The position numbers and the translations under genes were made by a program. Source: Candidatus Omnitrophota bacterium (GTDB taxonomy: Bacteria; Omnitrophota; Gorgyraeia; Gygaellales; Profunditerraquicolaceae). Taken from it: a stretch of 49,952 nucleotides of DNA. The notes under the pieces were generated by a model, which saw only the letters and a list, made by a program, of their open reading frames with translations, searched no databases and was not told where the DNA came from. Positions 1 through 49,952 of the stretch are shown here, piece by piece. The DNA is taken from positions 1 through 49,952 of the forward strand of contig JBAZIT010000001.1 of assembly GCA_041651675.1 (NCBI GenBank), written 5' to 3'. Each line of letters opens with the position of its first letter. Positions within the stretch are counted from its first letter, which is position 1.

Positions 1-25
1 CCGCTATAAGTTATAAACATCTGGC

Positions 26-526
26 TTAAAATTTCTCCCAATGTATTATCTCTTTAAGGTCTCTTTTGTCGACAAGCTTAAACCCGGTTTTATCTTCAGG
101 ATATCCCAGGGCGACCAGGCTGACCAGCTTAAATTCCGGCGGAACGCTTAATAACCCCGCAACTTCGCTGCAATAAGGCTTTTTATCTCCGGCTACCCAG
201 CAAGAGCCGATACCTAATTCAGCGGCGGCGTTCAAGATATTTACCGTAGCCGCGCATCCATCCTCAAGATAATATTTTGTATCCGCACAGAATACAGCAA
301 TACAGGCTTTGGCGGCAACCATAAACCGGGCGTTTTCCGCCAGAGCGCCTATCTTTTGCAAGATCCGGATATTGGTAATTACGACGAATTCCCAGGGCTG
401 AACATTCCTGGCCGTTGGCGAAAAACGCGCAACATCAATTATCTTCTCCAGGGTGTCCTTAGGAATTGCTTTATCCTGATAAGCCCGAATACTCCTTCTG
501 GTTTTAAGCGTATCCAGCGTATCCAT
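26..526 (-). CDS. nitroreductase family protein
   Basis: 166 aa. N-terminus TRRSIRAYQDK...ARFSPTARNVQPWEFVVI is the typical nitroreductase signature. ATG at 524-526 is preceded by a GGGGG Shine-Dalgarno (SD) sequence. Confidence 0.85.
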   Translation of the reverse strand: MDTLDTLKTRRSIRAYQDKAIPKDTLEKIIDVARFSPTARNVQPWEFVVITNIRILQKIGALAENARFMVAAKACIAVFCADTKYYLEDGCAATVNILNAAAELGIGSCWVAGDKKPYCSEVAGLLSVPPEFKLVSLVALGYPEDKTGFKLVDKRDLKEIIHWEKF

Positions 527-557
527 TTTTACCCCCTGCCTGATTATAGTGTTTATT

Positions 558-935
558 TTAAGAAATTTTCCTGCGGATCTCTTCCGGAATGGCTTTAGGT
601 TTTATATTATTATCCACGCAGACGAGGACGGTCTTGGCTTCGGTAATAAGTTTATTATTCTGGTTATAGATCTTATGCTCAAAAATTATCTTTACCGCGG
701 ACATTTCGCCTATTTTTGTCTGGATATCCAGGAAATCGCCGTAAAAAGCCGAACCCCGGTAGTCAATCTCCTGACGGGCAACCACAAATAAAACACCCTG
801 GCCAGCCAGCTCCTTAATGGAGCATCCTTTTTCCGCGAAGAACTCCGTGCGCGCCTCTTCCAGGTATTTCAGGTAATTGGAATAATAAACTACGCTGCCG
901 CAATCCGTATCATGGTAATAGATCTTTTTTTGCAT
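558..935 (-). CDS. acyl-CoA thioesterase, YbgC/4HBT hotdog family
   Basis: 125 aa. YHDTDCGSVVYYSNYLKYLEEARTEFF matches the 4HBT/YbgC catalytic Asp region. Confidence 0.8.
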   Translation of the reverse strand: MQKKIYYHDTDCGSVVYYSNYLKYLEEARTEFFAEKGCSIKELAGQGVLFVVARQEIDYRGSAFYGDFLDIQTKIGEMSAVKIIFEHKIYNQNNKLITEAKTVLVCVDNNIKPKAIPEEIRRKIS

Positions 936-943
936 TATTTTTC

Positions 944-1930
944 CTATAACTTACGTATTATTATATAAGCCAACGCTGATATAAATGCCGAACAAGGGAT
1001 AGTCAGTATCCAGGCCCAGATAATATTTCCGGCTACTCCCCACCTGACCGCGCTCAGGCGCTTGATCGAACCTACGCCCATAATGGAACCGGTAATCGTA
1101 TGCGTAGTGCTTACCGGAACGCCTAACGCGGAAGAAACAAAGAGCATAATGGCTGCACCTGACTCCGCGCAAAATCCGTCAATGGGCTTAAGCTTGGCTA
1201 CTTTCTGACCCATCGTCTTGACAATGCGCCAGCCGCCGAATATCGTGCCCAGGGCAATAGCCGCATGGCAGCTGATGACGATCCATAAAGGAATATGAAA
1301 TGTTTTACCCAGGAGTCCCGCGCTAAAAAGCAAGCTGGCGATGATACCCATGGTCTTCTGGGCGTCGTTGCCGCCGTGGCCCATACTATACAACGCCGCG
1401 GACAAAAGCTGTCCCTTCCTGAAAATATGATCTACCTTCAAAGGAATACTCCGGCTAAAACTCCGATAAACTACCAGGCCAAATATAAGCCCCAGGATAA
1501 AACCCAGCACCGGAGAGATAAAGATAAAAGCGATGGTCTTGGCTATGCCTTGCCAGACCAGCGAACCTGCTCCGGATTTAACCAGGGCCGCACCGACCAT
1601 ACCGCCGATGAGCGCGTGCGATGAGCTTGTGGGTAAGCCAAAATACCAGGTGATAATGTTCCAGCCGCAGGCGCCGATAAGCGTGGCAAAAATTACCCCG
1701 TTATCGATAATCGCTATATCAATGATCCCTTTGCCGATAGTATTGGCGACATGCAGCCCGAAAAAAAGAAAAGCGACAAAATTAAAAAAAGCCGCCCAGG
1801 CAACTGCCAGGCGCGGAGAGAGCACGCGGGTAGAAACGATCGTAGCAATAGAATTAGCCGAATCATGGAAGCCGTTCAAGAAATCAAAAACCAGGGCCAG
1901 CAGGATCAGCAGAAGTATGCCTAAAGTCAT
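944..1930 (-). CDS. inorganic phosphate transporter, PiT family
   Basis: 328 aa polytopic membrane protein. It carries the duplicated GxHDSANSIAT / GGNDAQKTMG PiT signatures. Confidence 0.9.
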   Translation of the reverse strand: MTLGILLLILLALVFDFLNGFHDSANSIATIVSTRVLSPRLAVAWAAFFNFVAFLFFGLHVANTIGKGIIDIAIIDNGVIFATLIGACGWNIITWYFGLPTSSSHALIGGMVGAALVKSGAGSLVWQGIAKTIAFIFISPVLGFILGLIFGLVVYRSFSRSIPLKVDHIFRKGQLLSAALYSMGHGGNDAQKTMGIIASLLFSAGLLGKTFHIPLWIVISCHAAIALGTIFGGWRIVKTMGQKVAKLKPIDGFCAESGAAIMLFVSSALGVPVSTTHTITGSIMGVGSIKRLSAVRWGVAGNIIWAWILTIPCSAFISALAYIIIRKL

Positions 1931-1937
1931 AATTATT

Positions 1938-2564
1938 TTAAGCCTGTTTTACGATTATGGAATCTACCACGTGGGCGACATCTTCGCAGATATCCAGGAC
2001 AGTCTCGGCATCCTGGTAGATCTCTTTCCATTTAATGACCGTGATCGGATCTTTTTCCGTTTCAAAAAGTTCGGCCAGCACCTTATCCCGCATCGCATCG
2101 CCGACATTCTCCAGGCGGTTGATCTCTACGCAGGCTTCCGAAATAGACTTGTAATTTTTCATATTGCGCATCCCTTTTACCGCGCACTCTACCGCCCGCA
2201 CCGACTCTTCAATTACCACGGCGAACTCAATAAGGTTTTTATCAACCCGGGTTATCTTATAGATCTTTAAACGGCTGACAATGGTATTGATCATATCAAT
2301 AATATCATCCAGCTCTTTGGCCAGGTCATGTATGTCTTCGCGGTCAAAAGGCGTAATAAAGGTCTTGTTCAGCTGGTTGAATATGTCATGCGTGGCTTCA
2401 TCGCCCTGATGCTCAATACTGCCTATTTTATCAATTTCTTTCTGCTCTATGGCGCCGTCTGAAACTAGCTGCTTAAAATAAACCGCCGCGTCTACCGCAT
2501 AGCTGACCTGCTTTTCAAACAGCGCAAAAAAATCCGTCCCTTTGGGAAAAAATTTAGCAAGCAT
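1938..2564 (-). CDS. DUF47 (PhoU-related) phosphate transport accessory protein
   Basis: 208 aa helical protein immediately upstream of the PiT gene, which is the classic DUF47-Pit pair. SD AAGGAG precedes the ATG. Confidence 0.8.
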   Translation of the reverse strand: MLAKFFPKGTDFFALFEKQVSYAVDAAVYFKQLVSDGAIEQKEIDKIGSIEHQGDEATHDIFNQLNKTFITPFDREDIHDLAKELDDIIDMINTIVSRLKIYKITRVDKNLIEFAVVIEESVRAVECAVKGMRNMKNYKSISEACVEINRLENVGDAMRDKVLAELFETEKDPITVIKWKEIYQDAETVLDICEDVAHVVDSIIVKQA

Positions 2565-2608
2565 GAATCACTCCTTTATTTTATCAACAGGTAGGGTTAT
2601 GTTTTATT

Positions 2609-2635
2609 ATTATACCAATATTTTAAAAATTTCAA
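2609..2635 (-). promoter_or_regulatory. putative promoter of the DUF47-pit operon (extended -10)
   Basis: Minus-sense TTGAAA-15 nt-TATAAT, with a TGG giving a TGnTATAAT extended -10. The 15-nt spacer is short, so the call is uncertain. Confidence 0.35.
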
Positions 2636-2670
2636 AGCAATAATTAGAAAAATACTCCTGAATAAAGAAT

Positions 2671-2698
2671 TTGATTTAACGGATAAATCGGATATAAT
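2671..2698 (+). promoter_or_regulatory. putative promoter of the CDF gene, leaderless geometry
   Basis: TTGATT-16 nt-TATAAT, then only TAGGTT (6 nt) before ATG 2705. There is no SD. Confidence 0.45.
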
Positions 2699-2704
2699 TA
2701 GGTT

Positions 2705-3583
2705 ATGAATAATCTATCCGTTCAAGAACACTACCAGCGTATCAGGATGGTACTGATCATCGTCCTGGTTTTGAACTGGGCTGTTGCCTTAGCCAAGATC
2801 ATTTACGGCTTACTGACCCGCTGCGCCAGTATCACTGCCGACGGATTCCATTCATTATCCGATGGCGCATCTAACCTGATCGGCCTGGCCGGAATACATT
2901 TTGCCTGCCAACCGGTGGACCAGGACCATCCTTACGGCCACCGTAAATATGAAACCTTTTTTTCTCTGGGCATTGCCGGGCTGCTTTTCCTGGTCGCGGT
3001 AGGTTTGATCCACGAAAGCATAGGGAGGCTGCGTAATCCGGTAGCTCCTTTCATCGACTTTAAGAGTTTCCTGATTATGGCCATAACCATGGTCATAAAT
3101 TTCCTGGTAATGCGCTATGAAGAAAAAAACGGAAAGTCCTTAAAAAGTGACCTACTCCTGTCGGATGCTTTGCACACAAGATCCGATATCTTTATCTCTC
3201 TTTCAGTTATTATCGCCTTAGCGGTCATAAGGCTGGGCTTTCCTATCCTGGATCCAATCGCTACCATAATCATCGCTTTTTTTATCGCGCATTCCGGATA
3301 CGAGATCGTCAAACACAGCTCCCGGGTCCTCTGCGATACTGCCGCGATAGATGACTCCAGGAAAATAACGGATATAGTCCTAAGTATAAAAGGAGTAAAA
3401 ACCTGCCATAAGATAAGGACGCGCGGACGGCCGGACGATATTCATGTAGACCTGCATGTCCAGGTTAAGCGGGATATGCGTATGGATGAAGCGCACAGGA
3501 TAAGCTTTGCGATTGAAGATGCCCTGAAGAAAGGCATCCCGGAGATTACCGACGTGGTAGTGCACATGGAACCCGGAAATTAG
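2705..3583 (+). CDS. cation diffusion facilitator (CDF) family metal efflux transporter
   Basis: 292 aa. It has six predicted TM segments, HSLSDG and HTRSD metal-site motifs, and a C-terminal cytoplasmic domain. Confidence 0.9.
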   Translation: MNNLSVQEHYQRIRMVLIIVLVLNWAVALAKIIYGLLTRCASITADGFHSLSDGASNLIGLAGIHFACQPVDQDHPYGHRKYETFFSLGIAGLLFLVAVGLIHESIGRLRNPVAPFIDFKSFLIMAITMVINFLVMRYEEKNGKSLKSDLLLSDALHTRSDIFISLSVIIALAVIRLGFPILDPIATIIIAFFIAHSGYEIVKHSSRVLCDTAAIDDSRKITDIVLSIKGVKTCHKIRTRGRPDDIHVDLHVQVKRDMRMDEAHRISFAIEDALKKGIPEITDVVVHMEPGN

Positions 3584-4679
3584 CTCCAAAATCAGTAAGG
3601 AATCTGGCTTTCAGCAACCCCTCCTCCCATTCTCCCTGCGCTGTAGAATCCCAGACAATGCCTCCGCCTATTCCCATTTCGGCAAGGCCTTGGTTGATCA
3701 GGATGGTGCGGATAGGAATATTGAAAAACATATCCCTGTCCGGAGAAATATAACCGATAGCTCCGGTGTAAATCTTACGCTCCTCAAGCTCAAGCCCTCT
3801 TATAATACCCATTGCGCGGATCTTAGGCGCTCCGGTAACCGAACCTGAAGGAAAAAGCGCAGAAAAAAGCCCGTAAATGGATATATCCCTGTCTATCCTC
3901 CCGGTTACCGTGGAGGTCATCTGAAAAAGTTTCCGGTATTTGGCTACTTCAAAGAGTTTGGGCGCCCGGATCTTTACGCCCACCCTTCCCAGGTCATTCC
4001 TCAGGAGATCAGCGATCATTACATTTTCCGCCCTGTTCTTTTCGTCATATTGGAAATTCCAACGGTTGGTTAAATCAGCTGCCAGCCAGCTTCCGCGCTG
4101 CCAAGTGCCTTTCATGGGCTTGGTGACTGCGCTCCCGGCTATTTTTTTGATGAACATCTCCGGAGAGAGGGAAAGAATTTGGAAAAGACCTGTATCTATA
4201 TACGCCGGATATGGCACAGGTTGTTCCCTGAACAACGTATGGTATAGAGAAAATGGATCTCCCGCAAATTGAAACAATAATTTAATACAGTAGGTGATCT
4301 GGTAGACATCGCCTTTTTCAATATAGCGGCGTATCTCCTGGATATTCGCGGAATATTTATCCTGCGTAATGTTCAAGCGCAGCTCTTTCAAGCTGCCGTC
4401 GAGAGATTGTCTTTTGGGTTCTATCCCCCGGCAAAGAGGCGCCTTATATACGCCCAGGTAAATAAGAGGAAATTCGTAGGTTTTATTCTCACGCAGGCTG
4501 TCTTCAAACTGGTATCCTGCCTCATAAGAGAAGAAACCTGCCAGGTAATAGCCGGATTTAAGCGCGGATTCCATCTCCTGAAAACAAGCGTTGAATTCTG
4601 CCGGATTAAAGCAGGATATGATAAATTCCGGTTTTTGGAATAAAAGTGGTTTTTTATTGAAGTGAGTTAAGACTCGCAT
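3546..4679 (-). CDS. chorismate-utilising enzyme, aminodeoxychorismate/anthranilate synthase component I family
   Basis: 377 aa. SPEMF, GSVTGAPK and GGGIVWDS motifs are those of the chorismate-binding domain. The 3' end overlaps the convergent CDF gene by 38 nt. Confidence 0.75.
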   Translation of the reverse strand: MRVLTHFNKKPLLFQKPEFIISCFNPAEFNACFQEMESALKSGYYLAGFFSYEAGYQFEDSLRENKTYEFPLIYLGVYKAPLCRGIEPKRQSLDGSLKELRLNITQDKYSANIQEIRRYIEKGDVYQITYCIKLLFQFAGDPFSLYHTLFREQPVPYPAYIDTGLFQILSLSPEMFIKKIAGSAVTKPMKGTWQRGSWLAADLTNRWNFQYDEKNRAENVMIADLLRNDLGRVGVKIRAPKLFEVAKYRKLFQMTSTVTGRIDRDISIYGLFSALFPSGSVTGAPKIRAMGIIRGLELEERKIYTGAIGYISPDRDMFFNIPIRTILINQGLAEMGIGGGIVWDSTAQGEWEEGLLKARFLTDFGANFRVPCALPRR

Positions 4680-4755
4680 GGCCTTTTTTAAAGAAGGCCT
4701 GGGTGCCCGGAAGGAATTTACGGGTTAGAGGTCATGACCATTCTTAGTTTATCTA

Positions 4756-4784
4756 ATTATAAAGGCAAGCCCCGGTTATGGCAA
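4756..4784 (-). promoter_or_regulatory. putative promoter upstream of the chorismate-utilising enzyme gene
   Basis: Minus-sense TTGCCA-17 nt-TATAAT, located just after the phoU stop codon. Confidence 0.4.
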
Positions 4785-4787
4785 GGA

Positions 4788-5453
4788 TTATAATCTTTCC
4801 GGATGGTGCCTGACCACCTGCGCCTTGACCATATAAATAATGTCTTCGGCGATATTGGTGGCATGATCGCAGATGCGTTCCAAAAAACGGGCGATCAGCA
4901 AGAGCTGCACTGCCCGCGGGCTGGTCGAGCCGTCCTTAACCATATATTCTTCTACCAGTTCTTTCTGGATGGAATTCCTTAACTTATCCGCTTCAGGGTC
5001 AGAGAGCAAAACTTTGGTTGCCAGTTCTATATCGCCTTTTATAAAAGCGTCTATCGCTGTTTTTACCATATCCTGGGCTATGGCGGTTAATTGCGGTATG
5101 TCGACCAGGGGCTTTAAAAGCGGCTGATCGGCGAGCTCAAGCGCGCGCTGGGCTATATCCACGGCTATGTCGGCGATCCTCTCCAGCTCATTATTCAGCT
5201 TCATCCCGGTAGCTATGAAACGCAGGTCTTTAGCCATCGGCTGGTGCCGGGCGATAAGGTCCAGGCACTTCTCATCTATAGAGAGCTCAAGCTCATCGAT
5301 CTTCTTATCATTCTCAATTACGCTCTTAGCCATATCCTTATCGCGGCCCTTTAACGCCTCGATGGACTTATAAATAGCCTCCTGCGCAAAAGTACCTATC
5401 CTTAGAATATCGTTATTCAGGTCTTTCAGTTCTGCGTCAAAATGCCTTTCCAT
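4788..5453 (-). CDS. phoU: phosphate signalling complex protein PhoU
   Basis: Two PhoU repeats are present. I place the start at MERHFDAELK (ATG 5451-5453), which has GGAG upstream. The longer tracked ORF would overlap pstB. Confidence 0.9.
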   Translation of the reverse strand: MERHFDAELKDLNNDILRIGTFAQEAIYKSIEALKGRDKDMAKSVIENDKKIDELELSIDEKCLDLIARHQPMAKDLRFIATGMKLNNELERIADIAVDIAQRALELADQPLLKPLVDIPQLTAIAQDMVKTAIDAFIKGDIELATKVLLSDPEADKLRNSIQKELVEEYMVKDGSTSPRAVQLLLIARFLERICDHATNIAEDIIYMVKAQVVRHHPERL

Positions 5454-5466
5454 ATTATCTCCTTTT

Positions 5467-6228
5467 TTATCCGAACCTGCCGGTAATATATGCCTCGGTG
5501 CGTTTATCCTTAGGCGCGGTAAAGATTTCCTGGGTTTTCCCGAATTCAATCAGTTCGCCCAGGAGGAAAAAACCCGTGTAATCCGCTACCCGCGCTGCCT
5601 GCTGCATATTATGGGTAACGATAATAATGGTATAATCCTTTTTCAGCTCAAGGATAAGTTCCTCGATCTTAGCCGTTGAGATCGGGTCAAGGCTGGCGCA
5701 GGGCTCGTCAAAAAGGATCACTTCGGATTCAACGGCCAGGCAGCGGGCTATGCATAATCTCTGTTGTTGTCCACCGGACAACTTAAGCGCGCTGTCATGC
5801 AACCTCCCCTCAACTTCTTCCCAGAGCGCTGCCCTCTTTAAAGATTGCACTACCCTTGCTTCAATAAAATCCCTGTCTTTTATACCGTTTACCTTCAGGC
5901 CATAGCTGATATTGTCAAAAATACTCTTAGGAAAAGGATTAGGTTTTTGAAAAACCATCCCCACCCGCCTTCTAATGCTTACCGGATCAACCGCAGGCCC
6001 GTTTATATCCAGGTCATCCAGGTAAACAGCGCCATTAAGCGCGGTGTGCATAACCAGCTCATTCATCCGGTTAAACAACCTTATAAAGGTTGATTTTCCG
6101 CAGCCGGACGGCCCGATCAAAGCAGTAACCTGATTGGCGTAAATATCTATACTTACGTTCTTCAGGGCCTGATGCTTGCCGTAAAAGAAACTTATGTCCT
6201 GCGCTTTCATTTTTATATTTTTATCCAT
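5467..6228 (-). CDS. pstB: phosphate ABC transporter ATP-binding protein PstB
   Basis: Walker [10 protein letters not shown], signature LSGGQQQR and Walker B ILFDEP. The start is taken at MDKNIK, which overlaps the pstA stop by 8 nt. Confidence 0.95.
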
Positions 6229-7069
6229 ATTGTTGCCTCTGCCTTTGCCTGATGAATATCGCAATTGCCGTTATGAACAAAACAATGAATAATAAAACCA
6301 GGCTGCAGCCGTAAGCTATAGCCCTCTGCTGCTCCGGATGCACACCCTCCGTCATCAACGCGTAAATATGGTATGGTAAAGCCATTACTTCTGAAAACAC
6401 TGAACGGGGAAAACCGCGCATATAAAATGCCGCGCAGGTAAAAAGAATAGGCGCGGTCTCTCCGGCAACCCTGCCGATACTAAGGATTATCCCGGTCAGG
6501 ATCCCGGGCAAAGCAGCAGGCAGAACGATCCTCTTAATCGTTTCCCATTTAGTCGCGCCTAACGATAAAGATGCCTCTCTAATGGATTGGGGAACAGCCA
6601 TAAGCGCCTCCTGGGCAGAAGAAATAATTAAAGGGAGCGCCAGGATCCCCAGGGTCAGGCTTCCGGCAAGGATAGATACGCCCAGGCCAAGCAGCTTCAC
6701 GAAAACAGCCAGGCCGAAAAGCCCGAAGACAACCGAAGGGACTCCGGCTAAATTATTGATGCTCATCCGTATAATATTGACGATAAAGCCTTTCGGCGAA
6801 TACTCACAGAGGTATATCGCGCAAGCCAGGCCTAACGGCAGGGCAAAAATTATCGCTCCCAGGGTAATATAGAATGTCCCGACAATCGCCGGGGCAATCC
6901 CTCCCTGGGTCATCCCGGAACGAGGTACCTGAGTAAGGAATTCCCAGGAGATAACCTGAGACCCCCTTACGGCAATAAAAAAAATGATCGACCCCAGGGC
7001 AAACAAAGTAAAGAGCATGCACAGGAATAACCCGCTAAACCCTAAATTCTGGATATATTTCCTTTTCAT
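6221..7069 (-). CDS. pstA: phosphate ABC transporter permease PstA
   Basis: 282 aa permease with an EAA-like loop. ATGA overlap with pstC. Confidence 0.9.
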
Positions 7070-7950
7070 CCGCTTAAGCCCAGTTTTAGGCGGAAGCGCC
7101 GGCTGACCAGCTCCGCAATGATATTAAATAAGAAAGTGACCAAAAAAAGGACCAGGGCTATGCCAAACAAGGCGTGATAATGCGCCCCTCCCATCGGCGC
7201 TTCTCCCATCTCCGCGGCGATTGCCGCAGTCATCGGCCGCACCGGCTCTAAAAAAGTATGCGGGATTACTGCCGCGCCGCCGGCAACCATCAATACAGTC
7301 ATTGTCTCGCCGATTGCCCGGCTCATCCCCAGTATGATTGCCGTGGAAATTCCTGAACCGGCAGCCGGGATTACTACCCGCGTCAAAGTTTGCCATCTAT
7401 CCGCGCCTAAGGCAAAAGAAGCTTCGCGGAAGGCCTTAGGGACATAATTTAAAGCATCCTCCGCTATACTGCATACCGTAGGTATGGCCATAACCCCCAA
7501 GATCAGGCTGGCATTTAAAGCAGTCAAGCCCGTAGGCAGATGGAATAATTCCTGTAAAAACGGCGTAACAATAACCATGCCGAAAAAACCAAAGACTACC
7601 GATGGTATGCTCGCCAGCAGTTCGATCAAGGGCTTAAGGATATCTTTCTGCCTGGGCCCGGCTAATTCATTCAGGTATAAAGCGCTCCCCACCCCTAGAG
7701 GCACGCAGACCATAACTGCGCCAAGAGTAACCCAGGCCGAAGCCAGTATCAGGGGAAGAATTCCGAACTCCGGCGGCTCATAGGTCGGATACCAGAACTT
7801 ACCGAACAGGAAGTCCAGTACCTGCACCTTTTTAAAAATAGGCAGCGCTTCCCTGAACAGGATAATAATAATGCCTACAAGGGAGACTAATGATGCAAAT
7901 GCCAAAACCGTAAATACCCACTTATATATTTTTTCCCTGCTCTTTGCCAT
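7066..7950 (-). CDS. pstC: phosphate ABC transporter permease PstC
   Basis: 294 aa permease. Gene order is pstS-C-A-B-phoU. Confidence 0.9.
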   Translation of the reverse strand: MAKSREKIYKWVFTVLAFASLVSLVGIIIILFREALPIFKKVQVLDFLFGKFWYPTYEPPEFGILPLILASAWVTLGAVMVCVPLGVGSALYLNELAGPRQKDILKPLIELLASIPSVVFGFFGMVIVTPFLQELFHLPTGLTALNASLILGVMAIPTVCSIAEDALNYVPKAFREASFALGADRWQTLTRVVIPAAGSGISTAIILGMSRAIGETMTVLMVAGGAAVIPHTFLEPVRPMTAAIAAEMGEAPMGGAHYHALFGIALVLFLVTFLFNIIAELVSRRFRLKLGLSG

Positions 7951-7970
7951 ATTATTTATAAAAAAGGAGG

Positions 7971-7997
7971 GCGCGGCAAAGGGATACTTTGCCGCGC
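7971..7997 (-). terminator. intercistronic stem-loop between pstS and pstC (partial terminator or mRNA stabiliser)
   Basis: 11-bp perfect stem GCGCGGCAAAG/CTTTGCCGCGC with a 5-nt loop. In mRNA sense it is followed by CCUCC and then UUUUUU. Confidence 0.5.
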
Positions 7998-8025
7998 TTG
8001 CCTTAAACGAGTAAACGCTATTTAA

Positions 8026-8862
8026 CTATTTTAAGGCCACGAACCCCTGTTCGTCGACGATCTTCTGCCCTTCTTTACTCTTGACAAACTCAATAAAATC
8101 CCTGGTGGCGTTAACCGGCGCACCGTTGGTGTACATATAAAGCGGCCGGGATACCGGGTATTTATCAGCAAGCACGGTTTCTTTGGTCGGCCTTACCCCT
8201 TCTACATCCAGGGCTTTTACTTCCTGATTAATATATCCTAACCCGACATAGCCGATCGCGCCCGGAGTGCGGCTGACTATGGAGCTGACTGCCTGGTTGG
8301 ATGCCTGCATCAGAGCGTCCGGCCTGACCTTTTGCCCTCCAAGTACAAGGACCGAAAATGCCTCAAAGGTACCGCTGGAAGTATCGCGGGAAACTACAAC
8401 GATCTTCTCGTCCTTGCCTCCGAGCTGCTTCCAGTTGGAAACATTACCCGTGTATATATCCGCCAGCTGTTTCTTTTTTAAACCGGCTACGGGATTAGCC
8501 GGATTCACGATCAAGGCGATCCCATCCATAGCAACAACGTGGGCTTTTGGGCTGACGCCGCCGGTAGCAGCTTTGTCCAATTCGCTGTCTTTAATTACCC
8601 GGGAGGAATCCGCGATATCGCAGGTCTTATCTATCAGAGAAGCTATTCCTACGCCAGAACCGCCCCCGCGCACGACAACTTCTACATCCGGATTCTGGCG
8701 CATGAAAAATTCCGCGGATACCTGGGCAATCGGCAGGACAGTAGTTGAACCCTCAATAATGATCTTACTCTTATCCTCTCCGTAAGGCCCGCCGGCATAA
8801 CCGGTCAAAGCGCACCCAAAGATTAAACCCGCTGTTAGTACGGCTTGCAATATATTTTTCAT
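8026..8862 (-). CDS. pstS: phosphate-binding protein PstS (probable lipoprotein)
   Basis: 278 aa. It has a signal peptide with LIFGC, a GSTTV motif and a SRDTSSGT phosphate-binding motif. Confidence 0.9.
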   Translation of the reverse strand: MKNILQAVLTAGLIFGCALTGYAGGPYGEDKSKIIIEGSTTVLPIAQVSAEFFMRQNPDVEVVVRGGGSGVGIASLIDKTCDIADSSRVIKDSELDKAATGGVSPKAHVVAMDGIALIVNPANPVAGLKKKQLADIYTGNVSNWKQLGGKDEKIVVVSRDTSSGTFEAFSVLVLGGQKVRPDALMQASNQAVSSIVSRTPGAIGYVGLGYINQEVKALDVEGVRPTKETVLADKYPVSRPLYMYTNGAPVNATRDFIEFVKSKEGQKIVDEQGFVALK

Positions 8863-8893
8863 TTTCTTCTCCTTGTTTTCAAAATATATACTA

Positions 8894-10189
8894 TTACCAT
8901 TTCAGGTTCCAGTCAACCTGTAATACCTGCTGCGGGACAAAGCTTCCAGAAGTCCCCGCAGACGCAGACCTGGAGAGCGCTTCTGCCCAATAATAGTCTA
9001 TAACCAGGCTGGAATTCTTGCCTAACCCGTATTCAAGAACTGCCTCAACGCTCTTCATATTGGTTTTGCCGTTATAGCGGTCAGAATCCGGCAGGATATC
9101 CAGCCAGGCATCTCTTCCGAGCTTAGCAAAGAGGATCTTTGCCTGCCACTGTTTCCAGCCGCCGACTTTTTCCGAACCAAACTTGACCCCGGCATCAAAA
9201 CCGCTTTTGCCCGTGTCAGGATCAGGGTTATAAATAAAATCCCCGAATATACCCAGATAGGGGATATATTTACCAAGCACAGGCACTCCGGCAAACGGAT
9301 CCTTGATCCCCATTTCAGCGCTGGGGTTAAAAGAATTATAGTTATATTTATAGTTACCGCTGGTTGATGTCGCGCCGGTTGTAGAGTTGGTCCCGCTGCT
9401 ATTAGTGAACCTGGGCCTGTCTTTTAAACCGGTGAAAAAATATCCGGCAACCGCGCCCTTAAAGTTTATCTTGTCCTGCCAGTTATACCTTATTCCTGGC
9501 TGAACCACGAACATTGTGCGGCCGGAATTACTCTCGCTATCTTGAGTTAAAGCGAAGACCTCCCCGTTCAAGAATAACCCCAGGTAAGGATTCAGATTGT
9601 AGTCTAACTGCGCGCTTACGCCTTCCGGATTCAGGTCGCCATCCCACAATAAATCGTTTGGCTGCCAGATAGGATTCTTGAATTTACCTCCGGTAAAGGT
9701 CAGCCAGGTAGTCGGCGAATACGAACCATAAGCGTAATCCAGAATAATGGATTTAAATGAGGCAGGGCCGTTAGAATCGGCAATCGTAGCGTTGGTGGAA
9801 CGCGGGTTAGAGGTTGAACCGGTTGCCATACCTATTCCCACTTTCATCTGGTCGTTGATCTTTGTATCCAGGCCTAAACGCACCCTGATCTGGCCCTTGC
9901 TGTCGTCTTTTATGCCTTTTTGTTTGGTATAAGCATACCTCAAGCGGAAATCACCTTTCATCTTAACCTTCTGAAGCCATTCGGGAAGCAGGTCATATTT
10001 AGCCTGGGATATCTCCTTACGGATCTCTTCTTTGGTCTCCGCCTTGACCTGCTGAGCTTCGCCCGCAGTCAAAACTCCTTTTTCGACCAATTTTTGCAAT
10101 AACAAATCTATTTCGCCGGCAAAAGAACTGCCGACTAAACATAGAACCGTAAATCCTGACGCCGCCAGCACTGCTAAAAACTTCTTCAT
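8894..10189 (-). CDS. outer-membrane beta-barrel porin, phosphate-linked by context
   Basis: 431 aa. It has a signal peptide, an N-terminal helical plug (LLQKLVEKGVLTAGEAQQV), alternating beta-strand pattern and a C-terminal aromatic residue (NLKW). It lies 31 nt upstream of pstS. Confidence 0.65.
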   Translation of the reverse strand: MKKFLAVLAASGFTVLCLVGSSFAGEIDLLLQKLVEKGVLTAGEAQQVKAETKEEIRKEISQAKYDLLPEWLQKVKMKGDFRLRYAYTKQKGIKDDSKGQIRVRLGLDTKINDQMKVGIGMATGSTSNPRSTNATIADSNGPASFKSIILDYAYGSYSPTTWLTFTGGKFKNPIWQPNDLLWDGDLNPEGVSAQLDYNLNPYLGLFLNGEVFALTQDSESNSGRTMFVVQPGIRYNWQDKINFKGAVAGYFFTGLKDRPRFTNSSGTNSTTGATSTSGNYKYNYNSFNPSAEMGIKDPFAGVPVLGKYIPYLGIFGDFIYNPDPDTGKSGFDAGVKFGSEKVGGWKQWQAKILFAKLGRDAWLDILPDSDRYNGKTNMKSVEAVLEYGLGKNSSLVIDYYWAEALSRSASAGTSGSFVPQQVLQVDWNLKW

Positions 10190-10202
10190 TTTCTTCCTCC
10201 CT

Positions 10203-10220
10203 GCCTGCCGGTAGGCAGGC
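10203..10220 (-). other. GC-rich hairpin just upstream of the porin SD
   Basis: GCCTGCC-4 nt-GGCAGGC stem-loop with no U-tract. In mRNA sense it is followed by AGGGAGGAAGAAAATG. Confidence 0.4.
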
Positions 10221-10233
10221 TTTAACTAGGTTG

Positions 10234-10425
10234 CTAGTTATTGTTTAAACATGATTTCCTAATGGTACGTAAAGTCATTTCTATCTGCCTCAGAGATTCA
10301 TCTGCATAGCCAGAATCAATTTGTCCTTCTTCCTCTATACTCTCAAGGACATTGCGCAGCCGGCTAAGCTGGGAACGCAGATGGCTGGCTAGAAAATCAC
10401 GGCGAATTGGAGACATGGCTTGCAT
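10234..10425 (-). CDS. hypothetical small helical protein (63 aa)
   Basis: The tracked ORF starts at a TTG. An internal ATG (10423-10425) is preceded by a strong AAAGGAGGTG SD. I recognise no family. Confidence 0.5.
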   Translation of the reverse strand: MQAMSPIRRDFLASHLRSQLSRLRNVLESIEEEGQIDSGYADESLRQIEMTLRTIRKSCLNNN

Positions 10426-10426
10426 C

Positions 10427-10564
10427 TTAATCTTCACCTCCTTTAGCTGGTCCGGCGCCAAGAATACGCCTGTTCAGCTCGTTGACTCTTGCTGATTCCT
10501 GGTCGATAATTTTATCCAGAACTTCTTTCGGTAGATCGGTCATCATTTTTAATATGCGCTTCAT
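10427..10564 (-). CDS. small ORF A (45 aa), candidate leader or small protein
   Basis: MKRILKMMTDLPKEVLDKIIDQESARVNELNRRILGAGPAKGGED. The TAA stop lies 1 nt before the next ATG. It is paralogous to small ORF B. It falls below the ORF-track length cut-off, so I translated it by hand. Confidence 0.4.
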   Translation of the reverse strand: MKRILKMMTDLPKEVLDKIIDQESARVNELNRRILGAGPAKGGED

Positions 10565-10579
10565 TTTTACTTTACCTGG

Positions 10580-10634
10580 ATTATAAAACACCGGGGTTAA
10601 ATCCGCTTCAAGCGAAAGTAAAATCTAAGTAAAA
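10580..10634 (-). promoter_or_regulatory. Pho-box-like direct-repeat array plus -10 (module A)
   Basis: Minus-sense TTTTACT(10634-10628), TTTTACT(10623-10617), CTTGAAG(10612-10606) and TTTAACC(10601-10595), all in 11-bp register, followed by TATAAT at 10585-10580. Confidence 0.45.
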
Positions 10635-10636
10635 TA

Positions 10637-11041
10637 TCATTTCTGTTTAACTGTAAATTCCTTATCCCGCAGCGCCCTGATTTCCCTGACGGCATCCAGT
10701 AATATATTGACGCTAAACGGCTTGGCGAAATAACAATCCGCGCCCATAATATGCGCGTAGAGTTTATCCTGAAGAGTATGCTTTGCGCTTACCACGATGA
10801 CGAACGTCCCCGAAGGATTATTTTCGCTCTTTATCTCCCGGCAGATATCAAAGCCGTTGATACCCGGAAGCATTATGTCAACTATCGCTATATCAAAATA
10901 TTCCTTTTTCAATCTTTCGACTGCGCCGCAACCGTCAAAAACCTGCTCCACCAGGAAACCTTCCTTACGCAAGTTATACGCAATGAGCGTGCTGATATCC
11001 TTATCATCTTCCACTATAATAATCTTAGCCTGGTTTTTCAT
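10637..11041 (-). CDS. stand-alone response-regulator receiver domain protein (CheY-like, PhoB-receiver paralogue)
   Basis: 134 aa. It has the acidic pocket EDD, phosphoacceptor D in IVDIMLPG, SAK and the conserved K in AKPF. There is no output domain. Confidence 0.9.
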   Translation of the reverse strand: MKNQAKIIIVEDDKDISTLIAYNLRKEGFLVEQVFDGCGAVERLKKEYFDIAIVDIMLPGINGFDICREIKSENNPSGTFVIVVSAKHTLQDKLYAHIMGADCYFAKPFSVNILLDAVREIRALRDKEFTVKQK

Positions 11042-11044
11042 CTG

Positions 11045-11152
11045 TTAGGCGTATTGTTGATAGAAATAATCCATTTCAATTATTTCATCGTCAATAATTT
11101 TCTTAATGTAGCGGGTCATCTTTAACCATATTTTTCGGATTTTTCTTTTCAT
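11045..11152 (-). CDS. small ORF B (35 aa), candidate leader or small protein
   Basis: MKRKIRKIWLKMTRYIKKIIDDEIIEMDYFYQQYA. The TAA stop is 3 nt before the receiver ATG, which has no SD of its own. Translated by hand. Confidence 0.35.
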   Translation of the reverse strand: MKRKIRKIWLKMTRYIKKIIDDEIIEMDYFYQQYA

Positions 11153-11158
11153 GGCTAA

Positions 11159-11213
11159 AGTATAAAGGAAGGCTGTTAAGCGCGCTTCAAGGGTAAGTAA
11201 AATGCAGGTAAAG
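11159..11213 (-). promoter_or_regulatory. Pho-box-like direct-repeat array plus -10 (module B)
   Basis: Minus-sense CTTTACC, TTTTACT, CTTGAAG and CTTAACA in 11-bp register, then TATACT at 11164-11159, 6 nt from ATG 11152. Spacing is the same as in module A. Confidence 0.45.
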
Positions 11214-11236
11214 TTTTTGGGGGTTAAAACGGGACT

Positions 11237-13012
11237 CTATTTAGCGAGGGTAAACCAGAATTTTGAACCGATGCCTTCGGTGCTTTCTACTCCGACGGAT
11301 CCGCCGTGCAGTTCTACGATATGCTTGACGATAGACAGGCCCAGGCCGGTCCCCCCGAGTTCGCGCGAGCGCGCTTTATCCACCCGGTAGAACCGTTCAA
11401 AAATACGCGGTATATCTTTGGCAGGAATGCCGATACCGGAATCTTCCACGCTGATCTTTATTTTACCGCCTGTCTCTTCGGCATAAATCCTGACCGAGCC
11501 TTTTTCCTTATTGAATTTTACGGCGTTATCCAGGAGATTAGTAAATACCTGTCTTATCCTGCCCTTATCCGCTTTCAGGCGGATATCCGGGGAAAGCTCA
11601 TTTTCTATCGCAATGCCCTTCTTTTTTGCCAGGGAGCTGAACCAGGCGATGATCTCGTCCAATTCATGAGCCGGGCTGATCTCTTCCTTCGCCAGGACCA
11701 TCTCTTTTGACTCCAAGCCCGATAATGCAAGCAGGTCATTGACTAAACTATCCAGCCGTTCTGCGTGGCCCTGGATTATCTTCAGGAAACTGCGGTTATT
11801 TTCCTTGTCCTCAAGGGCGCCCTCAAGGAGTGTCTCCACAAAACCTTTTATGGAAGTAAGCGGCGTCTTCAGCTCGTGGGATACATTAGCCACAAAATCG
11901 CGGCGGATATTTTCCAGCCTCCTTACCTCGCTTATATCATGGATGACCAAAAGGCATCCGTTTATCCGGTCTTTTTCAAATAAGGGCGAGGCATTGACCT
12001 GGAATACCTTCTGCACCGGATAGACCAGCGCAAGCTCGCTGGAAAAAAATCTTTTTTCCTCCAGGACTACCCGGATGATCTCCGCCATATCGGTATTGCG
12101 GATGACCTCCAAAAACGGCCTGCCTTTAGCCTTGCGGCTGGCAATACTGAAAATCTCTTCGATGGCCTGGTTAACTGAAACTATACCTCCGGATTTATCC
12201 GTAACGATTATACCTTCAACCATGTTCTGGAAAATAGTCTTAAGCTGCTGGTTTTGTGCTTCTATTTCCTTAATCTTGTTTTCCATATCCTGGGCCATCC
12301 TGTTCAACGTGGAAGCCAGCTCGCCGATCTCATCGCGTGAATCATAATATACCCTCTGGCTGAAATCGCCTTCCGCAAACCTGCGCGAGGCATTGATGAT
12401 TTTATTCAGGGGCCTGGTTATACTGGTTATCAAGACATAGGCTAAAATAAGCGCTAAGCACAACGCCAAAAAGATATTCAGTACAATTGTTTTACGGATA
12501 GCAGACATCATGCTCTGGACATTGCCTACCGGTAAAGCTAACCGGATTATCCCGGCTATTCCCTCCTTAGCCCTGATCGGCAAAGCCACATACAACATGT
12601 CTATTTTGAGGGTCGCCGAATAGCGTATATTATCGCCGGTTAACCCCATTAAAGCTGTTTTTACTTCCGGGCGGCTAGCGTGGTTCTCTATATTTATAAC
12701 TTCACCCCGGGATAAACCTGAATCAGCCAAAACTCTGCCCTGATTATCAATAATGGTAATCCGGGAATCATTCCTTAGGCTTAAGCCTTTAACCAGGGCT
12801 TCTAAATTGGCTGTATTTTCTTTTTTCAAGCTTTCCGGCGGGATCTGGTTTTCAATAAGCCGGGCCTGGGTGATAATTGAATTCTTCAAGTCTTGCAGCG
12901 AGTGATTTTCCAGCTGTTTATCCAGGAAAAATGCGGTAAATCCGAATGCGATAAGGATTATCGCTACATAAGAAAAAAGCAGCCGGTATTTAAAACTCTT
13001 ATAGAACTGCAC
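11237..13012 (-). CDS. phoR: phosphate-regulon-type sensor histidine kinase (PhoR-like)
   Basis: 591 aa with two TM segments, HAMP, PAS, H-box SHELKTPL, and N/G1/G2 ATPase boxes. The start is GTG, overlapping the phoB TAG by 1 nt. Confidence 0.85.
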   Translation of the reverse strand: MQFYKSFKYRLLFSYVAIILIAFGFTAFFLDKQLENHSLQDLKNSIITQARLIENQIPPESLKKENTANLEALVKGLSLRNDSRITIIDNQGRVLADSGLSRGEVINIENHASRPEVKTALMGLTGDNIRYSATLKIDMLYVALPIRAKEGIAGIIRLALPVGNVQSMMSAIRKTIVLNIFLALCLALILAYVLITSITRPLNKIINASRRFAEGDFSQRVYYDSRDEIGELASTLNRMAQDMENKIKEIEAQNQQLKTIFQNMVEGIIVTDKSGGIVSVNQAIEEIFSIASRKAKGRPFLEVIRNTDMAEIIRVVLEEKRFFSSELALVYPVQKVFQVNASPLFEKDRINGCLLVIHDISEVRRLENIRRDFVANVSHELKTPLTSIKGFVETLLEGALEDKENNRSFLKIIQGHAERLDSLVNDLLALSGLESKEMVLAKEEISPAHELDEIIAWFSSLAKKKGIAIENELSPDIRLKADKGRIRQVFTNLLDNAVKFNKEKGSVRIYAEETGGKIKISVEDSGIGIPAKDIPRIFERFYRVDKARSRELGGTGLGLSIVKHIVELHGGSVGVESTEGIGSKFWFTLAK

Positions 13013-13707
13013 TAATCTTCCTCCCGGTCAAAACGATAACCGTAATTTTTAACGGTGATGATACGCCTGGCCTCGCCTTTTAATTTCTTGCGCAAAGTCC
13101 GGATGTGCACGTCTACGGTGCGCGTCTGGATCTCTATAGCGTGGTCAAAACCCCAGATATTGTCCAGGAGATAATCCCTGGAAAGGACCCTGCCTTTTGC
13201 CCCGATCAGGGTTTTCAACAGTTCAAACTCTTTCGCGGTAAGTTCAACGGGTTTATTTTTGACGCTGACGCTGATCTTGGCAAAATCTATAGCTAAGCCG
13301 CCTATTTTCAATAATTCCGGCAGCTTATCCTTCTCTTTCATCCGCCGCAGCACTGCCTTAATCCTGGCGATGAGTTCGCGGGGGCTAAAAGGCTTAGTCA
13401 CATAATCATCAGCTCCTAATTCCAGCCCGATAATTTTATCCGTTTCCTGCGCTTTGGCAGTGAGCATAATAACGGGGATGTGCGCGGTTTTTCTCTCGGC
13501 CTTGAGCGCCTTACAAACGTCCAAACCGTTCAGGCCGGGAAGCATAAGGTCAAGAACAATAAGTTCGGGCTGGTGCCTGACTGCCGCATCCAGGGCATCA
13601 TCTCCGTCATTAACGGAAAAAGGAGTAAACCCTTCTTTCTTCAGGTTATACTCCAGCATCTTCACTATGTCTTTTTCGTCTTCTACGATCAGGATTTTAT
13701 CCATCAT
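13012..13707 (-). CDS. phoB: OmpR/PhoB-family response regulator
   Basis: 231 aa. Receiver domain plus a winged-helix output domain (LTAKEFELL...GYRF). It is adjacent to phoR. Confidence 0.9.
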   Translation of the reverse strand: MMDKILIVEDEKDIVKMLEYNLKKEGFTPFSVNDGDDALDAAVRHQPELIVLDLMLPGLNGLDVCKALKAERKTAHIPVIMLTAKAQETDKIIGLELGADDYVTKPFSPRELIARIKAVLRRMKEKDKLPELLKIGGLAIDFAKISVSVKNKPVELTAKEFELLKTLIGAKGRVLSRDYLLDNIWGFDHAIEIQTRTVDVHIRTLRKKLKGEARRIITVKNYGYRFDREED

Positions 13708-13722
13708 CCATTCTCCTGCCGC

Positions 13723-14652
13723 TCAATTATATCCGCGAGCTGACTGGTTCTGATAGTAATTATAGGCTGATAAGGCAATATCCGAAATAAGTTTTTTTGC
13801 GCTGCCGGCAGTCTTGCTTTTATGCCTGACCAGGACACAGATCAGGAAATCTCCCTTACGGGTATAAACTATGCCTACATCATGGCAGATCCGCCTCTCT
13901 AAACCGGTCTTGTGCGCGATGAATGCCCCGTCTTTAGGGAGTTTTTTAGGGATGCGGTCATTGATCTTCTGTTCGCCGAGCAGGATTAGGCACTGTTCGG
14001 ATACTTCTTTATTCAAAAAATCTTTATGGTAAAGCTTTTCCAATAAAAAAGCCATGTCTCGGGCGGTCGTATAATTTTCCTGGCCCCTTCTCCTTTTACT
14101 GAAATCCATCATCTTACGCACTAGATTAGTATCTTTTAACCCCATCTTCTTAAAATACGCATTTAACGTATCAAAACCTAAATAGCTGATCAGGAGGTTA
14201 GTGGCGGAATTATCGCTCTGGGTGATCATAGGACTCAGCAGATCTTCCACCTGAAAGCGGCTCCCGGCAGGAAAATTCCCCAATACCTTTGAACCGGCTA
14301 CCTTATCGCTGCCCTTAAGGGCCAGAACATCTTTAAAGCTTATCCTGCCTTCTTGAGCGGCGTAGAAATAAGATAACATAATGGGGATCTTGACTAAACT
14401 TGCCGCGGGAAGCGCAACTTCTTCGTTCTGGGTTATCTCCCAGCCCGTATCCAAGTCTTTAACCACTATACTCACGGTCCCTGGAAAATGCAGGGCCTTA
14501 GCCTTAAGTTTTTTCTCTAGGGCTAACCAGGCTGCTTTTCTTTTGGCTAATATTTTCCCTGCCTGATAGCTCTTGTATGCCTCATATGAAAAAAATATAC
14601 CCGCGCTGAAAAAACAAAAAGCAATTATTAAAAGTATTATCTTCCTTCTCAT
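13723..14652 (-). CDS. class A beta-lactamase-like serine hydrolase, membrane anchored
   Basis: 309 aa. SLVK (SxxK), SDN and KTG motifs occur in the correct order. There is an N-terminal TM segment. Confidence 0.75.
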   Translation of the reverse strand: MRRKIILLIIAFCFFSAGIFFSYEAYKSYQAGKILAKRKAAWLALEKKLKAKALHFPGTVSIVVKDLDTGWEITQNEEVALPAASLVKIPIMLSYFYAAQEGRISFKDVLALKGSDKVAGSKVLGNFPAGSRFQVEDLLSPMITQSDNSATNLLISYLGFDTLNAYFKKMGLKDTNLVRKMMDFSKRRRGQENYTTARDMAFLLEKLYHKDFLNKEVSEQCLILLGEQKINDRIPKKLPKDGAFIAHKTGLERRICHDVGIVYTRKGDFLICVLVRHKSKTAGSAKKLISDIALSAYNYYQNQSARGYN

Positions 14653-15392
14653 GGCTGCGGCTGGGCCATGAGTTCACTGATCGTCACAAACCTGTAGCCT
14701 TTTTCTTCTAATTTTTTGACTAAGCGAGGGATAGTTTTGATTGTTTGGGTGCGATTTCCTCCCTCGGCGGTAAAGACCCCTCCGCTGTCATGGAAAAGAA
14801 TAATATCCCCGGGTTGGATGCGTTTTAAAATATAGGAAGTGATCTGCTTGTCATGATAAGTTACCCAGTCTTTGGAATTTAACGACCATAGAACAATCTT
14901 ATACCCCATCTCCTCAATCTTTTTCTTTTCCCTGGAGGAAAGCCAGGCCTTGGGAGGCCGGAAATACCGGGTATTCTGGCCGGTCACGGTTTTAATCGCC
15001 TTTTCCGCATCCTTAATTTCTTTTTCCAGTTCTTCCATCTTATAATAGATCAGGACATGGTGGTCATAGGTATGGTTTCCTATCTCATGGCCTTCGGCTA
15101 AAACCTGCCTGGCGATCTCCGGGTATCTTTCTACGTGGTTGCCCAGCATAAAGAAAGTCGCCTTGACCTGCGCTTTTTTGAGTTCATCCAATACCTGCGG
15201 GGTCCACTCCGGGCTGGGCCCGTCATCAAAGGTGAGGGCCACGACCTTATCCGCACGCTTGGCGCGGTAAAAAGTCCCTTTACGCACGAAGACTGCCTCA
15301 TCAAAAAATAAAGAGAGGATAAAAAAACACACAGCTAAGATAATCAGGACAACAATTATTAAAACTACTTTCTTAAAGATTTTTTTTACCAT
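14649..15392 (-). CDS. polysaccharide deacetylase (NodB homology domain)
   Basis: 247 aa with TFDDGP, HEIGNHTYDH and RPP motifs. There is an N-terminal TM anchor. Confidence 0.85.
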   Translation of the reverse strand: MVKKIFKKVVLIIVVLIILAVCFFILSLFFDEAVFVRKGTFYRAKRADKVVALTFDDGPSPEWTPQVLDELKKAQVKATFFMLGNHVERYPEIARQVLAEGHEIGNHTYDHHVLIYYKMEELEKEIKDAEKAIKTVTGQNTRYFRPPKAWLSSREKKKIEEMGYKIVLWSLNSKDWVTYHDKQITSYILKRIQPGDIILFHDSGGVFTAEGGNRTQTIKTIPRLVKKLEEKGYRFVTISELMAQPQP

Positions 15393-15396
15393 AATT

Positions 15397-17127
15397 CTAC
15401 CTTAATATTATCAAATTAAGCGCTCCGCCCATAATAATGCTGACAGCGATCATGATCAGGGTTGCTTTGAGCACATCCCAGACCCCTAATTCTTTCCAGA
15501 GGACGATGAAAGTAGCTATACAGGGAAAAGAAACCGCCAATAACGTTACCGCGATAAACAATTGCTTGACAGAAAGCCCCAGGGGCGTCAGCATGCCGGC
15601 AGCGACATCCTTTCTTAAAAAACCGATGGCCAGGGCAGCTACCGCTTCTTTAGGCAATCCGAACAGGCCGGTAACCAACGGCGCAAATATGCCGGTTACA
15701 AAATCAAACAACCTGAAATATAAAAGAATGTTGATTACTAAAACACCGGCCAGAACAACCGGCACTGCCTCGATCAAGAAGCCCTTAATGCGGAAAAAAA
15801 GCTTTTTGGCGAGTATATTCAACGGTGGAAACCTGTAAGGAGGGATTTCTAATAGAAATTCCGGGCTATATCCAGATAAGGAACGGTTCAGGATCATCCC
15901 TAATATCAAGATCAGAGAAAATAAAACCAGGTAAACTCCGGCCACATAGAATCCTCCGAATGTGCCCAACAGGCCGAAGATCATTGCCTGCAAAGGCACG
16001 CAGGGCACGCCTATGGAAATCAGCGTTGAAGCGATAAACCTTTCGCGCTTGGATTCCAGGACCCGCGTAGCTAAAATGCCCGGGACATTACACCCCAGAC
16101 CCAGAAGTACCGGGATTATCGCATAACCATGCAGCCCTAACCGGTGTAAGAGATTGTCTAATAATATGGCCAGGCGCGGTAAATACCCTATGTCTTCCAG
16201 CAGGCTGAGGACAAAATAAAAGGATATAACATAAGGCAGAACCATCCCGAATTCAATGTAAGGAGCCGTAGTTAAAAGGCCCAGAGACTGTTTAAAATCG
16301 ATCTTTCCGTTGATCAAATCGCCGATCAGCAAATGAAACCAAAAACCGTTCTCCTGCCAATGCGAAGTTAATTTTTCCAGGAGCGGCTGGAAAAAATTAA
16401 AGAACAACGGATCAGTTAGCTTGGTAATTATCCCCTCTCCGATAAAGCGCACAAATTTAAATGCGGCATAGATTACCCCTGCCGCCATGATCAAGCCGCT
16501 AACCGGGCGCACCGACACATCCTCTAAAATCTCCCTCAAGCTATGGTGCCGGTGTTCCAGGCGCTGCGCCTGCTCAATGATCCGGCCGATCTCTTTCCAG
16601 CGCTCTTCATGAGTAAGGACGCCTCTTGAAACAGGCACTGCTTCTTTTATTCTTTCGATCAATAATTTGATCCCTGAGCCGGTAATCGCACAGGTTGGAA
16701 TAACTGGAATATGCAAGAATTCTTCTAATTTAGAAATGTCTATATGCACTCCCTTATGCCCGGCCTCGTCGCACATATTTAAGCAGGCGATCACCGGAAA
16801 ACCTCCCTCGATCAGTTGTAAGGTAAGTAGCAGGTTTCTTTCCAGGTTGGTTGAATCCAGGATGTTGATTACGACAATCTCATCTTTAGCGTATTCTTTC
16901 AGCAGAGAGACTGCCACTTCCTCCGCGGAAGAGGTCGGTTCTAACGAATAGGTCCCCGGAAGGTCCACCACCTCTATCTTCTCCCGGCCTGTCTGCAAAT
17001 ACCCTTTGCTGATCTCTACGGTGGTTCCCGGATAATTTGAAGAAATAACCTGGACTCCGGTGAGGCGCGAAAATACCACGCTCTTGCCTACATTCGGATT
17101 TCCAATGAGATAAATCTTTTTTATCAT
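15397..17127 (-). CDS. feoB: ferrous iron transporter FeoB
   Basis: 576 aa. N-terminal G-domain GNPNVGKS...DLPG followed by a polytopic membrane domain. Confidence 0.9.
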   Translation of the reverse strand: MIKKIYLIGNPNVGKSVVFSRLTGVQVISSNYPGTTVEISKGYLQTGREKIEVVDLPGTYSLEPTSSAEEVAVSLLKEYAKDEIVVINILDSTNLERNLLLTLQLIEGGFPVIACLNMCDEAGHKGVHIDISKLEEFLHIPVIPTCAITGSGIKLLIERIKEAVPVSRGVLTHEERWKEIGRIIEQAQRLEHRHHSLREILEDVSVRPVSGLIMAAGVIYAAFKFVRFIGEGIITKLTDPLFFNFFQPLLEKLTSHWQENGFWFHLLIGDLINGKIDFKQSLGLLTTAPYIEFGMVLPYVISFYFVLSLLEDIGYLPRLAILLDNLLHRLGLHGYAIIPVLLGLGCNVPGILATRVLESKRERFIASTLISIGVPCVPLQAMIFGLLGTFGGFYVAGVYLVLFSLILILGMILNRSLSGYSPEFLLEIPPYRFPPLNILAKKLFFRIKGFLIEAVPVVLAGVLVINILLYFRLFDFVTGIFAPLVTGLFGLPKEAVAALAIGFLRKDVAAGMLTPLGLSVKQLFIAVTLLAVSFPCIATFIVLWKELGVWDVLKATLIMIAVSIIMGGALNLIILR

Positions 17128-17357
17128 ACTGCCTCAACAATGATCTTTGCGGCTACGCCGTGCCCTAAGGCCAGGATGCTCCTGCCGGACTTGATCACCA
17201 CCGGGCCCCTTAAGCCGATATGGCTGAGCTTAAGCAGCTCCCTTCCTTTATGCACGCCCATATTCATCAGCCGGTCCTGCAGATTCTGGCCGCCCAGGAT
17301 CTCGATGACTTTGGCTTTATGGTTGGTTTTTATCTGGGCCAGGGATATTTTTTTCAT
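17124..17357 (-). CDS. feoA: FeoA family protein
   Basis: 77 aa SH3-like FeoA pattern. ATGA overlap with feoB. Confidence 0.85.
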   Translation of the reverse strand: MKKISLAQIKTNHKAKVIEILGGQNLQDRLMNMGVHKGRELLKLSHIGLRGPVVIKSGRSILALGHGVAAKIIVEAV

Positions 17358-17375
17358 GCTTTCCTTATTTTATAT

Positions 17376-17404
17376 ATTTTATGCGGAATAACCGGGACTT
17401 ACAA
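17376..17404 (-). promoter_or_regulatory. putative feoA promoter
   Basis: Minus-sense TTGTAA-17 nt-TAAAAT, then a leader containing AAGGAAAGC before the ATG. Confidence 0.35.
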
Positions 17405-17416
17405 GAGATTATTTAC

Positions 17417-18754
17417 CTAATCTTTGGCGAGGTTCCCAAATCCGGCTGCGGATTGTATTCCCTTGGCGACTTCCGGGATAATGCCCTGCCTGGCATATAT
17501 CGGGTGTATTTTTTCCCTGATCAGGGGGAGTTTCGCGGCAAAGATAACTGCACCTATGATACAACATAATCCTCCCAATAGCAAAGTATTCGGAGCGCCT
17601 ATTGAGCTGGCCAGCCCTCCGGCCAATAAACTGCCGAAAGGCGCCATGCCCATAAAAGACATGGTATAAAAGCTCATTACCCTTCCGCGCTTATCTTCGT
17701 CGACAATCGTTTGCAAAAGCGTATTGCTCGCGGCCATCTGCACCATCATGCTAAAACCGCTGAATAATAATACTAACATGGAAACCCAGAGGACGCGGGA
17801 AAAAGAAAAAGCAATGATACTCAGGCCAAAAAGCCCGGCGGTTAAAGGAATGATCCTATCCAGGCCTAAGACAGTTTTTCTGGCGGCTAGATATATGGCT
17901 CCGGCTAACGCGCCCACTCCTCCCATGGCTACGAGAAAACCAAGGGTCTGCGCTCCTCCGCGGAAAATATCCCGGGCAAAAACCGGCATCAATACCTGAT
18001 AAGGCATGGCCATCGGGCTGACCAAGGCCAATAACAGCAGGATTATCTTGATCGGAGAAAAGTTGTAGGCATAGCTCAGGCCATCCTTTAACTCCAAAAG
18101 TATATGCCTGGGCTGCAGCCTGGCCGGCTTGAGGCTGACTTTCATCGCTGACAGGGATAAGATGGCCGGGATGTAGCTGGCCGCGTTAAAAAGAAAACAA
18201 GGCCCTTCGCCGACCGTGGCGATCAGTATGCCGGCCAGGCAAGGCCCGATCAGCCGCGCCGCATTGACCATGGAAGAATTCAGGGCAATGGCATTACCCA
18301 GGTCTTCCCTGCCCTCGATCATCTCTACTGTGAAGGCCTGGCGTATCGGCATATCAAAAGCATTAATAATTCCCAGCAGGCAGCTCAAAACTATGATCTG
18401 CCAGACCCGGATATTCCCGCTCAAGACAAGCAGGGATAAAATCAATGCCTGGGCCAGGGAAAGGGCTTGGGTCGCAACTAACATGTTCCTGCGGTTATGC
18501 CTATCCGCAAATACCCCGGCAAACGGTGAGATTAAAAAGATGGGAATTTGTCCGGCAAACCCGACTATCCCCAACATAAGAGGAGAATTAGTCAATCGAT
18601 AAGCCAGCCAGGCAACCGCTATCTGCTGCATCCAGGTTCCAATCAGGGAAACGCTTTGACCGACGAAAAACAGGCGGTAATTCCTGTGCCGGAACGCGCG
18701 TAATACAAGTTTAAGGTTGGTCAAAGTGTCGGGGTTATTTTTGACGGATTTCAT
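17417..18754 (-). CDS. MFS transporter (12 TM, EntS/MFS_3-like)
   Basis: 445 aa. It has 12 hydrophobic segments and a DRHNRR-type loop motif between TM2 and TM3. Confidence 0.85.
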   Translation of the reverse strand: MKSVKNNPDTLTNLKLVLRAFRHRNYRLFFVGQSVSLIGTWMQQIAVAWLAYRLTNSPLMLGIVGFAGQIPIFLISPFAGVFADRHNRRNMLVATQALSLAQALILSLLVLSGNIRVWQIIVLSCLLGIINAFDMPIRQAFTVEMIEGREDLGNAIALNSSMVNAARLIGPCLAGILIATVGEGPCFLFNAASYIPAILSLSAMKVSLKPARLQPRHILLELKDGLSYAYNFSPIKIILLLLALVSPMAMPYQVLMPVFARDIFRGGAQTLGFLVAMGGVGALAGAIYLAARKTVLGLDRIIPLTAGLFGLSIIAFSFSRVLWVSMLVLLFSGFSMMVQMAASNTLLQTIVDEDKRGRVMSFYTMSFMGMAPFGSLLAGGLASSIGAPNTLLLGGLCCIIGAVIFAAKLPLIREKIHPIYARQGIIPEVAKGIQSAAGFGNLAKD

Positions 18755-18762
18755 TTTAAGGT

Positions 18763-20730
18763 TTATTCGTATCTTAAGGCTTCGATCGGGTCAAGCTTGG
18801 CAGCTTTTTGAGCAGGCCAGAGCCCGAAAACTATTCCCACAGCCAGCGAAAAAACAGTAGCCAGTACCACTGAAGATAAAGAAACCTTAACCGACCATTT
18901 TGCAAAAATGGTTATTAAGGCTGCTGCTCCTCCGCCAAGCATAATACCAACTAATCCTCCGATAAGCGACATTAATACTGCCTCGATCAGGAATTGGACC
19001 ATAATATCTTTATTATTGGCGCCGATGGCCTTACGCAGACCGATCTCGCGGGTGCGCTCGGTAACCGAAACAAGCATAATATTCATAATGCCTATGCCGC
19101 CGACTAAAAGCGAAATAGCCGCGATCGCCCCCAATAATAAAGACATGGTCTGGGTAGTTGACGTAAGCGTCTTTTTGATATCGGACATATTGAAGATCTG
19201 AAATGAATCTTTTTGGTCATCGGTGATCAGACGGTGTTGTTTTATGATCAAATCACTTACCGCTTCCTGCGCCGCGTCGGTCAGATCAGCGCTCTTAGCT
19301 TCCACATAAATATGATCAATATATTCTTTGCCTAAAACCCGGTACATCGCGGTAGTCACCGGGATTACAACAGTATCATCCTGGTCGCGGAATCCTCCGG
19401 CGCCCTTAGCCGGTAAAATACCGATGACCTTGAAATTTATCAGGTTGATCTTGATGGTTTCGCCTATAGGATTATTCTCCCCGAAAAGTTCTTTCACTAC
19501 GGTAGTGCCAAGCAGGACCACTTTACTGCGCATTCTTACTTCTTCCTCAGTAAAAAACCTCCCCACTTCCGGAACAGCTGAACGCATTTCGGCATAATCT
19601 ACTCCCACGCCCTCTAACTGCGTATTCCAATTGGTATTGCCGTAAACCAGCTGGACTCTGGAGGATACTGAAGGAGTGGCCCTGCTGACCGAAGCGAGTT
19701 TTTTAACGGCCGCTATATCCTGAAATGTAAAACGGGTAGTTGTGGCCTCCATGGACACTCCGCCTGAACGCTGGGCTCCGTGCCTGACAATAAGCAGGTT
19801 GGAACCCAGGGAGGCCAGTTGTTTTTCAATGGATTCTTTAGCGCCCTGTCCGATAGCCAGCATAGCGATCACCGCGGCTACACCGATAAGTATCCCCAGG
19901 ATAGATAAAAACGCGCGCATCTTATGGGAGAGCATGGCCGAAACAGCCTGGCGCAGATAATCCAAAAACTCCATGCCCCCTTTTATTCCCTTGTTGGATT
20001 CGGTCAATATATTTTTTATCAGGTTCTCCGGGATAGCCAAGACAGGAGCTTTTGCCGGCTCCCCAACGGTTTCATCGGAAATGATTTCTCCGTCGCGCAT
20101 CTGGATGACTCTCCTGGCCTGGCCGGCGATCTCGGCCTCATGAGTAACCACAATTAAAGTCTTACCCATCTGGTTGAGTTTTTTCAATATGACCATTATC
20201 TCTTCCTTGCTCTTTGAATCAAGATTGCCTGTCGGCTCATCCGCAAATATTATCGGTGGGTTATTCACCAGGGATCTGGCAATCGCCACCCTTTGCTGCT
20301 GGCCTCCGGACATTTCATTCGGCCGGTGAGACATCCGGTCTTCTAAACCTACTTCCGTTATTTTTTCAACTGCCTGTTCTTTCATATGCCGTTTTCCCGC
20401 GTAGACAAGAGGAAGCTCAGCGTTTTCCAGGGCAGTCATTCTCGGCAGTAAATGAAACTGCTGAAAAACAAAGCCCACTAACTGATTCCTGACCAAAGCC
20501 AGTTCATGGTCGGTTAACCTGGTTACTTCTTCGCCTCCCAGAAAATATTCTCCGGAATCCGGCCTATCCAGCAGGCCCAAGACATGCATAAGGGTAGACT
20601 TGCCTGAACCCGAAGCACCCATAATCGCTACAAACTCTCCCGAAACGATCTTCAGGGACACTCCCCGCAAGGCTTCCACCTTAACCTCGCCCATCTGGTA
20701 AGTTTTAAATAAATTCCTGACTTCAATCAT
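18763..20730 (-). CDS. macB: MacB-type ABC transporter, fused ATPase and FtsX-like permease
   Basis: 655 aa. Walker [10 protein letters not shown], signature MSGGQQQR, then a large periplasmic domain and an FtsX 4-TM module. Confidence 0.9.
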
Positions 20731-20735
20731 TGATA

Positions 20736-21710
20736 TTATTTTTTAGCTGCGCTGCTTCTCTTCATGCTGGGCATGAACGGATTACTGCCTGAACCGGCAG
20801 CAGGAAAAACATATTTCTTGGTTGTAACGATGACCGTATCACCGGCAGTTAAGCCGGAAATGATCTCATAATTTTTGTCGTCGGTGATGCCTATTACTAC
20901 TACCCGCTTAACCGGGTTATTGCTGCCGTTATTCTTCAGTAAAACATAGCTTTCATCTTTTTCCTTGCGCACTGCTTCTACCGGCAGGAGCAAAGCATTC
21001 TCCCTGCCTTCTACTTTAAAATCTATTGTCGCGTTCATCCCGGAACGGAAAAATTCCGGGGTTTCTTCAGGGACAAGGTCAACTTTATATATCGTAACAT
21101 TATTGACGGTCTCTGATTCATAATATATATGTTCAACAGCCGCCTTTATTTTTGTATCCAGGTACGCATCCAGAGTAATAAGCGCGCCCTGCCCGAGCTT
21201 GATCTTTCCGATATCGGTTTCATCAACCTGGGCCCGGACGATCAGGTGGTCGGACAAAACAATCACGGCGTCGCTGGTAGTGACGGTCTGGCCGGGTTGG
21301 GTTGTAGCAACAATAACTTCTCCGTTAATCGGAGATAAGAGCGCTATAGGTTTATAAACATCTTCCCAATACTTTAACACTTTCTCTCCCTGGCCTTCGG
21401 CAGCGTCAAGCAAGGCAGCGCGCTCAGTGGAACTCATCATGCCTAAAACCTGTCCATCTTTTACCTGCTCTCCCTCCTTTACGGCAATACTTTCTATACG
21501 GCCGTTGACCGGAGGTTTGACCTCCAGCCGGTTCTTGGGATAGACTGTCCCGGTTGTAGAAATATATGTCTGGATCGCGCCGATAGAAGGCTTGGCCTCC
21601 TTTATAATTTCACTGCTTTGGCCCTGGCCTTTGAACTTTACCGCAATCAACGCAGCAACCGCCAATAAGACCAGGGTCACGAAAATAATCTTTGATTTAT
21701 TTTTTCGCAT
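20736..21710 (-). CDS. MacA/HlyD-type periplasmic adaptor
   Basis: The start is taken at MRKNKSK (ATG 21708-21710). The longer tracked ORF would overlap the upstream TolC gene by 80 nt. The protein has a TM anchor plus lipoyl and beta-barrel adaptor domains. Confidence 0.8.
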   Translation of the reverse strand: MRKNKSKIIFVTLVLLAVAALIAVKFKGQGQSSEIIKEAKPSIGAIQTYISTTGTVYPKNRLEVKPPVNGRIESIAVKEGEQVKDGQVLGMMSSTERAALLDAAEGQGEKVLKYWEDVYKPIALLSPINGEVIVATTQPGQTVTTSDAVIVLSDHLIVRAQVDETDIGKIKLGQGALITLDAYLDTKIKAAVEHIYYESETVNNVTIYKVDLVPEETPEFFRSGMNATIDFKVEGRENALLLPVEAVRKEKDESYVLLKNNGSNNPVKRVVVIGITDDKNYEIISGLTAGDTVIVTTKKYVFPAAGSGSNPFMPSMKRSSAAKK

Positions 21711-23004
21711 ATTCCAACACCTCTCCTTTCGCCTGAATCCAGTTTGCTTCAGCCAGCAAGGCATTTGCCTGGGCATTCAGATAACTCGTTTTTGCGCTGA
21801 CCAGATTATCTTCAATAATCGTCCAGTTATCATAAGTAAGAAAACCGGTGGCGAACTCTACTTCGGCTATTTTAGAACGCTCGCTGGTAGCAATAAGGTT
21901 CTTATACTGGACGCCGACTGTCTCCAGGGCATCCTGCAGGGCTACCCAGGTATTCTCTAAGGCAACAACCAGGGTATCCTGCATACTTCTTTCATTTTCC
22001 TTAAGCTGATTTAAAAAAGCCTTGGCCTGGGATACCTGCGCGGTCCTTAACCCTCCTTCAAATATGGGCATCGAAAGCGTAAGACCGAGGTTCCACTGGT
22101 CGCCCTTGGGCAGCCACTTGGTCCCGTTCTTATTAGCTCCGGCAGACCCGGAAAGCGTAGGCGAAAAATTCGCGTAAGCAGACTTAAGGCTGAATTCCGC
22201 CGCATTTTTCTGGGCTACGAGCTGGAGCAGAGAAGGATGCTTTTTGGCTATAGCTTCCAGGTCCGGCTGGATCCTGGCGTCATCGCTGACCTGAAAATCC
22301 GCTTTGACGTTCATCGGGATAAAAGCTTTTCTGCCCATTTCTTTGGTTAATTGCCTCTGCGCCAGCAGAACATCTCTTTTGGCCTGCTCAAGCTGGAATA
22401 ATGCCTGGGCTAAATTTGCCTCCGCAGTCAGGAGCGCGCCCCGATGCACCAGGCCGGACATATAACGCAAGGTAATCAGTTCGTAATTTTCTTTTCTCTT
22501 CTTCACGATATCCTCGGTAACCTTGATCATCTCCTGGGCCGTTAATAAATTAACGAATGCGGTGCGTAAATTCAACCGGACTTGAGTGGATGTAAACCTG
22601 TAGTTCTGCTGGGAAGCCTGGATAGTTTCTGAAGCAGCCTTTACGTCCTGGATGGTTTTGGTGCCGTCAAATATCAACTGCGTCGCGTTTACCCCGTAAT
22701 TATAGGCATCAGCCGTAGTAGCGGGAGCGTTATCCGAAGCGCTCCTTCCGGTAGAAGCAGTCAGGCTGGCATCAACCTGAGGATAAAGGGTGCTGGCGGT
22801 AATTTTCTTAGCCGCCTCGGATTGTTTTACTTCTTCTACCGCCGCGATCAGGTCCGGATTGTTCTTCGCGGCCTCCTTAATACAATCCGGCCAGGAAAGT
22901 ATCTCCTCGCTGAATCCTAAACTATGGAAAAAAAGTAAAAAAAATAACGTCAGATAATAAACTTTTATACGGCTTAGCATAATGGCTTTAGTGAATTTAT
23001 CCAT
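21697..23004 (-). CDS. TolC family outer membrane factor
   Basis: 435 aa. Signal sequence plus two OEP repeats. Confidence 0.85.
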   Translation of the reverse strand: MDKFTKAIMLSRIKVYYLTLFFLLFFHSLGFSEEILSWPDCIKEAAKNNPDLIAAVEEVKQSEAAKKITASTLYPQVDASLTASTGRSASDNAPATTADAYNYGVNATQLIFDGTKTIQDVKAASETIQASQQNYRFTSTQVRLNLRTAFVNLLTAQEMIKVTEDIVKKRKENYELITLRYMSGLVHRGALLTAEANLAQALFQLEQAKRDVLLAQRQLTKEMGRKAFIPMNVKADFQVSDDARIQPDLEAIAKKHPSLLQLVAQKNAAEFSLKSAYANFSPTLSGSAGANKNGTKWLPKGDQWNLGLTLSMPIFEGGLRTAQVSQAKAFLNQLKENERSMQDTLVVALENTWVALQDALETVGVQYKNLIATSERSKIAEVEFATGFLTYDNWTIIEDNLVSAKTSYLNAQANALLAEANWIQAKGEVLEYAKK

Positions 23005-23024
23005 TCCTGTAATATAGATGCAGA

Positions 23025-24509
23025 TTACTTGTTCTTGGCAGCGTTAAGCACCAGAAGCATCTTTTCTTGAAAAACATCCCGGCTGTTCTGGCCAGGCGTA
23101 TCATCCAGGCTGCCTCCGCCTAAGACTGCATAAGCTTTCACTTCGTTAGCCAGCTTGGAAAATTGTATCAAAATAAGTTCTTTTTGCGCCCGATAAAGCG
23201 AACGCTGCGCATCCAGAACGCTTAGGTAGCTGTCAATCCCATTCGCATAGCGTATGCTTGAAAGCCGATAAACCTTCTGCGCGGAATCAACCATAGATTG
23301 CTGCACTGCTATTTGCTGATCCACTGTGCCTTGCACAGCCAAGACATCAGCCACCTCTTTAAAAGCTGTTTGAATAGCTTTTTCATACCGGGTGAGCGCG
23401 ATTTTCCGGGTTGCCTCGCTCACTCTATAGGCAGCCCAGGTACCGGGATCAAAAATAGGCATCACGATCTGAGGCGAGTAGATCCAGGTCCCTTTGCCGG
23501 GAGAGAATAAACCGGTAAAGGAACTGCTTGCCGAACCGATTGCGGTAGTCAGCGAAATACTGGGGAAAAAAGCAGCCCGGGCTGCCCCGATATTAGCATA
23601 AGCGCCTTTTAATTCGTGTTCGGCAGCCAGAATATCTGGCCGCTTAAGGAGCACAGTGGAAGATAGGCCGGGAAAAATATCTTTAAATGGAGTAACGCCT
23701 GCCAGGTCAATAGGCAAAAGTCCTTCCGGGACAGGAGAGCCGGCTAAAAGATCTAACGCGTTTTTATACTGGGCCAATCGTTGTGTATAAAGGATTAAGT
23801 CTCCTTTGGCTGTATCCACCTGGGTTTGAGCCCGCTGCAGATCTATTTCATTTACCAGCGCCACCCTGTGTTGACGCAGGACCAGATTGTAAACAGTTTC
23901 CTGTGTTTCCAGGGTGGAACGGGCCAAATTCAGAGCTGCCTCATCCGCGGCAATAGCCAAATACGCCCGGACCACCTCCGAGATAAGCGCGACCTGCACG
24001 CTGCGCCGGGCCTCCTCTGTCCTCAAATATTCTTCCAGTGCCTGCTTGGTCAAACTGCGGATACGGCCAAAAAGATCGATCTCCCAGGCAGTAATCCCCA
24101 GATCAGCGGTATATTGTTCCACCACCTTAGGATATCCCGCAGTCAAAAAATCCGAAGAATAGCGCTGTTTGGTTAAGCCTCCCTGCGCATCAAGAACCGG
24201 GAACAAGGCAGCCTGTTGAACGCCATATAAGGCCCGCGTTTTTTCCACGTTTAAAACAGCTAACCGCAGGTCCCGATTATTTTCAAGGGCCAGCTGGATG
24301 ATCTGCTGAAGCTTTGGGTCGGTAAAGAACTCCCGCCATTTGAGTTGCGGAGCATCTACAACATTGGCTGCCGGCTGCTCCTTCGGGTAAGCATTTCCTT
24401 TAGGCCACTGTTCAGGAACTGCCGGCCCCGGCCGGTTGTATTTCGGGGCCAGGGTGCAACCGCTTAAACAAACAATAATTCCTAAAATTAAAACGGGTAT
24501 TTGCTTCAT
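23025..24509 (-). CDS. RND efflux outer membrane factor lipoprotein, NodT/OprM family
   Basis: 494 aa. Lipobox LSGC plus OEP repeats. It lies directly downstream of the RND pump gene. Confidence 0.9.
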   Translation of the reverse strand: MKQIPVLILGIIVCLSGCTLAPKYNRPGPAVPEQWPKGNAYPKEQPAANVVDAPQLKWREFFTDPKLQQIIQLALENNRDLRLAVLNVEKTRALYGVQQAALFPVLDAQGGLTKQRYSSDFLTAGYPKVVEQYTADLGITAWEIDLFGRIRSLTKQALEEYLRTEEARRSVQVALISEVVRAYLAIAADEAALNLARSTLETQETVYNLVLRQHRVALVNEIDLQRAQTQVDTAKGDLILYTQRLAQYKNALDLLAGSPVPEGLLPIDLAGVTPFKDIFPGLSSTVLLKRPDILAAEHELKGAYANIGAARAAFFPSISLTTAIGSASSSFTGLFSPGKGTWIYSPQIVMPIFDPGTWAAYRVSEATRKIALTRYEKAIQTAFKEVADVLAVQGTVDQQIAVQQSMVDSAQKVYRLSSIRYANGIDSYLSVLDAQRSLYRAQKELILIQFSKLANEVKAYAVLGGGSLDDTPGQNSRDVFQEKMLLVLNAAKNK

Positions 24510-27500
24510 TTAATGTTTTTCCCCGGAATCAATAATATTCGGAGCAACAGTTACTGCCTGCGCCGGTGTCTGTTTCTTACGGCTGAAAAAACGGGTCACC
24601 AGGATAAAAAATAACGGGATGAAAATAAGATCAATGAAGGTAGCCGAAAGCATTCCGCCGACAACTGCCGTTCCAATGGCATTCTGGGCGCCTGCTCCTG
24701 CGCCGGTAGTTATGGCTAGCGGCAAGACACCGAAGAAAAAAGCCATAGAGGTCATGATAACCGGCCGGAAACGCGTTCTGACTGCTCCCAGAGTTGCCTC
24801 AACCAGTTTTTCTCCGTGTTCCAGGCGCTGCTGCGCGAACTGAATGATCAGGATGGCATTTTTAGTCGATAACCCTAAGGTAGTCAAGAACCCGATCTGG
24901 AAGTAAACGTCATTAGGCATACCACGTAAACTCGTTGCCAGCGTAGCTCCAAAAACACCCAGCGGCAGCATCAACAGATTAACAACCGGAATGCTCCAGC
25001 TTTCATATAACGCTGCTACGCATAAAAAAATGATCAAAATAGAAAAAGCGTAAAGCGGGCCTGTCTGCGCTCCGGCCTGGCGTTCCTGGTAAGAAAGCCC
25101 GGTCCAATCATACCCAAACTCCCGGGGAAGCTTGGCAGCAATCTGCTCCATAGCCTTCATTGCTTCTCCTGAGCTTTTTCCCTTAGCTGCCTCGCCAAGG
25201 ATGTTAATAGAAGGAAAAGCATTGTAACGTTCTAATTTCGGAGATCCGAAAATCCAGTGGCCGGAGGCAAAAGAAGAATAAGGAACCATCTTTCCCTGGG
25301 AGTTGCGCACATAAAGATTCTTCAGGTCTTCGGGCAGCATACGGTAAGGAGCATCAGCCTGGATGTCTACATGCTTGATCCGGCCGTCTTTAATAAAATC
25401 ATTCACATAGCTGCTGCCAAAAGCAGTAGAAATCGTACCCTGGATAGCAGCAATCGAAACACCCAGGCTCCCGGCCTTCTCCCAATCTATATCAATCTTA
25501 TATTGAGCCACATCTTCCAGGCCGTTTGCCCGCACGCGGGTTAAGCGCGGGTCATTATACGCCATTTCCAGAAGCTTATTCCGGGCTTCCATCAGTTTTT
25601 CGTGCCCTGCGCCGCCGCGATCCTGCAGTTGGAAATCAAAACCTTTAGCGCTGCCTAATTCAATGATTGCCGGGGGAGAAAAAACAAAAACCAGCGCTTC
25701 TTTATAGGACATAAACTCCTTCATGGCCCGGTCGGCTATCGCGTCTGCCTTTAACTCCGCCTTTTTGCGCAGATCCCAGTCCTTAAGCTTGATAAAAGCC
25801 AAACCGGTATTTTGCCCGCGGCCAGCCTGGTTCATCCCGGAAGCAGTTAAAATAGATTCGACTGCTTCTTTTTCATTATCTATAAAATATTGCCTGACCT
25901 TTTCCATTACCGCTTCCGACTGTTCCAGGGTAGAACCCGAAGGTAAATTGCCCATAATAATTAAAACTCCCTGGTCCTCATCCGGCAGATAACCCGTAGG
26001 CATCCGGATAAGCAAAAATAACATTGCCGCCACGATTATAAAATAGGAAAAGATATAACGCGCGCTCTTATTAAAAGAATGGCCCACCAAACGCACATAT
26101 AAGTCGCGGGCCCGGAAAAAATTCCGGTCAAACCAGCTAAAGAACGGCCGCAACAGCCAGATCCCTCCTTCGGCAGGCTGATGGCCTTTGGCTACCGGTT
26201 TCAGGAACGTCGCGCAGAGGACCGGAGTCAAGATTAAAGCTACAACTACCGAAAGGAGCATGGAAGCAATGATGGTGACGGAAAACTGGCGGTAAATAAT
26301 ACCGGTGGAACCTGCGAAAAACGCCATCGGGCCAAAGACCGCCGAGAGGACTAACCCGATACCGATCAGCGCTGGAGTGATCTGTTCCATGGATTTAGCA
26401 GCAGCCTCCCGCGGAGAGAGGCCTTCTTCCCGCATCAGGCGCTCTACGTTTTCGACTACGACAATCGCGTCATCTACGAGTAAACCGATAGCCAGGACCA
26501 TGGCGAACATCGTCAACATGTTAACGGAAAAACCAAAGAACCCCAGCGCGGCGAAAGTCCCCAATAAAACTACGGGCACGGCAATCGTCGGGATAAGTGT
26601 CGCCCGTATATTCCCCATAAATACATACATAACCAGAAAAACCAGCACGATTGCCGCAACCAGGGTCTTAACTACCTCTTTGATGGCTACCCGGGTAAAA
26701 GGCGTAGTATCATAGGGATAATTTACTTTCATCCCTTGAGGAAAATAACGGCTTAACTCTTTCATCTTCGCTTTGATTGCATCTACCGTATTCAGCGAAT
26801 TAGCCCCGGGTTCCTGGCGGATAGCCAGGGCTGCCGCTGGCTGGCCCTTATTGAAGTAAACCTTTATATCCGCCTGGTCGCTGCCTAATTCTGTGCGGCC
26901 CACATCTTTAATCCGGATGACCGAACCATCAGGATTGATGCGCACAGGGACATTGGAAAACTCCTCGGGAGTCTTAAGCAGGCTTTGCACTATAATGGAA
27001 GCATTCAAACGCTGGCCGCTTACTGCCGGAGCGCCTCCGAACTGGCCTCCGGAAACCTCAATATTGTAATTCTTTAACGCCTGGGCAACATCTTCCACGG
27101 TCAATCCGTAGCTGGTCAGCTTCTTGGGATCAAACCAGACACGCATAGCGTATTCGCTGCCCATACCCTCGGCTTCGCCGACTCCGGGCACGCGCGCCAG
27201 GACCGGCTGGATAACGCTGATCATATAATCGCGTAAATCAATTTCGTTCATGCTGCCGTCTTCGGAAACCAATCCCACAATTATAAGATAATTATGAGTA
27301 GACTTTTGCACTGAAACACCCCTACGTTGCACTGAATCCGGCAGGCGGGGCATAGCCAGTTGAAGCTTGTTTTGCACTTTAGACCAGGCAATATCCGGAT
27401 CAGTCCCCGGGGCAAAGGTCAATTCAATAGCTGACATACCGGAGGAATCGCTTGAGCTGGACATATAGAGCATCCTGTCCAGTCCGGTCATTTGCTGCTC

Positions 27501-27698
27501 AATGATCTGGGTTACGCTATTCTCCACAGTCTCTGCCGAAGCACCGGTATAAAGAGAGCTTATGCGGATTGACGGCGGAGCAATAGGCGGATATTGCGCG
27601 ACAGGCAGAGTATAAACAGCCAAACCACCTAAAACCATTATCATAATGGCAATTACCCAGGCAAAAACAGGGCGTTCAAGAAAGAATTTTGATAGCAT
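24510..27698 (-). CDS. RND multidrug efflux permease (AcrB/MexB-like, HAE1)
   Basis: 1062 aa with 12 TM segments and two large periplasmic loops. It carries conserved AIGLLVDDAIVVVEN. Confidence 0.95.
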   Translation of the reverse strand: MLSKFFLERPVFAWVIAIMIMVLGGLAVYTLPVAQYPPIAPPSIRISSLYTGASAETVENSVTQIIEQQMTGLDRMLYMSSSSDSSGMSAIELTFAPGTDPDIAWSKVQNKLQLAMPRLPDSVQRRGVSVQKSTHNYLIIVGLVSEDGSMNEIDLRDYMISVIQPVLARVPGVGEAEGMGSEYAMRVWFDPKKLTSYGLTVEDVAQALKNYNIEVSGGQFGGAPAVSGQRLNASIIVQSLLKTPEEFSNVPVRINPDGSVIRIKDVGRTELGSDQADIKVYFNKGQPAAALAIRQEPGANSLNTVDAIKAKMKELSRYFPQGMKVNYPYDTTPFTRVAIKEVVKTLVAAIVLVFLVMYVFMGNIRATLIPTIAVPVVLLGTFAALGFFGFSVNMLTMFAMVLAIGLLVDDAIVVVENVERLMREEGLSPREAAAKSMEQITPALIGIGLVLSAVFGPMAFFAGSTGIIYRQFSVTIIASMLLSVVVALILTPVLCATFLKPVAKGHQPAEGGIWLLRPFFSWFDRNFFRARDLYVRLVGHSFNKSARYIFSYFIIVAAMLFLLIRMPTGYLPDEDQGVLIIMGNLPSGSTLEQSEAVMEKVRQYFIDNEKEAVESILTASGMNQAGRGQNTGLAFIKLKDWDLRKKAELKADAIADRAMKEFMSYKEALVFVFSPPAIIELGSAKGFDFQLQDRGGAGHEKLMEARNKLLEMAYNDPRLTRVRANGLEDVAQYKIDIDWEKAGSLGVSIAAIQGTISTAFGSSYVNDFIKDGRIKHVDIQADAPYRMLPEDLKNLYVRNSQGKMVPYSSFASGHWIFGSPKLERYNAFPSINILGEAAKGKSSGEAMKAMEQIAAKLPREFGYDWTGLSYQERQAGAQTGPLYAFSILIIFLCVAALYESWSIPVVNLLMLPLGVFGATLATSLRGMPNDVYFQIGFLTTLGLSTKNAILIIQFAQQRLEHGEKLVEATLGAVRTRFRPVIMTSMAFFFGVLPLAITTGAGAGAQNAIGTAVVGGMLSATFIDLIFIPLFFILVTRFFSRKKQTPAQAVTVAPNIIDSGEKH

Positions 27699-27708
27699 AA
27701 AACCTCCG

Positions 27709-28812
27709 TTAACCCTTACCGCTGGAAACTGCAGCTACCCTGACCGAGCTGCCGGGCCTGACCCTTAGGCTGCCTTCTATAATGACCCGGTCGCCGGCCT
27801 GCAGGCCCGAAGAGACCAGCCATTTATCTGCGATAGCCCGATCAAGCGTCAGTATCCGCTGCTGCACTTTATTTTCAGCGTCCACGATTAAAGCGATGGC
27901 CTCGCCTTTCGGATTGCGAAAAACCCCCTGTTGGGGAACAAGAATGGACTGTTCATTAACACCTTCAATAATAACCGCCCGCACAAACATACCCGGCAAG
28001 AGAAAGCCCTGCGGGTTAGGAAAAATTACTCTCAGGATAACCGAGCCGGTTGTCGGGTCCACCGTAATGTCCTGGAACTGCAACGTCCCTTCTAAGGGAT
28101 ATACTGAGCCGTCATCCAAAATAAGTTTAACTTTATTCTGATTAGTATTATCCGGATTAAGCCGGCCATCCTCCAGGCTACGCCTCAGGCGCAGTAGTTC
28201 AGAGGTAGATTGGGGGATGTCCACATAGATGGGGTCTAACTGCTGAACAGTTGCCAGGGCTGTGGGTTGATACGCTGTCACAATGTCGCCGTCAGTTACG
28301 CTGGAAGTCCCGATGCGGCCGCTGACTGGCGAAACAACTTTAGTGTAGTTAAGATTGATCCGGGCAGTTTCGAGTTCTGCCTGGGCTTGCTTGAAAGCGG
28401 CATCCGCATCATCAAATTCCTGCTGGCTGACCGCTTTTTCAACCAGCGCTTCCTTATAGCGCTCAGCTCTCAACTGGAGAGCCGGCAGATTAGCTTTAGC
28501 TTTGTCAAACACTGCCTGAAACGGAGCAGGATCGATCTGATAAAGCACCTGGCCGGCCTTGACTTCCGAGCCCTCGGTAAACAAGCGTTTCTGAACCAGG
28601 CCGTTAACCTGGGGCCGGATCTCGGCAATAAGAAAAGCTGCTATCCGGCCGGGAAGCTCGGTCGTAATGACCAATCGCTCCGGACGCATCTGGACCACAC
28701 TCACTTCCGGGTTCTGCGCTAACGGAGCGCTTTGCTTTGAACAACCGGCCGCTATCAATAACAAAAATGGAATAACCAAAAACCGGAAAACAGAATTTAA
28801 TTTATTTTGCAT
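27709..28812 (-). CDS. RND efflux periplasmic adaptor (AcrA-like)
   Basis: 367 aa. Lipobox-like AAGC plus a coiled-coil hairpin and lipoyl/beta-barrel pattern. Confidence 0.9.
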   Translation of the reverse strand: MQNKLNSVFRFLVIPFLLLIAAGCSKQSAPLAQNPEVSVVQMRPERLVITTELPGRIAAFLIAEIRPQVNGLVQKRLFTEGSEVKAGQVLYQIDPAPFQAVFDKAKANLPALQLRAERYKEALVEKAVSQQEFDDADAAFKQAQAELETARINLNYTKVVSPVSGRIGTSSVTDGDIVTAYQPTALATVQQLDPIYVDIPQSTSELLRLRRSLEDGRLNPDNTNQNKVKLILDDGSVYPLEGTLQFQDITVDPTTGSVILRVIFPNPQGFLLPGMFVRAVIIEGVNEQSILVPQQGVFRNPKGEAIALIVDAENKVQQRILTLDRAIADKWLVSSGLQAGDRVIIEGSLRVRPGSSVRVAAVSSGKG

Positions 28813-28849
28813 TTTTTCTCCAGGCCAATAATAAAATTTAGCGTATTGA

Positions 28850-29518
28850 TCATTTTTTCCTTCCTGCTCCGCTGAGGAATATATCCAGGATAAAATCTGC
28901 GGTATCCTCCAGCTGCCTCTTGTCTTTCAAGCTGTCTTTTAACCAGTCAAAAATAACTGTCATAAAGATAGCGCCGAGTATATCGGATATCTGCGCAGCG
29001 CTGAAATCATTCCGGATTATCTTCTGCTGCTGGCTGCTCTTGATCAACTCAATAACCAGCTCTTTGTTCTGCTGCATTGATGCGGAACGGGAGAGCTTAC
29101 CTTCTTTTAAGATCTGGCCCTTAGTCCTCTCGGAAAAGAATATCCTGAAGAAATCCTGGTTCTTTTCAAAGTGGTTCAGGCTTTCCCGGATAAAGATGCG
29201 CAGCTTATCTTCAGCATCGGCTACCTGCGCCGTCTTATCTTTCAACACGGCCGTTAAATTGCGCATCTTTTCTTCAAGGAGAGAAAAATAAAGCATCTCC
29301 TTATCTTTAAAATACAGGTAGACCGTGCCGGTGGCATACTGGGCCTCATGGGCAATATCCTGCATGGTCGCCTCATGATACCCCTTTAAGGCGAAGACGC
29401 GTTCAGCCGCGGCCATAATATCGGCTTTGCGCAGCTGCTTATCTCTTTCTTTACGGGTCAGATTAGTCCGCATTTTGTTGTTTCCGATTGCTTCTTCAAT
29501 TAATGAATTTGTATTCAT
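28850..29518 (-). CDS. TetR/AcrR family transcriptional regulator
   Basis: HTH region AAAERVFALKGYHEATMQDIAHEAQYATGTVYLYF. I prefer the start at MNTNS (ATG 29516-29518), because the upstream ATG lies inside the -10 region. Confidence 0.8.
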   Translation of the reverse strand: MNTNSLIEEAIGNNKMRTNLTRKERDKQLRKADIMAAAERVFALKGYHEATMQDIAHEAQYATGTVYLYFKDKEMLYFSLLEEKMRNLTAVLKDKTAQVADAEDKLRIFIRESLNHFEKNQDFFRIFFSERTKGQILKEGKLSRSASMQQNKELVIELIKSSQQQKIIRNDFSAAQISDILGAIFMTVIFDWLKDSLKDKRQLEDTADFILDIFLSGAGRKK

Positions 29519-29524
29519 ATTAAA

Positions 29525-29553
29525 AATATACATTCATTTTTACCTTTTGTCAA
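29525..29553 (-). promoter_or_regulatory. putative promoter of the TetR-efflux array, leaderless geometry
   Basis: Minus-sense TTGACA-17 nt-TATATT, then TTTAAT (6 nt) and the ATG. Confidence 0.5.
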
Positions 29554-29570
29554 GGGATTTTTAAAACAAA

Positions 29571-29620
29571 GGGGACGGTTCTATTTTTTATGAAGGGAGA
29601 ATGAAAATAGAACCGTCCCC
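29571..29620 (-). terminator. strong, potentially bidirectional intrinsic terminator after thi4
   Basis: 17-bp perfect inverted repeat GGGGACGGTTCTATTTT/AAAATAGAACCGTCCCC, flanked by T-runs on both strands. Confidence 0.7.
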
Positions 29621-29656
29621 TTTTCTTACCTATATATTAACGCCTGACTATAAGCT

Positions 29657-30430
29657 TTATAACCTTTTAAGCAGACTTTGGGCTACTTTCCTTCCGGCAA
29701 GAAGCATTCCACCGAAAATCGGCCCCATACGCGGGCCTCCGAATACGGCATTGGCGCACATACCGCAGGCATAAAGCCCGGGGCATATTTCTTTAGAGTT
29801 TTTTACAATAGTATCCTCCCCTGCTTGCGCGTGCATGGACTGCTCTCCCATGGTTTTACCGGTTTTAGTATTCAGTTTTATGCCGGATTTACGCTCAACA
29901 ATACGGGCAACTTCTGCCGGGTGGCCTGTGGCGTCAACTACGAATTTGGCCCGCATCGTTACCGGGTCAACATGCAGATTAGCCATTTCCACAGCAGTCC
30001 AGTTCAACACTAAACCGCAGACGCGGCCGGACCTGACCATAACATCTTCGGCGCTGATCAGGTTAAAAACTTTCAGTCCCGCATGCACAGCTTGGGAGCA
30101 TATGGTTGAAACACTGTCTATGGAATCAGCCAGATAATAACCCTCCTCGTATCTCCTGGTCCTTACCCCGAATTCATTGAGGATACCTCTAGCTTCATCC
30201 TGGATCACTATTTCATTAAACATGATCCCTCCGCCCCACATGCCGCCCCCGACTGACAATTTCCGCTCAAAAAGGACTACTTTTTTCCCGGACTTAGCCA
30301 GATAATAACCGCAGACCATGCCGGCAGGCCCGGCGCCCACGATCGCCACATCTACATCCAGAGCATTGATTAATTTTTTCTGGTAAGCATCAATGATCGC
30401 CCGCGATATTTTGATCTCGTCCAATTGCAT
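29657..30430 (-). CDS. thi4: Thi4-type thiazole synthase
   Basis: FAD-binding fold GAGPAGM and [11 protein letters not shown]. It lies behind a TPP riboswitch. The start is at MQLDE (ATG 30428-30430), with AAGGAG 7 nt upstream. The tracked start is a TTG inside the SD. Confidence 0.85.
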
Positions 30431-30455
30431 AATAGCTCCTTTCAATATACACCCA

Positions 30456-30631
30456 ACAAAAAACCCCTATGCCAGGTGCATAAGGGTTACAACTCAGGCC
30501 TCCTTTCCCTCCGCTGGCATTATCCAGTCCGCCACAAGATGTGGCGGATCCGCCAAGAATTATGGCGGAATCAGGTTCATCGGGTAATCCGCTTACCGCG
30601 CGGAACTCTCAGGCTGCTTAACAGCCTCCCC
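30456..30631 (-). promoter_or_regulatory. TPP (THI-box) riboswitch with terminator expression platform
   Basis: Minus-sense GGGGAGGC...CCUGAGA...ACCCGAUGAACCUGAU...(long P3 insert)...CUGGAUAAUGCCAGCGGAGGGAA. A hairpin CCCUUAUGC/GCAUAGGGG plus U6 follows, before the thi4 SD. Confidence 0.85.
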
Positions 30632-30648
30632 ATCTTAACTATTTATTG

Positions 30649-30677
30649 ATTAAAACACAAAAAGCAGATTTTGTCAA
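30649..30677 (-). promoter_or_regulatory. putative promoter of the riboswitch-thi4 unit
   Basis: Minus-sense TTGACA-17 nt-TTTAAT, about 15 nt upstream of the aptamer 5' end. Confidence 0.4.
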
Positions 30678-30691
30678 GCCGGGTAACACAA

Positions 30692-31546
30692 TCAGCTTAA
30701 TTCTTTAAGGCAAGCGCTTAGGTCAATATTCTCAATCTTCTCTTCCACTAATGGCGGAATATTATTCAATCCGCTCCTATCTTCATAACTTTCCCCGTCT
30801 TGACGGTAGATCACTCCGGTAGGGATCTTATCTCCCCATTCCCCGGCTTTCTGAAAAGCAGCTGCTTTATCCCCGGGATTATAAGAGTTACTATCTATTT
30901 TATATACTCTCTGGCTATACCATTCATAGGTATTCTTCTTATTATAGGTCACGCAGGGCTGCAATACTTCGATTAAAGAAAAGCCTTTATGTTTTATCCC
31001 TTCGCCGATCAACCAGGCTAAATGATCAGAATCCTTAGAATAACCCCGGGACACAAATCCACAGCCCAACGTAATAGCCATTTCTAAAGCATGCATCGGC
31101 TCCAGGATCACGCCATTAGTCTGGACTTTAGTTTTATAGCCTAAATCCGTGGTCGGCGAAGCCTGGCCCTTAGTCAAACCGTAGATCTGGTTATTGTGGA
31201 CGATAACAGTGATATCGAGATTACGCCGGATATTATGGATAAGATGATTGCCGCCCTCGCCATAACAATCTCCATCTCCAGTAGTAATAATTACCGTTAA
31301 GGAACGGTTAGCAATCTTTGCCCCTGCCGCTGCAGGTAGGGCCCTGCCGTGAAGACCGTTGAAACAGTTACATTTTATGTAATGCGGTAACTTCGCCGCC
31401 TGGCCTATACCTGAAACAAGTAAAATATCTTTCGGCTCTTTACCTAAAGTAACCAGGGCTTTCTTCAGGCTGTTAAGGATACCGAAATCTCCGCAACCCG
31501 GGCACCAGGTTATCTCGTCATTACTTTTAAAATCATTAATATTCAT
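30692..31546 (-). CDS. 2-oxoacid:ferredoxin oxidoreductase beta subunit (TPP-binding)
   Basis: 284 aa. N-terminal WCPGCGDFG and the TPP motif GDGDCYGEGGNH. Confidence 0.9.
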   Translation of the reverse strand: MNINDFKSNDEITWCPGCGDFGILNSLKKALVTLGKEPKDILLVSGIGQAAKLPHYIKCNCFNGLHGRALPAAAGAKIANRSLTVIITTGDGDCYGEGGNHLIHNIRRNLDITVIVHNNQIYGLTKGQASPTTDLGYKTKVQTNGVILEPMHALEMAITLGCGFVSRGYSKDSDHLAWLIGEGIKHKGFSLIEVLQPCVTYNKKNTYEWYSQRVYKIDSNSYNPGDKAAAFQKAGEWGDKIPTGVIYRQDGESYEDRSGLNNIPPLVEEKIENIDLSACLKELS

Positions 31547-33258
31547 TAACCTTTCAACTCCTTTATCCGCTCCAGGAGATACTCCAGATCAAACGGCCTG
31601 CCGTCGTAGCGTAAGACCGAACAACTGACTTTAATGCCTGCCTCCCGCATCAGCAATTTGCCGAGCTGGCCTGCGGCATTATTCTCAACACTGATAATAT
31701 TTTTCTTACCCTTTAACAGGAGGCTTAATTCTGTCACCGGAAAAGGCCATACCTGCGCTAAATGCACAAAACCAAGAGAACCATCAGCAAAAGTTTCGCA
31801 GGCCTCTTGCATTACCCCGTAAGTCGAGCCAAAACCCAGGAGTACGGTGTCTGCCTTCTCTAAATTAAATACAGTAGGTTTTTCAATCTCCTGGACCAGC
31901 CCGGCCATTTTTTTATAAAACCTTTTTTCAACCATTTTTACACGCAAGGCTGCGTCTTCAGTAATATGGCCTTCTTCAGTATGCTCATCGCTATCCGCGT
32001 AGACAACATCATTGATCCACCCGGGGACAGCCCGCGGGGATATGCCAGAAGGAGTTAAGACATACCTTTTATAGCCGCTTAGTTTTGCTGAATCCTCTTT
32101 TGAAATAATATACCTCTGTACCCCCACTTTATTTAAATCTAGCGGCTCGATGTTCCTTAATGAATCTGCCAGGTGCTGGTCAGTCATAATAAAAACCGGG
32201 ATTTGATATTTTTCCGCCAGGTTAAACGCCTTTAAAGTCAGATAGAATGCTTCCTCTATTGTACCGGGTGAATAAACTGCCTTGGCAAATTCTCCATGCC
32301 CGGCGTGGATGACAAAATCCAGGTCTGCTTGCTCGGTCCGGGTAGGAAACCCGGTTGCCGGAGCCGGCCTTTGGGCTTCAACGATAACAATAGGCGTTTC
32401 AGTCATTCCGGAAAGGCTTACCCCTTCAACCATAAGCGCAAAACCGCCGCCTGAAGTCGCAGCCATTGAGCGGGCACCCGCAAAAGACGCTCCGATGATC
32501 ATATTCACAGCCGCGATTTCATCTTCGGCCTGCTCTACTACGATATTAAATTTTCCGGAAAAACGGGAGATTGTATCCATAATGCTGGTTGACGGCGTCA
32601 TGGGATAAGCGGAATAAAATTTGCATCCTGCCTTTATTGCACCAAGCGCGATCGCCTCGTTGGCGTTCATCAGTAACGTTTCTTTAGCCGGCCCAGGAAC
32701 TTGCCTGAACTTTTCATCTTTAAAATTATTCTTCGCGAAGTCATAGCCTGCCCTGGCCGCAGAGACATTCTTTCCGCTTATTCCTTCTTCCTTGCCGGCA
32801 AAGGCCTCTTGGATTACTTCCTCAAGGCGCTCGAAACCTGCCCCGGTTAACCCGGCAATAACACCGCAACAGACAGTATTAATATATATATCGCTGCCTC
32901 CGCTATCCTGGGCCATCCGGTAGAAAGGAACATCAAAAAATATTTTTTCGTCATCAGCAATGCCGAATTTTGCCTTATCCAGGATTATAATGCCCCTCTC
33001 TGTAATTACGGCTCTATGTAAATCCACGCTCTTTTTATCCAGGGCAATAAGGATATCCGCTTTTGCCTTAAGCGCCTGCACCGGCTTATCGCAGATCCGC
33101 AATTGGAAAAAATTATTTCCTCCGCGCACCCGGGACATATAATCCTGATTGGCAAAAATATACCGGCCCAGTTTTTTAAACATAGCACAAAGGGCCGTTC
33201 CGATAGTCTGCGTGCCTTGTCCGGCTTCACCGGCTATCTTAATGGTAAGCTCGCCCAT
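31546..33258 (-). CDS. 2-oxoacid:ferredoxin oxidoreductase alpha subunit with N-terminal gamma-like domain
   Basis: 570 aa. A gamma-type domain (GEAGQGTQT) is fused to the alpha pyrimidine-binding and transketolase-C-like domains. The stop overlaps the beta-subunit start. Confidence 0.9.
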   Translation of the reverse strand: MGELTIKIAGEAGQGTQTIGTALCAMFKKLGRYIFANQDYMSRVRGGNNFFQLRICDKPVQALKAKADILIALDKKSVDLHRAVITERGIIILDKAKFGIADDEKIFFDVPFYRMAQDSGGSDIYINTVCCGVIAGLTGAGFERLEEVIQEAFAGKEEGISGKNVSAARAGYDFAKNNFKDEKFRQVPGPAKETLLMNANEAIALGAIKAGCKFYSAYPMTPSTSIMDTISRFSGKFNIVVEQAEDEIAAVNMIIGASFAGARSMAATSGGGFALMVEGVSLSGMTETPIVIVEAQRPAPATGFPTRTEQADLDFVIHAGHGEFAKAVYSPGTIEEAFYLTLKAFNLAEKYQIPVFIMTDQHLADSLRNIEPLDLNKVGVQRYIISKEDSAKLSGYKRYVLTPSGISPRAVPGWINDVVYADSDEHTEEGHITEDAALRVKMVEKRFYKKMAGLVQEIEKPTVFNLEKADTVLLGFGSTYGVMQEACETFADGSLGFVHLAQVWPFPVTELSLLLKGKKNIISVENNAAGQLGKLLMREAGIKVSCSVLRYDGRPFDLEYLLERIKELKG

Positions 33259-33821
33259 TACGCTTCCTTTTCTTCGAATTGACCGACCATTTTTTTATAT
33301 TTTTCATGAATAAGCAGCCGGTCAAATTCCCAAAACCGGCACAACATGGCATCCTGCTCCTCTTTACTGAAATATTTCATCACCGGTATAAAAAACTGCT
33401 TGTCTTCCTTCTGGATGTGCGGCCTGTACAACCCGGTCAACTCTTCCAGGCCGGCAGATAATCTGTTCAATATTTCCGGACTGCACTGGCGGCAGCCCTC
33501 ATCGGCATCCATACCCAGCTTAACCACCAGTTCCCTGGCAACCGCATGCTCCTGCTGCAATCTTTCGACCATCTCTTTGTCCGCAACGGAAAGCTCACGC
33601 TTTAAGAGTTCAGCAAAGAGGATATCTTCCTCCTTGCCATGATGCGTGCGGTCAGCATAAAAACCGAAAAAATCAATTGCCGCGCGGAGAAAAATTATAT
33701 TCGTTCTGCCGGTATTACGTATATTTAAAGCTTCCTTCTCCAGCAAATTAACCATCCGCTCGATAAGCCGGTGTTCGATCATCAAAGGCCCTATCGGCAG
33801 TATCGCAACTTGAGTACTCAT
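33258..33821 (-). CDS. hemerythrin-like (HHE cation-binding) domain protein
   Basis: 187 aa with IEHRLIERM, THHGKEEDILF and HIQKEDKQFF His/Glu ligand motifs. The TAA stop overlaps the ATG of the OFOR (2-oxoacid:ferredoxin oxidoreductase) alpha gene by 1 nt. Confidence 0.8.
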   Translation of the reverse strand: MSTQVAILPIGPLMIEHRLIERMVNLLEKEALNIRNTGRTNIIFLRAAIDFFGFYADRTHHGKEEDILFAELLKRELSVADKEMVERLQQEHAVARELVVKLGMDADEGCRQCSPEILNRLSAGLEELTGLYRPHIQKEDKQFFIPVMKYFSKEEQDAMLCRFWEFDRLLIHEKYKKMVGQFEEKEA

Positions 33822-33874
33822 GGGATCTTCAGCTCTTTTCTGTTTGACAAAACAATTATATGCCCTGGGCCAAA

Positions 33875-34573
33875 CTATCCTTGCTGGACAACGCGTTTTT
33901 TCATCTCTAAGGTATAAGGAAAAGCCCCCAGCCCCTTGATCTTCACCGGTATCCTTAAATCGTCGGCGCTTATCCAGATCTCGAATTTAGCGGGTTCACT
34001 GGTGAAATGGTAGGCCTTGAATTTACCGGCGGGAACAGTGATATCTTCTATTGAGGACAGCTTGACCGTATATTCTCCGGGCAAGGTTATTGCAAAAGAA
34101 CTTCCGATTTTTAAATCCGCAGCCCCGCGCAGAGAAAAAGGCACGAGGATCGCGTTCTGAATGGGCCTTTTTCCTTTTACGGAATATTCTTCGGTCTTCT
34201 TATCACCTTTAAATTTAGTCAGCTTGAATGAGTTTTCACTGGGAAAATATTCTTCCGTAATATTCTCTTTATGGAACAAAAAAGTGATGTCCCTTTTGAC
34301 TAAAAGCGGCAGGCTCAGGTCGCTTTCGCTGAAGATCACTTCTTTGTCTTTAAAGCCCGCGGCTTCAGTCCTGAAAACTATTAACCTCGCTTTTTTCCCG
34401 CGGAATTCCAAAGGCCCGAAATCCTGGTACTCGCAGCTTCCTACGGGTTTAATATCGTAAGAGATGGTTTCCCTGGCTTCCAGCGCAAAGCAGCGGCTGG
34501 AAAAATAAAAAATGCAGGAAAATAATCCTGCGCAAAAAACGATTGATTTAAATACCGCTTGCCTCTTTTTCAT
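33875..34573 (-). CDS. secreted hypothetical protein, possibly DUF3108-like
   Basis: 232 aa, with a signal peptide and beta-rich sequence. The C-terminal pattern VPAGKFKAYHF...IWISADDLRIPVKIK resembles DUF3108. This is from memory, not a search. Confidence 0.45.
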   Translation of the reverse strand: MKKRQAVFKSIVFCAGLFSCIFYFSSRCFALEARETISYDIKPVGSCEYQDFGPLEFRGKKARLIVFRTEAAGFKDKEVIFSESDLSLPLLVKRDITFLFHKENITEEYFPSENSFKLTKFKGDKKTEEYSVKGKRPIQNAILVPFSLRGAADLKIGSSFAITLPGEYTVKLSSIEDITVPAGKFKAYHFTSEPAKFEIWISADDLRIPVKIKGLGAFPYTLEMKKRVVQQG

Positions 34574-34579
34574 TGATTT

Positions 34580-34608
34580 ATTATAAACATAATGTCCTGG
34601 CCTGGCAA
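34580..34608 (-). promoter_or_regulatory. putative promoter, leaderless geometry
   Basis: Minus-sense TTGCCA-17 nt-TATAAT, then AAATCA (6 nt) and ATG 34573. Confidence 0.45.
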
Positions 34609-34640
34609 GAATATTTTGATTAAAATAGCTGCCTTAAAAC

Positions 34641-35768
34641 TCAACCCAAACTCCTGCGGAAGCGAAAAGCGCTAAAGGTGATCACCAAAATACCCATGAT
34701 AATTAACGGAATAAGCTGTGGCCAGAGAACCTCGATCCCTACTCCCTTCAAGAACAAGCTCCGCACAATGACCATAAAATAACGCAAAGGATTAACCAGG
34801 GTAAACCACTGGATCCATTGCGGCATATTGGCTATCGGATAAGCAAACCCCGATAAGAGCATAGTCGGCATATAAAACAGGAAGACCGACATCATCGCCT
34901 CCTGCTGGGTTGAGGATATTGTAGAAATAAATAAACCTATCCCCAGAGTGGTAAATAAATACACGCAGGTAGACAAAAGCAGTAAAAGGAGATTGCCTCT
35001 TAAAGGTATATGAAACCAGAGGACTCCCAAGACGGTAATCAGGATGATCTGGACCAGCGCGATTATCGCAAACGGAAGGAGCTTGCCGACAATAAGGTCA
35101 AGCGGCTTTAAGGGACTGACAATCAACTGCTCCATTGTGCCGATCTCTTTTTCTTTGACTATCGCCATAGAGGTCAATAAAAGCGACATCATCGTCACAA
35201 TGATGGCAATTACGCCCGGAAGATAATAATTCCTGGAGATAAGATTACCGTTAAACCAGGCCCGGTCCCTCAGATCTACCCTGGGGGAGCTGCCGGTTAA
35301 GCCGGCTGCGTCCAATTCCTGCCTTAGCAGGTCATACTGATAATCGCTTACGATCGTATTAGCATAACCCATAATGACCATTGCCGTATTCGAATCCGTA
35401 CCGTCAAAAGCCAGTTGAATAGAAGCGTCCTTTCCGGCATTAAGGTCACGGCCAAAACCGCGGTCAATATGGATAACCACGCTGGCTAAGCCCTTATCCA
35501 GGATGAAATTTTGCTCCTTTTCGCTGAAGATATAATGCTCCGGGATAAAATACTTGGAATAGGTGAACCTGCGCAGAAGCTCACGGCTCTCCTTAGTGTT
35601 ATCCCGGTCTAAAATAGCCGTCGGCACATAGTTTATGTCTTTATTCGCGGCATATCCAAAGACGAGAATCTGAACCAGCGGAGTAATAAAGATAACCGTT
35701 CTCATCCGCGGGTCGCGGAATATCTGCTTAAATTCCTTAATCAGGATCGCCTTAGCCCGTTCAAACAT
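34641..35768 (-). CDS. ABC-2 type transporter permease (YbhR/YbhS-like)
   Basis: 375 aa. One N-terminal TM segment, a large periplasmic domain and a C-terminal ABC-2 membrane domain. Confidence 0.85.
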   Translation of the reverse strand: MFERAKAILIKEFKQIFRDPRMRTVIFITPLVQILVFGYAANKDINYVPTAILDRDNTKESRELLRRFTYSKYFIPEHYIFSEKEQNFILDKGLASVVIHIDRGFGRDLNAGKDASIQLAFDGTDSNTAMVIMGYANTIVSDYQYDLLRQELDAAGLTGSSPRVDLRDRAWFNGNLISRNYYLPGVIAIIVTMMSLLLTSMAIVKEKEIGTMEQLIVSPLKPLDLIVGKLLPFAIIALVQIILITVLGVLWFHIPLRGNLLLLLLSTCVYLFTTLGIGLFISTISSTQQEAMMSVFLFYMPTMLLSGFAYPIANMPQWIQWFTLVNPLRYFMVIVRSLFLKGVGIEVLWPQLIPLIIMGILVITFSAFRFRRSLG

Positions 35769-35769
35769 A

Positions 35770-36912
35770 TTAAGCCACCTTCTTCTTGAATCTCCTCACC
35801 GCTATGCTAAACATTATCAGGGCAAACAAAAATAAAAAGATCGTCTCATCCCATAAAACATGCATTGTGCCGCCTTTTAGGAATAACTCCCTTAAGACAA
35901 CGATATAATAGCGCGCCGGAACAAAATAAGTGATCGCCTGGACAAATTGAGGCATATTAAAAATCGGGTAGATAAACCCGGAAAGCAGCACAGTCGGCAG
36001 CATGGTAGTCAGGGTAGCCAGCTGGCTGGCCATTAATTGGGTCCGGGCAACTACCGAGATCAGTATCCCCTGCGATAAAGCTCCGGTCAGGAACAGCGAA
36101 CTTAAGAAAATAAGCAGCGGATAGCTGCCCCGGAAAGGCACGCCAAACAAAACCCTGGCCATGATCACGCCTACTATAAGGTCAAAGAACCCGATGGTAA
36201 AATAAGGAATGAACTTGCCGATGACCAGTTCCGGAGCTTTTACGGGCGTAGAGATCAACTGCTCCATTGTCCCCCTCTCCCATTCGCGGGCTATGCAAAT
36301 GGAAGTAAGCAGCCCGGCGATGATCATGATGATCATCGCAATAACCCCGGGAACAATGAACCAGGTGCTGGTCAGGCCCATATTAAACCAAACCCTTGAG
36401 CGGGCATCCACTGTCTGGGGCTTTTGCAGCCCCCGGGAGGCAAACGTACTGCTCAACAGGCTCACATTATAATTGGCAACTACTGTCCGCACATAATTCA
36501 TGGCAATGGTGGCGGTATTTGCGTCGCTTCCATCTACAATGAGCTGCAGAGGCGCAGTCTTGCCGGATTCCAGATAATGAGAGAAATCCTTAGGTATGAC
36601 CAGGGCCAGCATGGCCTCTCCCCCGTTGATCATATGCTCGATCTGGCGGTAGTTATCCGTATAGCCGATTATTTTAAAGTATTTGGAATTTTTGAAATTG
36701 AGCATAAAATCCCGGCTCAATTCGCTGGAAGCATCCTGATTCCAGACCAGGGTAGGGACTTTATCAATATCCAGGCTCAGCCCGTAGCCGAAAATCAGCA
36801 GCAGGAATATCGGGATGGCCAGGGCCAACCCCAGGGAGCGCGGGTCGCGTTTAATCTGGATAAATTCCTTCCAGGCTATGGATCTAATTCTTCTTAGGCT
36901 CTGTCCGGTCAT
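35770..36912 (-). CDS. ABC-2 type transporter permease (YbhS/YbhR-like)
   Basis: 380 aa paralogue of the downstream permease, with the same architecture. Confidence 0.85.
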   Translation of the reverse strand: MTGQSLRRIRSIAWKEFIQIKRDPRSLGLALAIPIFLLLIFGYGLSLDIDKVPTLVWNQDASSELSRDFMLNFKNSKYFKIIGYTDNYRQIEHMINGGEAMLALVIPKDFSHYLESGKTAPLQLIVDGSDANTATIAMNYVRTVVANYNVSLLSSTFASRGLQKPQTVDARSRVWFNMGLTSTWFIVPGVIAMIIMIIAGLLTSICIAREWERGTMEQLISTPVKAPELVIGKFIPYFTIGFFDLIVGVIMARVLFGVPFRGSYPLLIFLSSLFLTGALSQGILISVVARTQLMASQLATLTTMLPTVLLSGFIYPIFNMPQFVQAITYFVPARYYIVVLRELFLKGGTMHVLWDETIFLFLFALIMFSIAVRRFKKKVA

Positions 36913-37849
36913 ATTCTTCTATTGAGGAAACAAAAACGTCTTCCAGGGAAGGAAGAATTTTATTCACGCTGGATTCCCCCGCGCCTGCTTGCTGCAGGAA
37001 ATCCTTGATCGCGGGAATAGCTTTAGAGCTGTCATAGACAACAGCATGGATATTCGCTCCAAAGAGCGCGGCTTCTTTGACTCCTTCTATTTGAGCGATT
37101 TTTTCCAACCAGGCCTGGGCATCAGCCAGGGTAATCTCCAGAACCTCATTTTTCATCACATTAGTCTTCATCTCCTGCGGCGTACCCGCGGCGATGATCG
37201 TGCCGTGATAGATCAGGACCATGCGGTTACAATTTTCCGCTTCATCCATATAATGGGTAGTAACAAAAATAGTCACTCCCTGAGCAGCCAATCCTTTAAT
37301 AATGCCCCAAAAATTAGCCCGGGTTATCGGATCAACTCCGGATGTCGGTTCATCAAGAAAAATGATCCTGGGTTTATGGATCAGCGCGCACCCCAGGGCC
37401 AGGCGCTGTTTCCAGCCGCCGGCTAAAGTGGCGGTCAGCTTATCTTCCATGCCTTCCAGCCCCGCAGTCCTCACAGTTGTCTCCAGGCGTTCTTTTTTAT
37501 CCTTTTGCGGGATCTTGTATATACCGCTGTAAAAATTAATGTTCTCTTCTACGGTCAGGTCATTATAAAGAGAAAATTTCTGGGACATATAACCGATATT
37601 TTCTTTGATCTTATGCTGCTCCCTGATAATATCAAAACCACCCACTTCCCCTGAGCCGGAAGTAGGAGTAATGATCCCGCAGAGCATCCTGATAGTAGTG
37701 GATTTACCCGCGCCATTCGGCCCCAGGAATCCGAAGATCTCGCCCGCTTTAACCTCAAAGTTGATCCGGTTGACCGCGGTAAAATCCCCGAATTTCTTTT
37801 CTAAGGACTGGACGCTTACGGCAATATTATTCGGGCTGGTTTCTTTCAT
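36884..37849 (-). CDS. ABC transporter ATP-binding protein
   Basis: 321 aa. Walker A GPNGAGKST, signature LAGGWKQR and Walker B IFLDEP. Confidence 0.9.
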   Translation of the reverse strand: MKETSPNNIAVSVQSLEKKFGDFTAVNRINFEVKAGEIFGFLGPNGAGKSTTIRMLCGIITPTSGSGEVGGFDIIREQHKIKENIGYMSQKFSLYNDLTVEENINFYSGIYKIPQKDKKERLETTVRTAGLEGMEDKLTATLAGGWKQRLALGCALIHKPRIIFLDEPTSGVDPITRANFWGIIKGLAAQGVTIFVTTHYMDEAENCNRMVLIYHGTIIAAGTPQEMKTNVMKNEVLEITLADAQAWLEKIAQIEGVKEAALFGANIHAVVYDSSKAIPAIKDFLQQAGAGESSVNKILPSLEDVFVSSIEEYDRTEPKKN

Positions 37850-38567
37850 ACTCTCCGATCACCTTAATAAACGCCTCTTCCAGGGTTTTAGTCTGGAATT
37901 CTTTTTTAGCCTTATCCGGAGAATCGCAGCGCAGGAGCTTACCCTTGTGCATCAGGCCGACCCGATGGCAGCGTTCAGCCTCATCCAGATAGCAAGTGGA
38001 GCAGAAGATAGTGACTTTTTCCTTAAGCAGGCCATAGAGTATGTTCCAAAAATCCCGGCGGGAAACCGGGTCAACGCCGTTAGTGGGCTCATCCAGGAAT
38101 AAAACTCTCGGCGTATGTATGAGGGCGCAGGCTAAGCCTAATTTCTGCTTCATTCCTCCGGACAGCTTTCCCGCAAAACGCTGCTTAAAAGGCAGGAGCC
38201 CGGAAAAACCCAGCAGGCGCTCAATAGCCTCTGCGCGTTTATCCTTGGCTACCCCGTAAACATCGGCATAAAAGTTAATATTTTCCAGGACGCTTAATTC
38301 TTCATAAAGCCCGAAACGCTGGGACATATAAGCGATATGCTCTTTTAGCCCTTCGGCTTCTTTTACGGTATGCTTATTATAAACCCAGGCCTGGCCTTCC
38401 GTAGGATCCAGGATCCCGGTTAAAAGGCGCATAGTCGTAGTCTTTCCCGCTCCATCCGGGCCGACTAAACCGAAGATCTCGCCCTCCTGGACCTCAATGT
38501 TCAGGTGGTCTAAGGCTGTTAACTGCCCGAATTTACGGGTAAGGTTTTCGGTCTTTATGGTAACCAT
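37827..38567 (-). CDS. ABC transporter ATP-binding protein
   Basis: 246 aa. Walker A GPDGAGKTT, signature LSGGMKQK and Walker B LFLDEP. It overlaps the next ATPase gene by 23 nt. Confidence 0.9.
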   Translation of the reverse strand: MVTIKTENLTRKFGQLTALDHLNIEVQEGEIFGLVGPDGAGKTTTMRLLTGILDPTEGQAWVYNKHTVKEAEGLKEHIAYMSQRFGLYEELSVLENINFYADVYGVAKDKRAEAIERLLGFSGLLPFKQRFAGKLSGGMKQKLGLACALIHTPRVLFLDEPTNGVDPVSRRDFWNILYGLLKEKVTIFCSTCYLDEAERCHRVGLMHKGKLLRCDSPDKAKKEFQTKTLEEAFIKVIGEYERNQPE

Positions 38568-38576
38568 GGCCTGAAT

Positions 38577-39413
38577 TTATTCGATCATTATGTATGCGTC
38601 CGCGGGCATCCCGGGTTTTAGATCCAGGCTGGAATTATCAACCCTGACCTTTATCCGGTAGACGTATTTTACTCTCTCTTCGCTGGTCTGGATATATTTA
38701 GGAGTGAACTCGGTCTGGCTGGAGATGAATGAAACCCGGCCGTTATATTTCTTTCCGCGATAGGAATCTGTTTCCACGTAAGCCTTTTGCCCTAATTTAA
38801 CCTTGCCTAAATCCGTTTCATTTATGTAGGCAGTGACCCAGAGATCATCCAGATTCACGGCGGTAAAAACCGGAGAGCCCGGCTGCACGACCTCTCCGGG
38901 AAGAGCGCTTTTTACCAGCACATAACCGTCCAGCGGGCTGGCTAAGTCTGCCCAGCCTAATTTCGTATTAGCCAACTCTAAGGAGGCGGCCAACTGCTTA
39001 ATATTAGCCGAATCAGTATCCATAGTAGTCTTGGCTGCATCGCGCTGCTGCACGGAAATCGCGCCGGCCTTAAGCAGATTTTCAGCCCGAAGATAGTCGT
39101 CATAATCCAGCTTATACTGGTATTCCGCCAGCTTAAGCGCTGCTTCTGCCTCAGCCTGGATCTTGCTCAACTCATCCTTATTGAGCCGGGCGACAATATC
39201 GCCTTTCTTAACCACCTTGCCCTCATCAGTCAAAAGCTCGATCACCTGGCCGGCTACCCGAAAAGAGATGCGTACATCATCCCCTTCAATATTGCCGGAA
39301 ACTTTGATGATTTTGCTATTGGCTTTTGTCTCTTTTAATATAAAGACAACCGCCGTATAGGCCGCAATGGCCAGGATCAGCGCTATGAGAATGAATTTCT
39401 TGTTTTTTTTCAT
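38577..39413 (-). CDS. HlyD-family membrane fusion protein (YbhG-like)
   Basis: 278 aa with a TM anchor, lipoyl domain and coiled coil. ATGA overlap with the upstream TolC gene. Confidence 0.85.
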   Translation of the reverse strand: MKKNKKFILIALILAIAAYTAVVFILKETKANSKIIKVSGNIEGDDVRISFRVAGQVIELLTDEGKVVKKGDIVARLNKDELSKIQAEAEAALKLAEYQYKLDYDDYLRAENLLKAGAISVQQRDAAKTTMDTDSANIKQLAASLELANTKLGWADLASPLDGYVLVKSALPGEVVQPGSPVFTAVNLDDLWVTAYINETDLGKVKLGQKAYVETDSYRGKKYNGRVSFISSQTEFTPKYIQTSEERVKYVYRIKVRVDNSSLDLKPGMPADAYIMIE

Positions 39414-40999
39414 TTTTCCTCCCCGGGAAAACCGTTACCCATGATCCTATCCAGTCTTGCCTTAGCCATAATATAATCATATGTGCTTTCAGCAAGGTTC
39501 TTTTCTACATTCGCCAGAGAAACCTGGGCATCCAGCACATCCAGGTTTATGCCTACGCCGTTATCATAACGCACGTAAGATATCTTCAGGGCTTCTTTGG
39601 CATCCTCCAGGTTATCTTCCTGGGATTTTATGACTGCGGCTGCCTGCTTCAGGTCCAGGCAGGCCTGCCTTACATCCACGGCCACCTGATCAGCGGTATT
39701 ATCCTTGCTGATCACCGCCTGCATATACTTGGCCCGGGCGCTGTCCACTTTCGCCTTGGTTGAGAATCCGTCAAATATCGCCAGGCGCACGGTAAAGCCT
39801 ACATTCCAGTTATTATGCCTGCTGTTAAACATATTCCCCAGGTTATTGGATTGATAATAATACTGGGCGTTGGTTTCCAGCTGCGGAAGCCATCCGGCCC
39901 GGGCATACTTAATTGCCCATTTACTTATGTCTATGCCTAAGCCTTTTAAGATCATTTCCGGCTCATTCAGATAGGCGGTTTTCAAAAAATCCCCCTCCTT
40001 GATCTCGATCGGGCTATAAAGCAGCTTATCCTGGATGATTATCCCGTCGCTTACCTTTTGGCCGAGCAGCTTGTTCATCTCCGCGATGATCAGGTCTATC
40101 GCGTTCTGCGCGCTGATCAACTGCGGCTCTAAAAGCGAGACCTGCACCTTGGACTGTAAAACATCAAACCGGGAAGCAGTCCCCTGCTGGAATTTGCTTT
40201 TAACTTCTTCATAGTGGCTTTCAGCCTGGCCCACCAGGTCCTCGGCAATACGCTTTGTTTCGTAAGCCAGCAGCAGCCCGTAATAAAGCCGCTTAGTCTC
40301 CAGCTCTACATTCAGCCTGGTGGCGCGCAGGGTTTCTACCTGCGTCTTCAAGCCAAGTTGCGCCTGCCTGAGGGCGGCAATATTAGCTCCGCCGCTATAG
40401 ACAGTGTCACTGACAGTTAAGCCCATAAGATTATTATTTTTATATCCGGTAAATACGCCGATGTCTTTTTTACCGCTGCTGGCGGTACTGGTAAGAACAG
40501 CGGCATTCCGCGTATAACCGGCATTAAAACCAACCTGCGGGAGAAATGCGCTTCTGGCGTTCAATATATCCGCATCTGCCACATTCAGCGCATACTCCTG
40601 TATCCGGATATCTTTATTATTCTGGAAGGCGATCTTAAGCGTATCTTTCAGCGAAGTAAGGACCAGGGTTTGCGGCTTTTTTTCTTCGCAAAAACCGGCG
40701 GAATAGCTCAACAAGCAGCAGCCAAAAACAGCAGCCGCTAGCGCCAGCTTGGCTGACTTACGGACAATGCTTTTAAATTCCTGGTAAAAGGGGTAATTTT
40801 TGTTCAGGCTGAAGAACCTGGCGTTGGCCCGGTAATAGCTCTGCAGGACCCCCTCTTTTTGGAGATTGTAGAGGGTCCTTTGGAAGACGCCGGGCTTGGT
40901 TTTTAAGAGGCGGCCGAGCTCCTGGATATAATACTGCTCTTCGGGGTGGCCGTAAAAAAGCTTGAGGAGCTTGAGGGTATTCTTGGAGAACTGCCTCAT
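39410..40999 (-). CDS. TolC-family outer membrane factor with in-frame N-terminal winged-helix-like domain and internal signal-peptide-like segment
   Basis: The tracked ORF starts at GTG 41008. ATG 40997-40999 has AGGTG 6 nt upstream. Roughly aa 1-82 show a wHTH pattern (LKLLKLFYGHPEEQYYIQELGRLLKTKPGVFQRTLYNLQKEGVLQSYYRANARFFSLN). RKSAKLALAAAVFGCCLLSYSAGF follows, and then canonical OEP repeats. Confidence 0.75.
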   Translation of the reverse strand: MRQFSKNTLKLLKLFYGHPEEQYYIQELGRLLKTKPGVFQRTLYNLQKEGVLQSYYRANARFFSLNKNYPFYQEFKSIVRKSAKLALAAAVFGCCLLSYSAGFCEEKKPQTLVLTSLKDTLKIAFQNNKDIRIQEYALNVADADILNARSAFLPQVGFNAGYTRNAAVLTSTASSGKKDIGVFTGYKNNNLMGLTVSDTVYSGGANIAALRQAQLGLKTQVETLRATRLNVELETKRLYYGLLLAYETKRIAEDLVGQAESHYEEVKSKFQQGTASRFDVLQSKVQVSLLEPQLISAQNAIDLIIAEMNKLLGQKVSDGIIIQDKLLYSPIEIKEGDFLKTAYLNEPEMILKGLGIDISKWAIKYARAGWLPQLETNAQYYYQSNNLGNMFNSRHNNWNVGFTVRLAIFDGFSTKAKVDSARAKYMQAVISKDNTADQVAVDVRQACLDLKQAAAVIKSQEDNLEDAKEALKISYVRYDNGVGINLDVLDAQVSLANVEKNLAESTYDYIMAKARLDRIMGNGFPGEEK

Positions 41000-41011
41000 C
41001 GCCCGCACCTA

Positions 41012-41028
41012 ATATGTATTTTGCATAT
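41012..41028. promoter_or_regulatory. operator-like palindrome in the 5' UTR of the wHTH-TolC gene
   Basis: ATATGTA-TTT-TGCATAT, with one mismatch from a perfect inverted repeat. A further half-site ATATGCT at 41066-41072 lies inside the promoter spacer. Confidence 0.4.
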
Positions 41029-41049
41029 AAAAATATTCATTTGAATACA

Positions 41050-41078
41050 ATTATATTCATTTTACATATGCTTGTCAA
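41050..41078 (-). promoter_or_regulatory. consensus sigma70-type promoter of the wHTH-TolC / ABC-2 efflux operon
   Basis: Minus-sense TTGACA-17 nt-TATAAT, with both hexamers perfect. It lies about 50 nt upstream of the ATG. Confidence 0.6.
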
Positions 41079-41088
41079 GATATTTTGT

Positions 41089-41559
41089 TTATGGTGTGCA
41101 GCTTTGCAGCTTGGTGCCATCTGCGCAAATACAATAATAGCAGGTGTTGCCAGGCAGTTTTTGGGCTAAGGATGTGCGTACGCCATAATTTTGGCATATC
41201 TGACCGCCCACGGCATTGTAATGCGTGTAGAGCCACGCTGAATTGGTTAGGTTATTAATGCTTACAATAGTATCACCATCAACAGCCGCTGCAATTGGCC
41301 AAATGTTATCTGCAGGGTAAACGCCGTGAATTGCATAATAAGATAGTAGTGCCCTCCGCATGGCATCCAGGTTAGCATACACTTGTGATTTTTGGGCTTT
41401 AGCTACATTAGCAAAATAGCGGGGTATAGCGACCAGGGCGAGGATACCGATAATTACTACGACAATGATAAGCTCAATTAAAGTAAAACCATGATCCCTG
41501 CCTGCCGGCAGGCAGTTTTTTTGTGATAGACTTTTTTTAAAAGGCGCGCTCATTAACAT
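41089..41559 (-). CDS. prepilin-type N-terminal cleavage/methylation domain protein (pilin or pseudopilin)
   Basis: 156 aa. G|FTLIELIIVVVIIGILALVAIP with Glu at +5. It has an unusually long 24-aa leader and a Cys-rich C-terminus. Confidence 0.8.
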   Translation of the reverse strand: MLMSAPFKKSLSQKNCLPAGRDHGFTLIELIIVVVIIGILALVAIPRYFANVAKAQKSQVYANLDAMRRALLSYYAIHGVYPADNIWPIAAAVDGDTIVSINNLTNSAWLYTHYNAVGGQICQNYGVRTSLAQKLPGNTCYYCICADGTKLQSCTP

Positions 41560-41627
41560 TTAGTTTATTCCCCCCTCCAGAATTGTCAAGGGGTTTTGGA
41601 TAATCTTTGCTACAGGCATCAAAATAC

Positions 41628-41655
41628 TTGAATTCTAGCCTTAAAAAAGTATAAT
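41628..41655 (+). promoter_or_regulatory. putative promoter of the + strand secreted-protein gene
   Basis: TTGAAT-16 nt-TATAAT, followed by SD GAGGAGG before ATG 41676. Confidence 0.45.
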
Positions 41656-41675
41656 GTGTTTAAGAGGAGGAATAA

Positions 41676-42140
41676 ATGAAAAAATTATTGGTCAGTTGTG
41701 CGTTTTCCTTGGCAGTTCTCTTAGCTGCAAGCGGGCCTGCCTATTCTGCGGCTATGGATATCCAGGGCTTAGTGGATAATTTCTCTAAAGCCACTGACCT
41801 GCAAAGGGTGCAATTCTTAAAAGACAACCTCGGCAAAGAGATATCCTGCGCAGGAACAGTCAGCAATGTGGGAGAATACAATTTCTTTGATACGGTAAAC
41901 GACCAGGGTAACACCTACTACCAGGTCAGCACAACCCAGCAGAAAACTAAAAATAAGGTTCCCTACCAGCTGATTTTCCTGTTTAAAGATAAAGATAAGG
42001 TAAAAGATATTGATAAGGGCCAGAGTATCCAGAAAGACGGCAAGATCATCCGGATAGTTGACGAGCGCCTGCAGATCGCGGTGTGGATCTTCTGCGGAGA
42101 ACTAAGCGGGAACGATAAGGCTTTATTTAAACAGGATTAA
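41676..42140 (+). CDS. secreted hypothetical protein
   Basis: 154 aa. It has a signal peptide ending AYSA and a strong SD. I recognise no family. Confidence 0.6.
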   Translation: MKKLLVSCAFSLAVLLAASGPAYSAAMDIQGLVDNFSKATDLQRVQFLKDNLGKEISCAGTVSNVGEYNFFDTVNDQGNTYYQVSTTQQKTKNKVPYQLIFLFKDKDKVKDIDKGQSIQKDGKIIRIVDERLQIAVWIFCGELSGNDKALFKQD

Positions 42141-42184
42141 CTCTTCCCTGCCTGCGTACCTATAATTATTAAAATCCCGGATTA

Positions 42185-42203
42185 TATATGCAAAATGCAT
42201 ATA
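42185..42203. repeat. second copy of the ATATGCA-N3-TGCATAT palindrome, in a convergent intergenic region
   Basis: TATATGCAAAATGCATATA is a perfect 19-nt palindrome around AAA. An extra half-site TGCATAT is at 42217-42223. Confidence 0.4.
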
Positions 42204-42247
42204 GATATATCTACTTTGCATATATGGCTTTGACGCTCTTAAGCTCT

Positions 42248-42841
42248 CTAGGACGGCTTAAGTATTCCTCCCGACACGATCAGTTTTATCCCCTCTTCAA
42301 CCGTCATCTCTAAAAACTTTACCTTGTTCTTAGGGACCAGGATAAAAAATCCGCTCCAGGGACTGGGCGTAGAGCCGATTAGAACATGCACCAGCTCCTG
42401 GCCAAGCTTTTCCTGGGCCTCCCGAAAGCCGTCATTAGTCATAAAACCTACGGACCATATTCCTTCTGACGGGTACTCTACCAGGACAACTTTCTTGAAT
42501 GCGGGCTTCTCCTTGGTAAAAATAAAACCGACTATTTCTTTTATCGGGGGATAGAGCTGGCGGATGCCTGGAAGCTTTAAAAACCATCCCTCTAATACCG
42601 GCAGCACCCTTTTACTCAATAAATGCGAGACAATGAATCCTAGTATCAGGATCAGCAATATCCCCAGGATAATGCCGACCCCGGGAATAGAAAAACCCAC
42701 TATTTCCCTTAAGTATTTATTGACCATTACCCCGAAAAGATTATCCAGAAATTTGAAAATAATAAAAAGAAGATAAAGAGTAATGAAAACCGGCAGGCCC
42801 ACGAGTATCCCGGCGGCAAAATAGCGCTTTAATCTATTCAT
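42248..42841 (-). CDS. DUF502 family membrane protein
   Basis: 197 aa. Two N-terminal TM helices with the GLPVFITLYLL pattern, and a conserved C-terminal soluble part. Confidence 0.75.
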   Translation of the reverse strand: MNRLKRYFAAGILVGLPVFITLYLLFIIFKFLDNLFGVMVNKYLREIVGFSIPGVGIILGILLILILGFIVSHLLSKRVLPVLEGWFLKLPGIRQLYPPIKEIVGFIFTKEKPAFKKVVLVEYPSEGIWSVGFMTNDGFREAQEKLGQELVHVLIGSTPSPWSGFFILVPKNKVKFLEMTVEEGIKLIVSGGILKPS

Positions 42842-42843
42842 AG

Positions 42844-45543
42844 TTATCGCCTCGCTTTTGCGTTTTTAACTGTTTTCCACAGCTCCATCGCCCATAAAGG
42901 CAGCGAGGAGATCCCGATCACCAGGACCCAATCAAATAAGCCCAACGCTTCAGTCTTGAACACCTTCTGCAGGAAGGGCAAATATACTACCCCCATCTGC
43001 AGGATAAAGGAAATACCGGTAGCATAAAGCAGCTGCTTATTGGTAAATATACCTATTTTAAATATGGATACGGACATACTCCGGCAATTAAAAGCATGGA
43101 ACAACTGGCTGCAGGCCAGCACCACAAACGCCGCGGTCCTGGCCCGGCCTATCCCTTCTTTTTCAATAAATAAAACAAAGATAAAAGCGAACAAACTGCA
43201 GAAAGCGATAAACGCTCCCTGGGCCAGCATGGATAAAGCCCTGTCTTTGGTCACCACTGCTTCGTTGGGCTTACGCGGAGGCCGCTGCATAATGTGCGGA
43301 TCAACCGGGTCAATCCCTAAAGCCAACGCCGGCAGTCCATCGGTTACCAGGTTGACCCAGAGGATATGGATCGGTAACAAGGGTATGGGCAGGCCGACTA
43401 ACGAAGAAACGAACATCACTAATATTTCTCCGGCATTACAGGAAAGAAGGTAATGGATGAACTTTCTTATATTATCGTAGATCCCTCTTCCTTCTTCCAC
43501 GGCCGATACTATCGAAGCGAAATTATCATCGGTCACTACCATATCCGAAACTTCTTTGGTTACATCTGTTCCGGTGATGCCCATGGCCACGCCGATGTCG
43601 GCTTCTTTTACTGCCGGCGCGTCATTTACGCCGTCGCCGGTCATGGCCACGATATCCCCGCGCCTGCGCCAGGCCCGAACCACCCGTAATTTATGCTCCG
43701 GAGATACTCGGGCATAAACCGAGATCCGCTCTACTTTGCCGTACAACTCGTCGTCACTAAGCTTATCCAATTCCTCTCCGCTAAGGGCCAGGGAATGCTC
43801 GTCGAAAAATCCCAGTTCCCGCGCAATGGCTACCGCCGTATTTTTATGGTCCCCGGTGATCATCACTGTTTTTATACCGGCGGCCTTGCATTCCTGGATA
43901 GCCTGCTTAACTTCTTCCCGGGGAGGGTCGATCATCGCAACCAGGCCGATAAAGGTAAGCTCTTTTTCGATAGTTCCCGGTTCATACTTATCCTGCTTAG
44001 CCTCTAATCTCCTGTAGGCGACGCCTAAAACACGCATTGCCTGGCTGGCTAAACCGTCATTCGCCTTTTGAATAGCCTCTCTGTCTTCAACAGTCAATCC
44101 CCGGACAGCGCCGTTTTCTTCAATATTCCTACAGCGGTCGATCAATATATCGGGCGCCCCCTTGACAAAAGCAACCAGCCCGGCATCAGAATTACGGATT
44201 ATCGTCATTATCTTGCGTTCGGAATCAAACGGTATTTCATCAACAAAAGGAAACTCCTGCTCCAATTTCTCCTTCCAGATATCCGCTTTGGCGGCGGCAG
44301 TTAAAAGAGCCCCTTCAGTGGGGTCGCCGATTATCTTATAAGCGGCGTTCTCTTTGACCAACTGGGCAGCGTTACATAATACGGCGCAGCGTAATGTTTT
44401 ATCTAATTCCGAATAAGCGCGCGGATCGATCCGGTTCTTATCCAGAGTAAACTCGCCTTGCGGGGCATAACCGATCCCGCTGACCGCAAACAGCCTGGCT
44501 CCGCTAAATAACTTTTGCACCGTCATCTCGTTCTTAGTCAGGGTCCCGGTCTTATCCGAGCAGATAACTGTCGCGCAACCCAATGTTTCTACCGATGGAA
44601 GCTTACGGATAAGCGCGTGGCGCTTGACCATCCGATGGACTCCCAGAGCTAAAGCGATAGTGACTACCGCAGGCAAGCCTTCGGGAATAGCGGCAACTGC
44701 CAGGCTCACCGCAGTCAAAAATATATCGACGATCCTTCCTCCGCGCAGCCATTCCAGCAGGAATACCAAGCCTACCAATATAAAACACAGGTAGACGATC
44801 CATTTACCGAATTGCTCTAATTTCTTCTGTAAAGGCGTGGACTCATGCCGAATATCCTGCACCATACCGGCGATCTTGCCCAGCTCTGTCTGCATAGCGG
44901 TATCCACAACTAAAGCCCGGGCTTTCCCTGAAGCGACGGAAGTCCCCAGATAAACCATATTTGCCCGGTCAGCCAGCGGAACTTCTTTTTCGCCTAAAGC
45001 CCGGATAGTTTTGGCAACCGGCGTAGATTCTCCGGTAAGGCTAGCCTCCTGAACGGCTAAATTGGATGTGCTCCAGACAAGGCGGCTGTCGGCAGGAATA
45101 CTATCGCCTGCTTCTAACTCGATCAGGTCGCCGGGAACCAGCTCAAAAGAAGGGATGATGCTGTGCTTACCTTCGCGGATAACTTTTGAGGAAGGACTGG
45201 CTAATTTCTTTAAAGCAGCTAAGGATTTTTCCGCCCGGTATTCCTGGATAAACCCCAGGACGGCGTTCAATATAACGATCGCGATGATCGCCAGGGCATC
45301 TACCCACTCCTGCAGGAACCCGGAAACTAAGGCCGCCCCGATCAAGACCCAGATCATAAAATCCTTGAACTGGCCCAGGAAAATATCCAAAGGCGTAATG
45401 CCTTTTTTCGCTGAAAGCTGGTTCAGGCCGAACTGCTCCAGGCGCTGTTTAGACTCAGCCAGGCTCAAGCCGGATTCCAGGCTCGTATTTAAAGCCTGGC
45501 TAGCCTGTTCTACGGATAAATTATAAAATTTGTTTTCGCTCAT
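42844..45543 (-). CDS. P-type ATPase, Ca2+-transporting (P2A/SERCA-like)
   Basis: 899 aa with [20 protein letters not shown] (M4 Ca site), TGDHKNTA and [10 protein letters not shown]. Confidence 0.9.
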
Positions 45544-45551
45544 TTTAAAAT

Positions 45552-45704
45552 TTAGAAACAGAATATAAGGATATTGGCGAAGAAATACAGGACAGCGACA
45601 ATCAGCTCTTTCGGGTTACCTGAATGCGCCATCCTCAATAACCCGGCTGCCATAAGCAGGAGTGAGCCGAGCACCGCCGCGATCTGGTACAGTTGAAATT
45701 TCAT
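45552..45704 (-). CDS. small hydrophobic ORF (50 aa, two predicted TM helices)
   Basis: MKFQLYQIAAVLGSLLLMAAGLLRMAHSGNPKELIVAVLYFFANILIFCF. SD AGGAG lies 6 nt upstream. The ORF ends 8 nt before the ATPase ATG. Translated by hand. Confidence 0.45.
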   Translation of the reverse strand: MKFQLYQIAAVLGSLLLMAAGLLRMAHSGNPKELIVAVLYFFANILIFCF

Positions 45705-45717
45705 TTATTCTCCTATT

Positions 45718-48700
45718 TTAGGCCTGGGCCTTTTCTACGTCCGATTCTCGTAATAACCTATGGTACTCCTGTAACGACTTAGGCTCGCTCTGCTTTTTCC
45801 TGACCGCATCGATCCCATCTACCGTTGCCCGGGCAGCGGACATCGTCGTCACATAAGGAATTTTATACTGGATGGCCAGCATGCGTATATAGCTGTCATC
45901 ATAGACACTCATCCTGCCTACAGGGGTGTTGATAATCAGGTTGATCTCCCTGTTCTTGATAGCATCGGCGATATTCGGCCTTCCCTCGTGCAGCTTCTTG
46001 ACCAAAAGCGCATCCACTCCTTTTTCCTTTAAGAAACGCTGCGTATTCTCCGTAGCCGTAAGCTTAAAGCCCAATTGCGCTAACTTTAAGGCGATCGGCA
46101 GAAGCTCCGGCTTATCCTTATCAGTCACTGTCACCAGCACATTGCCTTCTGTCGGCAGTTTTGTCCCGGCAGATTCCTGGGCTTTGAAAAAAGCCAGGCC
46201 AAAATCCTGGTCAATGCCCATTACTTCTCCGGTCGCGCGCATCTCCGGCCCTAATACCGGATCCACTTCCGGGAACATATTAAAAGGAAAGACCGCTTCT
46301 TTTACCGAGACATACGGAAGCTTACGATGGATAAGCTCCGGAAAATCGCTTAATTTTTTCCCGAGCATTAGAAGAGTAGCAATGCGCGCCAGCGGTATGC
46401 CGACGGTCTTGGCAACCAAGGGTACGGTGCGGGAGGCGCGCGGATTTGCCTCCAAGATATAAACCTGATCGTCGCAAATCGCAAACTGTATATTAATTAA
46501 CCCGGCTACCTTCAATTCCTGAGCGATTTTTTTGGTCCATTCATCGATTATTCTTAAATGTTCCGGTTTTAATGTACGGGAAGGGATTGTGCAGGCAGAA
46601 TCTCCGGAATGTATGCCGGCATGCTCAATATGTTCCATTACCGCCGCCACAAAAGTATCCTGGCCGTCACAAAGCGCGTCTACTTCGCATTCCACGGCTT
46701 TTTCCAGGAAGCGGTCAATAAGCATGGGGTATTCCGGGCTGACCTGGATCGCCTCTTTAGCGTATTTAATTAACATTGCCTCATTGTAGATCACTTCCAT
46801 GCCCCGTCCGCCTAAAACAAAAGAAGGCCTGACCATTACCGGATAACCGATACGTTTGGCGATCTCCACGGCTTCTTCAATAGAAAAGGCCGTAGCTCCT
46901 TCGGTCTGGCGGATACCCAGTGCGATCATTTTTTGCCTGAAAAGCTCCCGGTCCTCGGCAAAAGCAATGCTCTTCGTACTTGTGCCAAGGATCTTGACCC
47001 CGTTCTGTTCAAGCTCAGCAGCAATATTTAAAGGAGTCTGGCCGCCGAACTGCACGATCGCGCCAACCGGTTTTTCTTTTTCCCAGATGGTTAAAACATC
47101 TTCTACGGTCAGCGGTTCAAAGTAAAGTTTATCAGAAGTATCATAATCCGTAGAAACTGTTTCCGGGTTACAGTTGATCATAATGGACTCGAATCCTTCA
47201 TCGCGCAAGGCAAAAGCCGCATGCACGCAGGTATAATCAAATTCTATACCCTGGCCGATACGGTTAGGCCCGCCGCCCAAAATAAGCACTTTCTTTTTAG
47301 CGGAAACCGGGACCAGGTCTTTACCCGGAGTATAAGTAGAATAATAATAGGCAGCATCTTTTACCCCGCTTACCGGCACCGGCTCAAAACGCGCATTCCC
47401 CGCGACTCTTTTCCGGCGTAAGCGCACCTCAGCTTCTTGCAGGTTAAATATCTTGGCCAGGTATTTATCGCTGAATCCCCATTCTTTTGCCTTTTTCAGC
47501 TCGGCGTCGGATAATTTTAGCCAGCCAGCCTTAAGCATTTTTTCCTCAAATTCAACCAGCTCTTGCATCTCCTTAATGAACCACTCGCCTATATGAGTTA
47601 TGGCGTTTAGCTCATCTACCCTCATCCCTTTACGCAAAGCCTCATACATCAGGAAGGCCCGCTGGCTGGTTGGATAGGCAAGCTTAAGCTTTAAGTCTTC
47701 TAAGGGCAGGGTATTAAAATCCCCGGCAAATCCCAGGCCATATCTTCCTATTTCCAGCGAACGGATGGACTTTTGAAAAGCCTCTTTGAAAGTCTTGGCG
47801 ATGCTCATTACTTCGCCCACTGCTTTCATCTGCGTGCCCAGTACATCTTTAGCCTGGCGGAATTTTTCAAATGCCCAGCGGGCAAATTTAATTACCACAT
47901 AATCTCCCCACGGTTCATACTTTTCCAGCGTCCCCTTTCTCCAGTAAGGGATCTCATCCAGGTTAAGCCCTGCCGCTAATTTAGTGGAGACCCGCGCAAT
48001 AGGAAAACCCGTAGCCTTAGAAGCCAGGGCTGAAGAACGCGAGGTGCGGGGATTAATTTCAATAGCGACCAGCCGGTCGTCTTTTAAATTATGCGCAAAT
48101 TGAATATTGGTGCCACCTACGACTCCGATCGCATCTACTATATTATAGGAGAGTTCCTGCATCCTCTTCTGCAGCTTTTCCGGAACAGTCAGCATAGGCG
48201 CAACGCAAAAACTATCTCCCGTATGCACACCCATCGCGTCGATATTCTCGATAAAACAGACGGTGATCTTCTGATTTTTTTCATCCCGGACCACTTCCAG
48301 CTCAAGCTCTTCCCACCCGATAACCGCTTCTTCAATCAGCACCTGATGGATAAGGCTGGCATTCAACCCACGGCTGGTTAATGTCTTCAAATCTTCATCA
48401 TTGTAGGCAATCCCTCCGCCTGTTCCGCCCAGTGTATACGCGGGCCGGACTACTACGGGATAATTTAATTTCCCGGCGACTTTTTGCGCCTCTTCAATGG
48501 AAAGGCAGATTTCCGAACGCGGCACAGGGATCCCGAGCTTCTTCATCGTATCCTTAAATGCCTCCCGGTCTTCTCCGCGCTCTATCGCGTCAGCTTTAAC
48601 GCCGATGATCTTTACTTTATATTTATCCAACACTCCGGCTTTATGCAAGGCCGAAGCCAGGTTTAACCCGGTCTGGCCTCCCAGATTCGGTAAAAGCGCG

Positions 48701-48951
48701 TCGGGCTTTTCCCTGGAAATAACCCTGGCCAGGCTCTCCACCGTCAGCGGCTCAATATAGGTGCGGTCAGCCATTCCCGGGTCAGTCATAATAGTAGCGG
48801 GATTGGAGTTCACCAGGACAATCTCATAGCCTTCCTCGCGCAGCGCTTTACAGGCCTGGGTCCCGGAATAATCAAATTCACAGGCTTGGCCTATAATTAT
48901 CGGCCCGGAACCGATGATCAGAATTTTTTTAATGTCTTTTCGTCTTGGCAT
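45718..48951 (-). CDS. carB: carbamoyl-phosphate synthase large subunit
   Basis: 1077 aa. Two ATP-grasp halves, an oligomerisation domain and a C-terminal MGS-like domain. It is highly conserved throughout. Confidence 0.97.
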   Translation of the reverse strand: MPRRKDIKKILIIGSGPIIIGQACEFDYSGTQACKALREEGYEIVLVNSNPATIMTDPGMADRTYIEPLTVESLARVISREKPDALLPNLGGQTGLNLASALHKAGVLDKYKVKIIGVKADAIERGEDREAFKDTMKKLGIPVPRSEICLSIEEAQKVAGKLNYPVVVRPAYTLGGTGGGIAYNDEDLKTLTSRGLNASLIHQVLIEEAVIGWEELELEVVRDEKNQKITVCFIENIDAMGVHTGDSFCVAPMLTVPEKLQKRMQELSYNIVDAIGVVGGTNIQFAHNLKDDRLVAIEINPRTSRSSALASKATGFPIARVSTKLAAGLNLDEIPYWRKGTLEKYEPWGDYVVIKFARWAFEKFRQAKDVLGTQMKAVGEVMSIAKTFKEAFQKSIRSLEIGRYGLGFAGDFNTLPLEDLKLKLAYPTSQRAFLMYEALRKGMRVDELNAITHIGEWFIKEMQELVEFEEKMLKAGWLKLSDAELKKAKEWGFSDKYLAKIFNLQEAEVRLRRKRVAGNARFEPVPVSGVKDAAYYYSTYTPGKDLVPVSAKKKVLILGGGPNRIGQGIEFDYTCVHAAFALRDEGFESIMINCNPETVSTDYDTSDKLYFEPLTVEDVLTIWEKEKPVGAIVQFGGQTPLNIAAELEQNGVKILGTSTKSIAFAEDRELFRQKMIALGIRQTEGATAFSIEEAVEIAKRIGYPVMVRPSFVLGGRGMEVIYNEAMLIKYAKEAIQVSPEYPMLIDRFLEKAVECEVDALCDGQDTFVAAVMEHIEHAGIHSGDSACTIPSRTLKPEHLRIIDEWTKKIAQELKVAGLINIQFAICDDQVYILEANPRASRTVPLVAKTVGIPLARIATLLMLGKKLSDFPELIHRKLPYVSVKEAVFPFNMFPEVDPVLGPEMRATGEVMGIDQDFGLAFFKAQESAGTKLPTEGNVLVTVTDKDKPELLPIALKLAQLGFKLTATENTQRFLKEKGVDALLVKKLHEGRPNIADAIKNREINLIINTPVGRMSVYDDSYIRMLAIQYKIPYVTTMSAARATVDGIDAVRKKQSEPKSLQEYHRLLRESDVEKAQA

Positions 48952-48974
48952 GTTTTAACCTTTCTTAAAAAAAT

Positions 48975-49005
48975 AAGCAACCCCCCTATCTTCCGAGAGT
49001 TGCTT
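48975..49005 (-). terminator. terminator-like hairpin inside the carB leader (candidate attenuator)
   Basis: Minus-sense AAGCAAC(UCUC)...(GGGG)GUUGCUU followed by AUUUUUUU. It ends about 20 nt before the carB ATG. Confidence 0.45.
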
Positions 49006-49080
49006 AAAAAACCTTCGACTTTGTTTTACTGCCGAATCCATTTCACTACGCCCTTGTAGCAGTTTTAAATTATTTTTAGT

Positions 49081-49109
49081 ATTGTATTAGGATTGGCGGC
49101 GCAAGTCAA
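49081..49109 (-). promoter_or_regulatory. putative carB promoter
   Basis: Minus-sense TTGACT-17 nt-TACAAT, immediately after the helicase stop codon. Confidence 0.45.
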
Positions 49110-49116
49110 GATTAAT

Positions 49117-49952
49117 TTAGCGGTAGAATTTCTTATTTCCGCCTCTTGCGTGGTTGAATTTATTCCGGTTGCCATTGTGGCGTTGTTTCGGCTTAGCCTG
49201 GAAAGCGCCTCCCCGGGATTCAACAAATTGCTCATGCGGAATTTCAGGATGCTTGGATATAGGAAGAGTGGAACGGATGATCTTTTCTATATCGCGGACA
49301 TCCCGGCTCTGGTCAGGCGTGGCAAAAGAGACCGCATGCCCCTGCTTTCCGGCCCGGGCTGTGCGGCCGATACGGTGCACATAATTCTCCGCGTCCTCCG
49401 GAAGGTCGAAATTCACCACTAACTCTATCCCGGTCACGTCAATGCCCCTGGCGGCAATATCCGTAGCCACAAGCACCTTATACCTTCCGGATTTAAAACC
49501 ATCTAAGGCTTCTCTTCTCTGGCTCAGGGAGCGATTAGAATGAATTTCAGAAGCGCTATAGCCCATATCTTTGATTGAGCGCGTGATCTTTCTGGCGTTA
49601 AACTTGGTGCGGGAGAATAAAAGGACCGCGCCTTTATATTGGGCCAGCAGCTTGCTCAAAAGGCGCAGCTTAGCTTCTTTTTTAACGATAAATAATTCCT
49701 GGGTAACATGCTCTGCGGTTGTTCCGGAAGGAGCGATCTCTACGGAAATAGGGAGTTTCATATACCTGGAGGCTATCTCCATAATCTCTTTGGGGATAGT
49801 CGCCGAAAATAACATAGTCTGCCGCGCCGCCGGCAAAAAACGCAAGATCTTATTGATCTGCGGAGCAAACCCCATATCCAGCATGCGGTCGGCCTCATCC
49901 AGCACAAGCATCACTACCTGTTCCGGAAGAAAATTCCATTGCCCCATATGGT
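49117..49952 (-). CDS. DEAD-box ATP-dependent RNA helicase (5' end outside window)
   Basis: VLDEADRMLDMGF, SAT and HRIGRTARAG motifs, plus a basic C-terminal tail. The reading frame is open to the window edge. Confidence 0.9.
   Translation of the reverse strand, partial: HMGQWNFLPEQVVMLVLDEADRMLDMGFAPQINKILRFLPAARQTMLFSATIPKEIMEIASRYMKLPISVEIAPSGTTAEHVTQELFIVKKEAKLRLLSKLLAQYKGAVLLFSRTKFNARKITRSIKDMGYSASEIHSNRSLSQRREALDGFKSGRYKVLVATDIAARGIDVTGIELVVNFDLPEDAENYVHRIGRTARAGKQGHAVSFATPDQSRDVRDIEKIIRSTLPISKHPEIPHEQFVESRGGAFQAKPKQRHNGNRNKFNHARGGNKKFYR

What the first reader, a model, noticed from the sequence alone, without database searches (positions are those of the whole stretch)
10427..11213. 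Two paralogous modules of Pho-box-like repeats, promoter and small ORF downstream of phoBR
Seen in sequence: the ~55 nt upstream of small ORF A (10580-10634) and of small ORF B (11159-11213) align without gaps.
- Module A: ATTTTACTT-TCG-CTTGAAGCG-GA-TTTAAC-...-TTTATAAT.
- Module B: ATTTTACTT-ACC-CTTGAAGCG-CG-CTTAAC-...-TTTATACT.
- Each contains four 7-mers in strict 11-bp register: (T/C)TTTAC(T/C), TTTTACT, CTTGAAG, (T/C)TTAAC. The last 7-mer ends 9 nt before the -10.
- The two small ORFs are also paralogous. Both start MKR, and both have K18-I-I-D-x-E23 at identical positions.
- Each ORF stops 1-3 nt before the next start codon. The receiver gene after ORF B has no SD of its own.

Established knowledge: OmpR/PhoB-family regulators bind direct repeats with 11-bp periodicity placed about 10 bp upstream of the -10. 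The B. subtilis PhoP consensus is TT(A/T/C)ACA.

Inference: these are PhoB-dependent promoters. Module A is probably the real promoter of the small-protein, porin and pstSCAB-phoU array. Module B would drive a receiver-only PhoB paralogue. The conserved coupled small ORFs may be leader peptides or small regulatory proteins. I do not recognise them as a described family.
Basis: partly seen in the sequence, partly recalled or inferred. Interest (0 to 1): 0.6.

Follow-up and report, generated by a model that had tools for sequence, protein, structure and literature searches.

The report
Pho-box promoters with conserved small proteins
Two copies of a phosphate-starvation ("Pho box") promoter in an uncultured Omnitrophota bacterium each lead into a tiny but real protein-coding gene, part of an undescribed accessory gene set between the phosphate sensor genes and the phosphate-uptake operon.

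Summary
**Observation:** confirmed. Both modules, the 11-bp register, the -10 elements, the two small ORFs and the 1- and 3-nt gaps are as described.

**What the modules are:** activator-dependent promoters of the PHO-box type.
- The 38-nt core occurs in 91 of 201 sampled genomes of the family, with almost no control matches.
- There are one to three copies per genome, always in the phosphate locus: after phoR, or before porin, pstS or DUF2490 genes.
- A TATACT -10 lies a fixed 10 nt downstream of the core.

**Small ORFs:**
- ORF B (35 aa) is under purifying selection and occurs in several Omnitrophota families.
- ORF A belongs to a paralogous family (profile-profile probability 96%).
- In most genomes the -10 lies 6 nt from ORF B's ATG, so its mRNA is probably leaderless.
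- Tight coupling to the receiver gene holds only in this genus and a few relatives.

a conserved 63-aa gene after ORF A. It is predicted to form a helical hairpin. It has a short, specific resemblance to the His-box helix of PhoR, but no conserved histidine.

**Limits:** the functions of the small proteins are inferred, not shown. No RNA data could be used. The scan has already noted Pho boxes and the 63-aa family on other Omnitrophota DNA.

The parts
11175..11213 (-). Module B Pho box: four hexamers (CTTTAC, TTTTAC, CTTGAA, CTTAAC) spaced 11 bp apart
   Evidence: Read directly. Matches the family-wide pattern.
11159..11164 (-). Module B -10 hexamer TATACT, 10 nt after the box and 6 nt before the ATG. 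The predicted transcription start is the A of the ATG at 11152.
   Evidence: The 10-nt spacing holds in 42 of 43 modules and the 6-nt spacing in 25 of 43. The transcription start is inferred.
11045..11152 (-). Small ORF B (sB): 35 aa, probably the first cistron of a leaderless mRNA
   Evidence: Alignment A1 of 27 genomes. Within the genus pN/pS is about 0.1-0.15; in the other two frames it is about 1. Found in 36 of 401 sampled Omnitrophota genomes.
10637..11041 (-). Receiver-only response regulator, 134 aa. No SD; its ATG lies 3 nt after the sB stop.
   Evidence: Pfam Response_reg 5.5e-23, with no output domain. 39% identical to the PhoB receiver, with the acceptor Asp, Ser and Lys conserved.
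10596..10634 (-). Module A Pho box: TTTTAC, TTTTAC, CTTGAA, TTTAAC spaced 11 bp apart. It overlaps the receiver gene's stop codon.
   Evidence: A second module about 580 bp after the first recurs in many genera.
10580..10585 (-). Module A -10 hexamer TATAAT. The predicted transcription start is near 10573, giving a leader of about 9 nt with no SD.
   Evidence: The transcription start is inferred.
10427..10564 (-). Small ORF A (sA): 45 aa, a paralogue of sB
   Evidence: Alignment A4. hhalign of sA against sB gives probability 95.8%, E 7e-9. pN 0.33 against pS about 1.
10234..10425 (-). o63: a conserved 63-aa helical-hairpin protein. Its own SD (AAGGAGGTGA) lies inside the 3' end of sA.
   Evidence: Homologues are only Omnitrophota hypothetical proteins. 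264 clusters at 50% identity. pLDDT 83, helices 6-33 and 38-60. pN/pS 0.1-0.3. Resembles the PhoR His-box helix.
10200..10221 (-). GC-rich palindrome (GCCTGCCTACCGGCAGGCAGG) running into the porin SD. It has no U tract.
   Evidence: About 14 related palindromes in the genome. 96-100% identical copies across the family.
11237..13707 (-). phoB (13707-13012) and phoR (13012-11237), the presumed cognate regulator pair
   Evidence: Pfam and NCBIfam. PhoB scores 260 bits on TIGR02154, below the 296-bit cut-off.
4788..10189 (-). Downstream target genes: porin (Porin_5), pstS, pstC, pstA, pstB, phoU
   Evidence: Pfam.

Best explanation
Both modules are PHO-box promoters of the activator-dependent kind. 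Phosphorylated PhoB, encoded just upstream, would bind as two tandem dimers to four 11-bp-phased TT(T/G/A)A(C/A) units. These units replace the -35 element, and PhoB would recruit RNA polymerase to a TATACT or TATAAT -10 lying 10 nt downstream.

- **Module B** starts a transcript at or next to the ATG of sB, so the mRNA is leaderless. sB is a real, conserved 35-aa protein. In this genus, ribosomes that finish sB re-initiate 3 nt later on the SD-less gene for a receiver-only PhoB paralogue.
- **Module A** starts a second transcript for sA (a paralogue of sB), the 63-aa hairpin protein o63, the porin and pstSCAB-phoU.

The set sB, receiver, sA and o63 is a conserved accessory cassette of the phosphate two-component system in one class of Omnitrophota.

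The most likely role of the cassette is starvation-induced feedback on PhoR-to-PhoB signalling. The receiver would compete for PhoR's phosphoryl groups, and the small helical proteins would act as partners or modulators.

**Shown here:** the sequence anatomy, conservation, purifying selection and restriction to the phosphate locus.

**Inferred:** PhoB binding, the transcription start sites, re-initiation, and every functional role of the small proteins.
For: **Promoter**
- Geometry read directly from the sequence.
- The motif occurs in 91 of 201 family genomes, with near-zero control matches, in one to three copies per genome.
- All copies lie in the phosphate locus: after phoR, and before sB/receiver, sA/o63/porin, pstS, Porin_5 or DUF2490.
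- The box-to-(-10) spacing is fixed at 10 nt in 42 of 43 modules.
- The sigma-70 scan finds no promoter with a -35 at either module.
- The same promoter is followed either by an ATG 6 nt after the -10, or by a leader of about 20 nt with GGAGG. This places the transcription start just after the -10.
- Lineages with a different adjacent OmpR-type regulator (recognition helix NIDVHIRHLREK instead of RTVDVHIRTLRKK) have GTTCACA boxes in place of TTTAC boxes.
- The PHO-box definition is taken from PMC4415409.

**Small proteins**
- sB: alignment. Third codon positions vary most, and pN/pS is 0.1-0.15 within the genus against about 1 in the other frames.
- sA and sB are homologous by profile comparison.
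- o63 is under purifying selection and has 264 clusters.
- Natural sA-o63 fusions exist.
- The receiver keeps all its phospho-acceptor residues. Its alpha1 helix is much closer to PhoB's than the 39% overall identity.
Against: - No transcript, footprint or expression data exist.
- PhoB scores below NCBIfam's PhoB equivalog cut-off (260 against 296 bits).
- A crude genome-wide count found no enrichment of -10 hexamers 6 nt from ATGs, so leaderless starts are not shown to be common in this organism.
- The module A segment with sA and o63 is missing from several species of the same genus, and sA is frameshifted in one. These genes are therefore dispensable.
- sB occurs without the receiver in some genomes, and the receiver occurs without sB in others. 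An obligate sB-receiver partnership is therefore unlikely.
- Read-through from phoBR is not excluded, because no terminator follows phoR or the receiver gene.
Confidence: 0.7

Rival explanations
1. sB and sA act in cis as leader peptides (upstream ORFs). Their translation, or a stall of the nascent peptide, would set how much of the downstream gene is translated. They would have no role as free proteins.
For: - They are the first cistron after a Pho box, in front of different genes: receiver, o63, porin, DUF2490.
- In this genus the receiver gene has no SD and starts 3 nt after the sB stop.
- The best-conserved part of sB is its last 17 residues (IIxEE...MDxFYxQYA-stop), and its length is almost fixed at 35 aa. 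This resembles known arrest peptides (my own knowledge of TnaC and SecM).
Against: - In most genera the gap to the next gene is 12-71 nt, varies in sequence, and carries an independent GGAGG.
- The conserved block of sA lies at no fixed distance from its stop codon.
- sA is fused in frame to o63 in several clusters, which points to a protein partner role.
- The N-terminal amphipathic half is also conserved in character.
Confidence: 0.2
2. The boxes are bound by an OmpR-family regulator other than the adjacent PhoB, or they respond to a signal other than phosphate.
For: PhoB is below the NCBIfam equivalog threshold. The kinase has a Cache-HAMP-PAS architecture that it shares with WalK-type kinases.
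Against: - The boxes occur only next to this kinase-regulator pair and before pstS and porin genes.
- The box sequence changes together with the adjacent regulator's recognition helix.
- pstSCAB-phoU lies directly downstream.
Confidence: 0.07
3. The conserved 55 nt act as RNA, for example a structured leader in read-through transcripts, and not as a DNA operator.
For: No terminator follows phoR or the receiver gene, so the boxes are probably also transcribed. In module A a 16-nt stretch of the box is 81% complementary to the sA leader (pair I5).
Against: - No Rfam family matches.
- Conservation follows an 11-bp direct-repeat pattern with a fixed distance to a -10, not a stem pattern.
- The element sits upstream of varied leaders.
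- Inverted pairs of similar quality are common in this 1.1-kb region.
Confidence: 0.03

Closest known systems
PHO boxes of PhoB/PhoP regulators (E. coli CTGTCAT, S. coelicolor GTTCACC, B. subtilis TT(A/T/C)ACA x4)
   Same: - Direct repeat units of 11 nt, with a conserved core and a variable spacer.
- Two boxes (four units) in place of the -35, ending about 10 bp before the -10.
- The TTTAC units fit the B. subtilis consensus. The GTTCACA units of sister lineages fit the Streptomyces core.
   Different: - The third and fourth units (CTTGAA, TTTAAC) differ from the first two and are nearly invariant across genera.
- The regulon appears to be only one to three sites per genome.
- The first cistron is a small protein, often on a leaderless transcript.
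- Binding has not been tested.
Single-domain response regulators used as phosphate sinks or kinase modulators (S. meliloti CheY1, FixT; MrrA, PMC5964349; the CckA inhibitor in PMC9430884 - titles only seen)
   Same: A receiver-only protein encoded beside a kinase-regulator pair. It keeps all phospho-acceptor residues and is closest to the cognate regulator's receiver.
   Different: - Here it is placed under the pathway's own promoter.
- A 35-aa protein gene precedes it.
- No phosphotransfer data exist.
Small protein modulators of two-component systems (MgrB, SafA, PmrD, Sda, Spo0E; my own knowledge)
   Same: Very small proteins encoded within, or induced by, the regulon they would feed back on.
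   Different: - No sequence or family match.
- sB and sA have no transmembrane segment.
- o63 lacks the SQELD motif of Spo0E.
- No interaction has been shown.
DHp (HisKA) domain of histidine kinases, and DHp-like proteins such as Spo0B
   Same: - o63 is predicted to be a two-helix hairpin.
- The top Foldseek hits include the DHp domains of HK853 and M. tuberculosis PhoR.
- Its helix 1 shares IR(R/K)DF(L/V)A(S) and a matching hydrophobic spacing with the PhoR His-box helix.
- The match scores 25.9, against 10.9 +/- 2.5 for shuffled columns.
- Of nine proteins in the locus it matches only PhoR, and exactly at the His box.
   Different: - The histidine position is H, N, Y or Q.
- There is no Pfam HisKA hit.
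- With a broader alignment the match shrinks to 13 columns.
- The Foldseek E-values are not significant.
- There is no ATP-binding domain.

Membership tests
PHO box (PhoB/PhoP direct-repeat operator) | Two or more direct repeat units with 11-nt periodicity (conserved core plus variable spacer) | tested here: met
   Four units spaced exactly 11 bp apart in both modules. The family consensus shows the same period.
PHO box (PhoB/PhoP direct-repeat operator) | Replaces the -35 element and lies about 10 bp upstream of a -10 | tested here: met
   10 nt to TATACT or TATAAT in 42 of 43 modules. The sigma-70 scan, which requires a -35, does not call either module.
PHO box (PhoB/PhoP direct-repeat operator) | Located in front of phosphate-regulon genes | tested here: met
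   All strong matches in 201 genomes lie after phoR or before porin, pstS or DUF2490.
PHO box (PhoB/PhoP direct-repeat operator) | Bound by the phosphorylated regulator, with transcription induced by phosphate limitation | not testable with these tools
Leaderless mRNA | Transcript 5' end at, or within a few nt of, the start codon | not testable with these tools
   Only the geometry is known: the -10 ends 6 nt before the ATG in the window and in 25 of 43 modules, with no SD.
Single-domain (CheY-like) response regulator | Receiver domain with acidic pocket, acceptor Asp, Ser/Thr and Lys, and no output domain | tested here: met
   Response_reg covers residues 7-119 of 134. ED-D12-D13, D55, S85 and K105 align with the PhoB residues.
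HisKA / DHp domain (for o63) | Helical hairpin | tested here: met
   AlphaFold2 model: helices 6-33 and 38-60, mean pLDDT 83.
HisKA / DHp domain (for o63) | Significant sequence or profile match to HisKA | tested here: inconclusive
   hhalign probability 40-54%, E 1e-4 to 3e-4, z about 5-6 against shuffles. No Pfam HisKA hit.
HisKA / DHp domain (for o63) | Conserved phospho-accepting histidine | tested here: not met
   The position holds H 14, N 9, Y 5, Q 3 and others among the family representatives that matched the motif.
Ribosome-arrest or leader peptide (TnaC/SecM type) | Fixed functional linkage to the downstream gene's translation start | tested here: not met
   The gap from sB to the next gene ranges from an 8-10-nt overlap to 71 nt, and outside this genus group there is an independent GGAGG.
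PhoU domain (for o63 and sA-o63) | Profile match to PhoU | tested here: not met
   hhalign probability 0.05%. No Pfam PhoU hit on the natural fusion.

The most novel reading that the evidence does not exclude
The receiver-only protein and o63 together would be a stripped-down second two-component pair. It would derive from a phoB-phoR duplication in the same gene order, keeping only the receiver domain and a histidine-less DHp hairpin. sB and sA would be added as helical adaptors.

Induced by PhoB~P, this pair would form a self-contained feedback device. It would drain or reverse PhoR-to-PhoB phosphorylation, acting as a sink plus a DHp-type phosphatase or kinase blocker. This would set the gain and the shut-off of the phosphate response in these small genomes.
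Probability: 0.25. Interest if true: 0.65.

Novelty: new variant of a known kind. Interest (0 to 1): 0.45.

Why it matters
**What it provides**
- It gives the first usable operator and promoter model for an entirely uncultured phylum. The model is a near-invariant 55-nt element with a defined -10 and a predicted transcription start. It can be used to call phosphate regulons and to test leaderless initiation in Omnitrophota.
- It defines two undescribed small-protein families (sB/sA and o63) that gene callers often miss. They are conserved under selection beside a receiver-only regulator, inside the phosphate-sensing locus.

**If the proteins modulate PhoR-PhoB**
- They would be a new kind of built-in accessory to one of the best-studied bacterial signalling systems.

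**Limits on novelty**
- The promoter part is an ordinary member of a well-known class.
- The scan has already reported Pho boxes and the 63-aa family in other Omnitrophota genomes.

Tried and rejected
- **Third paralogous module on contig C35.** Rejected. C35 is syntenic with the window at about 80% identity and 100% identical to a sister species' contig, so it is co-binned DNA.
- **Stop-codon read-through fusing sB to the receiver.** The two are in frame here only because the gap is 3 nt. In other genera they are out of frame. Rejected.
- **o63 or sA-o63 as a PhoU-like unit.** No similarity.
- **sA or sB homologous to o63.** MAFFT suggested this. hhalign gives probability below 1%.
- **sA similar to the PhoR alpha2 helix.** Probability 3%, E 0.014, score within about 2 sd of shuffles. 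Not accepted.
- **sB and sA against all nine proteins of the locus.** No match.
- **Library searches.**
  - Pfam and NCBIfam found nothing for the small proteins.
  - PDB sequence search found only chance-level hits.
  - Rfam found nothing relevant.
  - Foldseek against PDB found only non-significant helical hairpins.
- **Genome-wide enrichment of -10 hexamers 6 nt before ATGs.** No clear peak, using crude first-ATG ORF starts.
- **Literature.** Nothing found on Omnitrophota Pho regulation or leaderless genes.
- **Second structure job.** Not used. Monomer output gives no contacts, and the fusion proteins came from a tool whose products may not be submitted.
Full report
**Anatomy**

All genes of the region lie on the minus strand. 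In order they are:
- phoB (13707-13012) and phoR (13012-11237)
- module B
- sB, 35 aa (11152-11045)
- a receiver-only response regulator, 134 aa (11041-10637)
- module A
- sA, 45 aa (10564-10427)
- a 63-aa ORF, here called o63 (10425-10234)
- a GC palindrome
- a Porin_5 porin (10189-8894), then pstS, pstC, pstA, pstB and phoU

Each module has four hexamers spaced exactly 11 bp apart.
- Module B reads CTTTAC, TTTTAC, CTTGAA, CTTAAC.
- Module A reads TTTTAC, TTTTAC, CTTGAA, TTTAAC.
- In both, a 10-nt gap separates the last hexamer from a -10 hexamer. This is TATACT at 11164-11159 in module B and TATAAT at 10585-10580 in module A.

The two modules form a 52-nt ungapped direct repeat of 73% identity.
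- both start MKR;
- both carry KIIDxE at residues 18-23;
- the gaps to the next start codon are 3 nt and 1 nt;
- the receiver gene has no SD.

**Organism and a caveat**

The window is from a Candidatus Omnitrophota metagenome-assembled genome of 1.41 Mb in 195 contigs, 76% complete.

A third copy of module B, sB and the receiver lies on contig C35. That contig matches window 16570-5263 at about 80% identity with full synteny. It is also 100% identical to a contig of another species of the genus. It is therefore co-binned DNA and not a paralogue.

C35 is still informative. It lacks the 440 bp that hold module A, sA and o63, and its receiver gene runs almost directly into the porin gene.

**The modules are a family-wide promoter**

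- The 38-nt core, allowing up to 3 mismatches, occurs in 91 of 201 sampled genomes of the family and in 37 of 98 genera. The reversed-pattern control gives about a dozen hits in total. Each genome has one to three copies.
- In 44 distinct loci a module follows phoR directly.
- A second module, about 580 bp further on, follows the receiver gene in many genera.
- In others a module directly precedes pstS, a Porin_5 gene or a DUF2490 outer-membrane gene.
- The spacing from the last repeat to a TATACT-like -10 is 10 nt in 42 of 43 modules.
- A standard sigma-70 scan, which needs a -35, does not call either module.

This matches the PHO-box definition: 11-nt direct repeat units with a conserved core, lying where the -35 would be (review PMC4415409).

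The same promoter is followed in most genomes by an ATG 6 nt after the -10. In others it is followed by a leader of about 20 nt with GGAGG. Both arrangements fit a transcription start about 7 nt after the -10. They argue that the conserved block acts as DNA and not as RNA. No Rfam family matches.

In other families of the same class, sB, the receiver and o63 follow a different OmpR-type regulator. Its recognition helix is NIDVHIRHLREK, against RTVDVHIRTLRKK here. The boxes there read GTTCACA, GTTCACA, CTTTAAG, TTGTAAC. So the box sequence changes together with the adjacent regulator. This is at most two independent observations, but it is consistent with the neighbouring regulator being the binder.

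**sB is a real protein**

Twenty-seven sB sequences from many genera align with almost no gaps. The consensus is MxxKI...(K/R)xIIxEExxxMDxFYxQYA, and the length is almost always 35 aa.

| Measure | Result |
|---|---|
| Mean pairwise difference, codon positions 1 / 2 / 3 | 0.39 / 0.41 / 0.58 |
| Within genus, window against relatives: pN | 0.09-0.14 |
| Within genus, window against relatives: pS | 0.68-0.93 |
| pN/pS in the two other frames | about 1 |

A profile search finds sB in 36 of 401 sampled Omnitrophota genomes, all in the window's class.

In the window the -10 ends 6 nt before the ATG and there is no SD. The same holds in 25 of 43 modules. The mRNA is therefore probably leaderless. 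A crude genome-wide count showed no general enrichment of this geometry.

**Coupling is lineage-specific**

The arrangement stop, 3 nt, ATG without an SD is found in this genus and two neighbouring genera. Elsewhere the gap is 12-71 nt with a good GGAGG. Two genomes lack sB altogether, and there the receiver gene itself starts at the leaderless ATG.

sB also occurs without the receiver, followed by o63 or a porin. This weakens both a pure leader-peptide reading and an obligate sB-receiver pairing.

**sA**

sA-like peptides have the consensus MxK(I/L)L...(F/L)(D/N)(K/R)IIDxEAKRVNEFN and occur in several genera.
- A profile-profile comparison of sA with sB gives probability 95.8% and E 7e-9.
- Selection is weaker than on sB: pN 0.33 against saturated pS.
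- Within the genus, sA is frameshifted in one species, and the whole module A segment is absent in three.

- It has its own strong SD (AAGGAGGTGA) inside the 3' end of sA.
- Its only named homologues are Omnitrophota hypothetical proteins.
- It has 264 clusters at 50% identity, nearly all 60-65 aa.
- Its pN/pS is 0.1-0.3.
- Several clusters are in-frame sA-o63 fusions of 105-120 aa. Others carry an N-terminal membrane anchor.
- AlphaFold2 predicts a helical hairpin with helices at 6-33 and 38-60 and mean pLDDT 83.
- Foldseek finds no significant match. Among the top hairpins are CsoR and the DHp domains of HK853 and M. tuberculosis PhoR.

The start of o63, IR(R/K)DF(L/V)AS(H/N)LRSQL, resembles the His-box helix of the family's own PhoR, RRDFVANVSHELKTPL.
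- hhalign gives probability 54% and E 1.3e-4. The score is 25.9, against 10.9 +/- 2.5 for column shuffles. The observed score was reached in 0 of 200 and 1 of 200 shuffles.
- Of nine proteins in the locus, o63 matches only PhoR, and exactly at residues 367-397.
- With a broader o63 alignment the match shrinks to 13 columns, with probability 40% and z about 5.
- The histidine position is variable: H, N, Y or Q.
- Pfam HisKA does not hit.

I treat a DHp origin as a lead with roughly 40% probability, not as a family assignment.

**The receiver**

It is 39% identical to the PhoB receiver. It has the acidic pocket, D55, S85 and K105. Its alpha1 helix matches PhoB's at about 10 of 15 positions. That region is known to carry kinase-partner specificity (my own knowledge). 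Phosphorylation by PhoR is therefore plausible but untested.

**Mechanism, with status**

| Step | Status |
|---|---|
| Conserved PHO-box-type promoters confined to the phosphate locus | Shown |
| Small genes under purifying selection | Shown |
| sA and sB are paralogous | Shown |
| PhoB~P binds four units as two tandem dimers and substitutes for the -35 | Inferred |
| Transcription of sB starts at its ATG | Inferred |
| In this genus the receiver is translated by re-initiation after sB | Inferred |
| Module A adds a second inducible start for sA, o63, porin and pst | Inferred |
| The receiver competes with PhoB for PhoR, while o63, sA and sB bind the receiver, PhoR or each other to tune the response | Inferred, weakest |

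**Comparison and novelty**

- The promoter is a new member of the PHO-box class. It is closest in repeat sequence and four-unit layout to B. subtilis PhoP boxes. The sister-lineage variant is closest to the Streptomyces GTTCACC core.
- The accessory cassette has no described counterpart that I could find.
- Earlier notes of this scan already describe Pho boxes and a 63-65-aa leading ORF in other Omnitrophota genomes. They also describe the leaderless geometry in this window.
- New here are the sB/sA family, its link to the receiver-only regulator, the sA-o63 fusions, and the resemblance of o63 to the PhoR His-box helix.

Noticed in passing
G000 contig C35 (whole contig, 10.9 kb), compared with window 5263-16570: C35 is a syntenic copy of the phosphate locus at about 80% identity. 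It is 100% identical to a contig of another species representative of the genus. The bin therefore holds DNA of two related organisms.
   Followed up: yes
window 10200-10221 and 41496-41515; about 14 sites genome-wide: The palindromes CCTGCCTGCCGGCAGGCAGG and its variants recur in the genome. Copies 96-100% identical occur at several sites in many genomes of the family, often just before an SD. They look like a REP-like element or a 5' stabiliser hairpin.
   Followed up: partly
L094, L096-L101, L105, L108, L110 (other Omnitrophota genomes): A second type of locus exists, with the order kinase, regulator, box, sB, receiver, o63. It has GTTCACA-type boxes and a different OmpR-family recognition helix. 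One genome (G041) appears to carry both types.
   Followed up: partly
P0066, P0099, P0132, P0156 (o63-family representatives): Some o63-family proteins carry an N-terminal transmembrane helix. Others (P0016, P0020, P0022, P0155) are sA-o63 fusions.
   Followed up: partly
L057, L062, L073, L078 (other genera): DUF2490 outer-membrane proteins are direct Pho-box targets in several genera. This gives that uncharacterised family a candidate role in phosphate uptake.
   Followed up: partly
L010 (G145), region homologous to window 10427-10564: In the closest relative that still has module A, the sA reading frame is broken after about 14 codons, while o63 is intact.
   Followed up: no
window 10565-10580 and 10608-10623: In module A, 16 nt of the Pho box are 81% complementary to the short sA leader. 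In read-through transcripts this pairing could mask the sA start. Inverted pairs of similar quality are common in this region, so it may be chance.
   Followed up: no

Follow-up and report, generated by a model that had tools for sequence, protein, structure and literature searches.

A winged-helix domain fused in frame, via an internal signal-peptide-like segment, to a TolC-family outer membrane factor in Omnitrophota

In the window, the whole stretch of 49,952 nucleotides of Omnitrophota DNA that was analysed, a single open reading frame for a 529-aa protein (39410-40999, minus strand, from ATG 40999) joins an 81-aa winged-helix domain, through a 23-aa segment resembling a Sec signal, to a complete TolC-type outer membrane factor (OMF). 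This is the arrangement that a first-pass annotation of the DNA had put forward, and our analysis supports it. We consider it probable, at roughly 0.6, that a genuine and ancient fusion has joined the repressor of an operon to the first structural gene of that operon, and that the internal signal of the fusion protein is cleaved and leaves an autorepressor behind. The cleavage, the DNA binding and the repression are predicted here from sequence.

Domain architecture and operon

The reading frame contains no stop codon between the winged-helix and TolC parts, as had been reported. The start chosen by the ORF program is an in-frame GTG at 41008, which lies within a Shine-Dalgarno (SD)-like AGGTG (41006..41010, minus strand). 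The earlier placement of this motif 6 nt ahead of ATG 40999 proved correct (41010-41006), and the motif itself counts as weak evidence. The predicted mature OMF (residues 105-529, starting EEKKPQ; 39413..40687, minus strand, with the stop codon at 39410-39412) contains two OEP repeats at residues ~115-521 (Pfam PF02321, E 3.5e-70, score 236 against a cut-off of 22). Its AlphaFold2 (AF2) model has the TolC fold with a pLDDT of 87, and Foldseek matched it to TolC, ST50, CmeC, VceC and OprM (E ~1e-22, TMt 0.8-0.86), so that the C-terminal part reads as the normal TolC/OEP sequence originally described. Two NCBIfam models stayed below their cut-offs on it, TIGR01844 type_I_sec_TolC (170.5 bits vs 225) and the NodT lipoprotein model TIGR01845 (118 vs 210); a lipobox is absent.

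The fusion gene comes first in an operon of the order OMF-MFP-ABC-ABC-ABC2-ABC2. The gene of the HlyD-family membrane fusion protein (MFP; 38577..39413) starts at an ATG overlapping the OMF stop (ATGA), and is followed by two ABC ATPase genes (37827-38567 and 36884-37849) and two ABC-2 permease genes (35770-36912 and 34641-35768), all on the minus strand. The Pfam domains of these five genes (HlyD_D23, ABC_tran twice and ABC2_membrane_3 twice) bear out the proposal that the fusion gene heads a YbhGFSR-type ABC efflux operon. HH_YBHG was recorded on the MFP of one relative (L084), and the six-gene order was identical across all related loci.

Signal-peptide-like junction and its readings

The two domains are joined by the segment SAKLALAAAVFGCCLLSYSAGFC (residues 82-104; 40688..40756, minus strand), which has the n-, h- and c-region features of a signal peptide: K81 and K84, a hydrophobic stretch of ~13 residues, and G at position -3 with C at -1. 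K81 is near-invariant among the homologues, often with additional K/R, and the best 10-residue KD hydrophobicity is ~3.0. Counted over the alignment columns of 120 sequences, position -3 is G in 69, A in 19 and L in 16, and position -1 is C in 79, A in 26, S in 8 and G in 3, followed by E/Q at +1 and E/D at +2; the small-residue pattern (G/A/L at -3, C/A/S/G at -1) is present in 116 of the 120. The pairwise identity of this linker among homologues is just 0.22, yet the signal features are kept. The cleavage point given in the first-pass annotation, after SYS before A, was not borne out: the conserved motif is GFC|EE, with a predicted cut at C104|E105. A second OMF within the window has an ordinary signal peptide ending GFS|EE. 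Signal peptidase I tolerates Cys at -1, although this is unusual. Lipoprotein processing, a reading prompted by the conserved Cys, was rejected because F or Y precedes the Cys and there is no lipobox. The segment carries the basic n-region, the h-region of ~10-15 residues and the small -3/-1 residues of a Sec type I signal, but it begins at about residue 82, behind a folded 81-aa domain, and not at the N-terminus of the precursor. A terminator-like hairpin (40733-40749) lies inside the DNA coding for the segment; the scan that found it gave 7 sites vs 4.1 expected, and the region is poorly conserved.

The OMF could instead be translated separately from a non-canonical start, either ATT, ATC or ATA at Ile-78 or CTG at Leu-85, with the full-length fusion minor or absent. 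We regard this as improbable, though it is the best of the alternatives. The absence of ATG, GTG and TTG from codons 73 to 92 was confirmed, and the ATT that had been suggested as a start, with AGGAA 9 nt upstream, belongs to a position at which ATH is nearly invariant among relatives. The missing SD at the junction says little because a core SD is found at just 10 of 43 true gene starts in related loci; SD use in these genomes is weak, so that initiation may need none, and one split relative (L002) starts its OMF at TTG. The third position of the Ile-78 codon is free, however (ATT 28, ATC 11, ATA 11), which points to a constraint on the amino acid rather than on a start codon. The AGGAA of the window is made up of a variable codon and the conserved Glu-74 codon, and relatives read AAGAA, ATGAA or ACGAA at the same place. 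About half of the 54 loci lack any ATG, GTG or TTG in the stretch from 6 codons before K81 (-6) to 7 codons after it (+7); where such a codon is present, its position varies. The XRE, TetR and AbiEi fusions described below likewise have no Met at the junction. Near-cognate starts work at only a few per cent of AUG efficiency, but the pump requires the OMF in stoichiometric amounts. The aligned loci hold no conserved internal start codon at the junction, and a separate TolC start at the ATT is not supported.

Still less probable is a protein that stays uncleaved, in the manner of ToxR or CadC, with its TolC-like part held at the inner membrane, where it would act either as a sensor in the periplasm or as an unusual tethered channel. 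The topology would be of the ToxR type, in which one hydrophobic helix links an N-in HTH to a C-terminal domain in the periplasm, and in the AF2 model a continuous helix over residues 72-97 spans the hydrophobic segment, with residues 98-110 disordered before the TolC fold begins. The uncharged span is also slightly longer than in the N-terminal signal peptides of unfused orthologues (median 20 residues vs 17). A permanent anchor, however, would have no need of conserved small residues at -3 and -1 followed by E/Q-E/D. The operon encodes no other OMF, and the unfused orthologues (55-65% identity) have ordinary cleavable signal peptides. Moreover, the first TolC strand follows only ~12 residues after the segment. 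Given the known architecture of TolC, a linker of that length falls far short of the distance between the inner membrane and the equatorial domain of an OMF seated in the outer membrane. Judged on the alignment, the junction retains the features of a signal peptidase I site, and among the readings considered the conserved -3/-1 residues agree best with N-in insertion followed by cleavage.

Winged-helix domain and palindromes over the promoter

The N-domain (residues 1-81; 40757..40999, minus strand) was assigned from AF2 modelling, Foldseek and conservation. In the full-length model, built with the 120-sequence alignment, residues 1-65 form a winged helix of H-(b)-H-H-b-b topology (H6-17, H25-32, H36-49, E52-57, E60-65) with a pLDDT of ~90. 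The recognition helix KPGVFQRTLYNL and the wing YRANARFF are near-invariant in the 120 sequences, and a C-terminal helix then enters the hydrophobic segment. Foldseek with the full model matched SqrR, HlyU and AntR (rmsd ~2.2 A over 77-82 columns), winged helices of the ArsR/MarR type, and with the N-domain alone it matched Csa3, MepR, MexR and MarR-family regulators; the top 50 structural matches of the N-domain were all winged-helix regulators. These results agree with the original view of the first ~82 residues as a winged helix, but the individual matches were weak, with best E-values of 0.02-0.04. A model of the N-domain only, from a shallow alignment of 8 sequences, was poorer (pLDDT 75.6, wing not formed), and Foldseek with it gave no E-value reaching 0.001. 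No curated Pfam or NCBIfam model exceeded its cut-off on the N-domain (best HTH_Crp_2, E 0.086), and a sequence profile search of the PDB gave no significant relative. Members of the wider N-domain family are mostly the N-terminus of ~190-aa proteins with a nucleotidyltransferase domain. From its conservation, the N-domain is under purifying selection.

The promoter reported at the head of the gene was confirmed at its coordinates. Its -35 hexamer TTGACA (41073..41078, minus strand), which is kept as (c)TTGACA at almost every one of the 55 related loci, and its -10 hexamer TATAAT (41050..41055, minus strand), 17 nt apart, make the single 12/12 promoter match between 39300 and 42400. Three tandem palindromes with the consensus ATATGCA-N3-TGCATAT and 21-bp phasing overlie this promoter, all on the minus strand. 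O1 (ATATGTA-AAA-TGAATAT, 41053..41069, 2 mismatches) covers the promoter spacer and part of the -10, which overlaps its right half by 3 bp and enters the gap between O1 and O2; in relatives the right half-site at the -10 reads GCATATAAT. O2 (GTATTCA-AA-TGAATAT, 41033..41048), one 20-21-bp phase past O1, is a variant with a 2-nt spacer that is common to the close relatives L003-L005. O3 (ATATGCA-AAA-TACATAT, 41012..41028, 1 mismatch) is the palindrome seen in the first-pass annotation, which was real; O1, O2 and a distal pair had been overlooked. The distal pair (42186..42223), two sites 21 bp apart, lies 46 bp past the stop of a 154-aa gene and consists of the perfect ATATGCAAAATGCATAT at 42186-42202 and a site with 2 mismatches at 42207-42223. 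A comparable pair or single site was found 650-1220 bp upstream in seven relatives (L006, L007, L009, L011, L021, L022 and L028).

The positions of the half-sites recur among related loci, at +8/9, +29/30 and +50 from the start of the -35, with partners at +18/19, +39 and +60. Promoter DNA totalling 6.7 kb held 78 operator sites; the other 674 kb held 20, and the 247 kb from loci that lack the winged helix held 2. The window has 8 matches vs 2.7 expected. The palindromes accompany the winged helix in fused as well as split loci, with ABC and with RND pumps alike, and orthologous loci lacking the domain lack them; the split-gene relatives L002 and L083 retain the same operators, and XRE-fused loci have different palindromes. 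The operators thus co-occur with the winged-helix domain in the loci compared, and the three phased 17-bp palindromes are its candidate cognate operators. We therefore think it very unlikely that the N-domain serves OMF export from the cytoplasm, by targeting, holdase activity or timing, and that the palindromes belong to another regulator. The curated models below threshold and the weakness of the single structural matches would allow this, but the palindromes track the domain, the 50 best structural matches are uniformly regulators, the net charge of the N-domain is about +11, and clear DNA-binding regulators (XRE, TetR_N, AbiEi) occupy the same position elsewhere.

Distribution, proposed processing and known systems

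A homologue search with the 85-aa N-domain alone returned only 8 small proteins and no fusions, and the resulting impression that the fusion was unique was overturned by the full-length search. The same fusion occurs in at least 120 protein clusters (90% identity), all from Omnitrophota, with lengths of 516-562 aa, 96-100% query coverage and 55-86% identity. Both domains stand in one stop-to-stop ORF in 54 of 80 species-representative loci; over these genomes and the clusters together, identity spans 52-86%. The winged helix and TolC parts are equally conserved, with mean pairwise identities of 0.67 and 0.66. The first-pass annotation had allowed for a recent fusion or an assembly artefact. 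Both are refuted, as are a sequencing artefact and a pseudogenising deletion specific to this genome. A contig (L001) in which unrelated sequence follows the winged helix and the hydrophobic segment shows that broken or chimeric versions exist, but the frame stays open in 54 independent genomes at species level, obtained in many studies with many assemblers, homologues range down to 52% identity, and both halves are ~66% conserved. Two separate genes at the junction, an arrangement that the first-pass annotation had listed as refuting the fusion, do occur in rare relatives (L002/L081, also L083). Among species representatives they account for 1 of 55 winged-helix loci, and this relative, rare and ~54% identical, shows the ancestry of the fusion and not an error.

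Fusions of other regulators in sister lineages, absent from the first-pass annotation, were also found. XRE domains (HTH_3 at E 1e-12; L060, L063; about a dozen protein clusters), TetR_N domains (P0207, P0211, L084) and an AbiEi-like regulator (L075) are fused at the equal position to orthologous OMFs and head the same operon type. In a neighbour-joining tree without support values, used for interleaving alone, fused, unfused and XRE-fused OMFs were interleaved. Probably a regulator gene and an OMF gene became one when the 8-14-nt gap between them was lost together with the stop and the start, and the fusion may have been tolerated or favoured because the signal peptidase site separates the two products. 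The fusion could also persist through an evolutionary ratchet without being advantageous, since a reversion would have to create both a new stop and a new start.

Under the favoured reading, translation from ATG 40999 would yield one 529-aa precursor whose basic winged-helix domain folds in the cytoplasm, while hydrophobic residues 85-98 engage SRP/SecYEG, N-in, as an internal signal sequence. Signal peptidase I would cut after G-F-C104, and the mature OMF (E105-529) would proceed to the outer membrane and serve the HlyD/ABC/ABC-2 pump. The remnant of ~104 residues, a winged helix with a hydrophobic tail, would be retained in the inner membrane or, alternatively, be freed by signal-peptide peptidase or a site-2 protease. 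Its dimers would bind the palindromes O1-O3, whose phased array extends over the spacer, the -10 and the leader, and the remnant would repress its own operon at 1:1 stoichiometry with the exported OMF. The tether between wing and membrane is short, about 20 residues, and could hinder DNA binding by a membrane-anchored dimer.

Several known systems resemble parts of this scheme. The cecR(ybiH)-ybhGFSR region of E. coli encodes a regulator first, then an MFP, ABC ATPase(s) and two ABC-2 permeases, and has no OMF gene. The order and the MFP/ABC/ABC-2 set are shared, and the TetR type of regulator recurs in L084, but CecR is separate and cytoplasmic, whereas here the regulator lies within the OMF polypeptide, upstream of its signal sequence, and the OMF opens the operon. 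MepR and MexR, of the MarR/ArsR type, are small, free, cytoplasmic dimeric winged-helix repressors that act on promoter-overlapping palindromes of efflux operons; the small domain and the palindromes over an efflux promoter are alike, but our N-domain is not free and has no significant sequence match to them. ToxR, TcpP and CadC combine an OmpR-type winged helix, one TM helix and a periplasmic sensor, their anchor not being a signal peptidase substrate, and they bind DNA while tethered. The N-terminal cytoplasmic winged helix, single hydrophobic helix and periplasmic C-terminal part are common to both; the fusion differs from this class in that its periplasmic part is a complete outer-membrane channel and its anchor carries a conserved -3/-1 site that predicts separation.

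Enterobacterial PutA has an N-terminal autorepressor DNA-binding domain, and its membrane association is linked to repression. It likewise fuses the autorepressor N-terminally to an operon-encoded protein, but PutA lacks a signal peptide and undergoes neither export nor cleavage. In the RseA/RseP pathway a signal-dependent first cut by DegS is followed by an intramembrane cut that releases the anti-sigma factor, and RseP also cuts liberated signal peptides. RseA/RseP, and the clearance of signal peptides by S2P/SppA, illustrate how cytoplasmic N-terminal domains can be released by a periplasm-side cut and then one within the membrane. For the fusion protein, constitutive signal peptidase I would make the first of these cuts, and the second is purely hypothetical. 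The proposed maturation of the repressor can also be likened to SREBP-type release. Signal peptidase is reported to free a regulatory N-terminal extension as part of the 98-residue signal peptide of MMTV Rem/Env (PMC5371415). That very long signal peptide, too, regulates gene expression after cleavage, but the system is eukaryotic/viral, p97 extracts the peptide from the ER, and the action described is on RNA export, not repression of its own promoter (PMC5371415).

A more general and more tentative proposal, to which we give somewhat less than even odds, is that Omnitrophota repeatedly evolved an export-coupled device in which the repressor is an N-terminal extension of an OMF signal peptide and matures upon export. 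If so, the repressor would mature after Sec engagement and signal peptidase I, perhaps followed by a site-2 protease or SppA; the 'used' signal peptide would be a transcription factor giving 1:1 feedback between channel export and operon transcription; and independent recruitment would have happened in at least four unrelated families of regulator, the winged helix described here, XRE, TetR and AbiEi. Our literature search found no description of regulator-OMF fusions of this kind, an absence that is not proof of novelty. If processed as predicted, the protein would be, as far as our searches and knowledge go, the first bacterial folded transcription factor within a cleavable signal peptide. 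It would also mean that Sec signal sequences function far from the N-terminus in natural outer-membrane proteins, provide a simple tie between regulator dosage or activity and successful export, and explain the merging of regulator and target in very small, streamlined cells. The regulator has been overlooked because annotation pipelines call these proteins 'TolC family protein', and predictors that look for signal peptides only at the N-terminus are likely to overlook such cases. With the operator motif ATATGCA-N3-TGCATAT, a regulon that can be tested is defined for this uncultured phylum.

The fused gene and its distribution in Omnitrophota

The fused ORF (39410–40999, minus strand) encodes 529 aa from ATG 40999, with AGGTG 6 nt ahead of this codon on the same strand and a perfect TTGACA-17-TATAAT promoter (41078–41050, minus strand) that was the sole 12/12 match within 39300–42400. 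Its C-terminal part was predicted to adopt the fold of a TolC protomer (AF2 mean pLDDT 87). Two OEP repeats span residues ~115–521 (Pfam E 3.5e-70), and Foldseek aligned this outer membrane factor (OMF) part with TolC, ST50, VceC and OprM (E ~1e-22, TMt 0.8–0.86). The genes that come after it encode an HlyD-type membrane fusion protein (MFP), whose start overlaps the OMF stop codon, two ABC ATPases and two ABC-2 permeases. In public databases the window protein (P0009) is listed simply as 'TolC family protein [Candidatus Omnitrophota bacterium]'.

The first-pass annotation had described a DNA-binding regulator joined in frame to this OMF, and a survey across species confirmed the observation. 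We took one genome per GTDB species and sorted the resulting 80 loci with HMMs of each half on stop-to-stop ORFs. Both halves were present in one ORF in 54 loci (L003–L056) and in two adjoining genes in 1 locus (L081, the same as L002), and about 24 loci contained an OMF without the winged-helix N-domain. The same six-gene operon was found in every locus of sufficient length to show it. A full-length search gave at least 120 clusters of fused proteins (defined at 90% identity; 516–562 aa, 55–86% identity, 96–100% query coverage), Omnitrophota throughout. The mean pairwise identity among 120 proteins was 0.67 in residues 1–81 and 0.66 in the TolC part, and dropped to 0.22 in the linker, residues 82–105. 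The near-equal values of the two halves show that purifying selection acts on the N-domain as it does on the channel, and the linker is conserved in character alone. The earlier suggestion of a recent fusion or an assembly artefact was therefore rejected: the clusters and the 54 species loci, with both halves ~66–67% identical, exclude an assembly error, a frameshift or a recent accident as the source. From these comparisons the fusion is genuine, old and widespread.

Some related loci showed further arrangements. In L026 (954–3248) one stop-to-stop ORF of ~765 codons takes in the MFP as well as the winged helix, signal peptide and OMF, which could reflect an additional fusion or an error in sequencing; in its close relative L027 the OMF and MFP genes are separate. 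L001 contains a 137-aa ORF (3117–3530) that matches the winged helix and the hydrophobic segment at 72% identity and continues after ...CQEEPAQG into unrelated sequence with opposite-strand genes. Either the copy has been disrupted or the metagenome contig is chimeric. In L013 (8836–10281) and L039 (3131–4027) both ABC ATPase genes are apparently in one ORF, resembling the fused double-ATPase YbhF of E. coli.

The winged-helix domain and its candidate operators

The N-domain (residues 1–81) was predicted by AF2, using a 120-sequence alignment, with a pLDDT of ~90. The model contains helices at residues 6–17, 25–32 and 36–49, strands at 52–57 and 60–65, and a helix from residue 72. Near-invariant residues are located in the third helix (K35-P-G-V-F-Q-R41 and L43) and in the wing (Y56, A58-N-A-R61 and F63), and the net charge of residues 1–85 is ~ +11. 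ArsR/SmtB- and MarR-type regulators were the structural neighbours (SqrR, HlyU and AntR, rmsd ~2.2 Å over ~80 columns), and the N-domain alone matched the Csa3 winged helix, MepR, MexR and MarR proteins, each structural match being individually weak (E of 0.02 or higher). Profile searches of Pfam, NCBIfam and PDB gave no significant match. The model shows a winged helix that belongs to an uncurated family. When 1.84 billion representatives were searched exhaustively, 838 relatives were detected, mostly of ~90–120 aa or ~180–200 aa; beyond the OMF fusions, the family consists mainly of stand-alone proteins of the shorter class or of the longer ones. In P0005 and P0007 (138–149 aa) the winged helix is paired with a nucleotidyltransferase domain (PF01909/PF18765).

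All winged-helix loci had a common upstream layout, in which TTGACA is followed by tandem 17-bp palindromes, ATATGCA-N3-TGCATAT. Counted from the start of the -35 hexamer, the left half-sites are at +8/9, +29/30 and +50 (sometimes +70) and the right half-sites at +18/19, +39 and +60, which gives a palindrome phasing of 20–21 bp; the first palindrome overlaps the -10 hexamer. The candidate operators in the window, all on the minus strand, are O1 (41053–41069), O2, a variant with a 2-nt spacer (41033–41048), and O3 (41012–41028). Palindromes with 2 or fewer mismatches numbered 78 in 6.7 kb of promoter-proximal DNA; the other 674 kb of these loci contained 20, and only 2 were found in 247 kb of orthologous loci without the N-domain. 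The operators were kept in the split-gene relatives L002/L081 and L083, the last of which has an RND-type partner pump. Because the palindromes co-occur with the domain, we predict that the N-domain is a DNA-binding autoregulator of the operon, and this co-occurrence is the strongest evidence here.

The junction and the predicted fate of the precursor

K81 is near-invariant and is followed by 0–3 residues, often including a second K or R. The uncharged stretch past it has a median of 20 residues versus 17 in the N-terminal signal peptides of unfused orthologues. Among the 120 proteins, position -3 is G in 69, A in 19 and L in 16; position -2 is F, Y or L; position -1 is C in 79, A in 26, S in 8 and G in 3; position +1 is E in 57 and Q in 35; and position +2 is E in 84 and D in 24. 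This putative c-region fits the classical -3/-1 rule, with the cut predicted at C104|E105 in the window and a predicted mature OMF N-terminus of EEKKPQTLVLTSLK (QE or QD in orthologues). A lipobox role for the conserved Cys was rejected since the residue before it is F or Y. In its features the junction resembles a cleavable signal peptide rather than a start site.

The best-supported reading of these sequences is N-in insertion followed by cleavage. A single precursor would be translated from ATG 40999, its basic winged helix would remain cytoplasmic, the internal signal sequence would enter SecYEG N-in, signal peptidase I would cleave after C104 and the mature OMF would travel on to the outer membrane. 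The ~104-residue remnant would be a repressor with a hydrophobic tail. It may act membrane-anchored, in the manner of ToxR-type factors, or alternatively S2P or SppA, both known for clearing signal peptides, may release it; in either form it would bind O1–O3 and turn the promoter off. Cleavage seems necessary because only ~12 residues connect the hydrophobic segment to the first strand of the TolC equatorial domain, a tether too short, given the known TolC architecture, for the channel to reach the outer membrane, and because no further OMF is encoded in the operon. Export coupling would be either a selected function or a tolerated by-product. The fusion may have originated by loss of a gap like the 8–14 nt between the regulator and OMF genes in L002 and L083, and its persistence could be a ratchet, since reversal needs both a new stop and a new start.

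Separate translation of TolC from an ATT codon, with AGGAA as the ribosome site, had also been proposed, and we reject it. The Ile-78 codon is ATT in 28 cases, ATC in 11 and ATA in 11, and roughly half of the 54 fused loci lack an ATG, GTG or TTG from -6 to +7 codons around K81; where a start codon is present, its position varies. The AGGAA motif is not conserved in relatives, and a missing SD at the junction is itself weak evidence since only 10/43 true starts have one. A terminator-like hairpin with a T-run lies within the signal-peptide coding segment (40733–40749, minus strand; consensus scan alone, 7 sites versus 4.1 expected in the region).

Two other efflux systems are encoded on the minus strand at 18763–27698. 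One comprises a MacB-like ABC protein (18763–20730), an MFP (20736–21776) and an OMF (21697–23004) whose signal peptide is ordinary and ends GFS|EE; a lipoprotein OMF (23025–24509, lipobox LSGC) and an adjoining RND pump (24510–27698) make up the other. Normal N-terminal signals are therefore also in use for OMFs in this organism.

Each component of the fused system is ordinary: the repressor is a wHTH protein, its operators are palindromes lying over a sigma-70-type promoter, the signal peptide is of the Sec kind, and the pump resembles YbhGFSR and has an OMF. The way in which they are linked is not. ToxR and CadC have the same topology as the fused protein but combine a sensor domain with a stable anchor. 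PutA is likewise an autorepressor fused to a product of its own operon, but is not exported, and in E. coli cecR-ybhGFSR the regulator also comes first, but as a separate gene. In MMTV Rem, a 98-residue signal peptide is a regulatory protein released by signal peptidase (PMC5371415), although that system is eukaryotic/viral. The literature searched contained no description of regulator–OMF fusions. Two known kinds are extended here, the autoregulator fused to its target and the membrane-tethered regulator, and there is a substantial chance that the fusion represents a new mechanism, with a signal peptide serving as a transcription factor.

Other regulators at the same site and the distal operators

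The winged helix was not the only regulator fused at this position, since several orthologous OMFs that lack it have another DNA-binding module there. An XRE domain (HTH_3, E ~1e-12) is joined in frame in L060 (6255–7832) and L063 (from 6318), and the same fusion occurs in about a dozen protein clusters of 506–519 aa. A complete TetR (TetR_N and TetR_C) is fused in P0207 and P0211 (639–640 aa), the latter encoded in L084 (610–2532), and an AbiEi_4-like module in L075 (5631–7784); at all these loci the fused gene heads the same six-gene operon. In the XRE, TetR and AbiEi fusions the last helix of the regulator passes directly into a hydrophobic segment whose end reads G-x-C|E/Q, and the junction contains no Met. 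The XRE loci have their own, different palindromes, such as TACTATTATAATAGTA, found twice in L063. In a rough NJ tree, winged-helix-fused, XRE-fused and unfused OMF cores were interleaved. Given the other regulators at the same site and this interleaving, the regulator–signal peptide–OMF fusion is a recurrent feature of the phylum, not a single accident.

A second operator pair (42186–42223; sites 21 bp apart, one perfect and one with 2 mismatches) sits between the 3' ends of a 154-aa gene (41676–42140, plus strand) and a DUF502 gene (42248–42841, minus strand). In L006, L007, L009, L011, L021, L022 and L028, similar pairs or single sites were found 650–1220 bp upstream of the fused gene; in L009, where the position was checked, the pair closely follows the 3' end of the divergent homologue of the 154-aa gene. 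The distal operators may serve in DNA looping, as a roadblock to read-through or in control of another promoter. The 154-aa protein is secreted and had no Pfam match; in ~20 related loci and L001 its gene is conserved next to the fused gene in divergent orientation, and would share the operator-bearing intergenic region with it. In the window, a pilin-like gene (N_methyl motif; 41089–41559, minus strand) separates the two.
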